From Verrucomicrobiota bacterium (GTDB lineage: Bacteria > Verrucomicrobiota > Verrucomicrobiia > Limisphaerales > DSYF01), in the NCBI GenBank assembly GCA_025457615.1, contig JALOTZ010000003.1, positions 17,614 to 81,613 of the forward strand: a DNA stretch of 64,000 bases, given 5' to 3'. Position numbers and translations under genes: made by a program. This document shows positions 1 through 64,000 of the stretch, in pieces. The notes under the pieces were generated by a model. It worked only from the letters and a program-made list of their open reading frames with translations, did not search any database and was not told the DNA's origin. Within the stretch, counting starts at the first letter, position 1; each line of letters opens with the position of its first letter.

Positions 1-3000
1 CCTCGGGGATCCGTTTCGAACTCAACACCAACGGCTCCATCCGGCGGATGGATCACGACGACATCCTGCTGAACCTGTTCCTCGGAAACGAAATGGATGG
101 CGGACCGGTGAACCTCCACCTGCGGCGCCTCGGCACCCGGGTCGAGTCCATCCCGCTGCTCGGGCCGGCCAGTCCGGCTTCGTATCAAGCCGATGACCGG
201 GGTCTGTGGGCCGGGGGCCGCTGGGGCGACATCGCTTTCCGTCTGCGCCTGGTGCTGGCGGATTCGGCGGCCGCGTGGTTCTGGCATGTGGAACTGGAGA
301 ACACCGGTTCCGCCGAGATCCACTGTGATTTGATTCACACGCAGGACCTCGGCCTGGCGCATTACGGCGCGATCCGGCTCAACGAATTCTATGTGAGCCA
401 GTATGTGGATCACACCCCGCTGAATCATCCGCAGCGCGGCTGGGCAGTGGCGTCGCGGCAGAATCAGGGCATGGGCGGACGCCACCCGTGGACGGTGATC
501 GGCGCGCTGGGGCGCGGGGTGGGGTATGCCACCGACGCCCTCCAGTTTCATGGCCTGGCGACGCGCGCCGGTGAACGGCCGGCCAGCCTCACCGCGGGGC
601 TGCCCGGCACGCGGCTGCAGCACGAACATTCGATGGCGGCCATTCAGGACGCGCCCATCACGCTGCCGCCCGGCGGGAAGGGGCGCAGCGGGTTTTTCGG
701 GTGGCTGGTCGCGGATCACCCGGCGGCGACGGTTCCGGAGGACGCCAGGCAGATTGATGCCGCGCTGGCCTTGCCGGAGGCGGTTGCGCCGGCCTGGCCG
801 GCTGCGATGGAAGGCTCTTCGCCAGCCGCGAGCCTGTTCGGGCGCTCGCCGTTGTTGAAATCGCTGCCCCTCGAGGAGGCCGAACTCACGACCCATTTCG
901 GCGGCCACCGTCGTCACGTGGAGCGCCAGGGCGCCGAGATCCTCTCGTTCTTCCGCCGTGAGCGGAGCCATGTGGTGCTCCAGGCAAAGGAACTTCAGGT
1001 TCTGCGGCCGCACGGGCACTTGCTGCGCTCCGGCGGAGGGCTGACGCCGGATGAATCCGCGCTCACATCCACCGCGTGGATGGGGGGCGTGTTCCATTCG
1101 ATGATCACGCAGGGGCATGTGAGCATCAACCGCTTCCTCTCCACCTGTCACACCTATCTCGGACTGTTTCGCAGCCATGGCCAGCGCGTGTTTGTCGAAC
1201 TCGACGGCCAATGGCATCTGCTGGATGTGCCGTCGGCCTTTGAAATGTCGCCGGATCAATGCCGCTGGATTTACAAACACCGGGCCGGCGTGCTCGAGGT
1301 GACGTCCGCCGCGCCCGAGGACCGACATGAACTCCGGCTGTTGCTTGCGGTGCGGGAAGGCCCGCCGGTGAGATTCCTGATTTCGCATCATGTCGCCCTC
1401 AACGGCGACGATGGCGGCGACGCGGTCCCGGCGCGGTGGGAACGGAAGGGGGATGAACTGTTTGTGCGAGCCGTTCCCGATGGCGATGTGGGACGCCGCT
1501 TTCCTGAAGGCGGGTTCCTCATCCGCCCGCTGGGTGAAACCCGAGCCGAGGCCGTGGGCGGTGATGAGTGGCTGTTTGCCGACGGGGTTTCCCGGAACCA
1601 GCCCTTTCTCTGCCTGGTCACCGCGCCGGCGCGCACCGCCGGGCTGGTGATCGAGGGTCGCCTGGTGGCTTCCGCCCCACCAACGAAAGGGCTTTGGGAA
1701 TCCCTGGGGAGCGGGCCGCATCTCGAAACCCCGCCAGCCAGTCCGTTGGCGGAGGCCGCCCATCGCACCGCGGAAATCCTGCCGTGGTTCATCCACAATG
1801 CGCTGGTGCATTACCTGTCGCCGCGCGGCCTGGAGCAATACTCCGGCGGCGGCTGGGGCACGCGCGACGTCTGCCAGGGTCCGGTGGAACTGCTGCTGGC
1901 GCTGGGGCGCTTTGAGCCGATCCGCGATCTGTTGTGCCGCGTCTTCCGGCAGCAGAATGCCGGGGGCGACTGGCCGCAATGGTTCATGTTCTTCGAACGC
2001 GAGCGCCACATCCGGCCGGGGGATTCGCACGGGGACATCGTCTATTGGCCGGTTCTGGCCCTGGCCCAATACCTCTCGGCCACCGGCGACGCGGGGTTTC
2101 TGGACGAAACCCTGCCGTTCTTCCACGCCCAGGGCGAGGCGGTGGCGGAAAAGGCCACCCTGTGGCAGCACGTTGAACGTGCGCTGGACCTGATCCGCCG
2201 GCGGGTCATCACGGGAACCCACCTGGCGGCCTACGGCCACGGGGATTGGAACGATTCCCTGCAACCGGCCCGGCCCGACATGCGCGAGCGGCTGTGCAGT
2301 TCGTGGACGGTCACCCTCAGTTACCAGACGCTGGTCGCACTGGCTGGCGCGCTTCGAGGTCTTGGACGGTCGGAACGCGCCGGACAGTTGCAGGCCGATG
2401 CGGCCGTCATTCTGGAGGAATTCCACCGCCTCCTGGTTGTCGATGAGGTCATTGCCGGCCTGGCCTATTTCCACGAAGGTGGGAAGACCGATTGGCTGCT
2501 GCATCCGCGCGACAGCATCACGGGCTTGTCTTACAGCGCGCTGCCGATGATCCACGCGATCCTCAACGACATGCTCAGCCCGCCACAAGCGCGGGCGCAC
2601 CTCGACCTGATCCGGGAACATCTCTTGGGGCCGGACGGCGCGCGGTTGTTCGACCGGCCCATGGCCTATCATGGCGGGGTCCAGAACCACTTCCAGCGGG
2701 CGGAGAGCGCCAGCTTCTTCGGGCGGGAAATCGGTCTCCTGTACACCCACGCCCATCTGCGCTACTGCGAGGCGCTGGCGCGGTTTGGCGATGCGGATGG
2801 ATTCTTCCGCGCGCTCTGCCAGGCCAACCCGATTGCCATTGGTGAACTCGTGCCGTCGGCCACCCGGCGCCAAGCCAACTGCTATTTTTCCAGTTCGGAC
2901 GCGGCCTTTGCCGACCGCTACGCGGCCGCTGCGGACTACGACCAGGTGAAGCGCGGCGCGGTGGCGCTCGAAGGTGGCTGGCGGGTCTATTCCAGCGGCG

Positions 3001-3320
3001 CGGGCATCGGCGTGCGGCTGATCCTGCAAGGCTTCCTCGGCTTGCGCCAGGAAAAGGCCTCGCTGGTGGTGGATCCGGTGATTCCGGCGGCTCTGGACGG
3101 CCTGAAGGTGAACACCCACCTCGCCGGGCGTCCGGTTGAAGTGACCTATCGCATCCACCGCCAGGGCCGCGGCCCGGTGACGGTGAAGCTGAAGGGTGTG
3201 CAGCTCCATTTCATCCGCGAGACCAATCCTTATCGATCCGGTGGCGCCCGCATCTCGATGGCTGACCTCGTCGCGGGGCTCACGGGCGAGGATGACCGGC
3301 TCGAGGTCTGGCTGGAGTAA
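1..3320 (+). CDS. GH94-like glycoside phosphorylase / glycosyl hydrolase 36 superfamily protein (5' end outside window)
   Basis: The frame is open from nt 3, with no stop before the ATG at 48, giving more than 1090 aa. Motifs GGGWGTRDVCQG and HGDWNDSLQP resemble the catalytic barrel of cellobiose/chitobiose-phosphorylase-type enzymes. The family call is from memory, not searched. Confidence 0.6.
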   Translation, partial: SGIRFELNTNGSIRRMDHDDILLNLFLGNEMDGGPVNLHLRRLGTRVESIPLLGPASPASYQADDRGLWAGGRWGDIAFRLRLVLADSAAAWFWHVELENTGSAEIHCDLIHTQDLGLAHYGAIRLNEFYVSQYVDHTPLNHPQRGWAVASRQNQGMGGRHPWTVIGALGRGVGYATDALQFHGLATRAGERPASLTAGLPGTRLQHEHSMAAIQDAPITLPPGGKGRSGFFGWLVADHPAATVPEDARQIDAALALPEAVAPAWPAAMEGSSPAASLFGRSPLLKSLPLEEAELTTHFGGHRRHVERQGAEILSFFRRERSHVVLQAKELQVLRPHGHLLRSGGGLTPDESALTSTAWMGGVFHSMITQGHVSINRFLSTCHTYLGLFRSHGQRVFVELDGQWHLLDVPSAFEMSPDQCRWIYKHRAGVLEVTSAAPEDRHELRLLLAVREGPPVRFLISHHVALNGDDGGDAVPARWERKGDELFVRAVPDGDVGRRFPEGGFLIRPLGETRAEAVGGDEWLFADGVSRNQPFLCLVTAPARTAGLVIEGRLVASAPPTKGLWESLGSGPHLETPPASPLAEAAHRTAEILPWFIHNALVHYLSPRGLEQYSGGGWGTRDVCQGPVELLLALGRFEPIRDLLCRVFRQQNAGGDWPQWFMFFERERHIRPGDSHGDIVYWPVLALAQYLSATGDAGFLDETLPFFHAQGEAVAEKATLWQHVERALDLIRRRVITGTHLAAYGHGDWNDSLQPARPDMRERLCSSWTVTLSYQTLVALAGALRGLGRSERAGQLQADAAVILEEFHRLLVVDEVIAGLAYFHEGGKTDWLLHPRDSITGLSYSALPMIHAILNDMLSPPQARAHLDLIREHLLGPDGARLFDRPMAYHGGVQNHFQRAESASFFGREIGLLYTHAHLRYCEALARFGDADGFFRALCQANPIAIGELVPSATRRQANCYFSSSDAAFADRYAAAADYDQVKRGAVALEGGWRVYSSGAGIGVRLILQGFLGLRQEKASLVVDPVIPAALDGLKVNTHLAGRPVEVTYRIHRQGRGPVTVKLKGVQLHFIRETNPYRSGGARISMADLVAGLTGEDDRLEVWLE

Positions 3321-3519
3321 GCCCGGTCCAGACCGGGGCAGGTCTGTCCCCTTCCAGGATGCATCGTCATGGAGTTCCCGCGCGACGCTGGACAGCGATG
3401 GCCGCTGGGCGAATGAAAGGACGGCATGACACCCGTGGGGGTGGCGCAATTCGGCGGTCGAGTCCTCCCCAAATTAGCATTGTTTCCAGAGGGTCCCGCG
3501 GCCATCCTGTCCAACCCTT

Positions 3520-4839
3520 ATGCAGATCTTCAATCTCGGCATGATCGGTGGCGGAACGGTGGGCAGCGGCGTGGTTCACGCGCTCCAGGTTAACGGCGAT
3601 CTCCTGGCCTCGCGCATCGGCGTGAAGGTCCAAGTGCGCCGGGTGGCCGTGAAAGCCTTGGACGAACCCCGCCCCTACGAAATCCCCGCCCCCCTGCTCT
3701 CCACGGACTGGAAATCCGTGGTCAACGATCCCGAGGTGCACCTGGTCACCGAGCTGGTCGGCGGAACCGGGCTGGCGAAGGAGATCATCCTCACCGCGCT
3801 CAAGCTGGGCAAACCCGTGGTGACAGCCAACAAGGCGCTGTTGTCCGCCCACGGCGAGGAACTCTTTGCCGCCGCGCAGCAACACCACGCCACGCTGTAT
3901 TACGAGGCCAGCGTCTGCGGTGGAATTCCCATCATCAAGGCGCTGCGCGAGGGCTTGGTGGGCAACCAGATCCATCGCATCTACGGCATCCTCAACGGCA
4001 CCTGCAATTACATCCTCACCCGCATGAAGCGCGAGGGGGGCGAATTCGAAGCGGTGTTGCAGGATGCGCAGAAGCTGGGTTACGCCGAGACCCCCCCGGA
4101 CCTCGACATTGACGGCATCGACGCCGAGCACAAGGCGGGCATCCTGGGTTCGCTGGCCCACGGATTTTGGATCAACCCCAGCGAGATCCACGTGGAAGGC
4201 ATTCGCACGATCACCCCGCTCGACATCCGGTTCGCCGAACAACTGGGCTACGCCATCAAGCTGCTGGGCATCATCAAACGGAGCGCCACAGCCACCACCG
4301 CCGGGGCGCCGCGCATCGAGGTTTCCGTCGGCCCCACCCTGATTCCCAAGTCCCATCCGCTGGCCAGCGTCGAGGATGTGTTCAACGCGGTGTTTGTGAA
4401 CGGCGATATCGTGGGCGACACCTTGTTCTACGGGCGGGGCGCCGGGAAGGACGCCACGGCCAGCGCGGTCCTGAGCGACCTGGCCGATGCGGCGCTGGAC
4501 CTCAAGATGGGCACCAAGCATCGGCTGCCCCCGTTTGCGCCCCACGCCTTGAAGGGCGCGGTGATTCCGCACCCGGAGGTTTGTTCGGGCCATTACGTCC
4601 GGCTGAGCGTGGCAGACCGGCCCGGCACGCTGGCGGGCATCGCGACGATCTTCGGCGAGTTGAACATCGGGATAAGCTCGGTCATCCAGCCCGAGGGGCA
4701 CGAAGGCTCGAGCGTGCCGCTGATCTTCATGCTGCATGATTCCCCGCACGGCGCGGTGCAACGGGCGCTGGATCGCATTGCGAAGCTGGCGTCTGTCAAG
4801 GCGCCGCCAGTGCGCATGCGGGTGGAGAGCCTGGAATGA
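3520..4839 (+). CDS. hom: homoserine dehydrogenase
   Basis: 439 aa. It has the N-terminal Rossmann motif LGMIGGGTVGSGV, a conserved catalytic core (NGTCNYILT, AETPPDLDIDGIDAEHK) and a C-terminal ACT-like domain. Its stop overlaps the thrC start (ATGA). Confidence 0.95.
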   Translation: MQIFNLGMIGGGTVGSGVVHALQVNGDLLASRIGVKVQVRRVAVKALDEPRPYEIPAPLLSTDWKSVVNDPEVHLVTELVGGTGLAKEIILTALKLGKPVVTANKALLSAHGEELFAAAQQHHATLYYEASVCGGIPIIKALREGLVGNQIHRIYGILNGTCNYILTRMKREGGEFEAVLQDAQKLGYAETPPDLDIDGIDAEHKAGILGSLAHGFWINPSEIHVEGIRTITPLDIRFAEQLGYAIKLLGIIKRSATATTAGAPRIEVSVGPTLIPKSHPLASVEDVFNAVFVNGDIVGDTLFYGRGAGKDATASAVLSDLADAALDLKMGTKHRLPPFAPHALKGAVIPHPEVCSGHYVRLSVADRPGTLAGIATIFGELNIGISSVIQPEGHEGSSVPLIFMLHDSPHGAVQRALDRIAKLASVKAPPVRMRVESLE

Positions 4840-6191
4840 CCCCCGTCCTCTTCCATTCCACCAACCGCCAATCCCCCCCGGTCAACCTGCGTGAAGCGCT
4901 GCTGGAGGGGCAGGCCCCGGACCTGGGCCTGTATTTCCCCCAGGCGTTTCCCCGCCTGACACCGGACGAGATCGCGGCGTTCCAGAAGCTGGCCTACCCG
5001 GAGATCGCCACCCGGGTGCTGACCCCTTACCTGGACGGCATCCTCAGCGAAGAGGTGCTGTCGGGGCTTTGTCGCGACGCCTACACCTTCGACGTGCCGA
5101 TCGAGAAGGCCTACGACCGCGTGTATCTGATGCGGCTGGACCGCGGACCGACGGCGTCGTTCAAGGACTTTGCCGCCCAGATGATGGCGCGCCTGATCGG
5201 CCGGTTCATCCAGGAGGACGGAAGGCAACTGACGATCCTGACGGCCACCAGCGGCGACACGGGGTCGGCGGTGGCCCATGCATTTCACAATCTGCCCGGC
5301 ATCCGCGTCGTCGTGCTGTTTCCCGAGGCGGAGATCAGCCTGCGCCAGCGCAAGCTGATGACGGTGCTCACCGGCAACGTGACCTCGGTGGCCATCGACG
5401 GAAAGTTCGACGACTGCCAGGCGATGGTGAAGCGCGCCTTTGCCGATCCTGACCTCGATCACATCCCGCTGTCGTCGGCCAACTCGATCAACATCGGTCG
5501 CCTGCTGCCGCAGAGCGTGTATTACTTCTACGCCGCCTCGCGCCTGGCCCAGCCGGGCGAGTCGATCGTGTTCTCCATCCCCAGCGGCAACTTTGGCGAC
5601 ATGATGGGCGCGGTGGTGGCCCGCGAGATGGGGTTGCCGGTGAAGAAGATCATCGCCTCGGTCAACGACAACGACGAATTCCCCCGTTTCCTGGCCACCG
5701 GGGTTTACCAGAAGGTTGTCCCCTCCCGGAACTCGATCTCCAACGCCATGAACGTCGGGCATCCCAGCAACCTGGCGCGGTTGGTGGCCCTGTATGGTGG
5801 GCACATGGATGAAGCCGGGCGGATCCACGCGCCGCCCGATCTGCGAGCCATGCGCCGGGATCTATTTTCCAGTTCCGTATCCGATGAACGCACCCGCCTG
5901 GCGTTCCTGGAATTCTGGGAGAAGTATCAGTTGCTGCTCGAGCCGCACGGTGCCGTGGCCTGGCAGGGATTCAAGGACTGGCTGGAGACCGAATCCCTCG
6001 CAGGCCGGCCCGCGGTGTTGATCGAGACGGCGGACCCGGCCAAGTTTCCGGAATTGATCGAACAGGCGTTCGGTTGGTCGCCAGATGCGCCCCCGGCCAT
6101 GTCGGCCATGGACACGATGCCTGAACGTTACGACCGGATGGGAACGGACTACGAAGCCTTCAAACGCTTCCTGCTCGCCCACCACGCCTGA
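4836..6191 (+). CDS. thrC: threonine synthase
   Basis: 451 aa. It has PLP-enzyme motifs (PTASFKD lysine site, TATSGDTGSAVAHAF) and is translationally coupled to hom. Confidence 0.95.
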   Translation: MTPVLFHSTNRQSPPVNLREALLEGQAPDLGLYFPQAFPRLTPDEIAAFQKLAYPEIATRVLTPYLDGILSEEVLSGLCRDAYTFDVPIEKAYDRVYLMRLDRGPTASFKDFAAQMMARLIGRFIQEDGRQLTILTATSGDTGSAVAHAFHNLPGIRVVVLFPEAEISLRQRKLMTVLTGNVTSVAIDGKFDDCQAMVKRAFADPDLDHIPLSSANSINIGRLLPQSVYYFYAASRLAQPGESIVFSIPSGNFGDMMGAVVAREMGLPVKKIIASVNDNDEFPRFLATGVYQKVVPSRNSISNAMNVGHPSNLARLVALYGGHMDEAGRIHAPPDLRAMRRDLFSSSVSDERTRLAFLEFWEKYQLLLEPHGAVAWQGFKDWLETESLAGRPAVLIETADPAKFPELIEQAFGWSPDAPPAMSAMDTMPERYDRMGTDYEAFKRFLLAHHA

Positions 6192-6252
6192 GATCCAGGA
6201 AGATCGTCCCTGGACTGTTGCGGAATGACCTGACGCGTCCGGTAGAAGTTCG

Positions 6253-6280
6253 CCGGCACCGACTGACGTGGGGCGGCTAC
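6253..6280. repeat. short REP-like motif (family D, core GACTGACGTnnGCGGCTAC)
   Basis: The sequence ccggcaccgactgacgtggggcggctac lies in the convergent thrC/MFS gap. Related copies are at 15203-15256, 16136-16159 and 32282-32305. Confidence 0.5.
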
Positions 6281-6354
6281 GGTGCAGGGGTTCACGGGCG
6301 ATCTGGGACACGTTCCCAGACCGCATAATCGCTTCCTTATCGTTGACGAACTGG

Positions 6355-7890
6355 TCAGTGCGAACCGGCCACAGGTTGCTCATCAGAGTCCTTTTCGCTC
6401 TTGGAATCCTTCACGAACATCATCAAGGCGGCGGAAAGGATCATCGACACCCCCCCCAGCACGATGGCGTAGATGGCCTGGCCGTGAAACACGGTCCGCA
6501 CCAGGAGACCCAGGATGGCGGAGGCCAGAATCTGGGGGATGACCACGAACAGATTGAACATGCCCATGTAAACGCCCATTTTCCGGTGCGGCACCGCGCT
6601 GCTCAAGATGGCATACGGCATGGTCAGCAAGCTGGCCCAGGCCACACCCGAGGCAATCATCGAGATGAGCAACAGCTTGGGTTCCTTGAAGAGCACCATC
6701 GAAATCAAACTGAGGCCGCCGATGAACAGGCAGACGACATGCGTGGACACCCGGCCGATCTTCCGCGCCAGCACCGGCAGCAGGAACGCCACCACTGCCG
6801 CGGTCGCGTTCCACACCGCCCAGAGCACGCCCACGTAATTGGCGCCCTGGTTGTAAAGCTCGGATTGCACATCCGTGGTGCCGAAGTGGAAGCTGGTCAC
6901 GGCGGAGGTGGTATAGATGAACATGGCGAACAGGGCGAACCAGGTGAACAACGTCACCAAGGCCAGTTGTTTCATCGTCTTGGGCATGTTCTGAAGGTCG
7001 TAAATGATCTCGACCATGCCGCCGATCTTGCCGGCCGAATACCGCAGGGCGGCCGCGATCTGCAGCGCGCCGTAAAAGGCGATGCCGAAGGACAGGATGT
7101 AAAGCCCCTGATACCAGGCCAGACTCCTGACCAGATAGGTGAGCACCACGCCGACCGCCACCAGCACCCCGCCCTCGAGGTAATAGGTTCTGGGGATCAG
7201 CTTGATTTCCGAGCCTTCCTTGGCGGCGGCATCCGTTTCATGCACATTGAATTCTTCCTGCTCCTCGGGTGAATACTCCCGCACGGAAAAGATGGTCCAC
7301 AGAACCGCCGCGAGGAACACCACGCCGCCGATGTAGAAGGACCACTTGACCGAGGGCGGGATCTGGCCCTCGGGCGCGGTGTTGGCAATGTTGAACCACT
7401 CGGTGAAGATGTAGGGCAGCAGCGAGGCGATGACGGAACTGGCCCCGATGAAAAACGTTTGCACCGCAAAGCCCTGGGTCCTTTGTTCATCCGGCAACAT
7501 GTCGCCGATGAACGCCCGGAAGGGTTGCATCGTGATGTTGATCGATCCGTCCATCAACCACAGCGTCCCCGCCGCCACCCACAGGGCGGGCGAGTTGGGC
7601 ATGATCAGCAAGGCCAGGGAGGACAGGATGGCCCCCACCAGAAAGTAGGGCTTCCGGCGGCCCAGCCGGTTCCAGGTCTTGTCGCTCATGTGGCCGATGA
7701 TCGGCTGGACGATCAATCCGGACACCGGCGCGGCGATCCAGAGGATGGGGATATCCTCGACCTTGGCACCGAGCGTTTCAAAGATCCGGCTGACGTTGGC
7801 GTTCTGGAGGGCGAAACCGAACTGGATGCCCACGTAGCCGAAGCTCATGTTCCAGAGCTGCCAGAAACTCAATTGGGGTTTTGTTCTCAT
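6355..7890 (-). CDS. MFS sugar:cation symporter (GPH/SLC45-like)
   Basis: 511 aa with about 12 predicted hydrophobic helices. The RLGRRKPYF loop motif after TM2 is typical of sucrose/maltose-type GPH/SLC45 carriers. Confidence 0.85.
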
Positions 7891-7908
7891 GGATGTGTTG
7901 TTTGCGGG

Positions 7909-8710
7909 TTAGTCGGCCAACGGCTTGGATTCCTTCCGCGTTGCGGCGACCCACTGGTCCAGCGTTTCCACCGTGACTTCTGAGAGATCCGTGACTACGC
8001 AGTCGGCGCCGTTGGCTTTCAGTTCGTGCGCATTATTCTCCCGGGCGACGCCGACAACCAAGCCAAAATTTCCCTTGGCCCAGCCTCCACTCCCGAAACC
8101 GCGTCCTCGACCACGATGGCCCGGGCATACTGGACCCCGAGATGATCGGTGGCCGTGGTGAAAATGTCGGGCTCGGGTTAGCCCTTAAGTTCGAGCGCCG
8201 CGGACACCACGCCGTCCCCAGGCGTTTCGAACAGATGGGTGATGCCGGCCCGTTGCAGGATGGGCAGGCAGTTCTGGCTCGAATTCGCCACCCCCAGCTT
8301 CACTCCACGCGCCAGCAGGTGCTTCAAGTGAACTGTGGATTCAAAGGTGCCGACCCCGTCTTCTTCCAGAACCTGATTGAACAACTCGTTCTTTCGATTC
8401 CCCAACCCGCACACCGTCTCCTTTCGTGGATCAGCCATCGTCCGGATCCCCGAATGGTAATCTCGATCCCCCGGGACTCGATAAGCGCTTCCACCCCCTT
8501 GTAGCGGGGACGACCGTCCACGCACGACAAGTAGTCCCACGCATGCGTGGAGTCGTGAAAGGGTTCGTGGCACTGGCGCTCGCGACGCCGAAGGTACTCA
8601 TCGAACATCCGTTTCCACGCCAAGGAGTGGACGGCGGCGGTCTTCGTGATTACGCCGTCCATGTCAAAAATGACGGCGTCAAAGTTCTGCGCAGCCTGAG
8701 GAATCGGCAT
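7909..8710 (-). pseudogene. beta-phosphoglucomutase-family HAD hydrolase, disrupted (three frameshifts plus one in-frame stop)
   Basis: The HAD motif DAVIFDMDGVITKTA starts at the ATG at 8710. The homologous reading then jumps frame near 8460 (GIEI to LPFGDPDD) and again near 8435 (to ADPRKETVCGLGNRKNELF). It hits TAA at 8178-8180 inside the KG-K-PEPDIF motif, and needs another 1-nt shift near 8080 (VEAG to AKGNFGLVVGVAR) to reach the stop at 7909. Confidence 0.8.
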
Positions 8711-8896
8711 GGAGCGGTTCTTCTGTGGATCAGGGCAATCCGTTTCGTATCCCACCGACAGGGGCATTCCGGGGGTGAATGAATTGCGCACGAGGTCCAA
8801 CCGGCCTGGCTGGATTCTTACCCGAACCGCAAGCAACGAGCCCCCCGGGGCGTAGTCGCATAGAATGGGGACAACGGCCAGTCCCGGCCCGGCCCC

Positions 8897-11371
8897 TCAA
8901 GGAGTGGAGATCAGCTGGATCCAGCGGGTTTCCGTGCGGTAGCGCCCCCCCGCATCTGTTTCAACCTCCGCCCAAACCGGGTGCCGTCCCACCCCCAACG
9001 CCGCGCCCGCCAAGGCGAAGCCAGCTGAGGATTGGCCGGTGGAACGGGCGAGTTCCCCGCCCGTGCTGAACAATCGGATGACCGCAATGCCACCCTGGCT
9101 GGCGGTCACTTCGACCGGATAGGTCCCGCCAGCCGGTGCCGGCTCCGGAAAACCAGGCAGCGCCAGGGTGGCGGTCAACGAGGTGTTTTGGACGCGCACC
9201 GGGATGGAGACTCGCGCCTGGGTCCGCACATGAGACCCTTCATACGCCACGGCGGTCAACTCGTGCCAGCCATCCTCCAGTCGTGTGGTATCGAGGGGGA
9301 AGGTGATCGGGAGGTTGGTTAAGCCAGCCCGGACATAGATATGGTTGCGCGGGAGCAAGTCGGCCAGATTCTCGCGCAAATCGTTCGCCGCCACGGTGAC
9401 GGTCAGCCCCGTGGACGCCGTCAGGCTGAACCGCAGGCCGGCTGCGGCATAGCCCGGGGCGCGCGACTTCAGGTTGAACGTCGAGACGGTGCTGGCCGAC
9501 GCCTTGAGATCCTCGATCCGCAGACCCTCCGTTCCCTGGAGTCCGGCCGTGGCATTGGCCAGGGAGACGAGCTGTCCCGTGAAATCCAGCAGGCTGACGC
9601 CGGCGGATTGATTGGTCGCCGCCACCGTGACTGTGGCGCCATTGGTCTTGGTGACGCTGAGTTGAAGCCAACTGCCCGCCTGCGGGGTTCCGGCCACGAT
9701 GCAGGCCCGCGACCCCAAGGCGGTGGATTCGAGCGAGGATTCCCGCGCTGCGGAAAGGACGGTGGTGAGCAGCGGCGCGGATCCCGCGGTGGTCTCCGCC
9801 AACGTGGACGGATTGGGCGACGGCGGCGGACCGGCAGGCGGCGAACCCGAGACCACCAAAGCCCGCGGCGCTTGTGGGCGATTCCCGGAAACCGAGCGCA
9901 CTTCGATGCGGTCTCCCTTCGTGGTGGCCGTGAGGTGGGTGGAGAGCGGACCGTTCGTGCCAATGGCCACCACCAGGCCGCCCGCCAGCGAGGACAGCGT
10001 CGCGTTGGCCGGCACGGTGTAACGGACGGTCCCACCGGCGAAGTTCAGTGTCAGTTGATTGCCGGCCCCCGGCGCCAGATTGGTCAGGGTCTGAAAATAC
10101 CGTCCGTCCACGAACAGATCCACCTGCTGCAGCGGTCGTGCCGGGTCTGCGGCGCTGAAGCGGACGGTGAGCGGGGCGGTCCCGCTAAGCATGGCATTGG
10201 AAACGACGCCGACCCACTGCCCGGCACCCGGTTGGCAGAAGGGTGCGGCCAGCGGTTCCCCCACGATCAATCCTTGATGGGGAAACGGCACCGCCTGGTA
10301 ATAGCACTCGGCCAGACTGAATCCCCGCGCCTGGTAGAAATACACCAGCGGATCGGGAAACTTGCTCGCCACAGCTCCCGGCTCGGTGACTGTCCCGTAG
10401 CTGCCCGCCGCGCCGGCATGAATGAACGCCAGCAAGCTGGTCTGGCTGTTCGGCCCAAAGATCACGCCTGCATAGGAGGTCATGCTGTCCGCGATGGCTC
10501 CCGGCACGAACGTGTCCGGTGAGATGCTGAAACTGGCCAGGCCGGTCTGGAATCCCAGCAGGTTGGAACGCCCGGAAACCACGTCCGTATCCAGCCGCTG
10601 CAGCCCGCCAAAGCCGGCCAGGCGGGCCTGGAAGATGGCGTTGTCGAAGAGCGGATGCCGGATGTTGCGCGCCGAATCGGAACTCTTGGCCAGGATCACC
10701 GTTTGGGTGGGAAAGGTGGCATCGCTGTTGACCCCCTGATCCACCAACGCCTTCGCCTGCGCCAACGTTCCCGCTGTGATCATCGTGGCCAGGTACGAAT
10801 AGCCCGGTGCGGTCAGCGGGACCACCGGCCCGAACATCGCCTCGCTGCGCGCGTAACTGTTCTCGTTGCTCTTGGTGCTGTCCTTGAAACCGTAGAACAG
10901 CGACGACGTCGTGCTGTTGACCTGCCCATTCCCGGAAACCGCAAAGGGGATGTCCATGGACAGCACCACGTAGCGGACCTGGTTGGTCAACTGACGCTGG
11001 GCCAGCGCGGCTTGGAGTGAATCCAGCAGCACGGTCTGAAACTCGGACTGCGTCCAGGTCGTGTTGCCTCCGGACCAGGAGATGCGCACCAGGTTCTCCG
11101 CGGGAACCTGCCGGCGTTCACAGTAGTAGTTGCCCAACTCGATCGACTGCAGGCTCGCCTGATTGACCACCACCGCCACGTTCAGGCCGCTGCCGGCCGC
11201 TTGCAGATCCGCAGCCAGCCCCCCCAGGCCCAGGACCGCCGCAACCAACCCGGCGTGTCGGGGCCAGAATCGGATTCCGAGGGGAACCCTACGGAGCGCC
11301 AAGGCCATGCGCCGGCGCCCCGCCGAAGCAGACATCGCTCGCGAAAACCGGTTCCACCCTTTCGTATGCAC
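8897..11371 (-). CDS. secreted protein, TIGR03790-like N-terminal domain with Ig-like C-terminal repeats
   Basis: 824-aa ORF with a signal-like segment (LVAAVLGLGGLAADLQAAG). The motif NVAVVVNQASLQSIELGNYYCERRQVPAENLVRI resembles the TIGR03790 family, recalled from memory. The start codon is uncertain (M1, M13 or M22). Confidence 0.6.
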   Translation of the reverse strand: MHTKGWNRFSRAMSASAGRRRMALALRRVPLGIRFWPRHAGLVAAVLGLGGLAADLQAAGSGLNVAVVVNQASLQSIELGNYYCERRQVPAENLVRISWSGGNTTWTQSEFQTVLLDSLQAALAQRQLTNQVRYVVLSMDIPFAVSGNGQVNSTTSSLFYGFKDSTKSNENSYARSEAMFGPVVPLTAPGYSYLATMITAGTLAQAKALVDQGVNSDATFPTQTVILAKSSDSARNIRHPLFDNAIFQARLAGFGGLQRLDTDVVSGRSNLLGFQTGLASFSISPDTFVPGAIADSMTSYAGVIFGPNSQTSLLAFIHAGAAGSYGTVTEPGAVASKFPDPLVYFYQARGFSLAECYYQAVPFPHQGLIVGEPLAAPFCQPGAGQWVGVVSNAMLSGTAPLTVRFSAADPARPLQQVDLFVDGRYFQTLTNLAPGAGNQLTLNFAGGTVRYTVPANATLSSLAGGLVVAIGTNGPLSTHLTATTKGDRIEVRSVSGNRPQAPRALVVSGSPPAGPPPSPNPSTLAETTAGSAPLLTTVLSAARESSLESTALGSRACIVAGTPQAGSWLQLSVTKTNGATVTVAATNQSAGVSLLDFTGQLVSLANATAGLQGTEGLRIEDLKASASTVSTFNLKSRAPGYAAAGLRFSLTASTGLTVTVAANDLRENLADLLPRNHIYVRAGLTNLPITFPLDTTRLEDGWHELTAVAYEGSHVRTQARVSIPVRVQNTSLTATLALPGFPEPAPAGGTYPVEVTASQGGIAVIRLFSTGGELARSTGQSSAGFALAGAALGVGRHPVWAEVETDAGGRYRTETRWIQLISTP

Positions 11372-11502
11372 GTCGCGAAACTAGCAACTCCAATACCGGA
11401 TGGCTACCCCAACCAGAAGACGCAAACACTCTATTGTTAAGCCGATGTAAATGTGGCGGATTTTTTCCGCGCCCCACACTATGCTCCAGCCCAGACGACA
11501 CC

Positions 11503-12249
11503 ATGAGCACCCAGGGGACGCCATCAGCCGCGTCAGCCGGACGGCCGAAACTGCTCGTCATCGACGACGACCAGAAGCTTTGCCGGCTGATCAAGGATTA
11601 CCTCGAACCGATGGGTTACGCCGTCGAACTGGCACACACGGGACCGGACGGGGTGGACCGCGCCCTCGGCGAACCGTGGGCCGCCGTGGTGCTGGATGTC
11701 ATGCTGCCGGGGCTGGACGGGTTCGAGGTGCTGAAACGGATCCGCGCCCATTGCGACGTGCCGGTGCTCATGCTGACGGCGCGCGGCGAGGAACCGGATC
11801 GCATTGTCGGTCTCGAGCTGGGGGCGGACGACTACCTGCCCAAGACTTTCTCGCCGCGCGAACTGCTGGCGCGGCTGCGCGCGGTAATGCGGCGTTCCCA
11901 GCGGGCCGCAACGCAGACACCCGGGGCGCCCGAGGCTGAACTGCTGATTGGCGATCTGCGAATCAACCCGGGCGCCCGGGTGGCGGTCCTGGCGGACACG
12001 CCCCTGGACCTGACCCCGGTTGAGTTCGATCTGCTGCACTCGCTGGCCCGGGCACGCGGACGGGTGAAAAGCCGGGAGCAGTTGCTGGACGAGATTCGCG
12101 AGCGGGATTACGACGTGTTCGACCGCTCGATCGACGTGCATATTTCCGCCCTGCGCAAGAAGCTGGGGGATGACGCCAAGGAACCGCGCTTCATCAAGAC
12201 CGTGCGCAGCGCCGGTTACCTGTTCCTCAAACCTGACGCGCCGTTGTGA
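11503..12249 (+). CDS. OmpR/PhoB-family response regulator
   Basis: It has a receiver domain (KLLVIDDD, VLDVMLPGLDG, LMLTARG) and a winged-helix output domain (RFIKTVRSAGYLF). The start is taken at the internal ATG (MSTQG), and the longest ORF begins at 11434. Confidence 0.9.
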   Translation: MSTQGTPSAASAGRPKLLVIDDDQKLCRLIKDYLEPMGYAVELAHTGPDGVDRALGEPWAAVVLDVMLPGLDGFEVLKRIRAHCDVPVLMLTARGEEPDRIVGLELGADDYLPKTFSPRELLARLRAVMRRSQRAATQTPGAPEAELLIGDLRINPGARVAVLADTPLDLTPVEFDLLHSLARARGRVKSREQLLDEIRERDYDVFDRSIDVHISALRKKLGDDAKEPRFIKTVRSAGYLFLKPDAPL

Positions 12250-13871
12250 AGCTGCGACTTCCACTCTACCTGCGGATCCTCGGAATGTTCGGCTTGAACA
12301 TCCTCGTCCTCGCCGCGGCGTTCCTGGTCGTGTTCCGGATGCAGTTCCATCTGGGCCTGGACTCGTTTCTGGCCGGACAAGCCAGCCGGCGGGTGGAGGC
12401 GCTGAGCCAGGTCGTCATCCGCGAACTGCAGCAGACCCCCATCAACGGCTTCGCACCTGTGCTCGACCGCTTCGAGGAGGCCTTCCAATTGGACCTGTAT
12501 GTCTTCCGATCCGATGGCCAGCAGGTCGCGGGCGAATCGATCCTGCTGCCCCCACAAGTCGAACGCGCGCTGCGCCCCCTCGGTGGAGGGCGTGGACGCG
12601 GCGCGCCCGGCGGCCCGCGGATGGGACCTCGCTTCGAACAATTTCCCCCCGAGGACGCCGCCCCCGGTCCCGTGCTCAACCCGCCCCCGCGCGAAGGGGT
12701 TGAACCCCTGCCTGCACTGCCACCCGAGGGGAGTCCGGGGCTGGAATCCATGGAGCCTTCGCCAGGACCGGAGGGCGGGCGGGGACCGGGTCCCCGCTGG
12801 CAAGGCGGCGCGGGACGCCTGATCCTTCCACAAGGTTTCTTCATCAAATCCACGGAACCCACGCGCTACTGGGCCGGCACCTTTTTCTTCTCGCGACCCC
12901 CGATGCCGGCGGTCCAACCTCATGTCCTGCTGATCGTCTCCGACTCGATCACCGGCGGCGGATTGTTCTTCGATTTCACCCCCTGGCTCGTGGCCGGGTG
13001 CGGGGCACTGATCTTGTCGGCGTTGCTCTGGCTGCCCTTCGTCCGCGGCCTCACACGATCCCTGGGACAGATGACGCGCGCCACGGGGGAGATCAGCCAG
13101 GGACGGTTCACCGCCCGGGTGACCTCCCAACGCGGCGACGAACTGGGCCGATTGGCCCAAGCCATCAACGAGATGGGGGGACGATTGGAAGGGTTCGTGA
13201 ACGGACAGCGACGTTTCCTGGGCGACATCGCCCATGAACTCTGCTCACCCCTGGCCAGGATTCAAACGGCGCTCGCCATCCTTGAACAGCGCGGCGAGGC
13301 CAAGGATCAGCCCTACATCCGCGACTTGCAGGAGGAAGCCGAACACATGGCGGAGTTGGTCAGTGAACTCTTGTCCTTCTCCAAGGCCTCCATCGATCAG
13401 TCGAAGGTTGTCCTGTCACCGACATCCCTCGCCGAAGTGGCTGCCAACGCCGTCCGGCGCGAACAACAGGAGGGCCTCGAGATCCGACAGTCCGTTCCCT
13501 CGGACCTCCGTGTTATGGCCAACGCCGAACTGCTGCAGCGCGCCCTGGCCAATCTCTTGCGCAACGGCATCCGTTACGCCGGCTCCTCCGGACCCATCTC
13601 GGTCACCGGCTGGCCGGATGGTGAGCACGTGGTCCTCGAGGTGGCCGATCAAGGCCCCGGAGTGCCGGAAGAAAGCCTGGCTCGTCTCTTCGACCCGTTC
13701 TATCGCGTGGACGAATCCCGCACGCGCCACACCGGCGGGGTGGGCCTGGGCCTGACCATTGTGAAGACCTGCGTGGAGGCCTGCGGCGGCACCGTCACCG
13801 CTGCCAACCGGCCCGAAGGCGGACTAAGCGTCCAAATCCGCCTGACGGCCACACAGGCAGTGATAAGCTGA
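12246..13871 (+). CDS. sensor histidine kinase (two TM segments, HAMP, HisKA, HATPase_c)
   Basis: 541 aa. The GTG start overlaps the regulator's stop (GTGA). It has the H-box HELCSPLARI, the N-box LLRNGIRYA and the G-boxes DQGPGV and GGVGLGL. Confidence 0.9.
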   Translation: MKLRLPLYLRILGMFGLNILVLAAAFLVVFRMQFHLGLDSFLAGQASRRVEALSQVVIRELQQTPINGFAPVLDRFEEAFQLDLYVFRSDGQQVAGESILLPPQVERALRPLGGGRGRGAPGGPRMGPRFEQFPPEDAAPGPVLNPPPREGVEPLPALPPEGSPGLESMEPSPGPEGGRGPGPRWQGGAGRLILPQGFFIKSTEPTRYWAGTFFFSRPPMPAVQPHVLLIVSDSITGGGLFFDFTPWLVAGCGALILSALLWLPFVRGLTRSLGQMTRATGEISQGRFTARVTSQRGDELGRLAQAINEMGGRLEGFVNGQRRFLGDIAHELCSPLARIQTALAILEQRGEAKDQPYIRDLQEEAEHMAELVSELLSFSKASIDQSKVVLSPTSLAEVAANAVRREQQEGLEIRQSVPSDLRVMANAELLQRALANLLRNGIRYAGSSGPISVTGWPDGEHVVLEVADQGPGVPEESLARLFDPFYRVDESRTRHTGGVGLGLTIVKTCVEACGGTVTAANRPEGGLSVQIRLTATQAVIS

Positions 13872-13884
13872 TTCTATCTTATCC

Positions 13885-14022
13885 CTCGTGTCGCCGAGGT
13901 AATCGGTTGGGGTGTATGGACCGGCGCAGGATTTGTGCTCAGGAAAGGCTGCTAACACCCTAAACCAAGCCTTATTCCTGTGCATCCTACTCGCCGCACG
14001 CCACTTACCTTGGCGACACGAG
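13885..14022. repeat. 138-nt element bounded by an 18-bp inverted repeat (candidate structured RNA or MITE)
   Basis: ctcgtgtcgccgaggtaa (13885-13902) pairs with ttaccttggcgacacgag (14005-14022) over 18 bp with one G-U pair. The 102-nt interior contains further nested or interleaved complementary segments. It lies in the convergent gap between the kinase and the PEP-CTERM gene. Confidence 0.5.
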
Positions 14023-14079
14023 AACAGACAGCCGTTTCCAGTCGAAACCAGATTTGCAGAAGGAGACAGCAGCCCTTGC

Positions 14080-14952
14080 CTACCGGGCAGCGCGGCGGCG
14101 CCACTGCAGCACGCCCGCGATAAAGCCGAGCGAAGCCAGAGACAGGCTGGTGGGTTCGGGAATGTATTGCACCGCGAGCAGTTTGTCCTTGCTGATCAGG
14201 TAGGAACCGCCGGCGCTGATGTTGACATCCCATTGAAGTGCCCAAGCCACATCCCCCGAGGCGTTGAGCTGGGAATCGTTGAGGATGGTGGGGGCCGCGT
14301 CGTTGAGCTTGACCAGCGTGGTCGGCACGAGCCCGGCCTCGCCATGGTGGGCGTTGGGGCTGTTGACCACCTCGACCAGGTTCGCACCTTCGAACTGATC
14401 GGCCTGATTGATCCTGTGGGTGAACGCGTTCGTGGAGAGGACAATCGTATCCGCCCCGGCCGTCCCGCTGACATCGAAGTCTGAATACTGAAAGAAGTGA
14501 AAGTCGAGAGCGCTGCCCGAGGTGTTGTTGATTTCAATCTGTTCGGCAATGTCGGCGGTGCCGCTGGTGGAGGAGCCACCCATCAGCGTGTAGGTGACGC
14601 CGATGTTAAATCGATTGAGGCTGTCGTAGTAAGTCGTGGTCAGGGTGCTGGGGGTCAGTCCGCTGATCACAGGAGCCGAGATGGTGTCGATCGAGCGTTC
14701 CGGATCCGAACCGACGCGATACCAGAACCACTGTTGATGGAGCTGGTTCTGATAGAGGCCGGGCTGGCTGAGCACCGCCCAATAGAACATGCCTTGTGGG
14801 CTGCCGACATCGATCTGGGCAATCGAGTTGTTGTCCGTCAACGTGACGATCTGCGCATCACTTTGGGAGACAAACCCCGCGGGGAGGAACGCACAAACTG
14901 CGGCAAATCCGAAAGACACCCTCAAGTTCCAAAAACTGGCCAAGGCCTTCAT
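14080..14952 (-). CDS. PEP-CTERM sorting-domain protein
   Basis: 290 aa. It has an N-terminal signal peptide (FAAVCAFLPAGFVSQSDAQ) and a C-terminal IPEPTSLSLASLGFIAGVLQWRRRAAR, which is the PEP motif followed by a TM helix and a basic tail. Confidence 0.85.
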   Translation of the reverse strand: MKALASFWNLRVSFGFAAVCAFLPAGFVSQSDAQIVTLTDNNSIAQIDVGSPQGMFYWAVLSQPGLYQNQLHQQWFWYRVGSDPERSIDTISAPVISGLTPSTLTTTYYDSLNRFNIGVTYTLMGGSSTSGTADIAEQIEINNTSGSALDFHFFQYSDFDVSGTAGADTIVLSTNAFTHRINQADQFEGANLVEVVNSPNAHHGEAGLVPTTLVKLNDAAPTILNDSQLNASGDVAWALQWDVNISAGGSYLISKDKLLAVQYIPEPTSLSLASLGFIAGVLQWRRRAAR

Positions 14953-15202
14953 AACACACTTCCTTCCAGGTTACTCAACGTTCACGTCTCAACGTAACTG
15001 GGCACAGAGAAACTCAGTTACTACTGGGTTGATACGAATTACGCCCACTTCAATATCGGATTTCCCGGAAAAGGTAAGCTATACTTTGGCATAGAACGAC
15101 CGTGGCGCCCACGGTGGACAATGTTATTGCCAACCTGGAATTGATGCCGATGCGGCTGAACGCCTTCAGGCGGTCTGACCGCGGCTCGTGCTAGGAAGGG
15201 TG

Positions 15203-15256
15203 GCGCGGACTCACGTCCACGGCTACGGGTCGTAGATCGCCGACGTCAGTCGGCGC
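15203..15256. repeat. REP-like family D, inverted pair
   Basis: gcgcggactcacgtccacggctac and gtagatcgccgacgtcagtcggcgc form an imperfect palindrome. Confidence 0.5.
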
Positions 15257-15293
15257 AAATATCCCCAATCGGCTCCCCACGATTTCACGAGAA

Positions 15294-15995
15294 TCATTTG
15301 TTGCAGCGGAAGTTCACCACGTCGCAGTCCTGCATCACGTAGGTCTTGGGTTCGAGGCGCTGCTTGCCCGCCCGCTTGGCGCCGGTCTCGCCACCGTTCG
15401 CCGCGAAGTCGTCCCAGCCGATGACTTCGGCCCGGATGAATCCCTTCTGGAGATCGGTATGGATGGCGGCGGCGGCTTCCCAGGCGGTGATCCCCTGGCG
15501 GATGAGCCAGGACCGGTTCTCCTTGCCGCCCACGGTGAGGAAGACCATGTAGCCCGCTTCCCGCACACAGCGCAGCAGGAGCGCGTCAATCTGGGCGAGA
15601 TCCTCGTCAGAGGCGACCGTGACGGGCTTGGCGGTAACCAGCGCGTGCGCCGTGATGGCCTTTCGCTCGGGTTCGGTCAGCGGGACGCTGGACGCCAGGT
15701 GGTCGCTCTCGAGCGCCGCCTGGAACTTCTCCAGGACCGCGCGCTCGGCCTCGCCCGGGTTGCGCCCGAGCCGGGTCTGGACGAAATCGAGATCCATCAG
15801 GATCAGTTCAAGCCGTCCTTCGGTGGAAGCCAGGATGGCATCCGCATCCACCAATTGGGACTGATCCACCACGTCCGCCTGCGCGTAAACCAGCTTGTCC
15901 GCCTTCTCCAACCGATGGGCCTCCTCGAGGCGGGGTTCCTTGAGGTTGTGTTTGCCGACTTTGAGGCCCGGGATGCCAACCAGCGCGATCTTCAT
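15294..15995 (-). CDS. DUF933 / YchF-C-terminal-like protein lacking a canonical G domain
   Basis: The C-terminal 90 aa (IHTDLQKGFIRAEVIGWDDF ... DCDVVNFRCNK) closely resemble the YchF TGS-like domain. The N-terminus MKIALVGIPGLKVGKHN is a degenerate P-loop, and the G2-G4 region is absent. The start is taken at the internal ATG, and the longest ORF begins at 16058. Confidence 0.8.
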   Translation of the reverse strand: MKIALVGIPGLKVGKHNLKEPRLEEAHRLEKADKLVYAQADVVDQSQLVDADAILASTEGRLELILMDLDFVQTRLGRNPGEAERAVLEKFQAALESDHLASSVPLTEPERKAITAHALVTAKPVTVASDEDLAQIDALLLRCVREAGYMVFLTVGGKENRSWLIRQGITAWEAAAAIHTDLQKGFIRAEVIGWDDFAANGGETGAKRAGKQRLEPKTYVMQDCDVVNFRCNK

Positions 15996-16135
15996 GTGGT
16001 CACGGAGGGTGGAAAGGGGGCGGGGCAATGGAAAGCCAAAACCAGGACTCTCGCCCAACGGGTGGTGCGCGCTTTGAACCCCCTGAACGACAGTCGCCGA
16101 TGTAATTCGACGCTGACCGCTGAGTCTGGAATAGT

Positions 16136-16159
16136 GCGCGGACTCAGGTCCGCGGCTAC
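16136..16159. repeat. REP-like family D copy
   Basis: gcgcggactcaggtccgcggctac lies in the gap between hoxW and the DUF933 gene. Confidence 0.45.
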
Positions 16160-16256
16160 GCGGTTTATGGGTAGGGATGGGTCCCCGTCCCTTGTCCCCA
16201 GGATTGGTGACTGGAGGGAAAGCGGGGGTGGAGTAAGCTGTGGCCAGTTCTCATTG

Positions 16257-16775
16257 TTATGGGGCCGGTCTGAGTGGACCGGCCCCTGTGCTGTACAGAC
16301 CCTCCTCTGGCTTCAACAACTCCAACACCTTGACGACGGCCTGTTCCACTCCGGCCTGGGCCAGGGGCGAGAGGTGCTCGCCGATGCCCATCTCCGCCAC
16401 GGGAATCTCGACCACCCAGGCGGGTGGACAGGCGTTGAAGACGGAACGTGCCAGGTGCAACAATCCGCCCGGACTGGCCGTGTGAACCATGACCTGGTGC
16501 GCAGCCTCCGGGAACACCCGGGAGACCCGCACCACCGGGTCGGCCAGATCCGTGGAGGCATCGATGAAAACAACCAGGCGCGCTCTGGAAATGGGATCGG
16601 CCAGCTCCGGCGTGAGCTGGTGACAAGCGATGGTCTGAACGCCGGTGAGTCGCCGGGCCTCGAGGCATTCCGCAGCCGCCGGTCCGACTCCATCATCCCC
16701 ACGGAGGGTGCTGCCGTAGCCGATGACCAGGGCCGGGGCGGCCGCGGGGTCCGTTCGCTCATGTTCCGCAGACAT
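16257..16775 (-). CDS. hoxW: hydrogenase maturation endopeptidase
   Basis: About 172 aa from the internal ATG (MSAEHERT). The motif VIGYGSTLRGDDGVGP and the later FIDAS motif are typical of HoxW/HycI-type proteases. It lies directly downstream of hoxH. Confidence 0.85.
   Translation of the reverse strand: MSAEHERTDPAAAPALVIGYGSTLRGDDGVGPAAAECLEARRLTGVQTIACHQLTPELADPISRARLVVFIDASTDLADPVVRVSRVFPEAAHQVMVHTASPGGLLHLARSVFNACPPAWVVEIPVAEMGIGEHLSPLAQAGVEQAVVKVLELLKPEEGLYSTGAGPLRPAP
16261..16286 (-). terminator. perfect 10-bp GC hairpin overlapping the last codons of hoxW (possible operon-end terminator or stabiliser)
   Basis: The hairpin is ggggccggtc-tgagtg-gaccggcccc. On the minus strand it is followed by ATAACAATGAGAA, which is only weakly U-rich. 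Confidence 0.3.
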
Positions 16776-16845
16776 CGTCAGATGGTGTGGGGTGTGGACG
16801 GAGGTCGCACGCTGAAAAGGACTCGGGGTTGAAGGTGGGGGCCCC

Positions 16846-16880
16846 AAAAAAGCAGGCCGGGGGAACCACCCCCGGCCTGC
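16846..16880 (-). terminator. Rho-independent terminator between hoxH and hoxW
   Basis: On the minus strand, gcaggccggggg-tggtt-cccccggcctgc forms a perfect 12-bp stem with a 5-nt loop, followed directly by TTTTTTGGGG. It sits 35 nt after the hoxH stop. Confidence 0.8.
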
Positions 16881-16914
16881 ACGCAACCAACCACAACCCA
16901 ACTCAACCAATTGG

Positions 16915-18342
<1,428 letters not shown>

Positions 18343-18357
18343 AAATCCATTCTCGGT

Positions 18358-18906
18358 TCAGCCGAACTTGAGATCCGCCCCTTCCAGCACCGGCGATTTG
18401 CCTTCGAGCACCTGCACGAGCAGGGACTTGATGCGGTCGGCGGGCGGGGGGCAGCCGGGCAGGAACAGATCCACATGCACCGCCTCTTGAATGGGCACCA
18501 CACGCTTGAGCAGCGTGGGCACAATCCCCGCCTCGTTGGGAATGCCCGCGTTATGGTCGGCGCACTCGCGGTAGGCGCGGTCCAGCACGTTGACGTCGTT
18601 GTTCAGGCCCAGCGCGTTGCGCATGGTGGGCACGTTGCCGGTCACGGCGCAGTCGCCAAAGGCCACGATGGCCTTGGTCCGCTTGCGGATCTTGTGCAGC
18701 CACTCGAGATTCTCCTCGTTGCAGAGGGCGCCCTCGATCAGGCACACGTCCACATTCTCCGGGTATTCCTTGGCGTCCACAACCGGGCTGAAGACGATCT
18801 CGATCTTGTCGGCCAGATCGATGAGGAATTCGTCCAGGTCGAGGAACGACATGTGGCAGCCGGAGCAACCGCCGAACCAGATGGTGGCAACTTTCAAGCG
18901 ATCCAT
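18358..18906 (-). CDS. hoxY: NiFe hydrogenase small subunit
   Basis: 182 aa from the internal ATG ([20 protein letters not shown]). It has the proximal-cluster cysteine motifs GCSGC and GDCA ... PGCPP. Confidence 0.9.
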
Positions 18907-19610
18907 TGTTTCTTCTCCCGTGCGGTGACGATGAATTCGAGTTTGGTGCGGTCCCGCTGCATTTCCGCGGTGGTGGATCCGCGTTCGAACAGCGCGCCGG
19001 TGGGACAGGCCATGACGCACTTGCCGCAACTGGTGCAGGATTCGGCCGTGCCCCAGGGCTGGAACATGTCGGTGATGATGTGCGAGCGCGCCCCGCGTCC
19101 GGCGACGTTCTTGGTGCCGGCCCCCTCGATGTGCCAGCAGACCCGGACGCAGCGCGTGCAGAGGATGCAGCGGTTGTGGTCCATGCCAAACCGCTCGTGC
19201 GTGAGGTCCATGTCCCACTTGGGGAAGCAGTAATCGTAGCGCACGTGGTCCATGCCCTGGTTGCAAGCCATGGTCTGGAGCTCGCAATTGCCGTTGGCGA
19301 CGCAGATGGCGCACACGTGGTTGCGCTCGGCGAAGAGCAGTTCCAGCGTCATCCGGCGATACTTCCGGAGCCGCTCGCTTTCGGTCCGCACGACCATGCC
19401 TTCGGCGGCCTTGGTGGTGCAGGCGGGCAACAGTTTGTTGACGCCGGCCACCTCCACGAGGCAGAGCCGGCAGGCGCCGACGTCATAGACGCCCTCCAGA
19501 TGGCAGAGGGTGGGGATGGGGATCCCCTGCTCCTGCGCAACGTTCAGCACCGTCTGGCTATCCTCGGCGCTGACCTGCTTGTCGTTGATGGTAAGTGTGA
19601 TGGCTGCCAT
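18894..19610 (-). CDS. hoxU: diaphorase FeS subunit (NuoG-N-terminal-like)
   Basis: 238 aa. It has the 2Fe-2S motif CRLCLVEV and 4Fe-4S motifs ([23 protein letters not shown]). Confidence 0.9.
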
Positions 19611-19625
19611 AGGTCAAAGTCAGGG

Positions 19626-21269
19626 TCAGGCCGAAGGCGTCGCCCGGGCCGGTTTGCCGTTGCCGCGCGGGCCGAAGGTGTCGGGTTGGAGCCGTTGCTC
19701 GTATTCGTGGCGGAAGAACCGCAGCGTGCTGAGCGTGGGATTGGGCGCCGTCTGGCCCAGGCCGCACAAGCTGGTGCTCCGGACCATGTCGCAGAGCTCC
19801 TCGAGCTTCTGAAGATCCCGCGCCGTGCCCTTGCCCTCCATGATCTTGGTGAGCAGATGATGCATCTGCACGGTCCCGGCGCGGCAGGGGATGCACTTGC
19901 CGCAGGATTCGTCCATGCAGAATTCCATGAAGAACCGGGCCACATCCACCATGTTGGTGGTCTGGTCCATGACAATCATGCCGCCAGACCCCATGATCGA
20001 CCCCAGCTTGCCGAGCGACTCGTAGTCCACCGGCGTGTCGAGGGAATCCGCCGGGATGCAACCGCCCGAGGGGCCGCCGGTCTGCACCGCCTTGATCCGC
20101 CCGCCGTCGGGGGCGCCGCCGCCCATTTCCTCGACGATGGTGCGCAGCGGGGTGCCCATGGGCACCTCGATGAGGCCGGTGTTCTGGATCTTGCCGGCCA
20201 GGGCGAAGACCTTGGTGCCCTTGCTCTTTTCGGTGCCGATGCCGGCGAACCACTGGGCGCCGTTGCGGATGATGGGCGCGACGTTGGCGAAGGTTTCCAC
20301 GTTGTTGATCAGGGTCGGGCAACCCCACAAGCCGCTCTCGGCGGGGAACGGCGGGCGCGGACGCGGGGTGCCGCGGCGGCCCTCGATGGACATCATCAGG
20401 GCGGTTTCCTCGCCGCACACAAACGCGCCGGCGCCGATGCGGATGTCCACGGTGAAGTTGAAGGGGGATTCAAAGATGCCCGCGCCGAGCAAGCCCTTGG
20501 CCTTGGCCTGCTTGATGGCGTTCTTCAACCGCTCGATGGCCAGGGGGTACTCGGCCCGCACGTAGATGAAGCCCTGCTCGGCGCCGACCGCGTAGGCGGC
20601 GATGGCCATGCCTTCGAGCACCGAGTGCGGATCGCTCTCCAGAACGCTGCGGTCCATGAAGGCGCCGGGGTCGCCTTCGTCCGCGTTGCACACCACGAAT
20701 TTCCGGGAACCGGCGGACTTGGCCACCGTGCCCCACTTCAATCCGGTGGGGAACCCCGCCCCGCCCCGGCCGCGCAAGCCGCTGGCGACGATCTCCTCCA
20801 CCACTTCGCTCCGCTCCATCTCCCGGAGCACATGGTAAAGGGCGTGGTAGCCGTCGGCGGCGATGTAACTCTCGATCCGCTCCGGATCCACGATGCCGCT
20901 GTTGGCGAGCACGATGGATTTCTGCTTCTTGAAAAACGGGGCGTTGGCGTCGCCGACCCGGGCCTTGGCCTTTCCGCCCTTGAGCGTCTGGATGATGGAC
21001 TTGGCAGCCTCGGGATCCACCTGTTCAAAGAGCATGCCGCTGGGATCGGCCTGCACGAGCGGCCCCTCGCAGCAAAGGCGCATGCAACCCACGCCGCGCA
21101 CCTCGACCTGGTCCTGCAGTCCGGCCTCGACGACGGCCTTTTCCAGTTCCTGCTTGACCGCCTCCGAGTTGGAGGACACGCAACCGGCGGCCATGCAGCA
21201 GCGCAGGGTGTACTTCTTGCGTGCCGCCAGCTCCCTCTCCTTGATCTGGGTCAGTTCGCTAAGATCCAT
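19626..21269 (-). CDS. hoxF: diaphorase NAD(P)H/FMN-binding subunit (NuoF-like)
   Basis: 547 aa. It has the [20 protein letters not shown] motifs and the [10 protein letters not shown] 4Fe-4S motif. Confidence 0.95.
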
Positions 21270-21792
21270 GGCTCATCCATTCCTTGATTTGCTTGCGCGC
21301 GTCCGCCACGCCCTGCCGGGGGGTCACGGTGCCGTCGTACACCACCGCCGGCGCGATGCCGCAGGCGCCGATGCAGCGGGCGGTGAGCACGGACACCTGG
21401 TTATCCGGCGTGGTTTCGCCGGACTTGATCCCGGCCTGCTCCTCGACGCCGGCCAGTACTTTGTCCGCCCCCTTCACATAACAGGCCGTGCCCATGCAGA
21501 CCACGCAGGAGTGCTTGCCCTTGGGCTTGAGCTGGAAGAAGTGATAGAAGGTGGCCACGCCATAGACCCGGCTCGGGGGAATGCGCAGCCCTTGCGCCAC
21601 GAACCTCAACTGTGGCGTGTCGAGGTAGCCGAACAGTTCCTGCGCCTTGTGCAGCACCTCGATCAACGCATCAGACTGGTTTTGATGCCGCTTCATGGTG
21701 GTCTGCAAGATCTTGTAGCGCTTGTCACCGGCCACCAACTGTGCCGATGCCAGGGCCGCCTTCTGCCGTTTGTCCGCTATCGCCGTAACCAT
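21259..21792 (-). CDS. hoxE: diaphorase 2Fe-2S subunit (NuoE-like)
   Basis: 177 aa. It has the thioredoxin-like 2Fe-2S motifs [10 protein letters not shown] and CIGACGIAP, and it overlaps the hoxF start. Confidence 0.9.
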
Positions 21793-21872
21793 GTTTCAGT
21801 GTGAATGGCACGTGGAACAACTCCCAGTGCGCGTGCAGCATCGCGCCTGCACCGGCAAATCACTGTACGGGA

Positions 21873-21885
21873 ATTGTTAAACAAT
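21873..21885. promoter_or_regulatory. AT-rich palindrome upstream of hoxE (candidate operator)
   Basis: ATTGTT-A-AACAAT is a perfect 6-1-6 palindrome 81-93 nt upstream of the hoxE ATG. It stands out in otherwise GC-rich DNA. No regulator is assigned. Confidence 0.25.
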
Positions 21886-22000
21886 CACCGTTTCTTGTCT
21901 CCCAGAATAAGGACAAAGGATGGGGGGGACGGCCGGAAAACATGCGAAAAGCCCGCAAATCCGCCAGCGGACGCCGGAATCCGGCGGGACGCCGCAGGGC

Positions 22001-22762
22001 TCAGTTCGATGCGGCCACGTCGAAGTGGACCGTGGTGCGGGATCCGGTCCGCGCATCGTCGATGCGCATCTCCTTCAACTGCCACTGCCCTTCCATTTTC
22101 CTGAAGGACTTGGGGGCGAATTCTTTCATGCGCACGCGGTCGGCGTCCCAGGCCTCGGCGAGGACGATGCCGCCGGTGTCGATGTCCAGCCACGACACAA
22201 CGCGGGCATAGCCGCCGGTCGGCGGCTCGGGCAGGATGCTTTCGAGCACGTGGCAGGCCTGGCCGCGCTTGAGTTCCTTTTTCAACAGCCGCTGGACCGG
22301 CCACCGCAGAAACTCAAGGCCGAGATCCCCCGCCCAAAAATCGGATCCGGCAAATTTCAACGTCGCCACCTCCGCTCTGCTCAAGGGTGTGGCCCGGTCC
22401 AGGTCGTCGGGGGAGCCCTGAAAATAGCGGTCGGGCTGGCCAGGCTCGTGGAGAATCGTCAGGGTGCAAAGCCCACCGCCCGAATCGGGACCCAGCGCCT
22501 CGTACCGACTGATCCAGCGGGACCCGCACACTTGAACGGTGAAGCGAACCGGGATCACCACAGCCGCCTGCCGTCCCGGGGGCCGGATCTCCAGGGTGCC
22601 GAGGTTGGTGGAGTTGCCGGCGGGGATCTGCGAGAGCAGGCCGGCGGTCAAATCGCGTCCCTCGCGTTCCGCCCGCTGAGGGTCGAAGTCTTCGGGCAAT
22701 CGTTGCCCGTGCAGGCCCGTCGCGGCAACCAGCCACAGGATCAGACACCGGAGCCGCCTCAT
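22001..22762 (-). CDS. LolA-like outer-membrane lipoprotein-sorting family protein
   Basis: 253 aa with a signal peptide (LILWLVAATGLHG). The C-terminal part (WDADRVRMKEFAPKSFRKMEGQWQLKEMRIDD) resembles LolA_like/DUF-type sorting proteins, recalled from memory. Its ATG overlaps the lon TGA. Confidence 0.65.
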   Translation of the reverse strand: MRRLRCLILWLVAATGLHGQRLPEDFDPQRAEREGRDLTAGLLSQIPAGNSTNLGTLEIRPPGRQAAVVIPVRFTVQVCGSRWISRYEALGPDSGGGLCTLTILHEPGQPDRYFQGSPDDLDRATPLSRAEVATLKFAGSDFWAGDLGLEFLRWPVQRLLKKELKRGQACHVLESILPEPPTGGYARVVSWLDIDTGGIVLAEAWDADRVRMKEFAPKSFRKMEGQWQLKEMRIDDARTGSRTTVHFDVAASN

Positions 22763-25158
22763 TTCTTTTCCAAGGCGAGGGGCAGCAGTTGGGAGATATG
22801 CCGGATGAAATGCACCTTGAGCCGGTTGCGGACCTCGCCGGGAACCTCCTGCCAGTCCGACTTGTTGGTGTCCGGCAGGATGACTTCCTTGAGTCCGAAC
22901 CGCTCGGCGGCGAGCACCTTCTCCTTGATCCCGCCCACCCGCAGCACGCGGCCCCGGAGACTGACCTCGCCGCTCATGGCCAGATCGGAGCGGACCCGGC
23001 GTTTGCTGAGCAGGGAGGCCAGGGCGGCGGTGATGGTCACACCCGCGCTCGGGCCGTCCTTGGGCACCGCGCCCGCCGGCACATGGATATGGATGTCGAA
23101 CCGCGAGTGGTCCGAAACATCCAACCCGAGCAACTCCGCCTGGCTGCGCAGGTAACTCAGCGCGGTCTGCGCGCTTTCCTTCATGACATCCCCCAGCAGC
23201 CCGGTGAGCAACAAGTTGCCCTTGCCGGGCATCCGGGTGGCTTCGATGAAAACCACCTCGCCGCCCACCGGCGTCCAGACCAGCCCGGTGGCAATGCCGA
23301 TCTCCTTGATGCTCTCGGCCGTCTCCGCATGGAACCGGGGCGGGCCGAGCAGCTCGGTGATCTTGTTGGGGGCGACGTGGAGTGGACGGCGCAGGTTGCC
23401 GTTGCTGACGAGTTTGCGGGTGACTTTGCGCGTGAGCGCGGCCACCTCCCGTTCGAGCTGGCGCACCCCGGCCTCGCGCGTGTAACCGGTGATGAGCCGG
23501 CGCAGCGTGGGATCCGGCAACCGGACATCCCGGCGCGTCAGCCCGTGTTCCTCCAGTTGACGGGGAATCAGGTGGCGCTTGGCAATCTCGAGCTTCTCGG
23601 ACTCGGTGTAGCTGGGCAGCTCGATCACCTCCAGCCGATCGCGCAACGCCGGGTGCACCGGCTCCAGCCAGTTGGCCGTGGTGATGAAAAGCACGCGGGA
23701 AAGGTCGAACGGAATGTCCAGATAATGATCCGTGAATGTGTTGTTCTGCTCGGGATCGAGCACCTCGAGCAGCGCCGAGGCCGGATCGCCCCGGAAGTCG
23801 GCGCCCACCTTGTCCAGTTCGTCCAGGAGAATGACCGGGTTGCGGCTTTCCAGACGCCTGAGGGTCTGGATTATGCGCCCCGGCAACGCGCCCACATAGG
23901 TCCGGCGGTGGCCCCGGATTTCGGCTTCATCACGCATGCCGCCCAGCGAAATGCGGCCGAATTTCCTTCCCAAAGCATCGGCCACGCTGCGGCCGAGCGA
24001 AGTCTTGCCCACACCGGGCGGGCCGACCAGGCAGAGGATGGGACCTTTGATCTGCTTGCGCCGCTTGATGACGGCCAGGAACTCCAGCAGGCGATCCTTG
24101 ACCTTCGAAAGCCCGAAATGCTGCTCGTTGAGAATCCGCTCCGCCTCGGCCAGGTCGAGCTTGTCCTCGGTCTCCCCCTTCCAGGGCAGGGCCAGAATCC
24201 AGTCGATGTAATTGCGGGTGAGCGCAAACTCGGGGACGCTCGGCTGGATCTGCGCCAGCCGCTCGACTTCATGGAGGGCGACCTTGCGGGCTTCCTCGCT
24301 GAGCGGCGCCTGCTCGATCCTTTCGCGCAGGGCGCGGATTTCGCCGCCGGCATGATCGCCTTCGCCCAGCTCGCGCTGGATGGCCCGCATCTGCTCGCGC
24401 AGGAAAAAGTCCCGCTGCGTCTTGGAGATGTTGGTGGCCACCTCGGACTGGATCTTGGAGCTGAGCATCAGCACCTGGTTTTCCCGGTTCAGCAGGGGGA
24501 GCAGGCGTTGGAGCCGTTCCCGGATGCTTATGGTTTCGAGCAGCGCCTGGCGATCCTCGAGCCCGAAATTCAGGTTGATGGCCGCCAGGTCAGCGAAAAG
24601 GCCGGGGTCCTCGGTGTTCAGGGCCGAGGCCTTGATCTGTTCGGACAGCGCCGGGGACAGATTGACGATCTCCTGGAACAAAGCCTGGGCATTACGAAGC
24701 AAGGCGGCCTCCTCGACCGAATCCCCGGAGGTGTCCCGGAGCAGCTCGAACTTCGCGCGCAAATAGGGTTTGGAGTCGGTGTATTCCTGGATCCGGATGC
24801 GCCAGAGCCCCTCGACCAGAACGCGCACGGTGTTGTCAGGGAACTTGAGCATCTTCAACACCCGCGCCGCGCAGCCGACTGAATGCATTTCCTCGGGCTT
24901 GGGGTCTTCGGCATGCGGATTACGCTGCAGCGCCACGCCGATCAGGCGGTCCCCCGCGACCACATCGTCGATCATCTTGATGCTGCCCGCCGCCTCCACG
25001 AGCAACGGAGCCACCATCGAGGGGAAGAACACGATGTCCGAAAGGCCGAGGATGGGAAGGGTGTCAGGCAGGGCCCGCGCGGAGAAGCGCGTGGACGCCC
25101 CCTCCCGTTCAGACGGCCCGAGGATGCTGATGAATTCGGTATCCGGTGCAGACATCAT
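22759..25158 (-). CDS. lon: ATP-dependent Lon protease
   Basis: 799 aa. It has a LON N-domain, the AAA+ Walker A motif GPPGVGKTS, and a protease domain containing PKDGPSAGVT (catalytic Ser). Confidence 0.97.
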   Translation of the reverse strand: MMSAPDTEFISILGPSEREGASTRFSARALPDTLPILGLSDIVFFPSMVAPLLVEAAGSIKMIDDVVAGDRLIGVALQRNPHAEDPKPEEMHSVGCAARVLKMLKFPDNTVRVLVEGLWRIRIQEYTDSKPYLRAKFELLRDTSGDSVEEAALLRNAQALFQEIVNLSPALSEQIKASALNTEDPGLFADLAAINLNFGLEDRQALLETISIRERLQRLLPLLNRENQVLMLSSKIQSEVATNISKTQRDFFLREQMRAIQRELGEGDHAGGEIRALRERIEQAPLSEEARKVALHEVERLAQIQPSVPEFALTRNYIDWILALPWKGETEDKLDLAEAERILNEQHFGLSKVKDRLLEFLAVIKRRKQIKGPILCLVGPPGVGKTSLGRSVADALGRKFGRISLGGMRDEAEIRGHRRTYVGALPGRIIQTLRRLESRNPVILLDELDKVGADFRGDPASALLEVLDPEQNNTFTDHYLDIPFDLSRVLFITTANWLEPVHPALRDRLEVIELPSYTESEKLEIAKRHLIPRQLEEHGLTRRDVRLPDPTLRRLITGYTREAGVRQLEREVAALTRKVTRKLVSNGNLRRPLHVAPNKITELLGPPRFHAETAESIKEIGIATGLVWTPVGGEVVFIEATRMPGKGNLLLTGLLGDVMKESAQTALSYLRSQAELLGLDVSDHSRFDIHIHVPAGAVPKDGPSAGVTITAALASLLSKRRVRSDLAMSGEVSLRGRVLRVGGIKEKVLAAERFGLKEVILPDTNKSDWQEVPGEVRNRLKVHFIRHISQLLPLALEKK

Positions 25159-25209
25159 TGGCGGTCACCCATAAAGTGGCACGATCCGCAGCCCAAGGTC
25201 GAGGGTGCG

Positions 25210-25632
25210 TTAGACGGCCTCCTTGACTGGCACCTTGGTGCGTTTGGCCTTGGAGGGCGCGGAAACGGGGACGTCAATTCGCAGGAACCCGTTCAGATAG
25301 GAGGCTTTGGCCTTGCTCAAATCATAGCCGGGCGGCAACTCCAGCACCGTCTCGAACGCCCCGTAACTGATCTCCATCACGAGGAAGTTGCAGGTGGGCG
25401 CGCGACATCCATCCGGGCGCGTGCCATTGATGCGCAAGCGGTTGCCCTCGACATTGATCTCGAGGTTCTCGCTGCGCATGCCCGCCAGCTCGACCTTCAC
25501 CACCAACCCGCCGTCGGTGGCGTAAACGTCCGTGTTGGGCTGCCACCGCGCCTCGGCCCCAAGCTCACGCTTATGGTTGGCGGCGGGGCGCAGCGTGAAG
25601 TGAAACCCTGAGCTCAATTTGCACATGGCCAT
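25210..25632 (-). CDS. Hsp20/alpha-crystallin family small heat-shock protein
   Basis: It has an alpha-crystallin core (WQPNTDVYATDGGLVVKVELAGMRSENLEINVEGNRLRINGTR ... GFLRIDVP). The start is taken at MAMCKL, and the longest ORF begins at 25713. Confidence 0.85.
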   Translation of the reverse strand: MAMCKLSSGFHFTLRPAANHKRELGAEARWQPNTDVYATDGGLVVKVELAGMRSENLEINVEGNRLRINGTRPDGCRAPTCNFLVMEISYGAFETVLELPPGYDLSKAKASYLNGFLRIDVPVSAPSKAKRTKVPVKEAV

Positions 25633-25697
25633 GCGTGGCAGCACACTATCCCACGCCCCGGAGACGCGCAAGCATCCGGTCGGGAGTGCCGCGCTCG

Positions 25698-25740
25698 GGG
25701 TGCATCTAAACACTGCCCCCGGAGCGCGGCCTTCAGGCCT
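25698..25740. repeat. truncated end of the family C MITE-like element
   Basis: gggtgcatctaaacactgcccccggagcgcggccttcaggcc matches one terminus of the elements at 27954-28107 and 41069-41235. Confidence 0.5.
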
Positions 25741-25750
25741 TGTCTTGGAG

Positions 25751-26161
25751 TCAGGGCACCGTCCGACCCCTGCCCCCGCTCCACAGGCGGCTGATGCCGA
25801 ACCACGCGAGCAGGGCGGCGCCCAGCGGCGTGCCGAGCAGGGAGGTGGGCACGGCGGCGATCACCGCCAGCAGCAACGCGTATCCCAAGGCGGTCCAAGT
25901 CCGTTGCTTCTTCACGAGCTTCTGGATCAGCAGCGTGGGGATGAACACGGTGATGAAACACAGGGGAATCGTGATCACCCAGTCGATCACTACGAACTCG
26001 GGCAGCAGCCACAGGTTGTCCACCGCCAGCAGCAACAGCGCGGCCAGCGGATGAATCGGCGGCCCGCCCGAGCCCGGGCCGGGCGCAGCGGCCAACCGAC
26101 GGCTCACGCGCGGCGGTTCCCGCACCACTTCCACGTCCACAATCTTGGGCTCCGGGGACAT
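25751..26161 (-). CDS. small integral membrane protein, unknown function
   Basis: About 136 aa from MSPEPK with three hydrophobic helices. It starts 4 nt after the upstream PGM-like stop. No recognisable family. Confidence 0.55.
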   Translation of the reverse strand: MSPEPKIVDVEVVREPPRVSRRLAAAPGPGSGGPPIHPLAALLLLAVDNLWLLPEFVVIDWVITIPLCFITVFIPTLLIQKLVKKQRTWTALGYALLLAVIAAVPTSLLGTPLGAALLAWFGISRLWSGGRGRTVP

Positions 26162-26165
26162 GGGT

Positions 26166-27884
26166 TCACGCCACCGCCGCCTGGAGCCGGCGCAGCAGAC
26201 CGTCGGGCTCGGCCACTCCGAGACGGGCGATGGTTTCGGCGCGCTCGTGGGAATCCGCCACGGCATAGACGCGCAGTTCGTCCGCGTTGCCCGACGGACG
26301 CACATGGGCCACGTCGCCGTTGCGGAAGGTCACGCGCACGCCGTCCACGTAATTGAGTCTCTGGATCGGCCCGAAGCCTTCCCGCGCCGTGAAGATCTTC
26401 TCCAGGTCGGTTCGGATGCCGCACAACGCGGCGCGTTCCTCGCTGGAAAGGGCGATCGGATGGCCGGCTTCGTCCAGGGCCATCGCGCCGGCCTCCTCGA
26501 AGGTCACGTCCTTGATGCGGGGAAACACCGGGGAGAACCGCTCCACGATGCGCAGGGAAACGGGCCGGGGGAAGTGCTGGAGCAGGGCCGCCTTGCTGAA
26601 CCGGCGCGGCAACCGGCCGAACAGCTCGGTCACCGACACGCCCTGCTCGCGGGCGGCGAACAGCACGCCGAGGATGGGCAGAAACGCGTCGCGAGTGGGC
26701 AAGGCCGGGAGCCGGTGTCCGCCGCGTTCAATGGTCGAACCGGTCAGGAAGCCGCCGTTGGCCTCCCAACCGCACACGCACCGTTTGCCGCGCGCCAGGG
26801 CGGCGTCCATGCCCGCGATGACAAACGGCGAGCCGATCCGCGTCTTGGGCTCCAGCTTGTCCCGGAGCGGGCTGCGGTCCAGCGCATCGTTGCAACTGAT
26901 GGGCACCACCACGGCGTCCGCGCCCAGATACCCGGCCACGACCATGCCCACCAGGTCGCCAGCGAAGAACCGGACCTTCCCGGAAGGCGGTTCCACGCCG
27001 AGGATCAGCGGGCGATCGCTGTCGCCGTCGGTGGACACCACGGCGTCGAGCGGACCGTGGGCGTTCGAGGCGGTGTCGGCCAGGTTTTGCACCCCGGCCA
27101 GGAGATCGTCGTTGATGTTTTCGGTGTCAATCGGCACGAACGTGTCGCTGCGCCCGGCGGCGATCACCTGGGCGCCCAATCGTTCGAGCAACTGCGCCAA
27201 CAGGTCGCGTCCCACGGCGGAATGTTGATACACCAGCAGGCGCAACCCCTTCAGGTCGTGACCGGCAAAGAACTCGGTGTAGCGCCGAAGGTAGGCCTCG
27301 CGTGCCGCCGGATCCGGCGTCGGCAGCCGGGTCGAACCGCCCTTGAACGCGCCGCTGGGTCCAAACGCGGACTCATTGGCGGGCTGGTTGTAGATGGCAG
27401 CCCGCACCTGCTCGACCCGTTCCTGGATGGGAGATTCATCCTGCTTGAGCAATTCGCCCCGGGCCGAGTTGGTCTTGTAGCCGTTGCGATCGAAGGGGAT
27501 GTGACTGCCGGTGACCATGATGCTGCCCCTGCCCTGCCGCAGCGCGTGGTTGGTCAGCGCCGGGGTCGGGATCTGGCCCAGATAGACAGGCGTCAAGCCG
27601 GAGTCCTGGATCGCGCGCTGGATGGCCTGGGCGATTTCACCACGTCCGCCCTGCTCCGCCACGAAGTGGGTGGAACTCGGGCGCAGATCCGCGGCGAAGT
27701 AAAAGGGGTCACCCTTGTGGAGGCCGCCGCCGGTGGCGGGGCGCGATTGCAGGTATTCCAGTTCAGCCCGCGCGTTGATGTAGATTTCGAGCTGGCTCAG
27801 ATGGATCACCTCGCCGCGCCGTCCGCTGGTGCCGAAGCGCAGGGGCTGGGGCGTGTGATTCAAGGACTCTCGCAAGGTCGCCAT
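26166..27884 (-). CDS. phosphoglucomutase/phosphomannomutase family protein
   Basis: About 572 aa from MATLRESL. It has FGTSGRRG near the N-terminus, the phosphoserine-loop variant TGSHIPFDRNGYK and the metal loop STDGDSDRP. Confidence 0.85.
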   Translation of the reverse strand: MATLRESLNHTPQPLRFGTSGRRGEVIHLSQLEIYINARAELEYLQSRPATGGGLHKGDPFYFAADLRPSSTHFVAEQGGRGEIAQAIQRAIQDSGLTPVYLGQIPTPALTNHALRQGRGSIMVTGSHIPFDRNGYKTNSARGELLKQDESPIQERVEQVRAAIYNQPANESAFGPSGAFKGGSTRLPTPDPAAREAYLRRYTEFFAGHDLKGLRLLVYQHSAVGRDLLAQLLERLGAQVIAAGRSDTFVPIDTENINDDLLAGVQNLADTASNAHGPLDAVVSTDGDSDRPLILGVEPPSGKVRFFAGDLVGMVVAGYLGADAVVVPISCNDALDRSPLRDKLEPKTRIGSPFVIAGMDAALARGKRCVCGWEANGGFLTGSTIERGGHRLPALPTRDAFLPILGVLFAAREQGVSVTELFGRLPRRFSKAALLQHFPRPVSLRIVERFSPVFPRIKDVTFEEAGAMALDEAGHPIALSSEERAALCGIRTDLEKIFTAREGFGPIQRLNYVDGVRVTFRNGDVAHVRPSGNADELRVYAVADSHERAETIARLGVAEPDGLLRRLQAAVA

Positions 27885-27953
27885 GGACGAGCAGTCTGCG
27901 TGGCTGGAAGACAGACGCAAGCAATTCAGGCACCCCGGCAGCCATTCTCATTG

Positions 27954-28107
27954 TTTTGACACTGTCCCGGCGCGCGGCCTTCAGGCCGCTTCAACGTCCG
28001 AAGGGCACGCGATGAAACGCTTGTTCTGCAGGCTTGCGAATGCTGAAGCGGCATGAATGCCGCGCCCCGGCCAGAATTGCGTTCGAGGACAGTGTCAAAT
28101 TGCACCC
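27954..28107. mobile_element. MITE-like palindromic element, family C, copy 1
   Basis: Its terminal inverted repeats are tttgacactgtcc ... ggacagtgtcaaa. It is roughly 90 percent identical by eye, in inverted orientation, to 41069-41235, and it has an internal hairpin gcggcat-ga-atgccgc. Confidence 0.7.
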
Positions 28108-28236
28108 GTCTCCTTCTCCGCCCCAAAACGCGCGAGGCCAAACCCGACAGGGGCGGAGACGCTTGAGGAGCGACGGTCATCACCATAAGCAGCGACGGTC
28201 ACGCACCGCCGCTGCAGCCTTTCCGCCGAGGTTGGC

Positions 28237-31200
28237 TCAGGGCGTCACCACCCGGTAGTAGCGGTGCGGCAGGCGCCCGGTGTCCGGATCCTCGAACTGG
28301 AACTGTCCGTTGCCTCTGGCCTTGGCTACGCCGATGCGCTGCCAATGCACCAGGTCGTCCGAGGCTTCAATGACGTGGACCTTCGCCGAAGAGCCCTTGA
28401 ATTCGAGTCTCAGCTTGCCGCCCGCCTTCTCCGCCACGGCGCTCACCGGTTGGGCCCCGGAGGGTCCCTCCGCCAGGTGATCGATGATGTCCTGAGCCTG
28501 TTGAATGAAGTCGGCCGCCAGCGCGGGATCCCCGGGCGCCACCTGGGCGCGCACCTTGTTCTGGAACGCCTCCAACTGGTTAATGGCCGCGGTCGGGTTG
28601 CCGCGGTCCATGGAACCGATCGCCGCCGACAACGAAACCACGAGGCTCTGCGGGTGGCGCAGGTCCGCAGCGTAGATGTCCGCCATCAGATGCTCCGTCG
28701 CTTGCGCCGGGGTAAGGACCTCGACCAGGACCGCGTTGGTGGCGCTCAGCAAACCGTCGTCCACGACCAGCTCAAAGGCGTGGATGCCCAATGGCAGCGT
28801 GACGATGGCCACCATGCCGGTGGCGAGGAGAGTCGAAGGTTGACCGTCGAGGGTGGCGATCCAGGCATAGGTCAACGGATCGGCATCGGGATCCGAGGAG
28901 AGCGAGCCGTCCAGCACCACCACGGCGTTGCTGTAGTTGGCGGAAATCACCCTCGGCGGGGTGTTGCTGGCATTGGCCACCGGCGGGTAGTTCACCAGCA
29001 GCAGCGCGTTCGAGCTGACGGCGGTGCCGAAGGCATTGGTCACGCGGACCCAATACGTGCGTTCATCCCGGGTCTGGACGTTGGTGAGCAGGAGGGTGCT
29101 GTTGGTGGCGCCCGGCAGGAATTGCGCCTGCTGCGGGAAATAGCGTCCGACGCCCCAGGCAAAGCGCAGCAGTGGGTTGCCGGCCGCTTCGACACTGAGC
29201 AGCACGTCGGTGCCGGCATTCACGCGCCGGCTTTCGGGATGCCGGACGATGACCGGCGGGTCCATGCATCGGCCACTGGCCGAGCGGCAGAGGGCGGCGA
29301 TTTCGAACGAGTTCAGCGCCCGCCCATGAATGGCCAACTCGTCCAAGGCGCCCTGGAAATCGCCTCCAGCTCCAGAGCCGACGACCACGGTTCCACTCGT
29401 TTCGGGCGTGAGGATGCCCATGTTTGTTGCAGCCACCGGTGCACCGTCAAGGAACAAGGACGCCCAGCCGGACGCATGATCATAGGTGCAGGCCACGTGT
29501 TGCCACCGACCTGTCTTCACAATCCCCGAGGGCGAGGTCAAGTAGTGCGAGACGCCGAGGGTGTCCCGCAGATCGATGCGAAGCGCGCCTTCTCCCGGGG
29601 TTCCGTGGTCCAGAGAGACACCGAAGGGCGACCTCCAGCCCAAGAGAGTACCGCTTTGTGCCCGGCTGGGATTGACCCATCCCTCCACGGTCAGACCCGT
29701 GCCCTTGCCCACATCCAGGCCCTGCGGCGAGTTCACAATCGCGTACCGCCGGACACCCGTCACCATCGCCAGTCCCACGTTTCCGTTGGTGGAGTAGATG
29801 AGCCCGTAAGCCGACGCGTGATTGTCGGCCACACTGTCCCACACGTTGGACTCACCCCGCCACCAGGTGACGATGCCGGGAGCGGGCGCCACGCAGTCGG
29901 TCAGCGGCGGATACTTGCCCGCCTCACCCTGGCTGACCAGACACCGCAGCTCGGCGGGGCTGAGTGCCCGGCGGTACAAGGTCACTTCGTCCAGGTAGCC
30001 GTTGAGCCGGAAGCCCGAACCCGGGTATTGACCGGGTGGACGGTAACCCAGATACAGGTTGCCGGTGGTTCGGGGGGTGAACGAGCCCAGGTTGGTTTGC
30101 GTCACCGCCGTGCCGTCCACGAAAAGCGAGGCCGTTCCGGACGCCTTGTCGTAGGTCAGCGCCAGATGTCGCCATTGATTGTAGATGGTAGGGAGGTACG
30201 GAGACAGGACCCCATGCGAAGCTCCCTGGTCATCCACGAGATTCGCTTCCAGATAGTTCGGTCCCCGGGTCACGCTGTAAGCGAGATAGACGCCCTGGGT
30301 CCCCGTGCCGCTGTTCCATTCCACGATGGGAAACGCCGTACTGAAAGGGTTGGCCCAGGCTTCGATCGTAAGCCCCGGGCCGGTACCCAGGTTCAGCGAT
30401 GGCGAGGCGGGCACGGTCACGTAATTGCCTTGGCGCAGCGAGAACGCCGCTCCGTATCGGCCCGCCGAGTAACTGGACGTCAGTGGAAGGGTGGGCGGCT
30501 GCATGAGGCCGTGATTGACGGTCACGCTGTCCAGCGTGTTGGATTCGCCACGCCACCACGCGGCAATGTCCCATTCCAGCACGTTGCAGTTGCGAGGCGG
30601 CAGCGGACACTTGCCGCGCCCGGCGGCCTTGTAGATGGCGCGGATTTCATCCCCGGCCAGCGCGCGCGAGTAAAGGGCCGGTTCGTCCAGGAGACCGGAG
30701 AAGCGCGGGCTGCCGAAGGCCAAGGCCGTTCCCAGCCCGAAGGGTCCGGAGGTCCGGAGCGCGGTTGGTCCGAGGTTGGTTCTCGCGACCATGTTGCCGT
30801 TGAGATAGAGCGCCATGTCCCCGTTGGTGGTGTTGCAACTCAACGCGACGTGTTGCCATTGCCTTGCGACCACGGACCCCTGGGGACTCTGGAGAACAAC
30901 AAACTGACCGTTGGTCCTCACCAGATAAGCCTGCGCCAGGCCCGGGCTGTTCACGAGCAGGCGGACCCCGGGCAGTGCGGGAGGCCCGGATTGTCCCGGC
31001 ACCGCCCCGCCCCAACCGAAGATGCCGTAGCTCGTGGAGACTGAGTCGGGGTTCATCCAGGATTCGAAGGTGAATCCGTCGCCCAGGCCCAGGTCCAGCT
31101 CCGGTGCCGCTGCGACGGTGAGTGGCGAGGTGTTCTGGAACCTGAACGCCGTACCGACGACACCGTTGGCATAGGCCAGCGAAGCCGGTGGTGGCTGCTG

Positions 31201-32082
31201 CCAGTAACTGGCGTTGAACCCGCCCGCCACATCCCACGTGTTGCTCTCGCCCGGCCACCAGGCGACGATGCCCGGCGCTGGCGGCGTGCAGGTCGGTGGA
31301 TTGGGCGGCGGACACTTGCCCGCGGCGCCAGCAAGGTGAATGGACTGGATCTCGGCTTGCGAGAGGGCTCGTCCGTAGAGGGCGGGTTCGTCCAGCGAGC
31401 CCTGCAAGTATCCGCGTCCGTCGGCGCTGCCGATGTACAACGCTCCGGTCGTCAGGAGCTTCACCGGCCCGAGGTTCGTCTGTGCCACCGGTGCACCGTG
31501 CACGTAGAGCACCACGTCGCCGTTGGCGTTGTTACAGCTCAGAGCGATGTGCTGCCACACTCCGGCTTGGACGGTGGCTGGCGGGGTCCGCAGCGCAATC
31601 CCCTGGCCGTTGGTCTTGACCAAGTAGGCCACGAACTCGCCGTACCCGCCGATTTGCAGTCCAACTTGAGCGAGTCCCCAGCCGAAGATTCCTCCAGAAT
31701 AATTCCTCTCCGGATTCACCCAGGTCTCGAAGGTGAAACCGTCCCCCTTGCCGACATCCAGCGCTGCAGTAGCCGGCACGGTCATGAAGACACCCTGCGT
31801 GAACCGGAAGGCGCGGCCGACCAGCCCGTTGGTATAGCCCGAGTAACCGGTCGGCAACCTCGGTCCAAGGGTCCCATCAAACCCGCTTACAGCATCCCAC
31901 GTGTTGCTCTCGCCCGGCCACCAGGCCACCACCCCTTCGGGCGGCGGCACGCACGCGGATGGGAGCGCAGCCTGACTCACGCCCAGACAGCCAAGACTGA
32001 CCACGAGGACCGATGGCCACAGCACGGCTCGACGGGCTGAGCAATGCGTTTGCGGGACCGAAGAGCAGGTCTGAATGTTCAT
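28237..32082 (-). CDS. giant secreted protein: four LamG-like modules, an Ig-like domain, a PKD/cadherin-like domain, a FIMAH-like helical domain and a C-terminal beta module
   Basis: It has four repeats of about 225 aa. Each begins with C-x-PP-x-G-I/V-V-A/T-WW-P/R-GESN-T/V-WD and ends with LDE-x-x-L/I-Y/H-x-RAL. Later motifs include DPDADPLTYAW and GNPTAAINQLEAFQNKV. The start is taken at MNIQTC (32082). Confidence 0.85.
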   Translation of the reverse strand: MNIQTCSSVPQTHCSARRAVLWPSVLVVSLGCLGVSQAALPSACVPPPEGVVAWWPGESNTWDAVSGFDGTLGPRLPTGYSGYTNGLVGRAFRFTQGVFMTVPATAALDVGKGDGFTFETWVNPERNYSGGIFGWGLAQVGLQIGGYGEFVAYLVKTNGQGIALRTPPATVQAGVWQHIALSCNNANGDVVLYVHGAPVAQTNLGPVKLLTTGALYIGSADGRGYLQGSLDEPALYGRALSQAEIQSIHLAGAAGKCPPPNPPTCTPPAPGIVAWWPGESNTWDVAGGFNASYWQQPPPASLAYANGVVGTAFRFQNTSPLTVAAAPELDLGLGDGFTFESWMNPDSVSTSYGIFGWGGAVPGQSGPPALPGVRLLVNSPGLAQAYLVRTNGQFVVLQSPQGSVVARQWQHVALSCNTTNGDMALYLNGNMVARTNLGPTALRTSGPFGLGTALAFGSPRFSGLLDEPALYSRALAGDEIRAIYKAAGRGKCPLPPRNCNVLEWDIAAWWRGESNTLDSVTVNHGLMQPPTLPLTSSYSAGRYGAAFSLRQGNYVTVPASPSLNLGTGPGLTIEAWANPFSTAFPIVEWNSGTGTQGVYLAYSVTRGPNYLEANLVDDQGASHGVLSPYLPTIYNQWRHLALTYDKASGTASLFVDGTAVTQTNLGSFTPRTTGNLYLGYRPPGQYPGSGFRLNGYLDEVTLYRRALSPAELRCLVSQGEAGKYPPLTDCVAPAPGIVTWWRGESNVWDSVADNHASAYGLIYSTNGNVGLAMVTGVRRYAIVNSPQGLDVGKGTGLTVEGWVNPSRAQSGTLLGWRSPFGVSLDHGTPGEGALRIDLRDTLGVSHYLTSPSGIVKTGRWQHVACTYDHASGWASLFLDGAPVAATNMGILTPETSGTVVVGSGAGGDFQGALDELAIHGRALNSFEIAALCRSASGRCMDPPVIVRHPESRRVNAGTDVLLSVEAAGNPLLRFAWGVGRYFPQQAQFLPGATNSTLLLTNVQTRDERTYWVRVTNAFGTAVSSNALLLVNYPPVANASNTPPRVISANYSNAVVVLDGSLSSDPDADPLTYAWIATLDGQPSTLLATGMVAIVTLPLGIHAFELVVDDGLLSATNAVLVEVLTPAQATEHLMADIYAADLRHPQSLVVSLSAAIGSMDRGNPTAAINQLEAFQNKVRAQVAPGDPALAADFIQQAQDIIDHLAEGPSGAQPVSAVAEKAGGKLRLEFKGSSAKVHVIEASDDLVHWQRIGVAKARGNGQFQFEDPDTGRLPHRYYRVVTP

Positions 32083-32281
32083 GGTGTGGTCCTCCGCTGG
32101 TTCATGTTGAAGTCCCGCCTTCCCTTGGACGCCCTGCGCAGGGCCGGGCTCTTTTGGAAGGCATTTTCTCTGTACCACCGATCCAACCCCGGATCAATCC
32201 CGCTCTGGCTCTTCCCCTTCTCCTTATTCCCCCCCAAGCCGGTCTGCGGCCGCGAAGGTGGGTCCGCGCGCCCTTGAATCA

Positions 32282-32305
32282 GCGCCGACTGACGTCCGCG
32301 GCTAC
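32282..32305. repeat. REP-like family D copy
   Basis: gcgccgactgacgtccgcggctac lies in the divergent LamG / alpha-2-macroglobulin promoter region. Confidence 0.5.
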
Positions 32306-32439
32306 GAAATCGGTGGGTCGTCCGGAAGGCAGGACTACAGACGTGCCGGTGCGCGGCAACCCAAGACCGCCTTTTCGCTGGCCAGCCGGATTTCGCGGGA
32401 GCATTGTTCCCCGGACTCCGTCCAACGCTGAGGAATGCT

Positions 32440-35400
32440 ATGAACAACTGGATTTTACCCCTTTGTATCGCAGGACTGATGTCCCCCCTCACCGCCCGGC
32501 CGGCAGACGATTACGCCGCGCTCCGGGAGCAGGCCGAAGCGTTGGTGGCCGACGGCTCCTACGCCAAGGCCCACGCGCTGTATCGTTCAGTCCAAACCAA
32601 TCATCTCGCGCCCGGTGACCAGCGCTGGGTGAGGTTTCGGATCGCCGACACCCAATGGCGCTCGGCAGCCGCCACGCAACGCGCCAACGACACGGATCTC
32701 GAATCCGCCCGGACCACCCTCGAACAGATGGTGCGGGACGTGGAGCGGGACGAGGACAAGGACCGGGTGTGGGTCGAGGTGCAGGAGTCGCTGGGGGATT
32801 ACGGGTGGACGCGGCGCGACTCGCGCCACTGGGGTCAGGCCTGGCCGTGTTACGAGCAGGCCCTCGAGTGGTGGGCCGGACAGAGCGAGCTGGACCTGGC
32901 CCGGACGCGTTACCTGTCCATCGTCTGGCGTTGCGCGCGTCCGCCCCAGGCCGAACCCTACTACCGCTACGGCTGGCACGGGAACTACCTCCCCCTGCCC
33001 GTGCTCCAGAACGCGGCTCGCATCGCGCCATCCGACGAGGACCGGGCCCACGCCCATTATCTGATCGCCTCGACCCTCCAGCAGCAGGGCGGCGGTTGGG
33101 ACCCGCCATCACGGGTGGCCGAAGAGTATGAAGCCGCGCTGGCGTTGGGGCGCGGGACCGACTGGTATGACGACGCGCTGTTCAACTACGCGCAGTGGAT
33201 GGAGCAGCGCGGACGCCTCGTGCCCTTGGACGGTGGCGGTTACCGCAGCGAACCGGACTACGTGAAGGCGGTGGAACTCTACCGCCGGCTGCTCAAGGAA
33301 TTCCGGAAGGGCGAATCGCGCTACGTCGAGCAAGCCACCCAGCAGATTCGCGGGATCACGGGCGAACAACTGGCGGTGCTGGCGCAGCACATTTTCCTGC
33401 CCGGCTCGGAGATCCAGTTCCAGCTCGACTGGCGCAACGTCAGGCGGGTAGACTTCGCGTTGTACCCGGTGGACCTGGCGGACGATGTGCGCTGGGGCGA
33501 CCCGGAGGATCGCAAGCGCGGCGATTGGCTGCACTCGATCGATCTGGCCGGACGCGAGCGGGTGAGGGAATGGTCGTGGGACACCGGGGACAAGGGCGAC
33601 CACCAACCGGGGAGCCAACCGCAACGCCTCGACAAACCGCTCCCGCCGGGGGCCTATGTGCTCACGGCCACCGGCGGCGGCGAGCAGGCGCGTGACCTGG
33701 TGCTCGTCACCGACGCCGCGCTGGTGCTCAAGATCTCCGGCCAACAGGTGCTGGCCTACGTGTGCGACGCGTTGTCCGGCGCGCCACTGGCCGACAGCAC
33801 GATCCAGGTGTGGGCGCGCTGGCGGGAACGGGATGCCTGGCGGCAGCACAGCGAACGGCGGACCGCGGACAAGGACGGGTTGGTGGTGTTCGACCTGCCC
33901 GGCGAAGCGCGCGCGATGCAGTTGTTTGTCGGGGCGCGGAGCGGGGAGCGGCAGGCGTTCAGCACGGGCAACAGTTGGTGGAATCCGACCGGGCGCGAGC
34001 CCTGGAAGATCTACGCCTTCACCGATCGCCCGGCGTACCGCCCCAAGGAGACCGTTCATTGGAAGTTCACGGCGCGACGCCACAACGGCTCCGTGTACTC
34101 GACGCCGGCCGGGCAGGTGGTGGAGTTCGAGATCACCGATCCGCGCGGGAGCAAGGTGCAATCGGACAAGGCGGCCTTGAACGCCTTCGGCAGCGCCTGG
34201 GGATCCCTGGAACTCACCGAGTCCATGCCGCTGGGCGAATACCGCATCCAGTTCTGGGATCAGGGACGCCGGGAACACATTGGCTCGAGCACGTTGTTCC
34301 GGCTCGAGGAATACAAACTGCCCGAGTTCAAGGTGACCGTCAGCACGCCGGAGGAACGCGATGACTCCGGCGCCCCGCCCCGCAAGAAAGCGTTCCGCCT
34401 CGGCGACACGGTCGAAGCCACCATCCAGGCGGACTATTACTTTGGCGGCCCGGTGGCCAACGCCGAGCTCGAGGTGATCGTTTATCAGAACCCGCTCTGG
34501 ATCGCCTGGCCGCAGCCGCGCGAGTTCCCCTGGTTTTACCAGGACATGGACGAAGGGCGCCAGCCCTGGCGCCGCGCTTGGGGCGGCCAGGGCCCAATCA
34601 TCAAACGCGAGACGCTCAAGACGGACGCGACCGGCAAGACCATCGTCAGCTTCGAGACGCCGGCGAATGAGGGGCAGGATTACGAGTATCGCATCGAGGC
34701 GCGCGTCACCGATGCCAGCCGGCGCGAGATCGTCAGCTCCGGCACCGTGCGTGTGACACGACAGAGCTATTCCGTTCACGCCCGCGCCGAACACAACCTG
34801 TATCGCCCCGTGGACAAGGTGCCCGTCGAGTTCCAAGCCCGGGACGCCAACGAAAACCCGGTCAGCGTCGAGGGCACGGTCAAGGTCACCCGCCAGTACT
34901 GGTGGGAAATCTGGCTCCGGCCCGACGGCACCGAGGTCAAGGGTGACGAACTCAAGCAGCTCCAGGCCCGACACCCCCTCTGGCCGCCGCCGCCCGAGCG
35001 TCCGGATCAAAAGGGCTGGAAACTCAAGTTCCGCGGCTATGAACAGGACGAGATCCTGACGCGCACCGTGTCCACGGACACCCACGGGACGGCGCGGTTC
35101 GAGTTCGAGCCCGACCGGGTGGGCTACTACCGTGTCGAATGGTCGAGCCCGGACCGGAATTCAAATCTGAAATCTCGGATTTCAAATCCCGTCCGCGCCG
35201 ACACCACCGTCTGGGTCACCGACAGCCAGACCACCGACATCGGCTACCGCCATGGCGGGGTGGAAATCATTGCGGACCGGGACACGTTCCACGTGGGGAG
35301 CGAGGCGCCGGTGATGCTGGTGGCCAACTCGGCGGATCGTTACGTGCTGTTTACCGTCGAGGGCGAGAACCTGCACAGCTACCGCCTGGTGCACCTGACC

Positions 35401-38400
35401 GGCCCGGTCAAGTTGCTCAACCTGCGGATCGAGGAGCAGCATGTGCCCAACCTCTTCCTCGGGGCGGTCATGGTCAGCGACCGGGAGATCTTCCTGGACA
35501 CCGAGGCGGTGATTGTGCCGCCGACGCGCAACTTCCTGACCGTCGAGGTGACCCCTGATCGCGAGCAGTACCAGCCGCGCGAGGAAGGCACCCTGACCGT
35601 CACCACCAAGGATCACGAAGGCCAGCCGGTGTCCGCCGAAGTCGCGCTCAGCCTGGTGGACGAGTCGGTGTTCTACATCCAAAGCGATTACGCCGGCGAC
35701 CCGCGCCCGTTCTTCTTCGGCACCAAACGTCCGCATCGCGTTCAAACCCACTCCACCCTGAACGAGAGGCCTTACGCGAAACTGGTGGCCCGGGAGGACG
35801 GAAAGGTCCGGGACGAGCGCGACCAGGAAAGCGCCGGGAAGCCGCCTTGGGATCGCAAAAATGAATCGTTCAGGGGTTTCGAAGGGGGTCTCCTAAAGTC
35901 CAGCAGACCTCTGACGGCCCTCAGCGGAGCAAGGCTCGACGCGGGCTCCCCGCCCGCGGCGATGGGCCTTCCCGGGGCGGCCAAATCGGCCATGCAGGAA
36001 AGCGACATGGCCATGGCGGTTGCATCGCCAGCTCAACCTGCGCCACCCGCCGAATCCGAACCCGCCGTGGTGGTCCGCTCGGATTTCCGGTCCACCCTGC
36101 TCTGGCAACCGGATGTGCAGACCGGTGCGGACGGCCGGGCGGCCGTGAAGGTGGCCTACGCGGATTCGGTCACCGCGTGGAAGGCCACCGCGCGCGCGGC
36201 CACCGCCGCCAACCAGTTTGGCATCGCCCACGCCACCACACGCACCAAGCAGCCGCTCATCGTCCGGCTCCAAGCCCCGCGCTTCTTTGTGGTGGGTGAC
36301 GACGTCGTGCTCTCGGCCGTGGTGAACAACAACACGGACACGGACCTGGATGTGAAGGTCGGACTGGAAGTGGAAGGCGGACTCAAGGGAGCGCAGGCTT
36401 CGGGCCTGCCGGGTGCAGGCGCGACGCCGGTCCTGCGTTTGACGGTTCCGGCCCAGGGCGAAGCGCGCGCTGACTGGAAAGCCACCGTCGTGCAAGCCGG
36501 CGAAGTGAAGCTCAAGGTCACCGGGCGCAGCGCGAAACACACCGATGCCATGGAGAAGACCTACGTGGCCCACGAACACGGCATCGAGAAGTTCATCGCC
36601 AAGTCCGGCAAGGCGACCGGCGAGGATATCCGCGTGAAGCTCACCCTGCCCAAGGAACGCCAGCCCGGCTCCACGACGTTCATCGTCCAGGTCACGCCCA
36701 GTCTGGCGGTCACCATGCTCGATGCGTTGCCCTACCTGATCGATTACCCTTACGGCTGCACCGAGCAGACGATGAGCCGCTTCCTGCCGGCAGTCATCGT
36801 CGCCCGCACGCTCAAGGATCTGGGATTGAAGCCGGACGACGCCATGAGCCGCGTCTTTGGCGGGATCGAACCGCAGCACACGGCGGCAACCCAGCCCAAG
36901 GGGAAGAAGGACCTCAACGAGTTGGAGGCCATGACCCGGGCCGGGATCGAGCGCCTCTACGATTTCCAGCATGGCGACGGCGGCTGGGGCTGGTGGAAGG
37001 AAGGCGAAAGCGATCCGTGGATGACGGCCTACGTGGTCTGGGGATTGACCCTGGCCCAGCAGGCCGGTGTGGACGTCCGCAGCCATGTCGTCCGGCGTGG
37101 CGCGGAGTTTCTCGACACCCGCCTGGTCGAGCAGGAGGAAGTCGCGGACCTGCAGGCCTGGATGCTGCACGCCCTGGCCGTCTCGAAGCCGGCGGCGGGC
37201 GGACCGAGCGGGTTGTCCGGGTTCCAGCAGAAGGCCTTCGACAACCTGTGGAAGCAGCGGGACCAGCTCAACGCCTGCACCCGCGCCCTGTTCGCCCTGG
37301 CCGCGCATCATTACGGCAAGGCCGGCGAGGCGCAGATCCTCGTGGACAACCTCGAAAACGGCGTCATCCGCGATGATCGTCCCGACACCTCGGTCCTGGT
37401 TCACGCACCCCGCGCCCCGCAACAACCCGGCACGATGGGCACGGCGCATTGGGGCGAGGACGGCCTGTTCTGGCGCTGGAGCGACGGCGGCGTCGAGGCC
37501 ACGGCGTTCGCCCTGCGCGCGTTGCTGGCCATCGACCCCGACAACAAACTGGTCGAGCCCGTGACGAACTGGCTGATCAAGAACCGGCGGGGCGCCCAAT
37601 GGAGCAACACCCGCGACACCGCCATCGTGGTGCTGGCCCTGAACGATTACCTGCGCGCCAGCGGCGAACTCCAGTCGGACCTCGATTTCGAACTGCTGGT
37701 GAATGGCCACTCCCTCGTGAAGAAGGAGATCAGCGGGGCCGAAATGTTCAACGCCCCCAGCCGCTTTGCCGTCCCCGCGGATCTCATCCGGGACGGCGAG
37801 AACGAGATCCGCATCCAGCGCCAGGGCGAAGGATCGGTTTACTTTGCGGTCGAGGCGAAGTTCTTCAGCCTCGAGGAGCCGATCCCGGCCGCCGGCCACG
37901 AAATCTTCGTCAAACGCGAGTATTTCAAACTCGTCGGCCGCCCCACGCTGTTGAAGGGTCAGGTGTACGACAGAGTCCCGCTGCGCGACGGTGACACCGT
38001 CCAGAGCGGGGAGCGGGTGGAGACCATCCTCACCCTCGAGGCGAAGAACGACTACGAGTATCTGGTGTTCGAGGACCTCAAGCCCGCCGGGTTCGAGGCG
38101 GTCGAACTCCGCAGCGGTCAAACCCTGCTTGCGCGCGAACTCAAGCGCGGAGCGCTGACGCGAGATTCCGCCCTCCGCGCTCCGCCCTCCGCGTTGGACT
38201 TCACCGGCCGCGCCCGTTGGGTGTATCAGGAGCTGCGGGATCGCCAGGTGGCGTTGTTCATCGACAAGCTGCCGGAGGGAGTGTGGGAACTGCGCCACGA
38301 GATGCGCGCCGAGGTGCCCGGCACCTTCCACGCCCTGCCCGTGCTGGGCCACGCCATGTACGTGCCCGAGATCCGCTGCAACGGGGACGAAGTGCGGATC

Positions 38401-38421
38401 AGCGTGACCGACCGGCGGTGA
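32440..38421 (+). CDS. alpha-2-macroglobulin family protein with a thioester motif and an N-terminal TPR-like domain
   Basis: About 1993 aa from MNNWILPLCIAGL (a GAGGA sequence lies 6 nt upstream). It has a signal peptide and MG-domain-like repeats. The thioester motif GCTEQ is at 36754-36768 within DYPYGCTEQTMSRFLP. Confidence 0.9.
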   Translation: MNNWILPLCIAGLMSPLTARPADDYAALREQAEALVADGSYAKAHALYRSVQTNHLAPGDQRWVRFRIADTQWRSAAATQRANDTDLESARTTLEQMVRDVERDEDKDRVWVEVQESLGDYGWTRRDSRHWGQAWPCYEQALEWWAGQSELDLARTRYLSIVWRCARPPQAEPYYRYGWHGNYLPLPVLQNAARIAPSDEDRAHAHYLIASTLQQQGGGWDPPSRVAEEYEAALALGRGTDWYDDALFNYAQWMEQRGRLVPLDGGGYRSEPDYVKAVELYRRLLKEFRKGESRYVEQATQQIRGITGEQLAVLAQHIFLPGSEIQFQLDWRNVRRVDFALYPVDLADDVRWGDPEDRKRGDWLHSIDLAGRERVREWSWDTGDKGDHQPGSQPQRLDKPLPPGAYVLTATGGGEQARDLVLVTDAALVLKISGQQVLAYVCDALSGAPLADSTIQVWARWRERDAWRQHSERRTADKDGLVVFDLPGEARAMQLFVGARSGERQAFSTGNSWWNPTGREPWKIYAFTDRPAYRPKETVHWKFTARRHNGSVYSTPAGQVVEFEITDPRGSKVQSDKAALNAFGSAWGSLELTESMPLGEYRIQFWDQGRREHIGSSTLFRLEEYKLPEFKVTVSTPEERDDSGAPPRKKAFRLGDTVEATIQADYYFGGPVANAELEVIVYQNPLWIAWPQPREFPWFYQDMDEGRQPWRRAWGGQGPIIKRETLKTDATGKTIVSFETPANEGQDYEYRIEARVTDASRREIVSSGTVRVTRQSYSVHARAEHNLYRPVDKVPVEFQARDANENPVSVEGTVKVTRQYWWEIWLRPDGTEVKGDELKQLQARHPLWPPPPERPDQKGWKLKFRGYEQDEILTRTVSTDTHGTARFEFEPDRVGYYRVEWSSPDRNSNLKSRISNPVRADTTVWVTDSQTTDIGYRHGGVEIIADRDTFHVGSEAPVMLVANSADRYVLFTVEGENLHSYRLVHLTGPVKLLNLRIEEQHVPNLFLGAVMVSDREIFLDTEAVIVPPTRNFLTVEVTPDREQYQPREEGTLTVTTKDHEGQPVSAEVALSLVDESVFYIQSDYAGDPRPFFFGTKRPHRVQTHSTLNERPYAKLVAREDGKVRDERDQESAGKPPWDRKNESFRGFEGGLLKSSRPLTALSGARLDAGSPPAAMGLPGAAKSAMQESDMAMAVASPAQPAPPAESEPAVVVRSDFRSTLLWQPDVQTGADGRAAVKVAYADSVTAWKATARAATAANQFGIAHATTRTKQPLIVRLQAPRFFVVGDDVVLSAVVNNNTDTDLDVKVGLEVEGGLKGAQASGLPGAGATPVLRLTVPAQGEARADWKATVVQAGEVKLKVTGRSAKHTDAMEKTYVAHEHGIEKFIAKSGKATGEDIRVKLTLPKERQPGSTTFIVQVTPSLAVTMLDALPYLIDYPYGCTEQTMSRFLPAVIVARTLKDLGLKPDDAMSRVFGGIEPQHTAATQPKGKKDLNELEAMTRAGIERLYDFQHGDGGWGWWKEGESDPWMTAYVVWGLTLAQQAGVDVRSHVVRRGAEFLDTRLVEQEEVADLQAWMLHALAVSKPAAGGPSGLSGFQQKAFDNLWKQRDQLNACTRALFALAAHHYGKAGEAQILVDNLENGVIRDDRPDTSVLVHAPRAPQQPGTMGTAHWGEDGLFWRWSDGGVEATAFALRALLAIDPDNKLVEPVTNWLIKNRRGAQWSNTRDTAIVVLALNDYLRASGELQSDLDFELLVNGHSLVKKEISGAEMFNAPSRFAVPADLIRDGENEIRIQRQGEGSVYFAVEAKFFSLEEPIPAAGHEIFVKREYFKLVGRPTLLKGQVYDRVPLRDGDTVQSGERVETILTLEAKNDYEYLVFEDLKPAGFEAVELRSGQTLLARELKRGALTRDSALRAPPSALDFTGRARWVYQELRDRQVALFIDKLPEGVWELRHEMRAEVPGTFHALPVLGHAMYVPEIRCNGDEVRISVTDRR
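35157..35189. repeat. AT-rich palindromic mini-repeat embedded in frame in the alpha-2-macroglobulin gene
   Basis: gaattcaaatctgaaatctcggatttcaaatcc contains the hairpin tgaaatc-tcg-gatttca and a duplicated ttcaaatc. It encodes NSNLKSRISN, and local GC falls sharply relative to the flanks. Confidence 0.4.
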
Positions 38422-38663
38422 CCCGCAGCCGCGTTCCGGACCGCGGGTCCGCGACCCGCAGCAGCCACGCGGCTCCCGACGCCCACGACCAACTCGCAGG
38501 CCACCCGCACCTGCGCCGCCGCTGCGGCTCACGGAGCCGCGCTCCCACAACGGGACTGCGAGGCCGGCATTGCTGCCGGGGATCAGTTGGTGTAAGGAGG
38601 AAGCTCGCGAAGCCGAGCGTCCGACCGGAAGCTCGCCGGCGCCCATTGTCAACGAATCAAGCC

Positions 38664-41030
38664 ATGACACGCTTACACCGCATCGGGAGGATCCTGGCCG
38701 GGTGGTTGGGCCTGAGCCTCGCAGGCACGCTCCCCGCCCAGGTGATCACGGACTTCAATCCGAAATACGGGTCGGCGGGGGATACGATCACCATCGACGG
38801 CAGCGGCTTTGCGTCCAATACGATCACGGTACGGTTCTGGAACGGCGTGGTGGCGGCCGGCCGGTACATCAACAGCGACTCGAAGATCACGGTGACGAAC
38901 GTGCCGGCGGGCATCTCGACGGGCCCCCTCAGCGTGCAGCGGGATGCGGGGGTGATCAACTATAGCGCAGACATCTTCGCCGTCATCAACCCCTGGGCGT
39001 TCATCGAGCGGATCGACCCCGACTACGGTGCGGTCGGGGACGGGGTGGACATTTACGGGGCGCATTTTGGCACCGCGCCGGTCGTCAAGTTCGGCGGGGT
39101 CACGGCGGTCGCGATCGCGGACGGCAACGGCACGCACATTACCACCTACGTTCCTTCCGGCGCGCCCAGCAATTCCACCCTGACGGTGACCGCGCTGGGC
39201 GGCACCGCCACCAATCCCGGGCCGTTCACCGTGGTGGGGGCGGGTCCGTACATCGACAGCTTCAGCCCGGAAGCCGGATCGGATACCCAGCCGGTGACGC
39301 TGACCGGACTCCACTTCACCGGCACAACCTCGGTGAAGTTCAACGGGGTCTCCGCCGCGTTTGACCCGGTGGTGAACGACAAGAAGATCGACACCTACGC
39401 CCCGTCCGGCGTCACCACCGGCCCGCTCTCCGTCACCACGACGCAAGGCACCCACACGACCAGCACGTTCTTCTACGGCCCGATCCGGCTCAAGGGATTC
39501 AACCCCTCCAGTGGGCCGGTGGGCACGCAGGTCTTGATCAGCGGCACCAACTTCACCGGGGCAACGTCCGTGCGGTTTGGCGGGTTCACGGGCGTGGCGG
39601 CTTCCTTCGTGGTGAGCAATAACACTCAGATCATGGCCACCGTTCCCACCAATGCGCCGACGGGCCTCCTCGTCATCGCGACCCCGGCCGGATCCCTGCC
39701 CACCTCGAGCAACTTTGTCGTCACCCCGAGCCTTCTCGGCTTCACGCCTGCGGCAGGGCCGGCGGGCACACCGGTCCAGATCACCGGCAGCCGGCTGGTG
39801 GACAACGGGGGCGGCGCGCCCGTGGTCAAGTTCGACGGCGTCAACGCCACCGTCAGCAGTTGGTCGGCGCAGCAGGTGGTGGCCGTGGCGCCGGCGTCCT
39901 CCTCGGGATTCATCACCCTGACCACGGCGGACGGGAGCAGCACCTCGGCCACGATTTTCTATTACCCGCCCCAGATCACCGGGTTCACGCCCAATGCGGA
40001 TCCGCCGGGATCCACGGTGACCATCACGGGGCAGAGCCTGACCAACGCCAGCGGGGTGTTGTTCAACGGGGTTCCCTCGACCAACCTCACCGTTTTGAGC
40101 AACACCTCGATCCAGGCGGTGGTGCCCCCTGGTTTAACCACCGGGCCCATCACAGTCACCACGCCGGGGGGCACCACGAACAGTGCGGCCCTGTACTATG
40201 CGGCGCCCGCGATCAGCGCCTTTGCGCCGAATGCCGGCGGGCCGGGAACGAGCGTGACCGTCTTCGGCAGCAGCTTCCAGGGAACCACCGCGGTGAAGTT
40301 CAACGGCACCGACGCGTCCTTCAGCAGTGTCACGCCCAGCCAGTTGACGGCGGTGGTGCCCGCCGGAGCATCCACCGGACCCATCTCCGTCACCGCCCCG
40401 GCCGGGACGGCCACCAGCGCCGAGGCATTCGTGGTGCCGCAAGTGAGCGATCTGCGCGTCAACACCTTCCTCCACGCCCCCAACCCGGTCACGGTCGGGG
40501 AGGATCTGACGCTGACCATTGTCCCCTCCAATGACGGTCCCAACACCGCCTCGAATGTGACCGCCTCGGTGACGGTGGCGCCCGGGATGGTCGTCAAATC
40601 CGCCGGGTCCACCACCCCCGGAGTCACCGTGAACACCAACGGCAACCCGGTGGTGTTTAACCTTGGCCGGATGACCGTGTTCAGCAACCCCACGCTGGTC
40701 CTGGTGCTGGTGCCGCAGGCGAACGGGCTGGCGACCAATACGGTCGTTTTCACCAGCACCATGTTTGATCCCAACCCAGCCAACAACACCGACTCGCGCG
40801 TCACCACCGTGCTGCCGGCCCCGGAACTGAGCATCGGCACCCTTGAATCAAACCAGGTGCGGGTCGCCTGGCCTGTCGAACTCACCAACTGGACGCTCCA
40901 GTCCACCACCCTGCTCACCAACAGTGCGGCCTGGTCGGCCGTGCCCACGCCACCTGTCATTGAAGGCAACGAACGGGTGATGACCGAACCCCGCACCGGC
41001 GCCACAAAGTTCTACCGCCTTCAGAAGTAG
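38664..41030 (+). CDS. IPT/TIG-repeat surface protein with a DUF11-like domain and a C-terminal beta module
   Basis: 788 aa from MTRLHRIG with a signal peptide. It has at least 7 repeats of the G-x-x-G-x-x-V/I-T-I/V-x-G-x-x-F type (YGSAGDTITIDGSGF, SGPVGTQVLISGTNF and others). The longest ORF begins at 38217 inside the alpha-2-macroglobulin gene. Confidence 0.85.
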   Translation: MTRLHRIGRILAGWLGLSLAGTLPAQVITDFNPKYGSAGDTITIDGSGFASNTITVRFWNGVVAAGRYINSDSKITVTNVPAGISTGPLSVQRDAGVINYSADIFAVINPWAFIERIDPDYGAVGDGVDIYGAHFGTAPVVKFGGVTAVAIADGNGTHITTYVPSGAPSNSTLTVTALGGTATNPGPFTVVGAGPYIDSFSPEAGSDTQPVTLTGLHFTGTTSVKFNGVSAAFDPVVNDKKIDTYAPSGVTTGPLSVTTTQGTHTTSTFFYGPIRLKGFNPSSGPVGTQVLISGTNFTGATSVRFGGFTGVAASFVVSNNTQIMATVPTNAPTGLLVIATPAGSLPTSSNFVVTPSLLGFTPAAGPAGTPVQITGSRLVDNGGGAPVVKFDGVNATVSSWSAQQVVAVAPASSSGFITLTTADGSSTSATIFYYPPQITGFTPNADPPGSTVTITGQSLTNASGVLFNGVPSTNLTVLSNTSIQAVVPPGLTTGPITVTTPGGTTNSAALYYAAPAISAFAPNAGGPGTSVTVFGSSFQGTTAVKFNGTDASFSSVTPSQLTAVVPAGASTGPISVTAPAGTATSAEAFVVPQVSDLRVNTFLHAPNPVTVGEDLTLTIVPSNDGPNTASNVTASVTVAPGMVVKSAGSTTPGVTVNTNGNPVVFNLGRMTVFSNPTLVLVLVPQANGLATNTVVFTSTMFDPNPANNTDSRVTTVLPAPELSIGTLESNQVRVAWPVELTNWTLQSTTLLTNSAAWSAVPTPPVIEGNERVMTEPRTGATKFYRLQK

Positions 41031-41068
41031 GCCGGACGGGAGCCCAGACTGGCGTCGGACTGCTGGAT

Positions 41069-41235
41069 GGGTGCATCTGGACACTGCCCTCGAACGCAAT
41101 TCTGGCCGGGGCGCGGCATTCATGCCGCTTCAGCATTCGCCAGCCCGCAGAACAAGCGTTTCATCGCGTGCCCTTCGGAGTTCGGGTTGAAGCGGCCTGA
41201 AGGCCGCCCTCCGGGGGCAGTGTCCAGATGCACCC
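41069..41235. mobile_element. MITE-like palindromic element, family C, copy 2
   Basis: It has 21-bp terminal inverted repeats gggtgcatctggacactgccc ... gggcagtgtccagatgcaccc and is 167 nt long. It is inverted relative to copy 1 and has no coding capacity. Confidence 0.75.
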
Positions 41236-41241
41236 CCGCTG

Positions 41242-41262
41242 GATTTAGAATTATTCCAAATC
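41242..41262. promoter_or_regulatory. Fur/PerR-box-like 10-1-10 palindrome
   Basis: GATTTAGAAT-T-ATTCCAAATC has one mismatch between arms. Its core TTAGAATTATTCCAA resembles the 7-1-7 Fur/PerR consensus. It abuts the -35 hexamer of the fur-sufBC promoter candidate. Confidence 0.5.
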
Positions 41263-41290
41263 TTGACAGGTCACCCGCCGGGTTTACCGT
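41263..41290 (+). promoter_or_regulatory. candidate sigma70-type promoter of fur-sufBC
   Basis: There is a perfect TTGACA at 41263-41268, a 16-nt spacer, then TACCGT at 41285-41290. The predicted transcription start lies only a few nt before the ATG at 41301, giving a near-leaderless mRNA. Confidence 0.35.
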
Positions 41291-41300
41291 GTCGCCGGCC

Positions 41301-41759
41301 ATGCGCAGTGCATCCCGCAAACAGGACCAGGAGCCGTTGACGCAACGGCTGACGGACGGGGGGTTCCGGTTCACCCCGCAGCGGGAGCACGTGTACACCG
41401 TCCTGACGGAGAGGCGGGATCATCCCACGGCGGAGGAAGTGTTCATCCGGGCGAAGAAGGGGATGCCGGAAATCTCGCTGGCCACGGTTTACAACTGCCT
41501 GGACGCCCTGGTGAAGTGCGGCCTGGTCAAGCAGGTGGCGGTGCAGCGCGGCGCGGCGCGGTTCTGCCCCAACATGGAAGAGCACGGACATTTTTATTGC
41601 GATGTGTGCGGGTCGGTGTTTGACATGGAACTGCCCGCCGGACAGGGGGCCCCGGTGACCATGCCGAAGGGGTTCACGGTGGACCATTACGAGATCGCCG
41701 CGCACGGGTTCTGCCCCGATTGCGGGGCGCGGAAGAAGAACGTGGAAACAATTTCATGA
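41301..41759 (+). CDS. Fur-family transcriptional regulator (Fur/PerR-like)
   Basis: 152 aa. It has a winged-helix segment ([12 protein letters not shown] ... [16 protein letters not shown]), a metal site [10 protein letters not shown] and a C-terminal CPDC. Its stop overlaps the sufB ATG. Confidence 0.85.
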
Positions 41760-43204
41760 GCGACGACGCCCACAGCATCGAGACGCTGGTCAAAACGGAA
41801 TACAAGTACGGGTTCGTGACCGAGATCGAATCCGAGTCTGCGCCCCCGGGGCTGAACGAGGACGTCATCCGGATGATCTCCCGGAAGAAGGAGGAGCCGG
41901 ACTGGATGTTGGAATGGCGCCTGAAGGCCTACCGGCACTGGCTGACCCTGACCGAGCCCACCTGGCCGCAGGTGAAGCATCCGCCGGTGGACTACCAGGC
42001 CATCAGCTATTATTCCGCTCCGAAACAGAAAGGGGAGGGCCCCAAGAGCCTGGCGGAGGTGGATCCGAAGTTGTTGGAAACCTACGAGAAGCTGGGCATC
42101 CCCCTGCGGGAACAGGAACGCCTGGCCGGGGTGGCGGTGGATGCGGTGTTCGACAGCGTCTCCGTGGGCACGACTTTCAAGGATCAACTGGCCGAGAAGG
42201 GCATCCTCTTCTGCTCGATGAGCGAGGCGGTGCGCGAGCATCCCGCGCTGGTCAAAAAGTACATCGGGTCGGTGGTGCCCTACACGGACAACTTTTTCGC
42301 CGCGCTGAACTCGGCGGTCTTCAGCGACGGTTCGTTCTGCTACATCCCCAGGGGCGTGCGGTGCCCGATGGAGCTGTCCACCTACTTCCGCATCAACGCC
42401 TCCAACACCGGCCAGTTCGAGCGCACGTTGATTGTGGCGGAGGAGGGCAGTTACGTCAGCTACCTGGAGGGTTGCACGGCTCCGATGCGTGATGAGAACC
42501 AACTGCACGCCGCGGTGGTCGAGCTGGTCGCCCTGGACCACGCGGAGATCAAGTATTCGACGGTGCAGAACTGGTATCCCGGCGACGAGGAAGGGCGCGG
42601 CGGCATCTACAACTTTGTGACCAAGCGCGGGCTGTGCAAGGGGCGCAAGTCCAAGATCTCCTGGACCCAGGTGGAGACCGGCTCCGCCATCACCTGGAAG
42701 TACCCCAGTTGCATCCTGTTGGGCGAGGGTTCGACCGGGGAATTCTATTCCGTGGCGGTGGTGAACAACCGGCAGCAGGCCGACACCGGCACCAAAATGG
42801 TGCACATCGGCAGAAACACCCGCAGCACCATCGTGTCCAAGGGCATCTCCGCCGGCCAGGGCCAGAACAGTTACCGGGGGCTGGTCGAGATCCGCAAGGG
42901 CGCGGCCAACGCGCGCAATTTCTCGCAGTGCGACTCGATGCTCATCGGCGCCCGGTGCGGCGCCCACACCTTCCCCTACATCGAGGTGAAGAACACCAGT
43001 TCCAGCGTGGAACACGAGGCCACCACGTCCAAGATCGGCGAGGACCAGATCTTCTACTGCAACCAGCGGGGCATCCAGACCCAGGACGCGGTGAACATGA
43101 TTGTGAACGGCTTCTGCAAGGAAGTGTTCAAGGAACTGCCCATGGAATTCGCCGTGGAAGCGCAAAAACTCCTGGGCGTAAGCCTGGAGGGGAGTGTCGG
43201 ATAA
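41756..43204 (+). CDS. sufB: Fe-S cluster assembly scaffold protein SufB
   Basis: 482 aa. It has strong SufB signatures ([47 protein letters not shown]). Confidence 0.95.
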
Positions 43205-43295
43205 CCCCCGGCAAACCGCCGATGGACATGGACCAACCCGGATCAACCCGTCAGACATATTCCTGCCGGCCCAAAGCGGCCGGGAGATTCAAGAC

Positions 43296-44066
<771 letters not shown>

Positions 44067-44177
44067 TTCCCGGCCCGGCAGGCCGGGATCGCGACGGGGG
44101 GGAGCGCAATTCGGCGTGGACGGCGGTTTGAGCGCGGGCTTGCCCGTGTTTGCCGGCCAAGGTTAGCCTCCACCGGC

Positions 44178-45305
44178 ATGCGACTGCTCGATCGGTATCT
44201 GCTCCGCGAGCTGATGACGCCGTTGAGCTTCTGTCTCGGCGGCTTCTTTCTCTTCTGGATTTCATTCGACCTGTTCAGCGAGCTGGACGACTTCCAGGAA
44301 CGGGGCGTGGGCCTGGCCCGCATCGCTTGGTATTACCTGCTGGAGAGCCCGAGCTTTCTGCGCCTGGTGCTGCCGATGGGTCTCCTGCTGGCCATGCTCT
44401 ACACCCTCACACGACACGCGCGCCACAACGAGATCACGGCCATCCGCGCCGCCGGCATCAGTCTCGGGCGCCTTTGCCTGCCCTACCTGGCGGTGGGCGT
44501 GGGGTGCAGCCTCACCCTGTTTGCGTTGAACGAGCGATGGGCTCCGGAATGGTCGGCGCGCGCCCAGCAGATCCGCTCGGCCAGCCCGGAACCGGGAGAC
44601 AGCGCATCCTCCAGCCCCATCGCCCGCCAGTTGGGGTTTGAAAACACCCGGGACGGCCGCCGCTGGATGATCGAGCGTTACGATGTCGAACACGAGGTCA
44701 TGTATCGGCCCCAGGTCCATTGGTATGGGGCGGATGGCCGCCAACGCTCGGTTTACGCGGAGCAGGGCGTGTACACCAACGGGACCTGGCTGTTTCTCAA
44801 CGCGCGCGAGTACCTGGATGCGGGCCTGGACGATCGTCTGCTCCAGCCCACCCGGCTGACCAATGTGCTCGACATGACGATGCTCAACGAAACCCCCGCC
44901 CAGATCCGGAGTGAAGTCTGGATCAGCAAACGCCTGAGCCGGCTGTCCGACACGAAGGAGGCGGACGTGCCCTTGTCGGTCATTCTGAACTACCTGCGGC
45001 TGCATCCGCAGCCGGACCGCCGGATCTCGCCCTGGATACACACCATGCTGCACGCCCGGCTGGCCTCTCCGTGGACCTGTTTGGTCGTCGTTCTCATCGC
45101 CATTCCCTTTGCCGGGGCCACCGGGCGCCAGAACCTGTTCGTCGGGGTGGCCAGCAGCATCGGCATCTGCTTTGCCTTCTTCGTGCTCGAACAGTTCAGC
45201 ATTGCGCTGGGCGCCGGAGGCCACCTCCCCCCCTGGCTGGCCGCCTGGCTCCCCAATCTGGCCTTCTCCAGCCTCGCCTTGGGCCTGATCCTGCGAATCC
45301 GATGA
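44178..45305 (+). CDS. LptF/LptG-family (YjgP/YjgQ) permease
   Basis: 375 aa. The N-terminus MRLLDRYLLRELMTPLSFCLGGFFLFW is typical of the family, and it has 6 hydrophobic segments with a large periplasmic loop. Confidence 0.85.
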   Translation: MRLLDRYLLRELMTPLSFCLGGFFLFWISFDLFSELDDFQERGVGLARIAWYYLLESPSFLRLVLPMGLLLAMLYTLTRHARHNEITAIRAAGISLGRLCLPYLAVGVGCSLTLFALNERWAPEWSARAQQIRSASPEPGDSASSSPIARQLGFENTRDGRRWMIERYDVEHEVMYRPQVHWYGADGRQRSVYAEQGVYTNGTWLFLNAREYLDAGLDDRLLQPTRLTNVLDMTMLNETPAQIRSEVWISKRLSRLSDTKEADVPLSVILNYLRLHPQPDRRISPWIHTMLHARLASPWTCLVVVLIAIPFAGATGRQNLFVGVASSIGICFAFFVLEQFSIALGAGGHLPPWLAAWLPNLAFSSLALGLILRIR

Positions 45306-47077
45306 GCCCCCGGAAACGCATCCCGCCGGCTCAGGCTCCCGCCGCCACGGACACGCTCGAGTCCCTGCGCGCGCGCTGTGCCCGACTCGAGCGGCTCTAC
45401 CAGGTCAGCAACCGCATCCATTCCACACTCGATCCCCAGGAGGCGCTCACCTTGATCGTCACCGAAGCGGTCCGCTTCATGAACGCCAGCAGCGGCTCCC
45501 TCGCCCTGGTCAATCCCAATACCAATCTGCTGGAAATCCATGCCTCCTGCGGGCGCTCCGACGACGACGCCCCCGTGGTCCCGCTGAAAATCGGGGAGGG
45601 CGTGACGGGCTGGGTCGCCAGCACCGGACGCGCCGCGCGCGTGGATGACGTGACCCAGGATCCGCGTTACGTGAAGGTCCGCGCGGAGACCCGGTCCGAG
45701 CTGGCCGTGCCGCTGGAAGTGAACGGGGAAACCCGCGGGGTCCTGAATGTGGATTCCGACCGGCTGGCCGGCTTCTCGGCCGAGGACGAGGCCCTGCTGG
45801 TCGAGCTGGCGACCCAGGCGGCCAAGGTCATCCACAACACCTGGCTGTATGAACAGTTGCGCTTGAAGGCGCGCCTCTTTGAAGCCCTGTCGCGCGTCGG
45901 CCAGGTCATCAACTCGACGGTCAACGTCAACGAGGCCCTGCAGGTCATCGTGCGTGAGACGTGCCAGCTCATGCGGGCCAAAGTGTGCTCGCTCATGCTG
46001 CTCGACCAGTCCCGGACCCGGCTGGAACTGCAGGCCTCCCACGGGGCCGGAACCGCCTATCGCCACAAGCCACCCCTGGAGGTCGCCGAAAGCATGCTGG
46101 GGGTGGTGGTGCGCCGGCGGCGGCCCTTGCAGATCGACAACGTGCAGACCTCCAGTCGGTACCAGAACATCGCGGTGGCCATCGAGGAAGGCCTGGTGTC
46201 CCTCCTCAGCGTCCCGCTGATGTTCAGCGGGGAGGCCATCGGCACCCTCACCATCTACACCGCGCAGCCCTACCATTTCTCAAACGAGGAAATCCAGATC
46301 CTGTCCGCCCTCGCGGAATTGTCCGCCGTAGCCATCGAGAAGGCCCGGCTCTACGAACGCGCGGTCGATGTCGAGGAGCAGTTGCGGCGCAACGAAAAGC
46401 TCTCCGCCCTCGGGCTCCTGGCGGCCGAGGTGGCCCACGAGATCCGCAATCCGCTGACGGTGATGAAGATGCTCTACCATTCGCTCGACCTGCGCTTTCC
46501 CGAGCCGGACGCCCGGGCCAAGGATGCGCGCCTCATCGGGGAAAAGATGGAGCACTTGAACCGCATCGTGGAGCGTGTCCTGGACCTCTCACGCAATGCC
46601 GAGCCGTCCTTCTCCCGGGTCAACCTGAACGCCCTCGTCGAGGAGCTTGGCTTGCTGGTGCGACACAAGCTCCGCAACCAGGCCATCACCTTGGTCCCCC
46701 AACTGGACCCGGCCCTGCCCGACATCGTCGCCGACGCCACCCAGATCGAGCAGGTGCTGTTGAACCTGATGCTCAACGCGATGGAAGCCATGCCGGCTGG
46801 CGGGCGGCTGACCCTCCGCACCTCGCCCGTGCCCGCTCCCGGCGGCGCCGAGGGCCCGGGCTGGGTCCGGTTCCAGGTGGAGGACACCGGTCAAGGCATG
46901 TGCCGGGAGGACCGCGAGAAGGCCTTCACCAGCCTGCTCAACACCACGAAAGCGGGCGGGACCGGTCTGGGCCTGGCGATCGTGGGCCGGATCGTCGAGG
47001 CGCACCGCGGAACCATCGAAGTCCAGTCCGAGCCGGGCGCCGGCACGGTCGTGACGGTCTGCCTCCCAGGCTTCTGA
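45302..47077 (+). CDS. soluble tandem-GAF sensor histidine kinase
   Basis: 591 aa from MSPRKRI. Its ATG overlaps the upstream TGA. It has two GAF-like domains, the H-box AHEIRNPLTV, the N-box LNLMLNAMEAM and the G-box GTGLGLAIV. No TM helix and no adjacent response regulator. Confidence 0.9.
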   Translation: MSPRKRIPPAQAPAATDTLESLRARCARLERLYQVSNRIHSTLDPQEALTLIVTEAVRFMNASSGSLALVNPNTNLLEIHASCGRSDDDAPVVPLKIGEGVTGWVASTGRAARVDDVTQDPRYVKVRAETRSELAVPLEVNGETRGVLNVDSDRLAGFSAEDEALLVELATQAAKVIHNTWLYEQLRLKARLFEALSRVGQVINSTVNVNEALQVIVRETCQLMRAKVCSLMLLDQSRTRLELQASHGAGTAYRHKPPLEVAESMLGVVVRRRRPLQIDNVQTSSRYQNIAVAIEEGLVSLLSVPLMFSGEAIGTLTIYTAQPYHFSNEEIQILSALAELSAVAIEKARLYERAVDVEEQLRRNEKLSALGLLAAEVAHEIRNPLTVMKMLYHSLDLRFPEPDARAKDARLIGEKMEHLNRIVERVLDLSRNAEPSFSRVNLNALVEELGLLVRHKLRNQAITLVPQLDPALPDIVADATQIEQVLLNLMLNAMEAMPAGGRLTLRTSPVPAPGGAEGPGWVRFQVEDTGQGMCREDREKAFTSLLNTTKAGGTGLGLAIVGRIVEAHRGTIEVQSEPGAGTVVTVCLPGF

Positions 47078-47097
47078 ACACGGCGCAACCCCGGGCC

Positions 47098-47940
47098 TCA
47101 GCCCCCCACGAGCCGCTGCCAGAGTTCGGCGAAGGCGGCCACCCCGCCGAACGCCAGCAAACCGAAGTAGCCAAGCGAGACCGCAAACGTCACCAACCCG
47201 CCCAGAAACACCACACCATCCTCCTCGAACGATCCGGCCGCCAGCAGCGCCGCCGCGGCGCCCGGAAAGAAGTTGCTCATCGGCACCGGCACCGGCAGCA
47301 GGAGCTTCAAACCGCACAGCGCGATCAACACGCCTCCCAGACATTGAAACACCGCGTGCCGGTAGAAGAACCGCAACCGCGGTTTGGAGATCCGCTCAAA
47401 CGCGCCGACCAGCCGGCTGCTGGCGCGCAGCACCTTGGGCAGCAGACGCGGCGGAAGCTCGCGGTTCAACAGGCCGCCGGGCAGATGCGGCTTCTGCCCC
47501 AGCGCAAGGCGGAACCCGATCAGGGCGAGCACCACCCCGACCACGGTCGAGTAGCCCGGCAGCGGAATCGGTGTCAGAAAAGGCAGGCAGAGCAGCACGA
47601 TCAACAACCGGTATCCGCGGCCGTGCAGCACGTCCACCACCTCGCCCAGCCGCACCGGGCCCTCTTGGAAATGTTCCGCCAGCGCCTTCAGATCCGCGGA
47701 CAGAACGCGGGTCGAGGCGGGTGCGCCTTTCGCATCCCGCTGCGCACTGTGCGCTTCTCCCCCGCTGGCTCCGCCGTTCGTCACGCTTGCTTCGCTCCCG
47801 GGCTGGTGACGGGGCGGAGGCCCCGAGGCGGCGCGCTGGGCAGGCGGACACCGAGAATTGGGAGTTGGGATTCGAGGAGGCACCATGGGCGCGCCAATCC
47901 CGACTCTGCTGCCACCCTGTCGTTCATGCGCAAACACCAC
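47098..47940 (-). CDS. exoD: ExoD-family membrane protein
   Basis: The core LGEVVDVLHGRGYRLLIVLLCLPFLTPIPLPGYSTVVG resembles the exopolysaccharide synthesis ExoD family. An N-terminal Pro/Gly-rich stretch of about 80 aa makes the true start uncertain. Confidence 0.7.
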   Translation of the reverse strand: MVFAHERQGGSRVGIGAPMVPPRIPTPNSRCPPAQRAASGPPPRHQPGSEASVTNGGASGGEAHSAQRDAKGAPASTRVLSADLKALAEHFQEGPVRLGEVVDVLHGRGYRLLIVLLCLPFLTPIPLPGYSTVVGVVLALIGFRLALGQKPHLPGGLLNRELPPRLLPKVLRASSRLVGAFERISKPRLRFFYRHAVFQCLGGVLIALCGLKLLLPVPVPMSNFFPGAAAALLAAGSFEEDGVVFLGGLVTFAVSLGYFGLLAFGGVAAFAELWQRLVGG

Positions 47941-48238
47941 AGCACCCCAGGCTGGAAGTCAAGGTCAGGCCCGCAGGATCAACCCGGCGCAACTCTTCAG
48001 CCTGGTGCGCGGCGGGAAGGCGGGCGCAACGGAGTGACCCCAGTGCGCTGCCTTCGCGGGACAATCCCAGCCTTGGAGCGTCAAGCGCTGAGTCCTTACC
48101 AACTTTGGGAACGCCGGATTTATCCGGCAGAACGGCTGGCTGAAGTCGGCGTTCAGTGGGAAACGCTCTCGTCGTCCACGGGAGAATCCCCTGAGCACTG
48201 CCATGAGGTTCAGGCACCAACCGGCGCCCCGCAGCCCG

Positions 48239-50872
48239 CTATAAGTGGCTCGCCGAGGACACCCAATCATAGCCGCCGTCACCAAGCCCGACGGCCTTGA
48301 AATGGGCCTTGCCGCATTGGATTTTCTTCCGCTGAACTTCCGGGATCTTCAGCCAGTCGGTCGTGCCTTTGGTTTCGCGCACGAGATAGACTTTGTGCTG
48401 TCCGTCCGGCTCCTCGCGCACGATGGCCCAGTCTGGATTGTAGGTGCCCAGCGGCGTCTCCACCTTGAACCAGTCCGGCAGCTTGAAGAAGAGTTTGATG
48501 TCCGGCCGCGCGTCAAGGGCCTTGGCGAAGTCGTATTCCACCTTCGACTCGAACTCCACCACGTCATACAGCCCGTGCTGCACTTCGAGCAGGCGCGAAA
48601 CGTAGCTCTCCAGTTCCTCGCTTTCCAATCGATGCATTTCCCATTCGGCGTTGGCGATGCGCTCGTATTCGATGCCCTGCACCATGAGGTCGTGCAGGGT
48701 TTTCTGGACGGCGGCAACAGCGTGTTCCAGGAACTGCTGCGGATTACGCGTCACTTCGCCAAGCCGCTCGGACTTCCCCAAAATCTCCGCCAGCGTCGGA
48801 CGCGTGAGTTCCGTCTCGCGCTGAAGATGGCCAAGCAAATCCGGAATAGGCGCGGCGTATTCGGGTGCGCGGATGGTTTGGGCAGCGCGTTCCTCGCCGA
48901 ACACGCCTTGCTCCGCCGACAGGAAGACCTCGTGTTTCTCGCGACGGATGAACGGCGCCTTGATCTCCGGCATCCCGCGCAACTGCGCCGCCGACTGCGA
49001 CACCAAGTCCGCCGTGGCAAACTTCACCGCGTAGCGCGTCTTCTGCTTGATCTTGTCCCAGAGCGCCTGGAAGTCGGGATCGAGCAATCGCTGCTTCTTC
49101 AGCACGCCCTTGCGCCGCTCGCGCTTGTTCAGGATGCGGCCCGCGAAGTCCACGCCGCACTCCTTCTGCATCTCGTCCTGCAACCGCTGGGCAAACTCCT
49201 GGAAGCTCTCGCTCGCCACCACCGTGAGCTTGTTGATCAACGGATCGAAACAGCGCTCGCCGTTCTCGCGCACCGGCAGGCGCAGGCCGCGCCCGATGGT
49301 CTGCCGCCGCTCGCGTTCGGTGCTGATCTCGCGCAGCGTGCAAATCTGGAACACGTTCGGATTGTCCCAGCCCTCGCGCAGCGCCGAGTGGCTGAAGATG
49401 AAGCGCAGCGGCTCGGCCATCGAAAGCAGCCGCTCCTTGTCCCGCATGATGAGGTTGTACGCCTCATCATCCGCCTTGGTGGAACGGCCCTCGGCGCTGT
49501 CCTTGGGCTTGCCTTTGTCCACGGCGAAATAGCCGTTGTGGACTTTCCCGACGGGCAGCGGATTCAGTGGCGCGTACCGGGGCAACTGGGCAAGCTCCTG
49601 ATACAACTCCACAAACCACCGCCGGAATTTCCCGTCCGCCTCCGCGTAATGCGCCACGCGGTCCACGAAGAACAGCGACAGCACCTTCATCCTCTGCTCT
49701 CGCGGCAACTGCGCGATGCGCAACTCCTTCTCCAAATGCTCGCGAATCGTTTCCCGCACCTGAATCTTCAACACCTCGTCCGTCCGCCCGCCGTGCGTCA
49801 CGCCTGCCGCCAGATTCACGCCGTTCTTGAACTGGAGGTATTGGTTGCCCGCGTCAATCAGGTCCACCTCGTAGCCGCGATAGCTCTCGCGCCCGCCGGA
49901 GAGCGCGAACAAATCGCTCTCCTGCGTCACCGTCACGGTCTTGCGCTTCACGCCGCTGGCAGCCTCGACATCCACTTCCAGCTTGGCCGCGATGCGCGTC
50001 TTGGTGGCGGTGATGGCTTTGACCGCGATGTAGGGCCGGTTGAAATCGCCGCCGTCCACCACGGAATCCACCTCGATGCGTTTCACCAGCCGCAGGTCGT
50101 AGGCTTTCACCGGGTCGAGCCGATAGACCAGGTTGAAGTAATCCTTGTGCGTGGCCGAGTAGCGCAGCGTGCACAGCGGGTTCAGGCTTTCGATGGCCTT
50201 CGTGCGCAGTTCCGTCGCCAGGTTCTGCGGCTCGTCCACCACCACCACGGGCCGCGCGTGCTGGATGAACTCGATGGGCCGCCGCCCGTTCATCTGGTCC
50301 TTGGTGTTCTGGATGACGGTGCTGCTTTTGTCGAATGCCTGAATGTTCATCACCATCAACTGCATCTGGTTGCTGGCCGAGAACTGCCGCAGCTTCGACA
50401 CCTGGGCCGAGTCATAGACCCAGTAGTCCAGCGGCGCGTTCCCGTAGAGCGATTGGAAATGCTCCTTCGTCAACTCAATCGCGTTCAGCACGCCCTCGCG
50501 AATCGCCACGCTGGGCACGACGATGATGAACTTCTTCCAGCCGTAGCGCGCGTCCAGCTCGAACAAGGTGCGCAGATAAACGTAGGTCTTGCCCGTGCCC
50601 GTCTCCATCTCCACCGAGAAATTCATGCCCTGCAATTCCGTCACCGGCTCCAGCCCGTTCTCCGCCTGGACGCGACGGACGTTGCGCAACACCGCTTCCT
50701 CGCCCAGCGACAGCGAATTGCCCACACCCATTTCCGTGAGCAACTCGCCGCCCAGCGCGTCGCTCTGCCATTGCAGCGAGGCGCCCGTGAGCGGCTGGCC
50801 GGCGAACACCTCCACCACCGCGCGGAGGGCGTCCAACTGGAAATCCTGGTGGCTGTCGAATTTGATTTTCAT
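48239..50872 (-). CDS. res: Type III restriction enzyme, Res subunit
   Basis: 877 aa from MKIKFDSHQDFQLDAL. It has helicase motif I (TGTGKT), a DEAH-like VVVDEPQN, and a C-terminal PD-(D/E)xK-like nuclease motif (YNPDWAIV ... LVRETKG). It lies downstream of mod. Confidence 0.9.
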   Translation of the reverse strand: MKIKFDSHQDFQLDALRAVVEVFAGQPLTGASLQWQSDALGGELLTEMGVGNSLSLGEEAVLRNVRRVQAENGLEPVTELQGMNFSVEMETGTGKTYVYLRTLFELDARYGWKKFIIVVPSVAIREGVLNAIELTKEHFQSLYGNAPLDYWVYDSAQVSKLRQFSASNQMQLMVMNIQAFDKSSTVIQNTKDQMNGRRPIEFIQHARPVVVVDEPQNLATELRTKAIESLNPLCTLRYSATHKDYFNLVYRLDPVKAYDLRLVKRIEVDSVVDGGDFNRPYIAVKAITATKTRIAAKLEVDVEAASGVKRKTVTVTQESDLFALSGGRESYRGYEVDLIDAGNQYLQFKNGVNLAAGVTHGGRTDEVLKIQVRETIREHLEKELRIAQLPREQRMKVLSLFFVDRVAHYAEADGKFRRWFVELYQELAQLPRYAPLNPLPVGKVHNGYFAVDKGKPKDSAEGRSTKADDEAYNLIMRDKERLLSMAEPLRFIFSHSALREGWDNPNVFQICTLREISTERERRQTIGRGLRLPVRENGERCFDPLINKLTVVASESFQEFAQRLQDEMQKECGVDFAGRILNKRERRKGVLKKQRLLDPDFQALWDKIKQKTRYAVKFATADLVSQSAAQLRGMPEIKAPFIRREKHEVFLSAEQGVFGEERAAQTIRAPEYAAPIPDLLGHLQRETELTRPTLAEILGKSERLGEVTRNPQQFLEHAVAAVQKTLHDLMVQGIEYERIANAEWEMHRLESEELESYVSRLLEVQHGLYDVVEFESKVEYDFAKALDARPDIKLFFKLPDWFKVETPLGTYNPDWAIVREEPDGQHKVYLVRETKGTTDWLKIPEVQRKKIQCGKAHFKAVGLGDGGYDWVSSASHL

Positions 50873-50930
50873 GGCCCTGCGACCAAAGGGCAGGTCAAAC
50901 AAGCACACGCCTCGATAGCGGTCCGCGAGG

Positions 50931-51010
50931 TTTTGGACTGCGGCAGTCCTCTGCCGCTTTCGGATGATTCGCCACGCTCAAAAGCGCCAGAGGACTGGCG
51001 CACTCCAAGA
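50931..51010. repeat. palindromic repeat family A, copy 1 (mod-res intergenic)
   Basis: The arms are ttttggactgcggcagtcctctgccgctttc and aaagcgccagaggactggcgcactccaaga. Each arm carries its own 7-bp hairpin. A second copy is at 52804-52890. Confidence 0.7.
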
Positions 51011-51026
51011 CGCTGCCGCGCCATTT

Positions 51027-53192
51027 TCATGCCGTGTGGAATTCTATCCCGTGCGACTTCATCTCCAGCACCGTGTTGGCCTTGAGCTGGTCGTTGCCGG
51101 CGAAGGCGATGTCGAGGCAGATCACGCTTTTGGGCTGGCGCGCGACGAGGCCGCGCAACGTCTCCTGCGTGACGGGCCGCTCCAGGCAAATCGCCAGCGT
51201 GCCGTCGGCCACGTCGTAAAACGTCTGCCCGCCGATCTGGCCCGCGGTGACTTTGCTGGTGAGCGGGAGATTGCTCTTGAGGATCAATTCGTAAAGCAGC
51301 GCCTCGTCCGGGCGGTTTTCCACGACGTTGTGGGCCATGAGGGACAGTTGCTCGGCCAGGCCGGCGGCGTCTTTGGGTGCGGACGCGGCGTCCCACACCT
51401 TGAAATTGCTGCTGGCGAGTTTGAAGACTTTGAAACCCAGATCGGGATTTGACCGCAGAGAACGCAAAGAGCGCAGAGACTCCGCATCCTCCAAAGGCAG
51501 CTCGCTGGCCGATTTCTTTGCGCTCTCTGCGCTCTTTGCGGTTGATTCGGCTTCCAGCTTCTTGATCACGCGGCGGACGCGCTCTTTGGTGATGTCCGCG
51601 ATGGTGGGGAAATCCGGGCGCTCCGTCGGTTCGGGCAACTGGACGAGGATGAACCGGCGGTGGCCGCCGTCCTGCGCGTTCAACTCCAACACCGCCTGCG
51701 CCGTCGTGCCGCTGCCGGCGAAGAAGTCGAGGATGAGGTCGTCATCTCGAACCAGGAAATCAAACAACTGCTTCAGGAGAACCGAGGGTTTCGGGTTCGG
51801 GAATAGTTTCTGAACGTCGAATAGATCAAGCAGTTCATTCGCGCCAGTGCGGCTGTCCAAATGAATGACGCTGGATAGTTTTCCTTCGTAGCTCTCAAGG
51901 TATTCCTTGATTTGAATGATCTGCGTTTCGTCGTCGCCAAAGATGATCCGCTTGTCGGCAAGCAGGCTGTCCATCGTGGTTTTTGGAAAGCGGTATCCAT
52001 TCACCGGCGGCACGCATGGCTTCTTGATTGTGGGGTGGATTACGTCGTAAAAATACCCGCCGGGCTTCGGATTGTGAACCTTCCTGCTGCCAGTATAGAC
52101 ACCACGTTCATCAACGCGGTCGTAGTGGGTGATGCCATTGAGCACTTCGCGGTTTGATTTGATGAAAGCTCGGATTGCCTGCTGGATCGATTCGGGCGCA
52201 GCAGCGAATTGCGCTTTGAGTCTGCCGTATTCTCGCAGCAAGATTGTTTTGGCGTCGTCAGTTCTGTTCTTCCAAACCGGCTGATTGGCTTTGTCCCGGC
52301 AGTAGCAAAGAACGTATTCATGCTCGACTGCAACTTGGGTCGGGTTGTTGTCTGTCGCGCCTTTCCAAACGACGACTCCAACAAAATTCTCCTCCCCGAA
52401 AATCTCATTCATCACCGCGCGCAGGTTGTGAACTTCATGGTCGTCAATGCTCACGAAGATCACGCCGTCCTCGCGCAGGAGGTTCCGCGCCAGGAACAGC
52501 CGGGGATACATCATCGTCAGCCATTTGCTGTGGTAGCGCCCGTCGGTCTCGGCGTTGGTCGTGAGCCGGATGCCCTCGCCGCTGACCTGGCCGGAGAATT
52601 TCAGGTAGTCGGCCAGCCCTTCCTTGTAGTTGTCCGGGTAGATGAACTCGTTGCCGGTGTTGTAGGGCGGGTCGATGTAGATCATCTTCACGCGCCCGTG
52701 GTAGCCGCCTTGCAGGAGCTTGAGCACCTCCAGATTGTCGCCCTCGATGATGAGGTTTTCGGAGGTGTTGAGAGGCGAGAAGGTTTCGAAGGTCGCGCCA
52801 GCGTTTTGGACTGCGCCAGTCCCCTGGCGCTTTGGGGACGCTGCATCCGCTTCTGGTGAGAAAGCGGCAGAGGACTGCCGCACTCCAAAACCTTGCGGTG
52901 AGTTGGGGGCGCCGGCAAACGGCCGCGCCGGCCACGACTCCTCAGGACACGGCAGCAGCGTGCCGGGACTGGTGATCTGGATGGCGCGGAGGGCGTCGGA
53001 CTTGCCCGCCCACGAAAGCCCGTAGCGCTCCGGCGCATCCGTGGCGGCGTCGGCCAGCAGTTGCGCCAGCTTCTGGAGGTCGGCTTTCCCCTCGGTGAAG
53101 GCTTCGGGAAAGAGTGCGCGGAATTGCGCCAGCCGCTCCGCGTGAACGTCGCGCGAAGTCAGCGGCAGTTTGAGGTCGTCGCCCGTGGCCAT
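51027..53192 (-). CDS. mod: Type III DNA methyltransferase, Mod subunit (N6/N4 beta-class), intact ORF carrying two repeat-derived inserts
   Basis: 721 aa from MATGDDLKLPL. It has motif IV IYIDPPYN, then a central variable region, then motif I DFFAGSGTTAQAV. The N-terminal ERYGLSWAGK and IIEGDNLEVLKLL are typical of Type III Mod proteins. Confidence 0.9.
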   Translation of the reverse strand: MATGDDLKLPLTSRDVHAERLAQFRALFPEAFTEGKADLQKLAQLLADAATDAPERYGLSWAGKSDALRAIQITSPGTLLPCPEESWPARPFAGAPNSPQGFGVRQSSAAFSPEADAASPKRQGTGAVQNAGATFETFSPLNTSENLIIEGDNLEVLKLLQGGYHGRVKMIYIDPPYNTGNEFIYPDNYKEGLADYLKFSGQVSGEGIRLTTNAETDGRYHSKWLTMMYPRLFLARNLLREDGVIFVSIDDHEVHNLRAVMNEIFGEENFVGVVVWKGATDNNPTQVAVEHEYVLCYCRDKANQPVWKNRTDDAKTILLREYGRLKAQFAAAPESIQQAIRAFIKSNREVLNGITHYDRVDERGVYTGSRKVHNPKPGGYFYDVIHPTIKKPCVPPVNGYRFPKTTMDSLLADKRIIFGDDETQIIQIKEYLESYEGKLSSVIHLDSRTGANELLDLFDVQKLFPNPKPSVLLKQLFDFLVRDDDLILDFFAGSGTTAQAVLELNAQDGGHRRFILVQLPEPTERPDFPTIADITKERVRRVIKKLEAESTAKSAESAKKSASELPLEDAESLRSLRSLRSNPDLGFKVFKLASSNFKVWDAASAPKDAAGLAEQLSLMAHNVVENRPDEALLYELILKSNLPLTSKVTAGQIGGQTFYDVADGTLAICLERPVTQETLRGLVARQPKSVICLDIAFAGNDQLKANTVLEMKSHGIEFHTA
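51453..51541. repeat. palindromic repeat family B, copy inside the mod coding sequence
   Basis: The arms ccgcagagaacgcaaagagcgcagag and ctttgcgctctctgcgctctttgcgg are inverted. They are translated in frame as ...STAKSAESAKKSASELPLEDAESLRSLRSLRS.... This copy is related to 56362-56484 and 56574-56696. Confidence 0.6.
52804..52890. repeat. palindromic repeat family A, copy 2, inside the mod coding sequence
   Basis: The arms are ttttggactgcgccagtcccctggcgcttt and gaaagcggcagaggactgccgcactccaaaa. The copy is 87 nt (29 codons) and is translated as part of GFGVRQSSAAFSPEADAASPKRQGTGAVQNA, between the conserved PEESW and ENLIIEGDN blocks. Confidence 0.7.
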
Positions 53193-53234
53193 GATGTGGA
53201 AGGTGCCCGCGCCACTGCCAACCACGGGAAATCT

Positions 53235-53266
53235 CCAAAAGAAGGGGCGCGAACTCAACGCGCCCT
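53235..53266 (-). terminator. Rho-independent terminator-like hairpin in the mod 5' leader region
   Basis: On the minus strand, gggcgcg-ttgagtt-cgcgccc forms a 7-8 bp stem followed by TTCTTTTGG. It ends about 43 nt upstream of the mod ATG. Confidence 0.6.
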
Positions 53267-53528
53267 GCACCGAGGCACCGCGAAGCGCCTGTTACACGAG
53301 ACGCGCCAAGCCGCGCCCGATGGGGCGCTGGCTCGGTCGGTTCGTGTAACGGGCTTGGAAAATTCGCGGTTTTCGGTGCAGCCCGTAGCCGAAGCTACGC
53401 AAAGTCAAAATGTGTTGTTGCCGTTATGTCATTCGTCGTTGTCCGACGGGCGGAGGGTAAAGCAGACATGGCGCGGCGGGCAAAGGCTTTTCCGGCTTTC
53501 GTTCGCGGCGCGTGCAGCCCAGCCCGGT

Positions 53529-53603
53529 GTGGGCGGATGCAACATTGCGCCCGAGTATGACGGCGATGGCCTCACGACGGGATGGCGCGATGGTGGGGTG
53601 CAC
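53529..53603 (+). pseudogene. orphan 75-nt fragment homologous to the cardiolipin synthase gene
   Basis: VGGCNIAPEYDGDGLTTGWRDGGVH compares with cls residues 135-159, VGGCNIAPEYCGDGVTSGWRDGGVG (nt 55457-55531). By hand count about 20 of 25 aa and about 85 percent of nt are identical. Similarity is lost on both sides. Confidence 0.6.
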
Positions 53604-53623
53604 AATCGCTTTGCAGGATCCGG

Positions 53624-54925
53624 TCACCGCTTGTCCGGCTCCATCGTCACCAGCACCTTGTCGATGCGCTGATGGTCCATGTCAATAACCTCGAACTGGA
53701 GATGCCGCCAGACCACGCACGCGCCCTCGGCCGGCGGCGCCGCCAGTCCGTCCGTCACAAAGGCGGCGAGCGAACGGCCGCGGGCGGCCTCGGCCAGCTC
53801 CACACTGTTCAGGAGCAGCGCGAGCTTCGCCAGCTCGAAGCTCCCATCCACCAGCCACGTCCCGTCCTCGCGCCGTCGCGCCTCGGGTTGCAGCCGGTCT
53901 TCCTGGGATGGGATTTCACCCACGATGGCCTCGAGCACGTCCACCAGCGTCACCAACCCCACCACCCCACCGGCCTCATCCGTGACGATCGCCACGTGAT
54001 GACGGGTCTTCTTGAAGGCATCCAACAACTGCGTGACGGTCCGCGTGGCGGGCACGAGGAGCGGGGGCGTCATCAGGTCGGCAATCCGCGCCCCCGCCCC
54101 GGCCGCCAGGTTGGCGTAAATGGATTTCACGGACAGCACCCCGACCACCCGGTCGCGGCTGCCGTCGCACACGGGGAAAGTGGAATGGCCGGACACCACG
54201 ATCTTATGCCAGACAGCCTCGTGCGAATCCGTCCGGTTCACGAATACCAGCTTGGCGCGGGGCGTCATGATGTCGCGCACGGGCCGGCGATCGAACGCGA
54301 GCACCGACTCGACCATCCTCGGCTCCGCTTCGTGGAACACGCCGGCCTCGGTGCCTTCCTCGACCAGCAGCTTCACCTCCTCCTCGGAAATGGGAGCGGG
54401 CTTCTCGGCGGACCGGCCGAGCAGGCGCATCAACCCCTCGGTGGAAAGGCCCAGCAGGTAGATCGCCGGACGGGTCAAACGGCTGAGGAAGTCCATCGGC
54501 CGCGCCAGCCGACGCGCAATGCCCTCGGGATTCTCGAGGGCGAGGCGCTTGGGAACCAGTTCGCCCAGGACGAGGGAGAAGTAGGTCAAGACCACCACGA
54601 CCACCACCACCCCGATCGCCTCGGCGTAGGGCTCCACAAGGGCAAACGGCTGCAACGCCGCCGCGATCTGCTCCGCCACCGTGATGCCGCCAAACGTGCC
54701 GGCCAGCAGGCCCACCAGCGTGATCCCGATCTGCACGGTCGGCAGGAAGCGGTTGGGATTGTTGGCCAGTTCGAGCGCCGCCAGCGCGCCGGCGTCGCCG
54801 CCGTCCGCCAGTTGCTTGAGCCGGGTCTTGCGCGAGGACACCACCGCCAGCTCGGCCATGGCAAAGACGCCATTGCCCAGCAGCAGGACCAGCAGGAGCA
54901 CAATTTCAAGGATGAACGCATTCAT
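53624..54925 (-). CDS. TlyC/CorC-family (DUF21-CBS-CorC_HlyC) membrane protein
   Basis: 433 aa. It has an N-terminal DUF21 with 4 helices, a tandem CBS region, and a C-terminal transporter-associated domain (VDGSFELAKLALLLN). Confidence 0.9.
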   Translation of the reverse strand: MNAFILEIVLLLVLLLGNGVFAMAELAVVSSRKTRLKQLADGGDAGALAALELANNPNRFLPTVQIGITLVGLLAGTFGGITVAEQIAAALQPFALVEPYAEAIGVVVVVVVLTYFSLVLGELVPKRLALENPEGIARRLARPMDFLSRLTRPAIYLLGLSTEGLMRLLGRSAEKPAPISEEEVKLLVEEGTEAGVFHEAEPRMVESVLAFDRRPVRDIMTPRAKLVFVNRTDSHEAVWHKIVVSGHSTFPVCDGSRDRVVGVLSVKSIYANLAAGAGARIADLMTPPLLVPATRTVTQLLDAFKKTRHHVAIVTDEAGGVVGLVTLVDVLEAIVGEIPSQEDRLQPEARRREDGTWLVDGSFELAKLALLLNSVELAEAARGRSLAAFVTDGLAAPPAEGACVVWRHLQFEVIDMDHQRIDKVLVTMEPDKR

Positions 54926-55054
54926 GTTCGGTGGCGCGAACAGGCGAGCCGTTCGTCCGCAGGACCGCCTTCCCGCGCGGCAACGATACCTTGGCGGGCG
55001 GTGCGGTCAAATCGGTTGCGTCGCGGTTCTCGTTGACCTCACAATCCAGCCGTT

Positions 55055-56305
55055 ATGGGCGACGTCAACCGCAGCGCCGTGCCGGGACCGGCGTCGGCGC
55101 CGGCTGCCGGTGCGGGCGCGCACCGCTTCACCTGGCACGGCACGGGGCAAAGCCTGCTGGAGGCCAAGCTGAAGGCCATCGCGCACGCGCGGTCGTCTGT
55201 CAGCATGGAAACCTTCACCTTCCGCGATTCGGACATCGGCCGGCAGTTTCGCGACGCCTTGACGGCCGCGGCGCGACGCGGGGTGCGCGTGCGGCTGCTG
55301 GTGGACGCGGCCGGCTCGTTCGCGTTGCCGCGAGACTATTTCGACGCGCTGACGGCAGCGGGCGGGGCGATGCGCTGGTTCAACGAACTGCGCCTGGCGT
55401 CGTTGTCCTTCCGGGACCACCGCAAATTGCTCATTGTGGACGACGCCGGGGCGTTTGTCGGCGGATGCAACATCGCGCCCGAGTATTGCGGTGACGGCGT
55501 CACGTCGGGCTGGCGCGATGGCGGTGTGGGGGTGCGGGGACCGGTGGCCGCCGAGCTGGCGGCGGAGTTCGAGCGGCAATGGGAGCGGGCGAGCGGGCAA
55601 CGCTGGCAGTTTCCACCCGGCGGCCTCAGCTTGCGGGTGCCGTTCGCCGCTGGACGCGAGGTCGAGGCATTGTTCATCAAACCCGGTTTCGGACGGAACG
55701 TGCTGCGCGAGGCATTGCGACGGGATCTGGCCTCGGCGAAGGACGTGGCGATCACCTCGGCGTATTTTCTCCCCTCGCACGGGCTGCGCCGCCAGCTCGG
55801 GCGGGCGGTGGCCCGCGGGACGCGGGTGCGGGTGCTGCTGGCAGGCCAAAGCGACGTGCCTCTGATGCAACTGGCCTCGCGGTCGCTCTACCGGCGCCTG
55901 CTCAACCGGGGCGTCGAACTCTGGGAATACCAGCCGCAGGTCCTGCATGCGAAGTTGATTGTGGTGGACGACATCTTGTTCGTCGGCTCGTCGAATCTCG
56001 ACCCGCGCAGCCTGCGGATCAACTTCGAGATCATGCTGCGGATCCAGGACGCCGCCTTGGCCGCGACGGCGCTCCGGCAGTTCGAGTCGGACCTTGCGGA
56101 GCGCGCCCTTCCCGTCACGCGTGCGATGGTGCGGCAGGACCGTTCGTGGTGGCGGCGGCTCCAACAGCGTCTGGCCTACTGGGTGTTTGCCCGGCTCGAC
56201 CCGGAACTGGCGGCGCTCAAGTTGCAGCTCTGGCAGAGGCGCAAGAACCGCCTCGTCCAACGCGTCCGCGGTGCGCGCCGCCCCCGGGGGGCGGGCCCCC
56301 GCTGA
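55055..56305 (+). CDS. phospholipase D-family cardiolipin synthase (ClsB-like, no TM segment)
   Basis: 416 aa with two HKD motifs (FRDHRKLLIVDD and LHAKLIVVDDILFVGSSNLD). Confidence 0.9.
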   Translation: MGDVNRSAVPGPASAPAAGAGAHRFTWHGTGQSLLEAKLKAIAHARSSVSMETFTFRDSDIGRQFRDALTAAARRGVRVRLLVDAAGSFALPRDYFDALTAAGGAMRWFNELRLASLSFRDHRKLLIVDDAGAFVGGCNIAPEYCGDGVTSGWRDGGVGVRGPVAAELAAEFERQWERASGQRWQFPPGGLSLRVPFAAGREVEALFIKPGFGRNVLREALRRDLASAKDVAITSAYFLPSHGLRRQLGRAVARGTRVRVLLAGQSDVPLMQLASRSLYRRLLNRGVELWEYQPQVLHAKLIVVDDILFVGSSNLDPRSLRINFEIMLRIQDAALAATALRQFESDLAERALPVTRAMVRQDRSWWRRLQQRLAYWVFARLDPELAALKLQLWQRRKNRLVQRVRGARRPRGAGPR

Positions 56306-56361
56306 TGGATACCCGGGCGCGGGTTCCCGCCCGGCAGGGCCGCGGCTCGGGGAAGACGCCA

Positions 56362-56484
56362 GACATGGGCTTCTTTCAACGCAAGGGCGCAAAGGCGCAG
56401 AGGCGCAAGCAGATGAAGGAGAAGCCCGCTGCCGCGAAGCCCCCGCCTTCTCTGGGCCTTCGCGTCTCTGCGTCCTGGCGTTGA
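56362..56484. repeat. palindromic repeat family B, tandem copy 1 (123 nt)
   Basis: The copy is gacatgggcttctttcaacgcaagggcgcaaaggcgcagaggcgcaag ... cttcgcgtctctgcgtcctggcgttga. It is about 93 percent identical to 56574-56696 and sits 212 nt upstream of it. Confidence 0.8.
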
Positions 56485-56573
56485 AACCCCGTTCTCGGGC
56501 GCATGAAGGTCAGGGTGGGCAACCGAGGATGCGCGACATCACCGGCGAACGCTTGGCTTTGGTGAGCTTGTCA

Positions 56574-56696
56574 GACATGGGCTTCGTTCAACGCAAGGGC
56601 GCAAGGGCGCAGAGGCGCAAGCAGATGAAAGAGAAGCCCGCTGCCGCGAAGCCCCCGCCCTCTCTGCGCCTTCGCGTCTCTGCGGCTTTGCGTTGA
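56574..56696. repeat. palindromic repeat family B, tandem copy 2 (123 nt)
   Basis: This is a direct repeat of 56362-56484. A further partial 3' end (ccctctctggctttgcgttcga) lies near 56908-56935. Confidence 0.8.
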
Positions 56697-56701
56697 GTCC
56701 C

Positions 56702-56872
56702 TCACATCTCCACCACCTCCACCGTGTCGTAAAGCGCCCCGGTCTCCTCCGCATCGCCGACGACGCTGAGCGCGATGGCAACAGTCTGCCACGGATCGCA
56801 AGCATCCTCACCCGAATGCCACCGGCAGATGACCGTGAACGGATTCAGTCCGGCCGGTTTGCTGTTGGCCAT
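56702..56872 (-). CDS. hypothetical small protein (56 aa)
   Basis: The ORF is MANSKPAGLNPFTVICRWHSGEDACDPWQTVAIALSVVGDAEETGALYDTVEVVEM. Third-position GC is high (about 80 percent by hand count), as in the real genes here. There is no obvious Shine-Dalgarno sequence and no recognised family. It is divergent from the HNH remnant. Confidence 0.3.
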   Translation of the reverse strand: MANSKPAGLNPFTVICRWHSGEDACDPWQTVAIALSVVGDAEETGALYDTVEVVEM

Positions 56873-56961
56873 AGTCCGGCAGAGGCACCTGGCCAGGTAC
56901 TGACGAGACCGCAAGCCCTCTCTGGCTTTGCGTTCGACACGACTGGTGGCAGTCTCCAGAC

Positions 56962-57425
56962 ATGGCAGCCGGGAAACGCTGGTCGCGTGACGAGTTACTC
57001 GTCGCGCTGAACCTCTATCACAAACTAACGTTCGGGCAGCTTCACGCCCGCCACCCTGCGATTGTCGCGCTCGCTGAAAAGCTCGGTCGCGGCTCGAACA
57101 GCGTGGCCATGAAACTCTGCAACTTCGCTTCGATTGATCCCGCTTTGAAACTACGAGGCATCAAAGGACTGGAAGGCGCAAGTGCTCTCGACCGCGAAGT
57201 CTGGACCGAGTTTCATGCGAATCTCAGCGAGGCAGTGCCAGTCAGTGAGGAAGCCCTCCGCAAGTTGTTTGGCACTGACGAGAGCAGCGAACTGGAGGTT
57301 CTGCCACGGGAGGGCATCCGTGTACGGAAGCGTCCACCAATCGGGCCGACTGAGACGGCGGCGACAGTGAAGCAGCGGCGTGGGCAGGAGTATTTCCGTG
57401 AGGCGGTGCTGAACAACTTCAGCCA
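56962..57425 (+). pseudogene. HNH_2-type putative restriction endonuclease, N-terminal remnant lacking the nuclease domain
   Basis: RWSRDELLVALNLYHKLTFGQLHARHPAIVALAEKLGRGSNSVAMKLCNFASIDP ... RRGQEYFREAVLNNF matches the N-terminal two thirds of this family (from memory). The expected CxxG ... ASHIxPW HNH block is missing. The open frame continues only as antisense to the channel gene. Confidence 0.55.
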
Positions 57426-57579
57426 CCCAACACGCGTTGCCAGATCGCGCCGATGGCTGCTGCGCCACCCAACGCCCGCACTCGCAGGTCCGCCGACAAT
57501 GCCCGCGGCGACACCGGGGCCGGTGCGGGCCTGGCAACGTCGCTGGTCCGATGCGGTAAGCTGGTCTGGTCACATTCAG

Positions 57580-58440
57580 TCATGGCTCGGGCACATGGGA
57601 CGGTTTGTGGCGCAGGCGTCGTCGTGTACGGGTTGCCTGGTCCTTGAGGGACTCGATTTGCTGTTCGAGCCGGAGCAACTCATCCTCGATCGTGGCCGCG
57701 CCGGTTTCGTTGACATGCGACTGGCGGTCGCGCTCCGCGATTTCGGCGTGCATCTCGGACATGCTGTTCATGATGATGCCGATGAACAGGTTCAGCATGA
57801 TCATCGTGCCGAGCAGGATGAAGCTGATGAAGTAGATCGGCGTCGCCACGGGCGCGCTAGATTGGGCGGCGCGGTAGATGTCACTCCAATTGTCCAGCGT
57901 GATCACCTGGAACAGGGAAAACAGCGCCGCCTTCAGGGAGCCAAAATGACCGGCATCCGCCTCGCGGAACAACTGAACGCCGGCCACGCCGTAGATGTAG
58001 AACATCAGCGCCAGCAGCAGGCCCACATACCCCATCGCGCCCAGGCTCTTGAGCAACGCACCGACCAGGAGTTGGAGCCGGGGCAGCGCCGAAACCAACC
58101 GCAGTAATCGCAGCGCCCGCGCCAAGCGCAGCACGGCCGCAAACTGGGCATTCATCGGCAAGCAACACAGCGCGACGATGGTGAAGTCGAACACGTTCCA
58201 GCCATCGCGGAAATAGTGCCACGGCTGGCGTCCATGCGCGGCCATCTTGAGCGCAAGCTCGACGATAAAGACGGCGAGGATCGCGAGGTCCAATGCCTCC
58301 AGCAACATGCCGTACCGGGCGACGAGGGCAGGACTCGTCTCCAGTCCGGTCAAAACTCCGGCCAGGAGAATGACGGCCAGGATGGTGGTCTCGAACCATC
58401 GGGCGTGGACCAGGGCATTCAGTTTCGTATTCATGAACAA
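57580..58440 (-). CDS. single-domain voltage-gated cation channel (NaChBac/BacNav-like)
   Basis: 286 aa with six TM segments. The S4 segment has Arg at every third position (VLRLARALRLLRLV). The pore is LFQVITLDNWSDIY, and there is a C-terminal coiled coil (IEDELLRLEQQIESLKDQ). Confidence 0.9.
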   Translation of the reverse strand: MFMNTKLNALVHARWFETTILAVILLAGVLTGLETSPALVARYGMLLEALDLAILAVFIVELALKMAAHGRQPWHYFRDGWNVFDFTIVALCCLPMNAQFAAVLRLARALRLLRLVSALPRLQLLVGALLKSLGAMGYVGLLLALMFYIYGVAGVQLFREADAGHFGSLKAALFSLFQVITLDNWSDIYRAAQSSAPVATPIYFISFILLGTMIMLNLFIGIIMNSMSEMHAEIAERDRQSHVNETGAATIEDELLRLEQQIESLKDQATRTRRRLRHKPSHVPEP

Positions 58441-58447
58441 TTACGAC

Positions 58448-58681
58448 TCATCCGAGACTGACTTCCCGCCGGCGCAAGAGGTCGCGTTCCTTGCACGGGT
58501 GCGCCTGCATGCGCAAGAGAACACCGTCGAGAAAGCGCACGGCGGACAGGATGTGCGGACCCTTGCGGACCGCGCGTTTTCGGGGAGGCGGACCAAGGAG
58601 CGGGTCGATGGCCTGGCGGCTGGTCAACGGGGTGACCGGACGCGACTGGGCGCGGCTTGGGATCGAGGTGGAACGTTTCAT
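58448..58681 (-). CDS. hypothetical basic 77-aa protein translationally coupled to the ATPase
   Basis: Its ATG overlaps the ATPase TGA (ATGA at 58678-58681), and its stop lies 7 nt before the channel ATG. Third-position GC is about 80 percent by hand count. No recognised domain. Confidence 0.35.
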   Translation of the reverse strand: MKRSTSIPSRAQSRPVTPLTSRQAIDPLLGPPPRKRAVRKGPHILSAVRFLDGVLLRMQAHPCKERDLLRRREVSLG

Positions 58682-61467
58682 ACGCGGTGTTTCGTTTGGG
58701 CGGAAAGCCATTTGTGAGTCTCGACAACCCCCAACACCACCAAGCCTGCCGCCAGGATGCGCAGCCATTCCTCCCCGCCAATCGGGGCGGTCTGGAAAAT
58801 GGAGTTCAAGAAAGGCAGGTAGGTGATGGCGGCTTGGAGGAGCAGGACACCCGCGATGCCCAACCAGAGCCAGCCGTTGCGGAACAGGCCGATGGAGAGG
58901 ATGGAATGGCGCAGCGAGCGGCAGTTGACCAGATACAGCGCCTGGATCACGGCCACGGTATTGAGCGCGACCGTGCGGGCGGCGTCCACGCCGGCGCCCC
59001 GCCGCAGTTCCCATTGGAACAGGCCGAAGGCGGCGATGAGGATGAGCACACCCGCCAGCACCACCTGTGCGAGCATCCGACCGGTGAGGATCGGCGCCCC
59101 GGGCGCGCGCGGCGGGCGCTGCATGAGGTCCCGCTCTTTGGGTTCGAGCGCGAGAAACAATCCCAGCACGCCGCCGGTGGTCATGTTGATCCAAAGCACC
59201 TGGAGGGGCAGGATGGGCAGCGTCGCGCCCGCCAGCGCCGCCGCCAGGATCACCAAACCCTGGCCGAGGTTGCTCGGCAGCGCCCAGGTGATGATCTTGG
59301 TCAGGTTGTCGAACACGTTCCGGCCTTCCTCCACGGCGGCCTCGATCGAAGCGAAGTTGTCGTCCGTCAGCACCATGTCCGATGCTTCCTTGGCGACCTC
59401 CGTGCCGGTGATGCCCATGGCCACGCCGATGTCGGCCTGTTTGATCGCCGGGCCGTCGTTGACGCCGTCGCCGGTCATGGCCACGACGTGGCCGCGAGCT
59501 TGCAGCGCCTCGACCAGGCGCAGCTTCTGCTCCGGTGTGACGCGGGCGAAGACGGAGACGTTGCCCGCGGCTTCAATCAACTGTTGGTCGGAAAGCGCGG
59601 CCAGCTCCTTGCCCGTCAGCGCCAGGGGGTGGGGCGATGCGGTGGCTTCCTGCACCAGCCCCAGTTGCCGCCCGATCGCCACCGCCGTCCCCGCGTGATC
59701 GCCCGTGATCATCTTGACCTGGATGCCGGCGCGGTGACACGCCGCCACGGCCGCGACCGCTTCCGGCCGCGGCGGATCGATCATCCCCTGCAGGCCGAGC
59801 AAGGTGAACTGGTGCGGCAGGCTGTGGGCGCTGATGCGCTGGGTGTCCACGGGCAGCTCCGCGCGGGCGAAGGCCAGCACGCGCAGGCCGCTGGCAGCAA
59901 GATCGCCGACGTGCTTCTGAATGCGCTCGCGGTCGAGCTTGATCGGTTGCCGGCGTGTGTTGAAGGCGACATTGCACCGATCGAGCACCACTTCCACGGC
60001 GCCTTTCAGATAAACCAGCTTGCGGCCCGTGTTCGAGTCATCGTGCAGCGTGGCCATGAACTGGTGTTGCGACTCGAACGGAATGGCGTCCACCCGTGGC
60101 AGGCGCGTCTTCACCGCATCGCCCTCCAAACCGGCTTTGCGCGCGGCGACAATCAACGCCACCTCGGTCGGGTCGCCTTGGGCCTCCCAGCGGCCTTCCT
60201 TCTGGACCAGCGAGCTGTCGTTGCAGACCAGTCCGGCGAGCAGGCACTCGGACAGGCCGGGCGCATCGCCAAGGTTGAGCCGCTGCCCGTCCAGCGTGAG
60301 GTCGCCGCTCGGCTCGTAGCCATTGCCTCCCACTTCATAGACTTCGTCGCCCACCACGACCTGCCGCACGGTCATCTGGTTTTGCGTGAGCGTGCCGGTC
60401 TTGTCCGTGCAGATCACCGTCGTGCTGCCGAGCGTTTCCACGGCGGGGAGCTTGCGGATGATGGCGCGGCGCCGGGCCATGCGCGAAACGCCGATGGCCA
60501 GCGTCACGGTCACGGCCACGGGCAATCCCTCCGGGATCGCGCCCACCGCCAGCGCGATGGCCGACGAGAGAATCTCGTCCAGGCTCTCGCCGCGCCACAG
60601 GCCCAGGGCCACGACCAGCCCGGCCAGGCCCAGGATCAGCAGCAGCAGCTTGTGTCCGAAGGCCTTGATCTTGCGCGTGAGCGGGGTTTCCAGGCTTTGG
60701 GCCGCCGAGATCATTTCCGAGATGCGCCCGATCTCCGTGTGATCGCCGGTGCCGGTGACGATGCCCCGTCCCTGGCCGTAGGTGACCAGCGTCGAGGCGT
60801 AGGCCATGTTGGCACGGTCGGCGAGCGACGTTTCCGGCGCCAATCGCAAGTCGGCGCTCTTTTCAACCGAGGTGGATTCGCCGGTGAGCGCGGCTTCGGC
60901 GATTTGCAGGTCGCGCGTGGCCACGAGACGCAGGTCAGCGGGCACTTTATCGCCCGAGGCGAGCAGCACGACGTCCCCGGGAGTCAGTTCGGGCGAGGGA
61001 ATCCGCAGGGTCTGGCCACCACGAATGACCGTGGTTTCCATCACGAGGCTCTGCGAAAGCGCCTCGATGGCGCGCTCGGCCTTGGCTTCTTGCAGGTAAC
61101 CGATGACCGCGTTGATCAGCACCACGCTCAGGATGACCGCCGCATCCACGAAGCCCCCCATCGCCAGTTTCACCCCGCCCGCCGCCAGCAGGATGTAGAT
61201 GAGCGGATTGTGGAACTGGAGCAGAAAGCGCATCCAGAAGCTGCGGCCCTGCTTGGGCGTGAGTCGGTTCGGGCCAAAGCGCTCGCGGCGATGTTTCACC
61301 TCGAAGAGGTCAAGACCCGTTTCGAGATTCGTCTCCAGCAATCGCCCCACCTCGCTTGTGGGCAGGTGATGCCAGTGGCGCCCGAGCAAATTCTGCAGGG
61401 GGTCAGACGGTGGTGGTTTCATGACGGTCATGCCTCGCTTCAGTGTCTCGATACTGCCAGCAACCAT
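58678..61467 (-). CDS. cation-transporting P-type ATPase (P2-like)
   Basis: Up to 929 aa, with alternative starts at 61431 and 61422. It has TGES, PEGLP in TM4, the DKTGTLT phosphorylation site, and the MITGD and TGDGVNDGPA motifs. Confidence 0.95.
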   Translation of the reverse strand: MVAGSIETLKRGMTVMKPPPSDPLQNLLGRHWHHLPTSEVGRLLETNLETGLDLFEVKHRRERFGPNRLTPKQGRSFWMRFLLQFHNPLIYILLAAGGVKLAMGGFVDAAVILSVVLINAVIGYLQEAKAERAIEALSQSLVMETTVIRGGQTLRIPSPELTPGDVVLLASGDKVPADLRLVATRDLQIAEAALTGESTSVEKSADLRLAPETSLADRANMAYASTLVTYGQGRGIVTGTGDHTEIGRISEMISAAQSLETPLTRKIKAFGHKLLLLILGLAGLVVALGLWRGESLDEILSSAIALAVGAIPEGLPVAVTVTLAIGVSRMARRRAIIRKLPAVETLGSTTVICTDKTGTLTQNQMTVRQVVVGDEVYEVGGNGYEPSGDLTLDGQRLNLGDAPGLSECLLAGLVCNDSSLVQKEGRWEAQGDPTEVALIVAARKAGLEGDAVKTRLPRVDAIPFESQHQFMATLHDDSNTGRKLVYLKGAVEVVLDRCNVAFNTRRQPIKLDRERIQKHVGDLAASGLRVLAFARAELPVDTQRISAHSLPHQFTLLGLQGMIDPPRPEAVAAVAACHRAGIQVKMITGDHAGTAVAIGRQLGLVQEATASPHPLALTGKELAALSDQQLIEAAGNVSVFARVTPEQKLRLVEALQARGHVVAMTGDGVNDGPAIKQADIGVAMGITGTEVAKEASDMVLTDDNFASIEAAVEEGRNVFDNLTKIITWALPSNLGQGLVILAAALAGATLPILPLQVLWINMTTGGVLGLFLALEPKERDLMQRPPRAPGAPILTGRMLAQVVLAGVLILIAAFGLFQWELRRGAGVDAARTVALNTVAVIQALYLVNCRSLRHSILSIGLFRNGWLWLGIAGVLLLQAAITYLPFLNSIFQTAPIGGEEWLRILAAGLVVLGVVETHKWLSAQTKHRV

Positions 61468-63194
61468 AGGATCACACCTATCAGAAGCAGCAACGCGGCC
61501 CCGGCGACCGGCCAGGCGCGCAGCGTATTCTCAATCCGCGCCAGACGCCCGCCCACAGCCGCCAGGCGGGCCGACCAGCGCAGGCTCTCCGCGGGGGAGG
61601 CGGCATCGTGACCGTTGCCGTGATCTGGGGCAGGCCGGACCGGCGGCCGGAGCGCAACGCGCGTCACGAGTTTCTCGAAGAGGACCCCGAGATCGCCCGC
61701 GGGCAGCCAGCGGGTCAACTCACCAGAGAACCATCGCCGCAGCCACGCGGCCAGGGCCGCCAGCGCGCCCCCCACGAGCAGCGGCCACAGGGCGTCCCAG
61801 AGTCTCTGCGGCGACAGTTTCTTGGGCAGCACTTCCAGGGCGCCGGGCAAGAGCCAGACGCCGGCCAGCATCGCCACCACCAATCCGAGCCAAGGCAGCC
61901 ACAAGCCGCGCGCGGAGGACTCGGTGGCGTGCCCGGGCCGCGGCCAGGTCAACCACAGGTAGCGCGCCATCTTGAGCATCGTGCCCGCGGCAGCCAGCGG
62001 CAGCAGAATGCCCAGGACCGTGGCCCAGCCTGCCGGCAGAAAAGCGATATTGGCCTTGAGTGCGGTCTTGGCCAGCGCACCGCTGGTGAACGGCGCGCCC
62101 GCCAACGCCAGCGCCGGCAGCAGCAGACCCACCCCCACCACGAGGCGCTGCCATCGGGTGTGCGCCGCATGCGCCGGGCCGATGCCCAGAAAGAGCGATC
62201 CCTTCGCCAGTGCGTGATGCGTCGCATAGATCAGCACGGCCGCCTGGATCTCCAGCCACTCCTCAGGCCGCAGCGCACCGATGCCCAGGCCGGTCATGAT
62301 GATGCCCATCTGGCTGATGCTCGAATAGGCCAGCACGGCTTTCGGATTCTTCTGCGCCACGCCGACGAATGTTCCCAGAAAAGCCGCGCCCAGTCCTGCG
62401 CTGATCAGAGTGAAACCGCACACCGGCATCGTCGCTTCGCCCAGCGGTAGAAAGCGAATCCAGCCCAGCAACCCCGCCTTGATCATCGCCCCGCTCAACA
62501 CCGCACTCGCCGGCACGGGCGCGGCTGGATGGGCCAGCGGCAGCCAGAAGTGCAGGCTCAACGCGCCCGCCTTGATGCCAAACCCCGCCAGCAACAGCAG
62601 CAGCGCCGGCAGGCTGAACACGCCGCGATGCAGTTCGGCAATCTGGGTCGTGCCCCCGGCCACGGTGAGGAACACAAATCCAGACAGGATCAACACCTCG
62701 CCCACCATCGCCAGCGCCAGGTAGATTCGACCGGCGCGCGTGGCTTCGGCGTCGCCACGATGAAAGACCAACCCCGCCGAGGCCAGGCCCATCAGGGCGA
62801 ACGCGGTATAGAAGGTTGGAATGTCGCCCGCCAGGATCAGGCCGAAGTTGCCGGTCATCGCCAGCAGGAAGAACAGACGGAAACGGAGGGGATTCGTGTC
62901 CTTGACCAGATAGCCACGCGCATACCAGCCGGATGTCAGGTAAAGGACGCTGGTGAACGCAAGGAACACGCGCCCGACCAGGTCCAATTCCAGAACCGCG
63001 TGTTGGACCGCCCATGGCAGACTCAGCCTCGCGCCGGTTGGACCGGCGAGGGCGAGCACCAGCGCCGGCAGCGCCGCCAGCGGCGTGGCGCGTATCACCG
63101 CGTCGCGCCAAGGCCGGACCGCCAACAGCAGAACGGTCAGCATGGGCGCGGTGACGGCGGCGAACAGCAGCAGCGATGACAGGTTTGGGGTCAA
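61440..63194 (-). CDS. proton-conducting antiporter-like subunit (NuoL/MnhA/MnhD family) with a C-terminal extension
   Basis: It is multi-TM and has the family motif HFWLPLAHPAAPVPASAVLSGAMIKAG. The proposed TTG start at 63194 overlaps the upstream TGA (TTGA). The longest ORF reaches 63329, so the start is uncertain. Confidence 0.75.
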   Translation of the reverse strand: MTPNLSSLLLFAAVTAPMLTVLLLAVRPWRDAVIRATPLAALPALVLALAGPTGARLSLPWAVQHAVLELDLVGRVFLAFTSVLYLTSGWYARGYLVKDTNPLRFRLFFLLAMTGNFGLILAGDIPTFYTAFALMGLASAGLVFHRGDAEATRAGRIYLALAMVGEVLILSGFVFLTVAGGTTQIAELHRGVFSLPALLLLLAGFGIKAGALSLHFWLPLAHPAAPVPASAVLSGAMIKAGLLGWIRFLPLGEATMPVCGFTLISAGLGAAFLGTFVGVAQKNPKAVLAYSSISQMGIIMTGLGIGALRPEEWLEIQAAVLIYATHHALAKGSLFLGIGPAHAAHTRWQRLVVGVGLLLPALALAGAPFTSGALAKTALKANIAFLPAGWATVLGILLPLAAAGTMLKMARYLWLTWPRPGHATESSARGLWLPWLGLVVAMLAGVWLLPGALEVLPKKLSPQRLWDALWPLLVGGALAALAAWLRRWFSGELTRWLPAGDLGVLFEKLVTRVALRPPVRPAPDHGNGHDAASPAESLRWSARLAAVGGRLARIENTLRAWPVAGAALLLLIGVILWLLAVSRH

Positions 63195-64000
63195 GGTCCG
63201 TATTCCCTCGTGGCGATCAGTTTCACCCACGCCAGCGGACTGAACGGGGATTCCGCAAACACGCCCGCCCAAATCACCAGCGCCGCGGTGACCAATGGCG
63301 CGGTGAGCAACATCCAGTGGGTTTCCCACCTGCCGAAATCATGCTCGTGCGGCCACGCCTTCGGGCTCAATAACCAGGCGCGATAAAGGATGGGCAGGAA
63401 ATACGCCGCGTTGAGCAGGCTGCTGACGGCGAGCACCACCGCGACCCATTCGTCGCCCGCGGTGATCGCGCCCTTCTTCAAATACCACTTGCTGATGTAG
63501 CCCGCGAGCGGCGGCACGCCGATCATGCCCAGGGCCGCGACCGTGAAGGCGGCCGTGGTCAGTGGCATGCGTCGGCCCACGCCGTTCATCTCGCTCACGC
63601 GATGCGTGCCGAGCGTCTCGGCATAGTTCCCTGCGCAGAAGAAGAGCGTGATCTTCATGATGCCCTGATGCACGAGATGCACCAGCCCGCCGATGGTGGC
63701 CACCGGCCCCAGGATGGCCGCGCCCAGCACGATGTAAGAAACCTGGCTCACCGTGGAGTAGGCGAGGCGCTTCTTGAGTTCGTCCTGAAAGAGCGCGCGC
63801 ACCGAGCCATGGACGATCGTGACGCCCGCCGCGAGGGCCAGCGGTGGCAGCACGCCCAGCGTGGCGGCCGTCTCCACGCCATACACGTCATACACGATGC
63901 GCACGATGCCGAATGCGCCGGCCTTCACCACGGCCACCGCGTGCAGCAACGCGCTGACCGGCGCGGGGGCGACCATGGCCTTGGGCAGCCAGCCGTGCAG
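63191..64000 (-). CDS. Mrp/NuoN-type antiporter-like subunit (5' end outside window)
   Basis: The frame is open to the window edge (LHGWLPKAMVAPAPVSALLHAVAVVKAG), which is the classic H-x-WLP-x-AM-x-x-P-x-PVSALLHA motif of NuoL/M/N and MnhA/D proteins. Confidence 0.8.
   Translation of the reverse strand: MHGWLPKAMVAPAPVSALLHAVAVVKAGAFGIVRIVYDVYGVETAATLGVLPPLALAAGVTIVHGSVRALFQDELKKRLAYSTVSQVSYIVLGAAILGPVATIGGLVHLVHQGIMKITLFFCAGNYAETLGTHRVSEMNGVGRRMPLTTAAFTVAALGMIGVPPLAGYISKWYLKKGAITAGDEWVAVVLAVSSLLNAAYFLPILYRAWLLSPKAWPHEHDFGRWETHWMLLTAPLVTAALVIWAGVFAESPFSPLAWVKLIATREYGP

Follow-up and report, generated by a model that had tools for sequence, protein, structure and literature searches.

The locus studied here raises the question of whether genes for Mrp-type antiporter subunits, a P-type ATPase and a voltage-gated channel, lying in a tight row on one strand, form a single operon, and which cations such an operon would handle. 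The window, i.e. the whole stretch of DNA analysed, is 64,000 nucleotides long, and its host is a member of the Verrucomicrobiota (subdivision 3 / Limisphaerales-like).

Gene order and junctions

An earlier note on this DNA had described five minus-strand genes with almost no intergenic space. Our analysis confirmed five ORFs on the minus strand at 57580-64000, and their junctions, read from the sequence, are either overlaps of 4 nt or short gaps (8 and 13 nt). The identities given to the main products also agree with our profile and structure matches (MrpD-like, MrpA/NuoL-like, P2-type ATPase, and BacNav-superfamily channel). The features are as follows.

63191..64000, minus strand: mrpD2 (D2), MrpD-type antiporter-like subunit, 3′ part (269 codons); PF00361 Proton_antipo_M, E=1.9e-37
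61440..63194, minus strand: mrpD3 (D3), 584-aa MrpA-N-terminal/NuoL/HyfB-like antiporter subunit; PF00361, E=2.7e-34; best NCBIfam HyfB
58678..61431, minus strand: CtpF-like P2A-type P-type ATPase, 917 aa; Pfam Cation_ATPase_N, E1-E2_ATPase, Cation_ATPase, Hydrolase, Cation_ATPase_C
58448..58681, minus strand: in-frame remnant (relic) of a pyruvate kinase (PK) gene of PRK14725 type, 77 of ~647 codons; NF011314 PK C-terminus, E=7.7e-6
57580..58434, minus strand: single-domain voltage-gated cation channel of the BacNav superfamily, 284 aa; PF00520, E=8.6e-50
57419..57583, minus strand: exoD relic, 54 codons, with an internal deletion; tblastn ExoD aa 1-34 at 57583-57482, 76% identity

The five window ORFs are the tail of a unit of about 13.5 kb with 15 ORFs on one strand, in the order usp, CaCA Ca2+/Na+ antiporter, mrpE-F-G-MbhD-B-C-D1-D2-D3, CtpF-like P2A ATPase, PK relic, channel and exoD relic. 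The part beyond the window is known from loci L001 and L169. Two assemblies show this arrangement, a JGI metagenome contig (L001) and the NCBI MAG GCA_025491015.1 (L002, L169). The sequence just downstream contains palindromic repeats as well as a restriction-modification system and a truncated HNH-like ORF, and upstream there is a fragment of a group II intron reverse transcriptase.

The D2 stop (TGA, 63193-63191) and the D3 start (TTG, 63194-63192) overlap as TTGA, as previously proposed, and the TTG start is supported because L006 has ATG at the equivalent codon. Eight nt separate the D3 stop (TGA, 61442-61440) from the likely ATPase start, ATG 61431, which is favoured because close homologues have 917 aa. 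Starting from ATG 61467 instead would yield 929 aa and a 28-nt overlap with D3; the earlier note had named both options (a start within about 10 nt of the D3 stop, or overlapping it). The ATPase stop (TGA, 58680-58678) overlaps the ATG of the 77-codon ORF (58681-58679) as ATGA. After the stop of this ORF (TGA, 58450-58448), the TTG previously taken as the channel start is indeed present 7 nt on (58440), but the ATG at 58434, 13 nt on, is more likely the start, because the resulting 284 aa agrees with the N-termini of all homologues and with the protein on record in the database. The channel stop (57582-57580) in turn overlaps the ATG of the exoD relic (57583-57581) as ATGA, a junction absent from the earlier note.

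This arrangement implies that the operon genes would be co-transcribed and translationally coupled, co-transcription being judged from spacing only. Scanning 56300-64000 for consensus sites gave no sigma-70-like promoter, though the consensus used may not fit Verrucomicrobiota promoters. Five terminator-like sites were found in the same region, against 5.3 expected by chance; two of them lie within the ATPase and D3 genes, and the junctions are free of them. The mnhB-mnhC gap in L001 is 156 nt long and contains a strong palindrome (-82.9 kcal/mol), which could split the transcript.

Mrp antiporter genes

The best NCBIfam matches of D2 are "monovalent cation/H+ antiporter subunit D", and the complete protein, which runs past the window, has 497 aa (L001 3751-5244, L169 8511-10004). 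D3 has a C-terminal extension of ~200 aa. Its AlphaFold model reached a pLDDT of 80.1 and a pTM of 0.80, and its best Foldseek matches were MrpA (7qru_A, 6z16_A), with NdhF/NuoL next. Residues D124, E166, K208, K239, H326, H327, K331, K376, and K380 of D3 are invariant among 32 homologues.

Extending the contig had been proposed as a way to find further Mrp-like genes, the competing identity being an ordinary complex I or hydrogenase cluster. Upstream, L001 and L169 carry MnhE, F, G, DUF4040/MbhD, MnhB, and MnhC together with three PF00361 genes, as well as Usp, and no Nuo or hydrogenase catalytic gene was found in this set. Judged by gene content, it is a complete Mrp set and neither complex I nor hydrogenase; a cluster of the latter kinds was ruled out on this ground.

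The set is similar to Group 3 of the Mrp (CPA3) systems, which comprises irregular gene orders such as those of Microbacterium sp. TS-1 (mrpFGBCDDAE) and Aphanothece (mrpCD1D2EFGAB), in having all subunit types and no redox module (PMC5703873). In terms of CPA3 subunits it has E, F, G, B, C, two MrpD, and one MrpA-N/NuoL-like subunit, the MrpA C-terminal domain being a separate MbhD/DUF4040 gene. Its gene order, E-F-G-(A')-B-C-D-D-A, is close to those of Mbh-type and Group 3 systems. Unlike Mrp clusters in the literature searched, this one has a P-type ATPase at its 3′ end and a CaCA gene at its 5′ end, both co-oriented. The CaCA product matched Na_Ca_ex TIGR00367 with 251.9 bits, above the cut-off of 179.65.

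CtpF-like ATPase

The ATPase contains the DKTGT and PEGLP motifs, and among proteins of solved structure SPCA1 and LMCA1 are its best relatives; its score against TIGR01522 (712.9 bits) is under the cut-off of 798.3. Of the three SERCA acidic site residues compared, only Glu309 is kept, while Glu771 is replaced by Gln in the M5 motif NLGQGL and Asp800 by Gly in the M6 motif WINMTTGG. M. tuberculosis CtpF is likewise a P2A ATPase with a PEGL motif; it too lacks a counterpart of SERCA Asp800, having Ala where the window protein has Gly, and it mediates Ca2+ efflux (PMC6879984). This likeness is one of described features rather than of a direct alignment of the two sequences. Several close homologues of the window ATPase are named "cation-transporting ATPase F" by JGI, and a Usp gene often adjoins the ATPase gene, which is a further point of CtpF-type likeness. 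Unlike CtpF, the Verrucomicrobiota subclade also has Gln in place of Glu771, and the window gene lies inside an Mrp operon.

Voltage-gated channel

The S4 segment of the channel, LRLARALRLLRL, has four Arg, one every third position, and its single-domain relatives in the PDB are NavCt (4bgn), NaChBac (6vwx), NavMs, and NavAb. The selectivity filter is TLDNWSD, as against the Na+-type TLESW, and TLDNW is invariant among 18 channel homologues. In architecture and filter type, the channel may be likened to the AnclNav channels CavMr (TLEGWVD) and NavPp (TLEDWTD), which are also single 6-TM voltage-gated channels with an acidic non-TLESW filter (PMC7041947). Filter position 4 sets selectivity in AnclNav: Gly makes the channel Ca2+-selective, and Asp makes it Na+-permeable and Ca2+-blocked (PMC7041947). 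The window channel has Asn at position 4 and Asp at position 3, a combination for which the literature searched held no characterisation. Among the relatives in our channel survey, exactly the filters of CavMr and NavPp occur in Verrucomicrobiota and Planctomycetota. The engineered CavAb filter TLDDWSD differs from TLDNWSD at one position.

Possible function of the operon

From its gene content, we read the locus as a modular, partly decaying cation-homeostasis operon, probably for Ca2+ and Na+, with a probability of about 0.6. Three extrusion systems, driven by the proton-motive force (Mrp), the Na+ gradient (CaCA) and ATP (the pump), would be made together with one depolarisation-gated entry path, giving a pump-and-leak set for cytoplasmic cations. 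Mrp would expel Na+, CaCA would expel Ca2+ through Na+ re-entry, the CtpF-like pump would expel Ca2+ (or Na+), and the channel would let cations in upon depolarisation. Three points favour a divalent, or Ca2+, reading: the CaCA gene, the reported Ca2+ efflux by M. tuberculosis CtpF, and the membership of the channel in the TLD[N/D]W subfamily, otherwise found behind TerC. Some Mrp systems have also been reported to transport Ca2+ (PMC5703873). We found no description of an Mrp-ATPase-channel linkage in the literature searched, in line with the earlier belief that it was undescribed.

A possible but doubtful alternative is that the operon runs a Na+ cycle serving pH and Na+ homeostasis, with a Na+ channel feeding Mrp and the ATPase acting as a Na+ pump. 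This would be the scheme of alkaliphilic Bacillus (NaVBP/NsvBa and Mrp) placed in one operon; Nav channels there supply Na+ to cation/proton antiporters (PMC4225499), and the common concept is a voltage-gated entry path feeding such antiporters. In contrast to that scheme, the present locus joins the genes physically and has a primary pump and a CaCA exchanger in addition; its channel filter is of a non-Na+ type, and its host is a member of the Verrucomicrobiota. The Na+ cycle agrees with the mainly Na+/H+ antiport of Mrp systems (PMC5703873), the loss of two SERCA acidic Ca2+ ligands from the pump, the higher Na+ sensitivity of the M. tuberculosis ctpF deletion mutant (PMC6879984), and the Na+ conductance of NavPp with its acidic filter (PMC7041947). 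However, the filter is not TLESW, the operon contains a CaCA Ca2+/Na+ antiporter above the NCBIfam cut-off, CtpF has been reported to export Ca2+, and channels of the TLD[N/D]W subfamily are elsewhere associated with TerC and CNNM, both of them families for divalent metals (PMC10550928).

Conservation in relatives

Conserved co-occurrence in related genomes had been proposed as a check. The linkage does recur, but it is partial and restricted to a clade. In dereplicated counts, with close relatives defined by >=70% ATPase identity, Mrp genes lie directly upstream of the ATPase in 12 of 18 close relatives as against 0 of 40 more distant ones; the close relatives without Mrp include L089 and L097. 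A channel lies <=3.6 kb downstream of the ATPase in 5 of 19 close relatives, and about a quarter to a third of them have a channel 3′ of it. The dominant partner of the channel family is TerC, which is upstream of the channel, with or without CNNM, in 61 of 70 related species.

In the channel tree, ATPase-linked channels are spread over at least three places, and the genes between ATPase and channel vary. The forms are ATPase-PK relic-channel (the window; L107), truncated ATPase-PK-channel (L003), ATPase relic-PK-channel (L006), ATPase-CNNM-channel (L084; L092/L109), ATPase-channel (L101), channel-ATPase-PK (L090), and ATPase-Usp-Usp-distant channel (L112). Each of the four closest loci, those of the window's clade, has lost either PK or the ATPase; therefore, these products are not mutually dependent. 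L170 combines the ATPase and Usp with an Mrp cluster of the same type, a CPA2 antiporter and CaCA. In L171 this Mrp type is accompanied by CaCA and a TerC-channel pair within 5 kb (the D3 homologue of L171 is annotated as Propionivibrio sp. by NCBI). D3 (dN/dS 0.20-0.22), the ATPase (0.15-0.22) and the channel (0.18-0.28) are all under purifying selection, in the range of 0.15-0.28.

It is improbable that the adjacency is a rearrangement accident in an unstable region, without cooperation between the products; in that case TerC/CNNM would be the true partner of the channel, a TerC-CNNM-channel cassette would have recombined beside an Mrp-ATPase operon, and the whole region would now be decaying. 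Such an accident would fit the frequent TerC-channel pairing, the TerC and D3 fragments retained between Mrp and the ATPase in L084, the relics of PK, exoD, ATPase, and D3 spread over different genomes, and the restriction-modification, palindromic, HNH-like, and group II intron sequences flanking the unit. Yet ATPase and channel adjoin in several configurations across the channel tree, the same gene families are co-localised in the distant lineages of L170 and L171, the retained genes are under purifying selection, and two independent deletions (the window, L107) left relic ORFs in frame with start-stop overlaps. In the reading as a modular cation-homeostasis operon, the core of the cluster would be Mrp and the ATPase; the channel, with PK or CNNM, would have joined more than once, and parts would now be undergoing removal by large deletions.

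Pyruvate kinase and exoD relics

The 77-codon ORF, listed as a gene in the earlier note, is present and overlaps the ATPase stop as described, but our comparison identifies it as the leftover of a PK gene from which 570 codons were deleted, not a small gene. In BLASTP against the 647-aa PK of L003, its residues 1-29 correspond to PK 1-34, 22-39 to PK 150-167, and 38-77 to PK 608-647, and blastn showed three collinear blocks with 79-82% identity. Its GC3 is 0.77, as against 0.82-0.87 in the neighbouring genes. L003 and L006 have an intact 647-aa PK in that place, and L107 has a different, independent 30-codon PK relic there with ATGA overlaps at both ends. A functional small protein, e.g. a regulatory subunit of the pump or channel, is very improbable: the frame is open with an ATGA overlap at its start, shows the best GC3/GC2 pattern of six frames, and was called as a gene in two assemblies, but it is pieced together from three PK segments, matched no Pfam family, is replaced by another relic or by intact PK in the loci above, and has a dN/dS (0.23-0.63) from only 40 codons, too few to inform. 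The remaining relic ORFs, being in frame, would probably keep ribosomes coupled through to the channel gene.

Intact exoD genes were found 3′ of the channel in L003, L004, and L006. Compared with L003 by blastn, the window relic joins the 5′ end of exoD to sequence ~520 nt further on, at the end of the exoD region.

Gene organization of the operon

Our ORF list and the sequence itself bore out the earlier description of five tightly spaced, co-oriented genes on the minus strand. These are listed below with the short ORF that follows them.

63191 to beyond 64000, minus strand: D2, a Proton_antipo_M (PF00361) subunit
61440–63194, minus strand: D3, a further Proton_antipo_M subunit
58678–61431, minus strand: P-type ATPase, 917 aa
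58448–58681, minus strand: ORF of 77 codons
57580–58434, minus strand: channel, 284 aa
57419–57583, minus strand: ORF of 54 codons

Pfam and NCBIfam searches identified two Proton_antipo_M proteins, a five-domain P-type ATPase and an Ion_trans protein among them. The D2 stop codon TGA (63193–63191) is overlapped by the TTG start of D3 (63194–63192), and the ATG of the ATPase (61431) lies 8 nt after the D3 stop (61442–61440), in agreement with the gap of about 10 nt or less that had been proposed. The ATPase stop (58680–58678) is overlapped by the ATG of the 77-codon ORF (58681–58679), whose own stop is at 58450–58448. The channel had been thought to start 7 nt further on. A TTG is indeed present there, but the ATG at 13 nt (58434), which gives 284 aa, agrees with the N-termini of homologues and with the database record; the ATG-start product is the recorded one, and a database look-up of the TTG-start product returned no record. 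The channel stop (57582–57580) is in turn overlapped by the ATG of the 54-codon ORF.

L001 and L169, both assembled from the same organism, lengthened the locus upstream and supplied the Mrp genes that lie beyond the end of the window. The order in both is Usp, CaCA, MnhE, MnhF, MnhG, MbhD/DUF4040, MnhB, MnhC, D1 (543 aa), D2 (497 aa), D3 (584 aa), ATPase, 77-codon ORF, channel and 54-codon ORF. The CaCA calcium/sodium antiporter scored above the TIGR00367 cut-off. Most junctions of the full unit are 4-nt overlaps, while a gap of 156 nt separates MnhB from MnhC in L001 and L169. A consensus scan of the operon region, whose consensus may not fit Verrucomicrobiota promoters, revealed no promoter-like site; terminator-like matches in the same region were at chance level, with none at the junctions. 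Rfam searches at gathering thresholds, which covered the window and six loci that carry the operon, gave no riboswitch or other known RNA. From the sequence we infer that the operon genes are co-transcribed.

Between mnhB and mnhC, two genomes (L001, 1590–1760; L084, a second operon-bearing locus, 1395–1562; 74% identity) have a palindrome of about 170 nt composed of GAAGTCCGAA-type repeats, with a predicted fold energy of −82.9 kcal/mol. It could be a processing or attenuation site within the operon. In the related loci L003 and L086, mnhB and mnhC overlap, so there is no space for it.

The Mrp antiporter

The extended loci L001 and L169 encode MnhE (PF01899), MnhF (NF009244, E=4.9e-7), MnhG (PF03334), MbhD/DUF4040, MnhB (PF04039), MnhC (PF00420) and three PF00361 proteins. 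We take MbhD/DUF4040 to correspond to the C-terminal domain of MrpA, and equivalents of MrpA–G are then all present. Upstream the set is flanked by Usp and CaCA, downstream by the ATPase. An ordinary complex I or hydrogenase cluster, which the earlier note had named as the outcome that would undo its reading, was ruled out by this complete Mrp set without redox genes: no Nuo or NiFe families were found in the cluster in L001, L169 or the related loci L086 and L087. Since Nuo and hydrogenase catalytic genes are lacking, we predict an Mrp (CPA3) system whose irregular gene order resembles that of 'Group 3' (PMC5703873). The structural model of D3 (pLDDT 80.1) had MrpA as its best Foldseek matches (7qru_A and 6z16_A), followed by NdhF/NuoL; its C-terminal extension is poorly modelled, with pLDDT < 50 over most of segment 495–561.

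The ATPase

The ATPase translation carries the P-type core motifs CTDKTGTLT, IPEGLP and TGDGVNDGPA, and its nearest solved structures are SPCA1 and LMCA1. As a canonical Ca2+-ATPase equivalog it failed on two counts, namely the M6 aspartate and the NCBIfam cut-offs. Alignment of its WINMTTGG with WINIIMDG of SPCA1 places Gly at the position of the M6 aspartate (SERCA Asp800), and its M5 motif NLGQGL places Gln at the position of SERCA Glu771. Among 106 of the 120 homologues listed, 30 variants of the M6 motif were recovered, and none has Asp at this position. The scores were 712.9 against a cut-off of 798.3 for TIGR01522 and 618.5 against 703.4 for TIGR01116.

Among the homologues, some bear the name 'cation-transporting ATPase F'. 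CtpF of M. tuberculosis carries Ala in place of Asp800 and reportedly acts in Ca2+ efflux; the ctpF deletion mutant is also more Na+-sensitive (PMC6879984). The pump shares with CtpF the P2A architecture and a small residue in place of Asp800 (Gly and Ala, respectively). Because of the missing M6 Asp, the names of the homologues and the CtpF precedent, we classify the pump, by prediction, as a CtpF-like P2 ATPase.

An open frame of 984 codons runs antisense to the ATPase gene (58657–61611, plus strand). We regard it as a shadow ORF, of the kind common in high-GC DNA, and not as a gene.

The channel

The channel has a single Ion_trans domain (PF00520, E=8.6e-50). Its S4 segment, LRLARALRLLRL, contains four Arg residues, one at every third position, and its P-loop sequence TLDNW fits the form T-L-x-x-W of the BacNav superfamily. 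The filter is TLDNWSD, in which T179, L180, D181, N182 and W183 were invariant among 18 homologues.

This filter differs from TLESW of the canonical Na+-selective BacNav channels (NaChBac/NavAb type). It differs also from TLEGWVD of native CavMr, a Ca2+-selective AnclNav in which Gly at position 4 is the key determinant, since the channel has Asn there. Other published filters are TLDDWSD of the engineered Ca2+-selective CavAb, TLDSWGS of the non-selective NsvBa, and TLEDWTD of NavPp, which conducts Na+ and is blocked by Ca2+ (PMC7041947). Acidic AnclNav filters can be either Ca2+-selective or Na+-permeable and Ca2+-blocked, and a selectivity call from the filter alone was dropped. For a channel with Asn at position 4, selectivity is not predictable from published filters.

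Conservation of the gene neighbourhood

With the ATPase as anchor, we surveyed metagenome loci (best 80) together with look-ups, dereplicated at 97% nucleotide identity. Where the ATPase was at least 70% identical to that of the window, Mrp genes were directly upstream in 12 of 18 cases and a channel was no more than 3.6 kb downstream in 5 of 19. Below 70% identity the corresponding counts were 0/40 and 1/37. Beyond the channel count, the class of at least 70% identity also includes L107, whose contig carries a channel but was too short for scoring, and L090, in which the channel directly precedes the ATPase. Depending on the locus, ATPase and channel are separated by a remnant of pyruvate kinase (PK), an intact PK, CNNM or nothing, and the ATPase-linked channels occupy at least three separate positions in a neighbour-joining tree. 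The linkage of Mrp, ATPase and channel is clade-restricted but recurrent; conservation in relatives, on which the earlier note made its finding depend, is partial among ATPases of at least 70% identity, and Mrp genes were directly upstream of none of the more distant ones.

The gene set recurs in two distant lineages. L170 combines the ATPase and Usp with Mrp genes of the same type, FtsH, a CPA2 antiporter and CaCA. In L171, Mrp genes of this type occur with CaCA and a TerC-channel pair (filter TLEGWAM) within 5 kb; the D3 homologue of L171 is annotated by NCBI as Propionivibrio sp.

With the channel as anchor, the best 80 loci were taken, one genome per GTDB species and nearly all Verrucomicrobiota, of which 70 had enough upstream sequence to score.

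Table. Genes upstream of the channel in 70 species
TerC directly upstream: 38
TerC, CNNM, channel order: 14
TerC at short distance: 9
Mrp, PK or ATPase context (L006, L084): 2
Other or none: 7

TerC was thus found upstream of the channel in 61/70 species. Every TerC-linked channel with a recognisable filter had TLD[N/D]W (92 channels, all loci combined), and channels with a CavMr-type (TLEGWVD) or NavPp-type (TLEDWTD) filter had no adjoining TerC in the same survey; filter type tracks gene context. TerC proteins act in the export of metal (Mn2+) and in metalation (PMC10550928). The synteny of TerC and channel seems to be unreported.

In L003, a TerC-channel pair (19384–20858) lies on the same contig, 10 kb from the Mrp-ATPase-PK-channel locus, and its channel is 69% identical to that of the window. 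Since L003 has this separate pair, its operon-linked channel is an extra paralogue.

Gene relics within the operon

The fourth gene had been described as a 77-codon ORF overlapping the ATPase stop as ATGA. The overlap is real, but the ORF was rejected as a genuine small gene, as it is a relic of PK. The C-terminal half matches the end of PRK14725 pyruvate kinase (NCBIfam, E=7.7e-6), and L003, whose channel is 85% identical to that of the window, has at the same position between ATPase and channel a PK of 647 aa (730.9 bits against a cut-off of 642). In BLASTP, residues 1–29, 22–39 and 38–77 of the relic matched PK residues 1–34, 150–167 and 608–647, and blastn gave three collinear blocks of 79–82% identity. 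PF00224 had no match in the ORF, and the PK barrel of about 600 aa is absent. The presence of three PK segments in 77 codons indicates that 570 codons were lost in frame. The dN/dS of the relic, calculated on 29–40 codons only, is uninformative; retained genes had values of 0.15–0.28, which indicates purifying selection.

Within the channel clade of the window, PK has been lost independently in the window and in L107, leaving relics of 77 and 30 codons. DNA comparison of the two regions revealed no similarity. The L107 relic has an ATGA overlap at each end. The 54-codon ORF after the channel is exoD with an internal deletion. An exoD gene split by a 9.7-kb insertion, with 57482–57583 and 47479–47724 as its halves, was rejected because these regions share no DNA similarity. 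Other genes of the unit have decayed elsewhere: the ATPase is almost wholly lost in L006 and is split, without residues 730–892, in L003; D3 is a mere fragment in L084 and in L099, another related locus, and was not detected in L003 by tblastn. By remaining in frame, the relic ORFs may preserve translational coupling, and they form a small natural experiment on it.

A long PK of the PRK14725 type (about 647 aa) recurs after the CtpF-like ATPase in L090, L091/L100, L003 and L006, its start overlapping the ATPase stop. The PK might supply ATP locally to the pump.

Functional interpretation

The observation made in the earlier note stands with corrections. Its interpretation, a self-contained module for cation cycling or signalling, is partly supported by the evidence, all of it from gene neighbourhoods. 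The operon products would form a pump-and-leak cation module. The presence of CaCA, the CtpF-like pump and the affinity of the channel subfamily for TerC/CNNM favour Ca2+ or another divalent cation as the probable substrate, and Na+ would be the coupling ion. A cycle of Na+ alone is a possible alternative.

A bolder reading of the operon, and of the wider recurrent set of CaCA, Mrp, CtpF-like pump, TerC, CNNM and TLD[N/D]W channel genes, which we consider rather unlikely, is a bacterial toolkit for Ca2+ excitability. A depolarisation-gated, Ca2+-permeable channel would produce cytoplasmic Ca2+ transients, which the ATP-driven pump and the Na+/Ca2+ exchanger would end while Mrp kept up the Na+ gradient. 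If true, such a toolkit would amount to a prokaryotic equivalent, in one operon, of the eukaryotic set of channel, SERCA/PMCA and NCX.

To our knowledge, little has been established outside alkaliphilic Bacillus about what voltage-gated cation channels do in bacterial physiology. For the present subfamily, genomic partners are clear and recur: TerC, alone or with CNNM, in most of the Verrucomicrobiota surveyed and, in one clade, a CtpF-type pump together with an Mrp antiporter and a CaCA exchanger. These partners offer testable hypotheses on the ions of the channel and the efflux systems that balance it, as well as a defined gene set to co-express. The finding is of moderate interest, mainly because such concrete partners, and so experiments, become available for poorly understood channels. 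The fusion of Mrp and ATPase in one operon joins secondary and primary cation extrusion in a single unit. We found no description of this fusion in the searchable literature, nor any of the linkage with the channel, which the earlier note had likewise believed to be undescribed.

Flanking elements

Several features lie in the window beyond the operon.

47479–~48160, minus strand: second exoD-family gene, intact, after the following pair
~48239–53270, minus strand: N6_N4 DNA methyltransferase (732 aa) and ResIII/RE_endonuc protein (877 aa)
53529–53600, plus strand: PLD fragment of 24 codons, 87.5% identical to PLD residues 135–158
55055–56305: PLD gene
56360–56489 and 56572–56701: two copies of a 130-nt element, 92% identical, 212 nt apart
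56962–~57500, plus strand: ORF without Pfam match

The methyltransferase and ResIII/RE_endonuc protein look like a type III-like restriction-modification pair. The duplicated small PLD fragment adjoins the CNNM gene. The copies of the 130-nt element, each with 34-nt inverted arms, are located between the PLD gene and the last ORF listed, and the element looks like a MITE or REP-type sequence. That ORF seems to be cut short at its junction with the exoD relic, and its N-terminal part presumably resembles an HNH-type restriction endonuclease. At the other end of the operon, in L169, a truncated group II intron reverse transcriptase/maturase of 213 aa (1237–1878; TIGR04416, E=4e-53, below the cut-off) was found just upstream of the usp gene.
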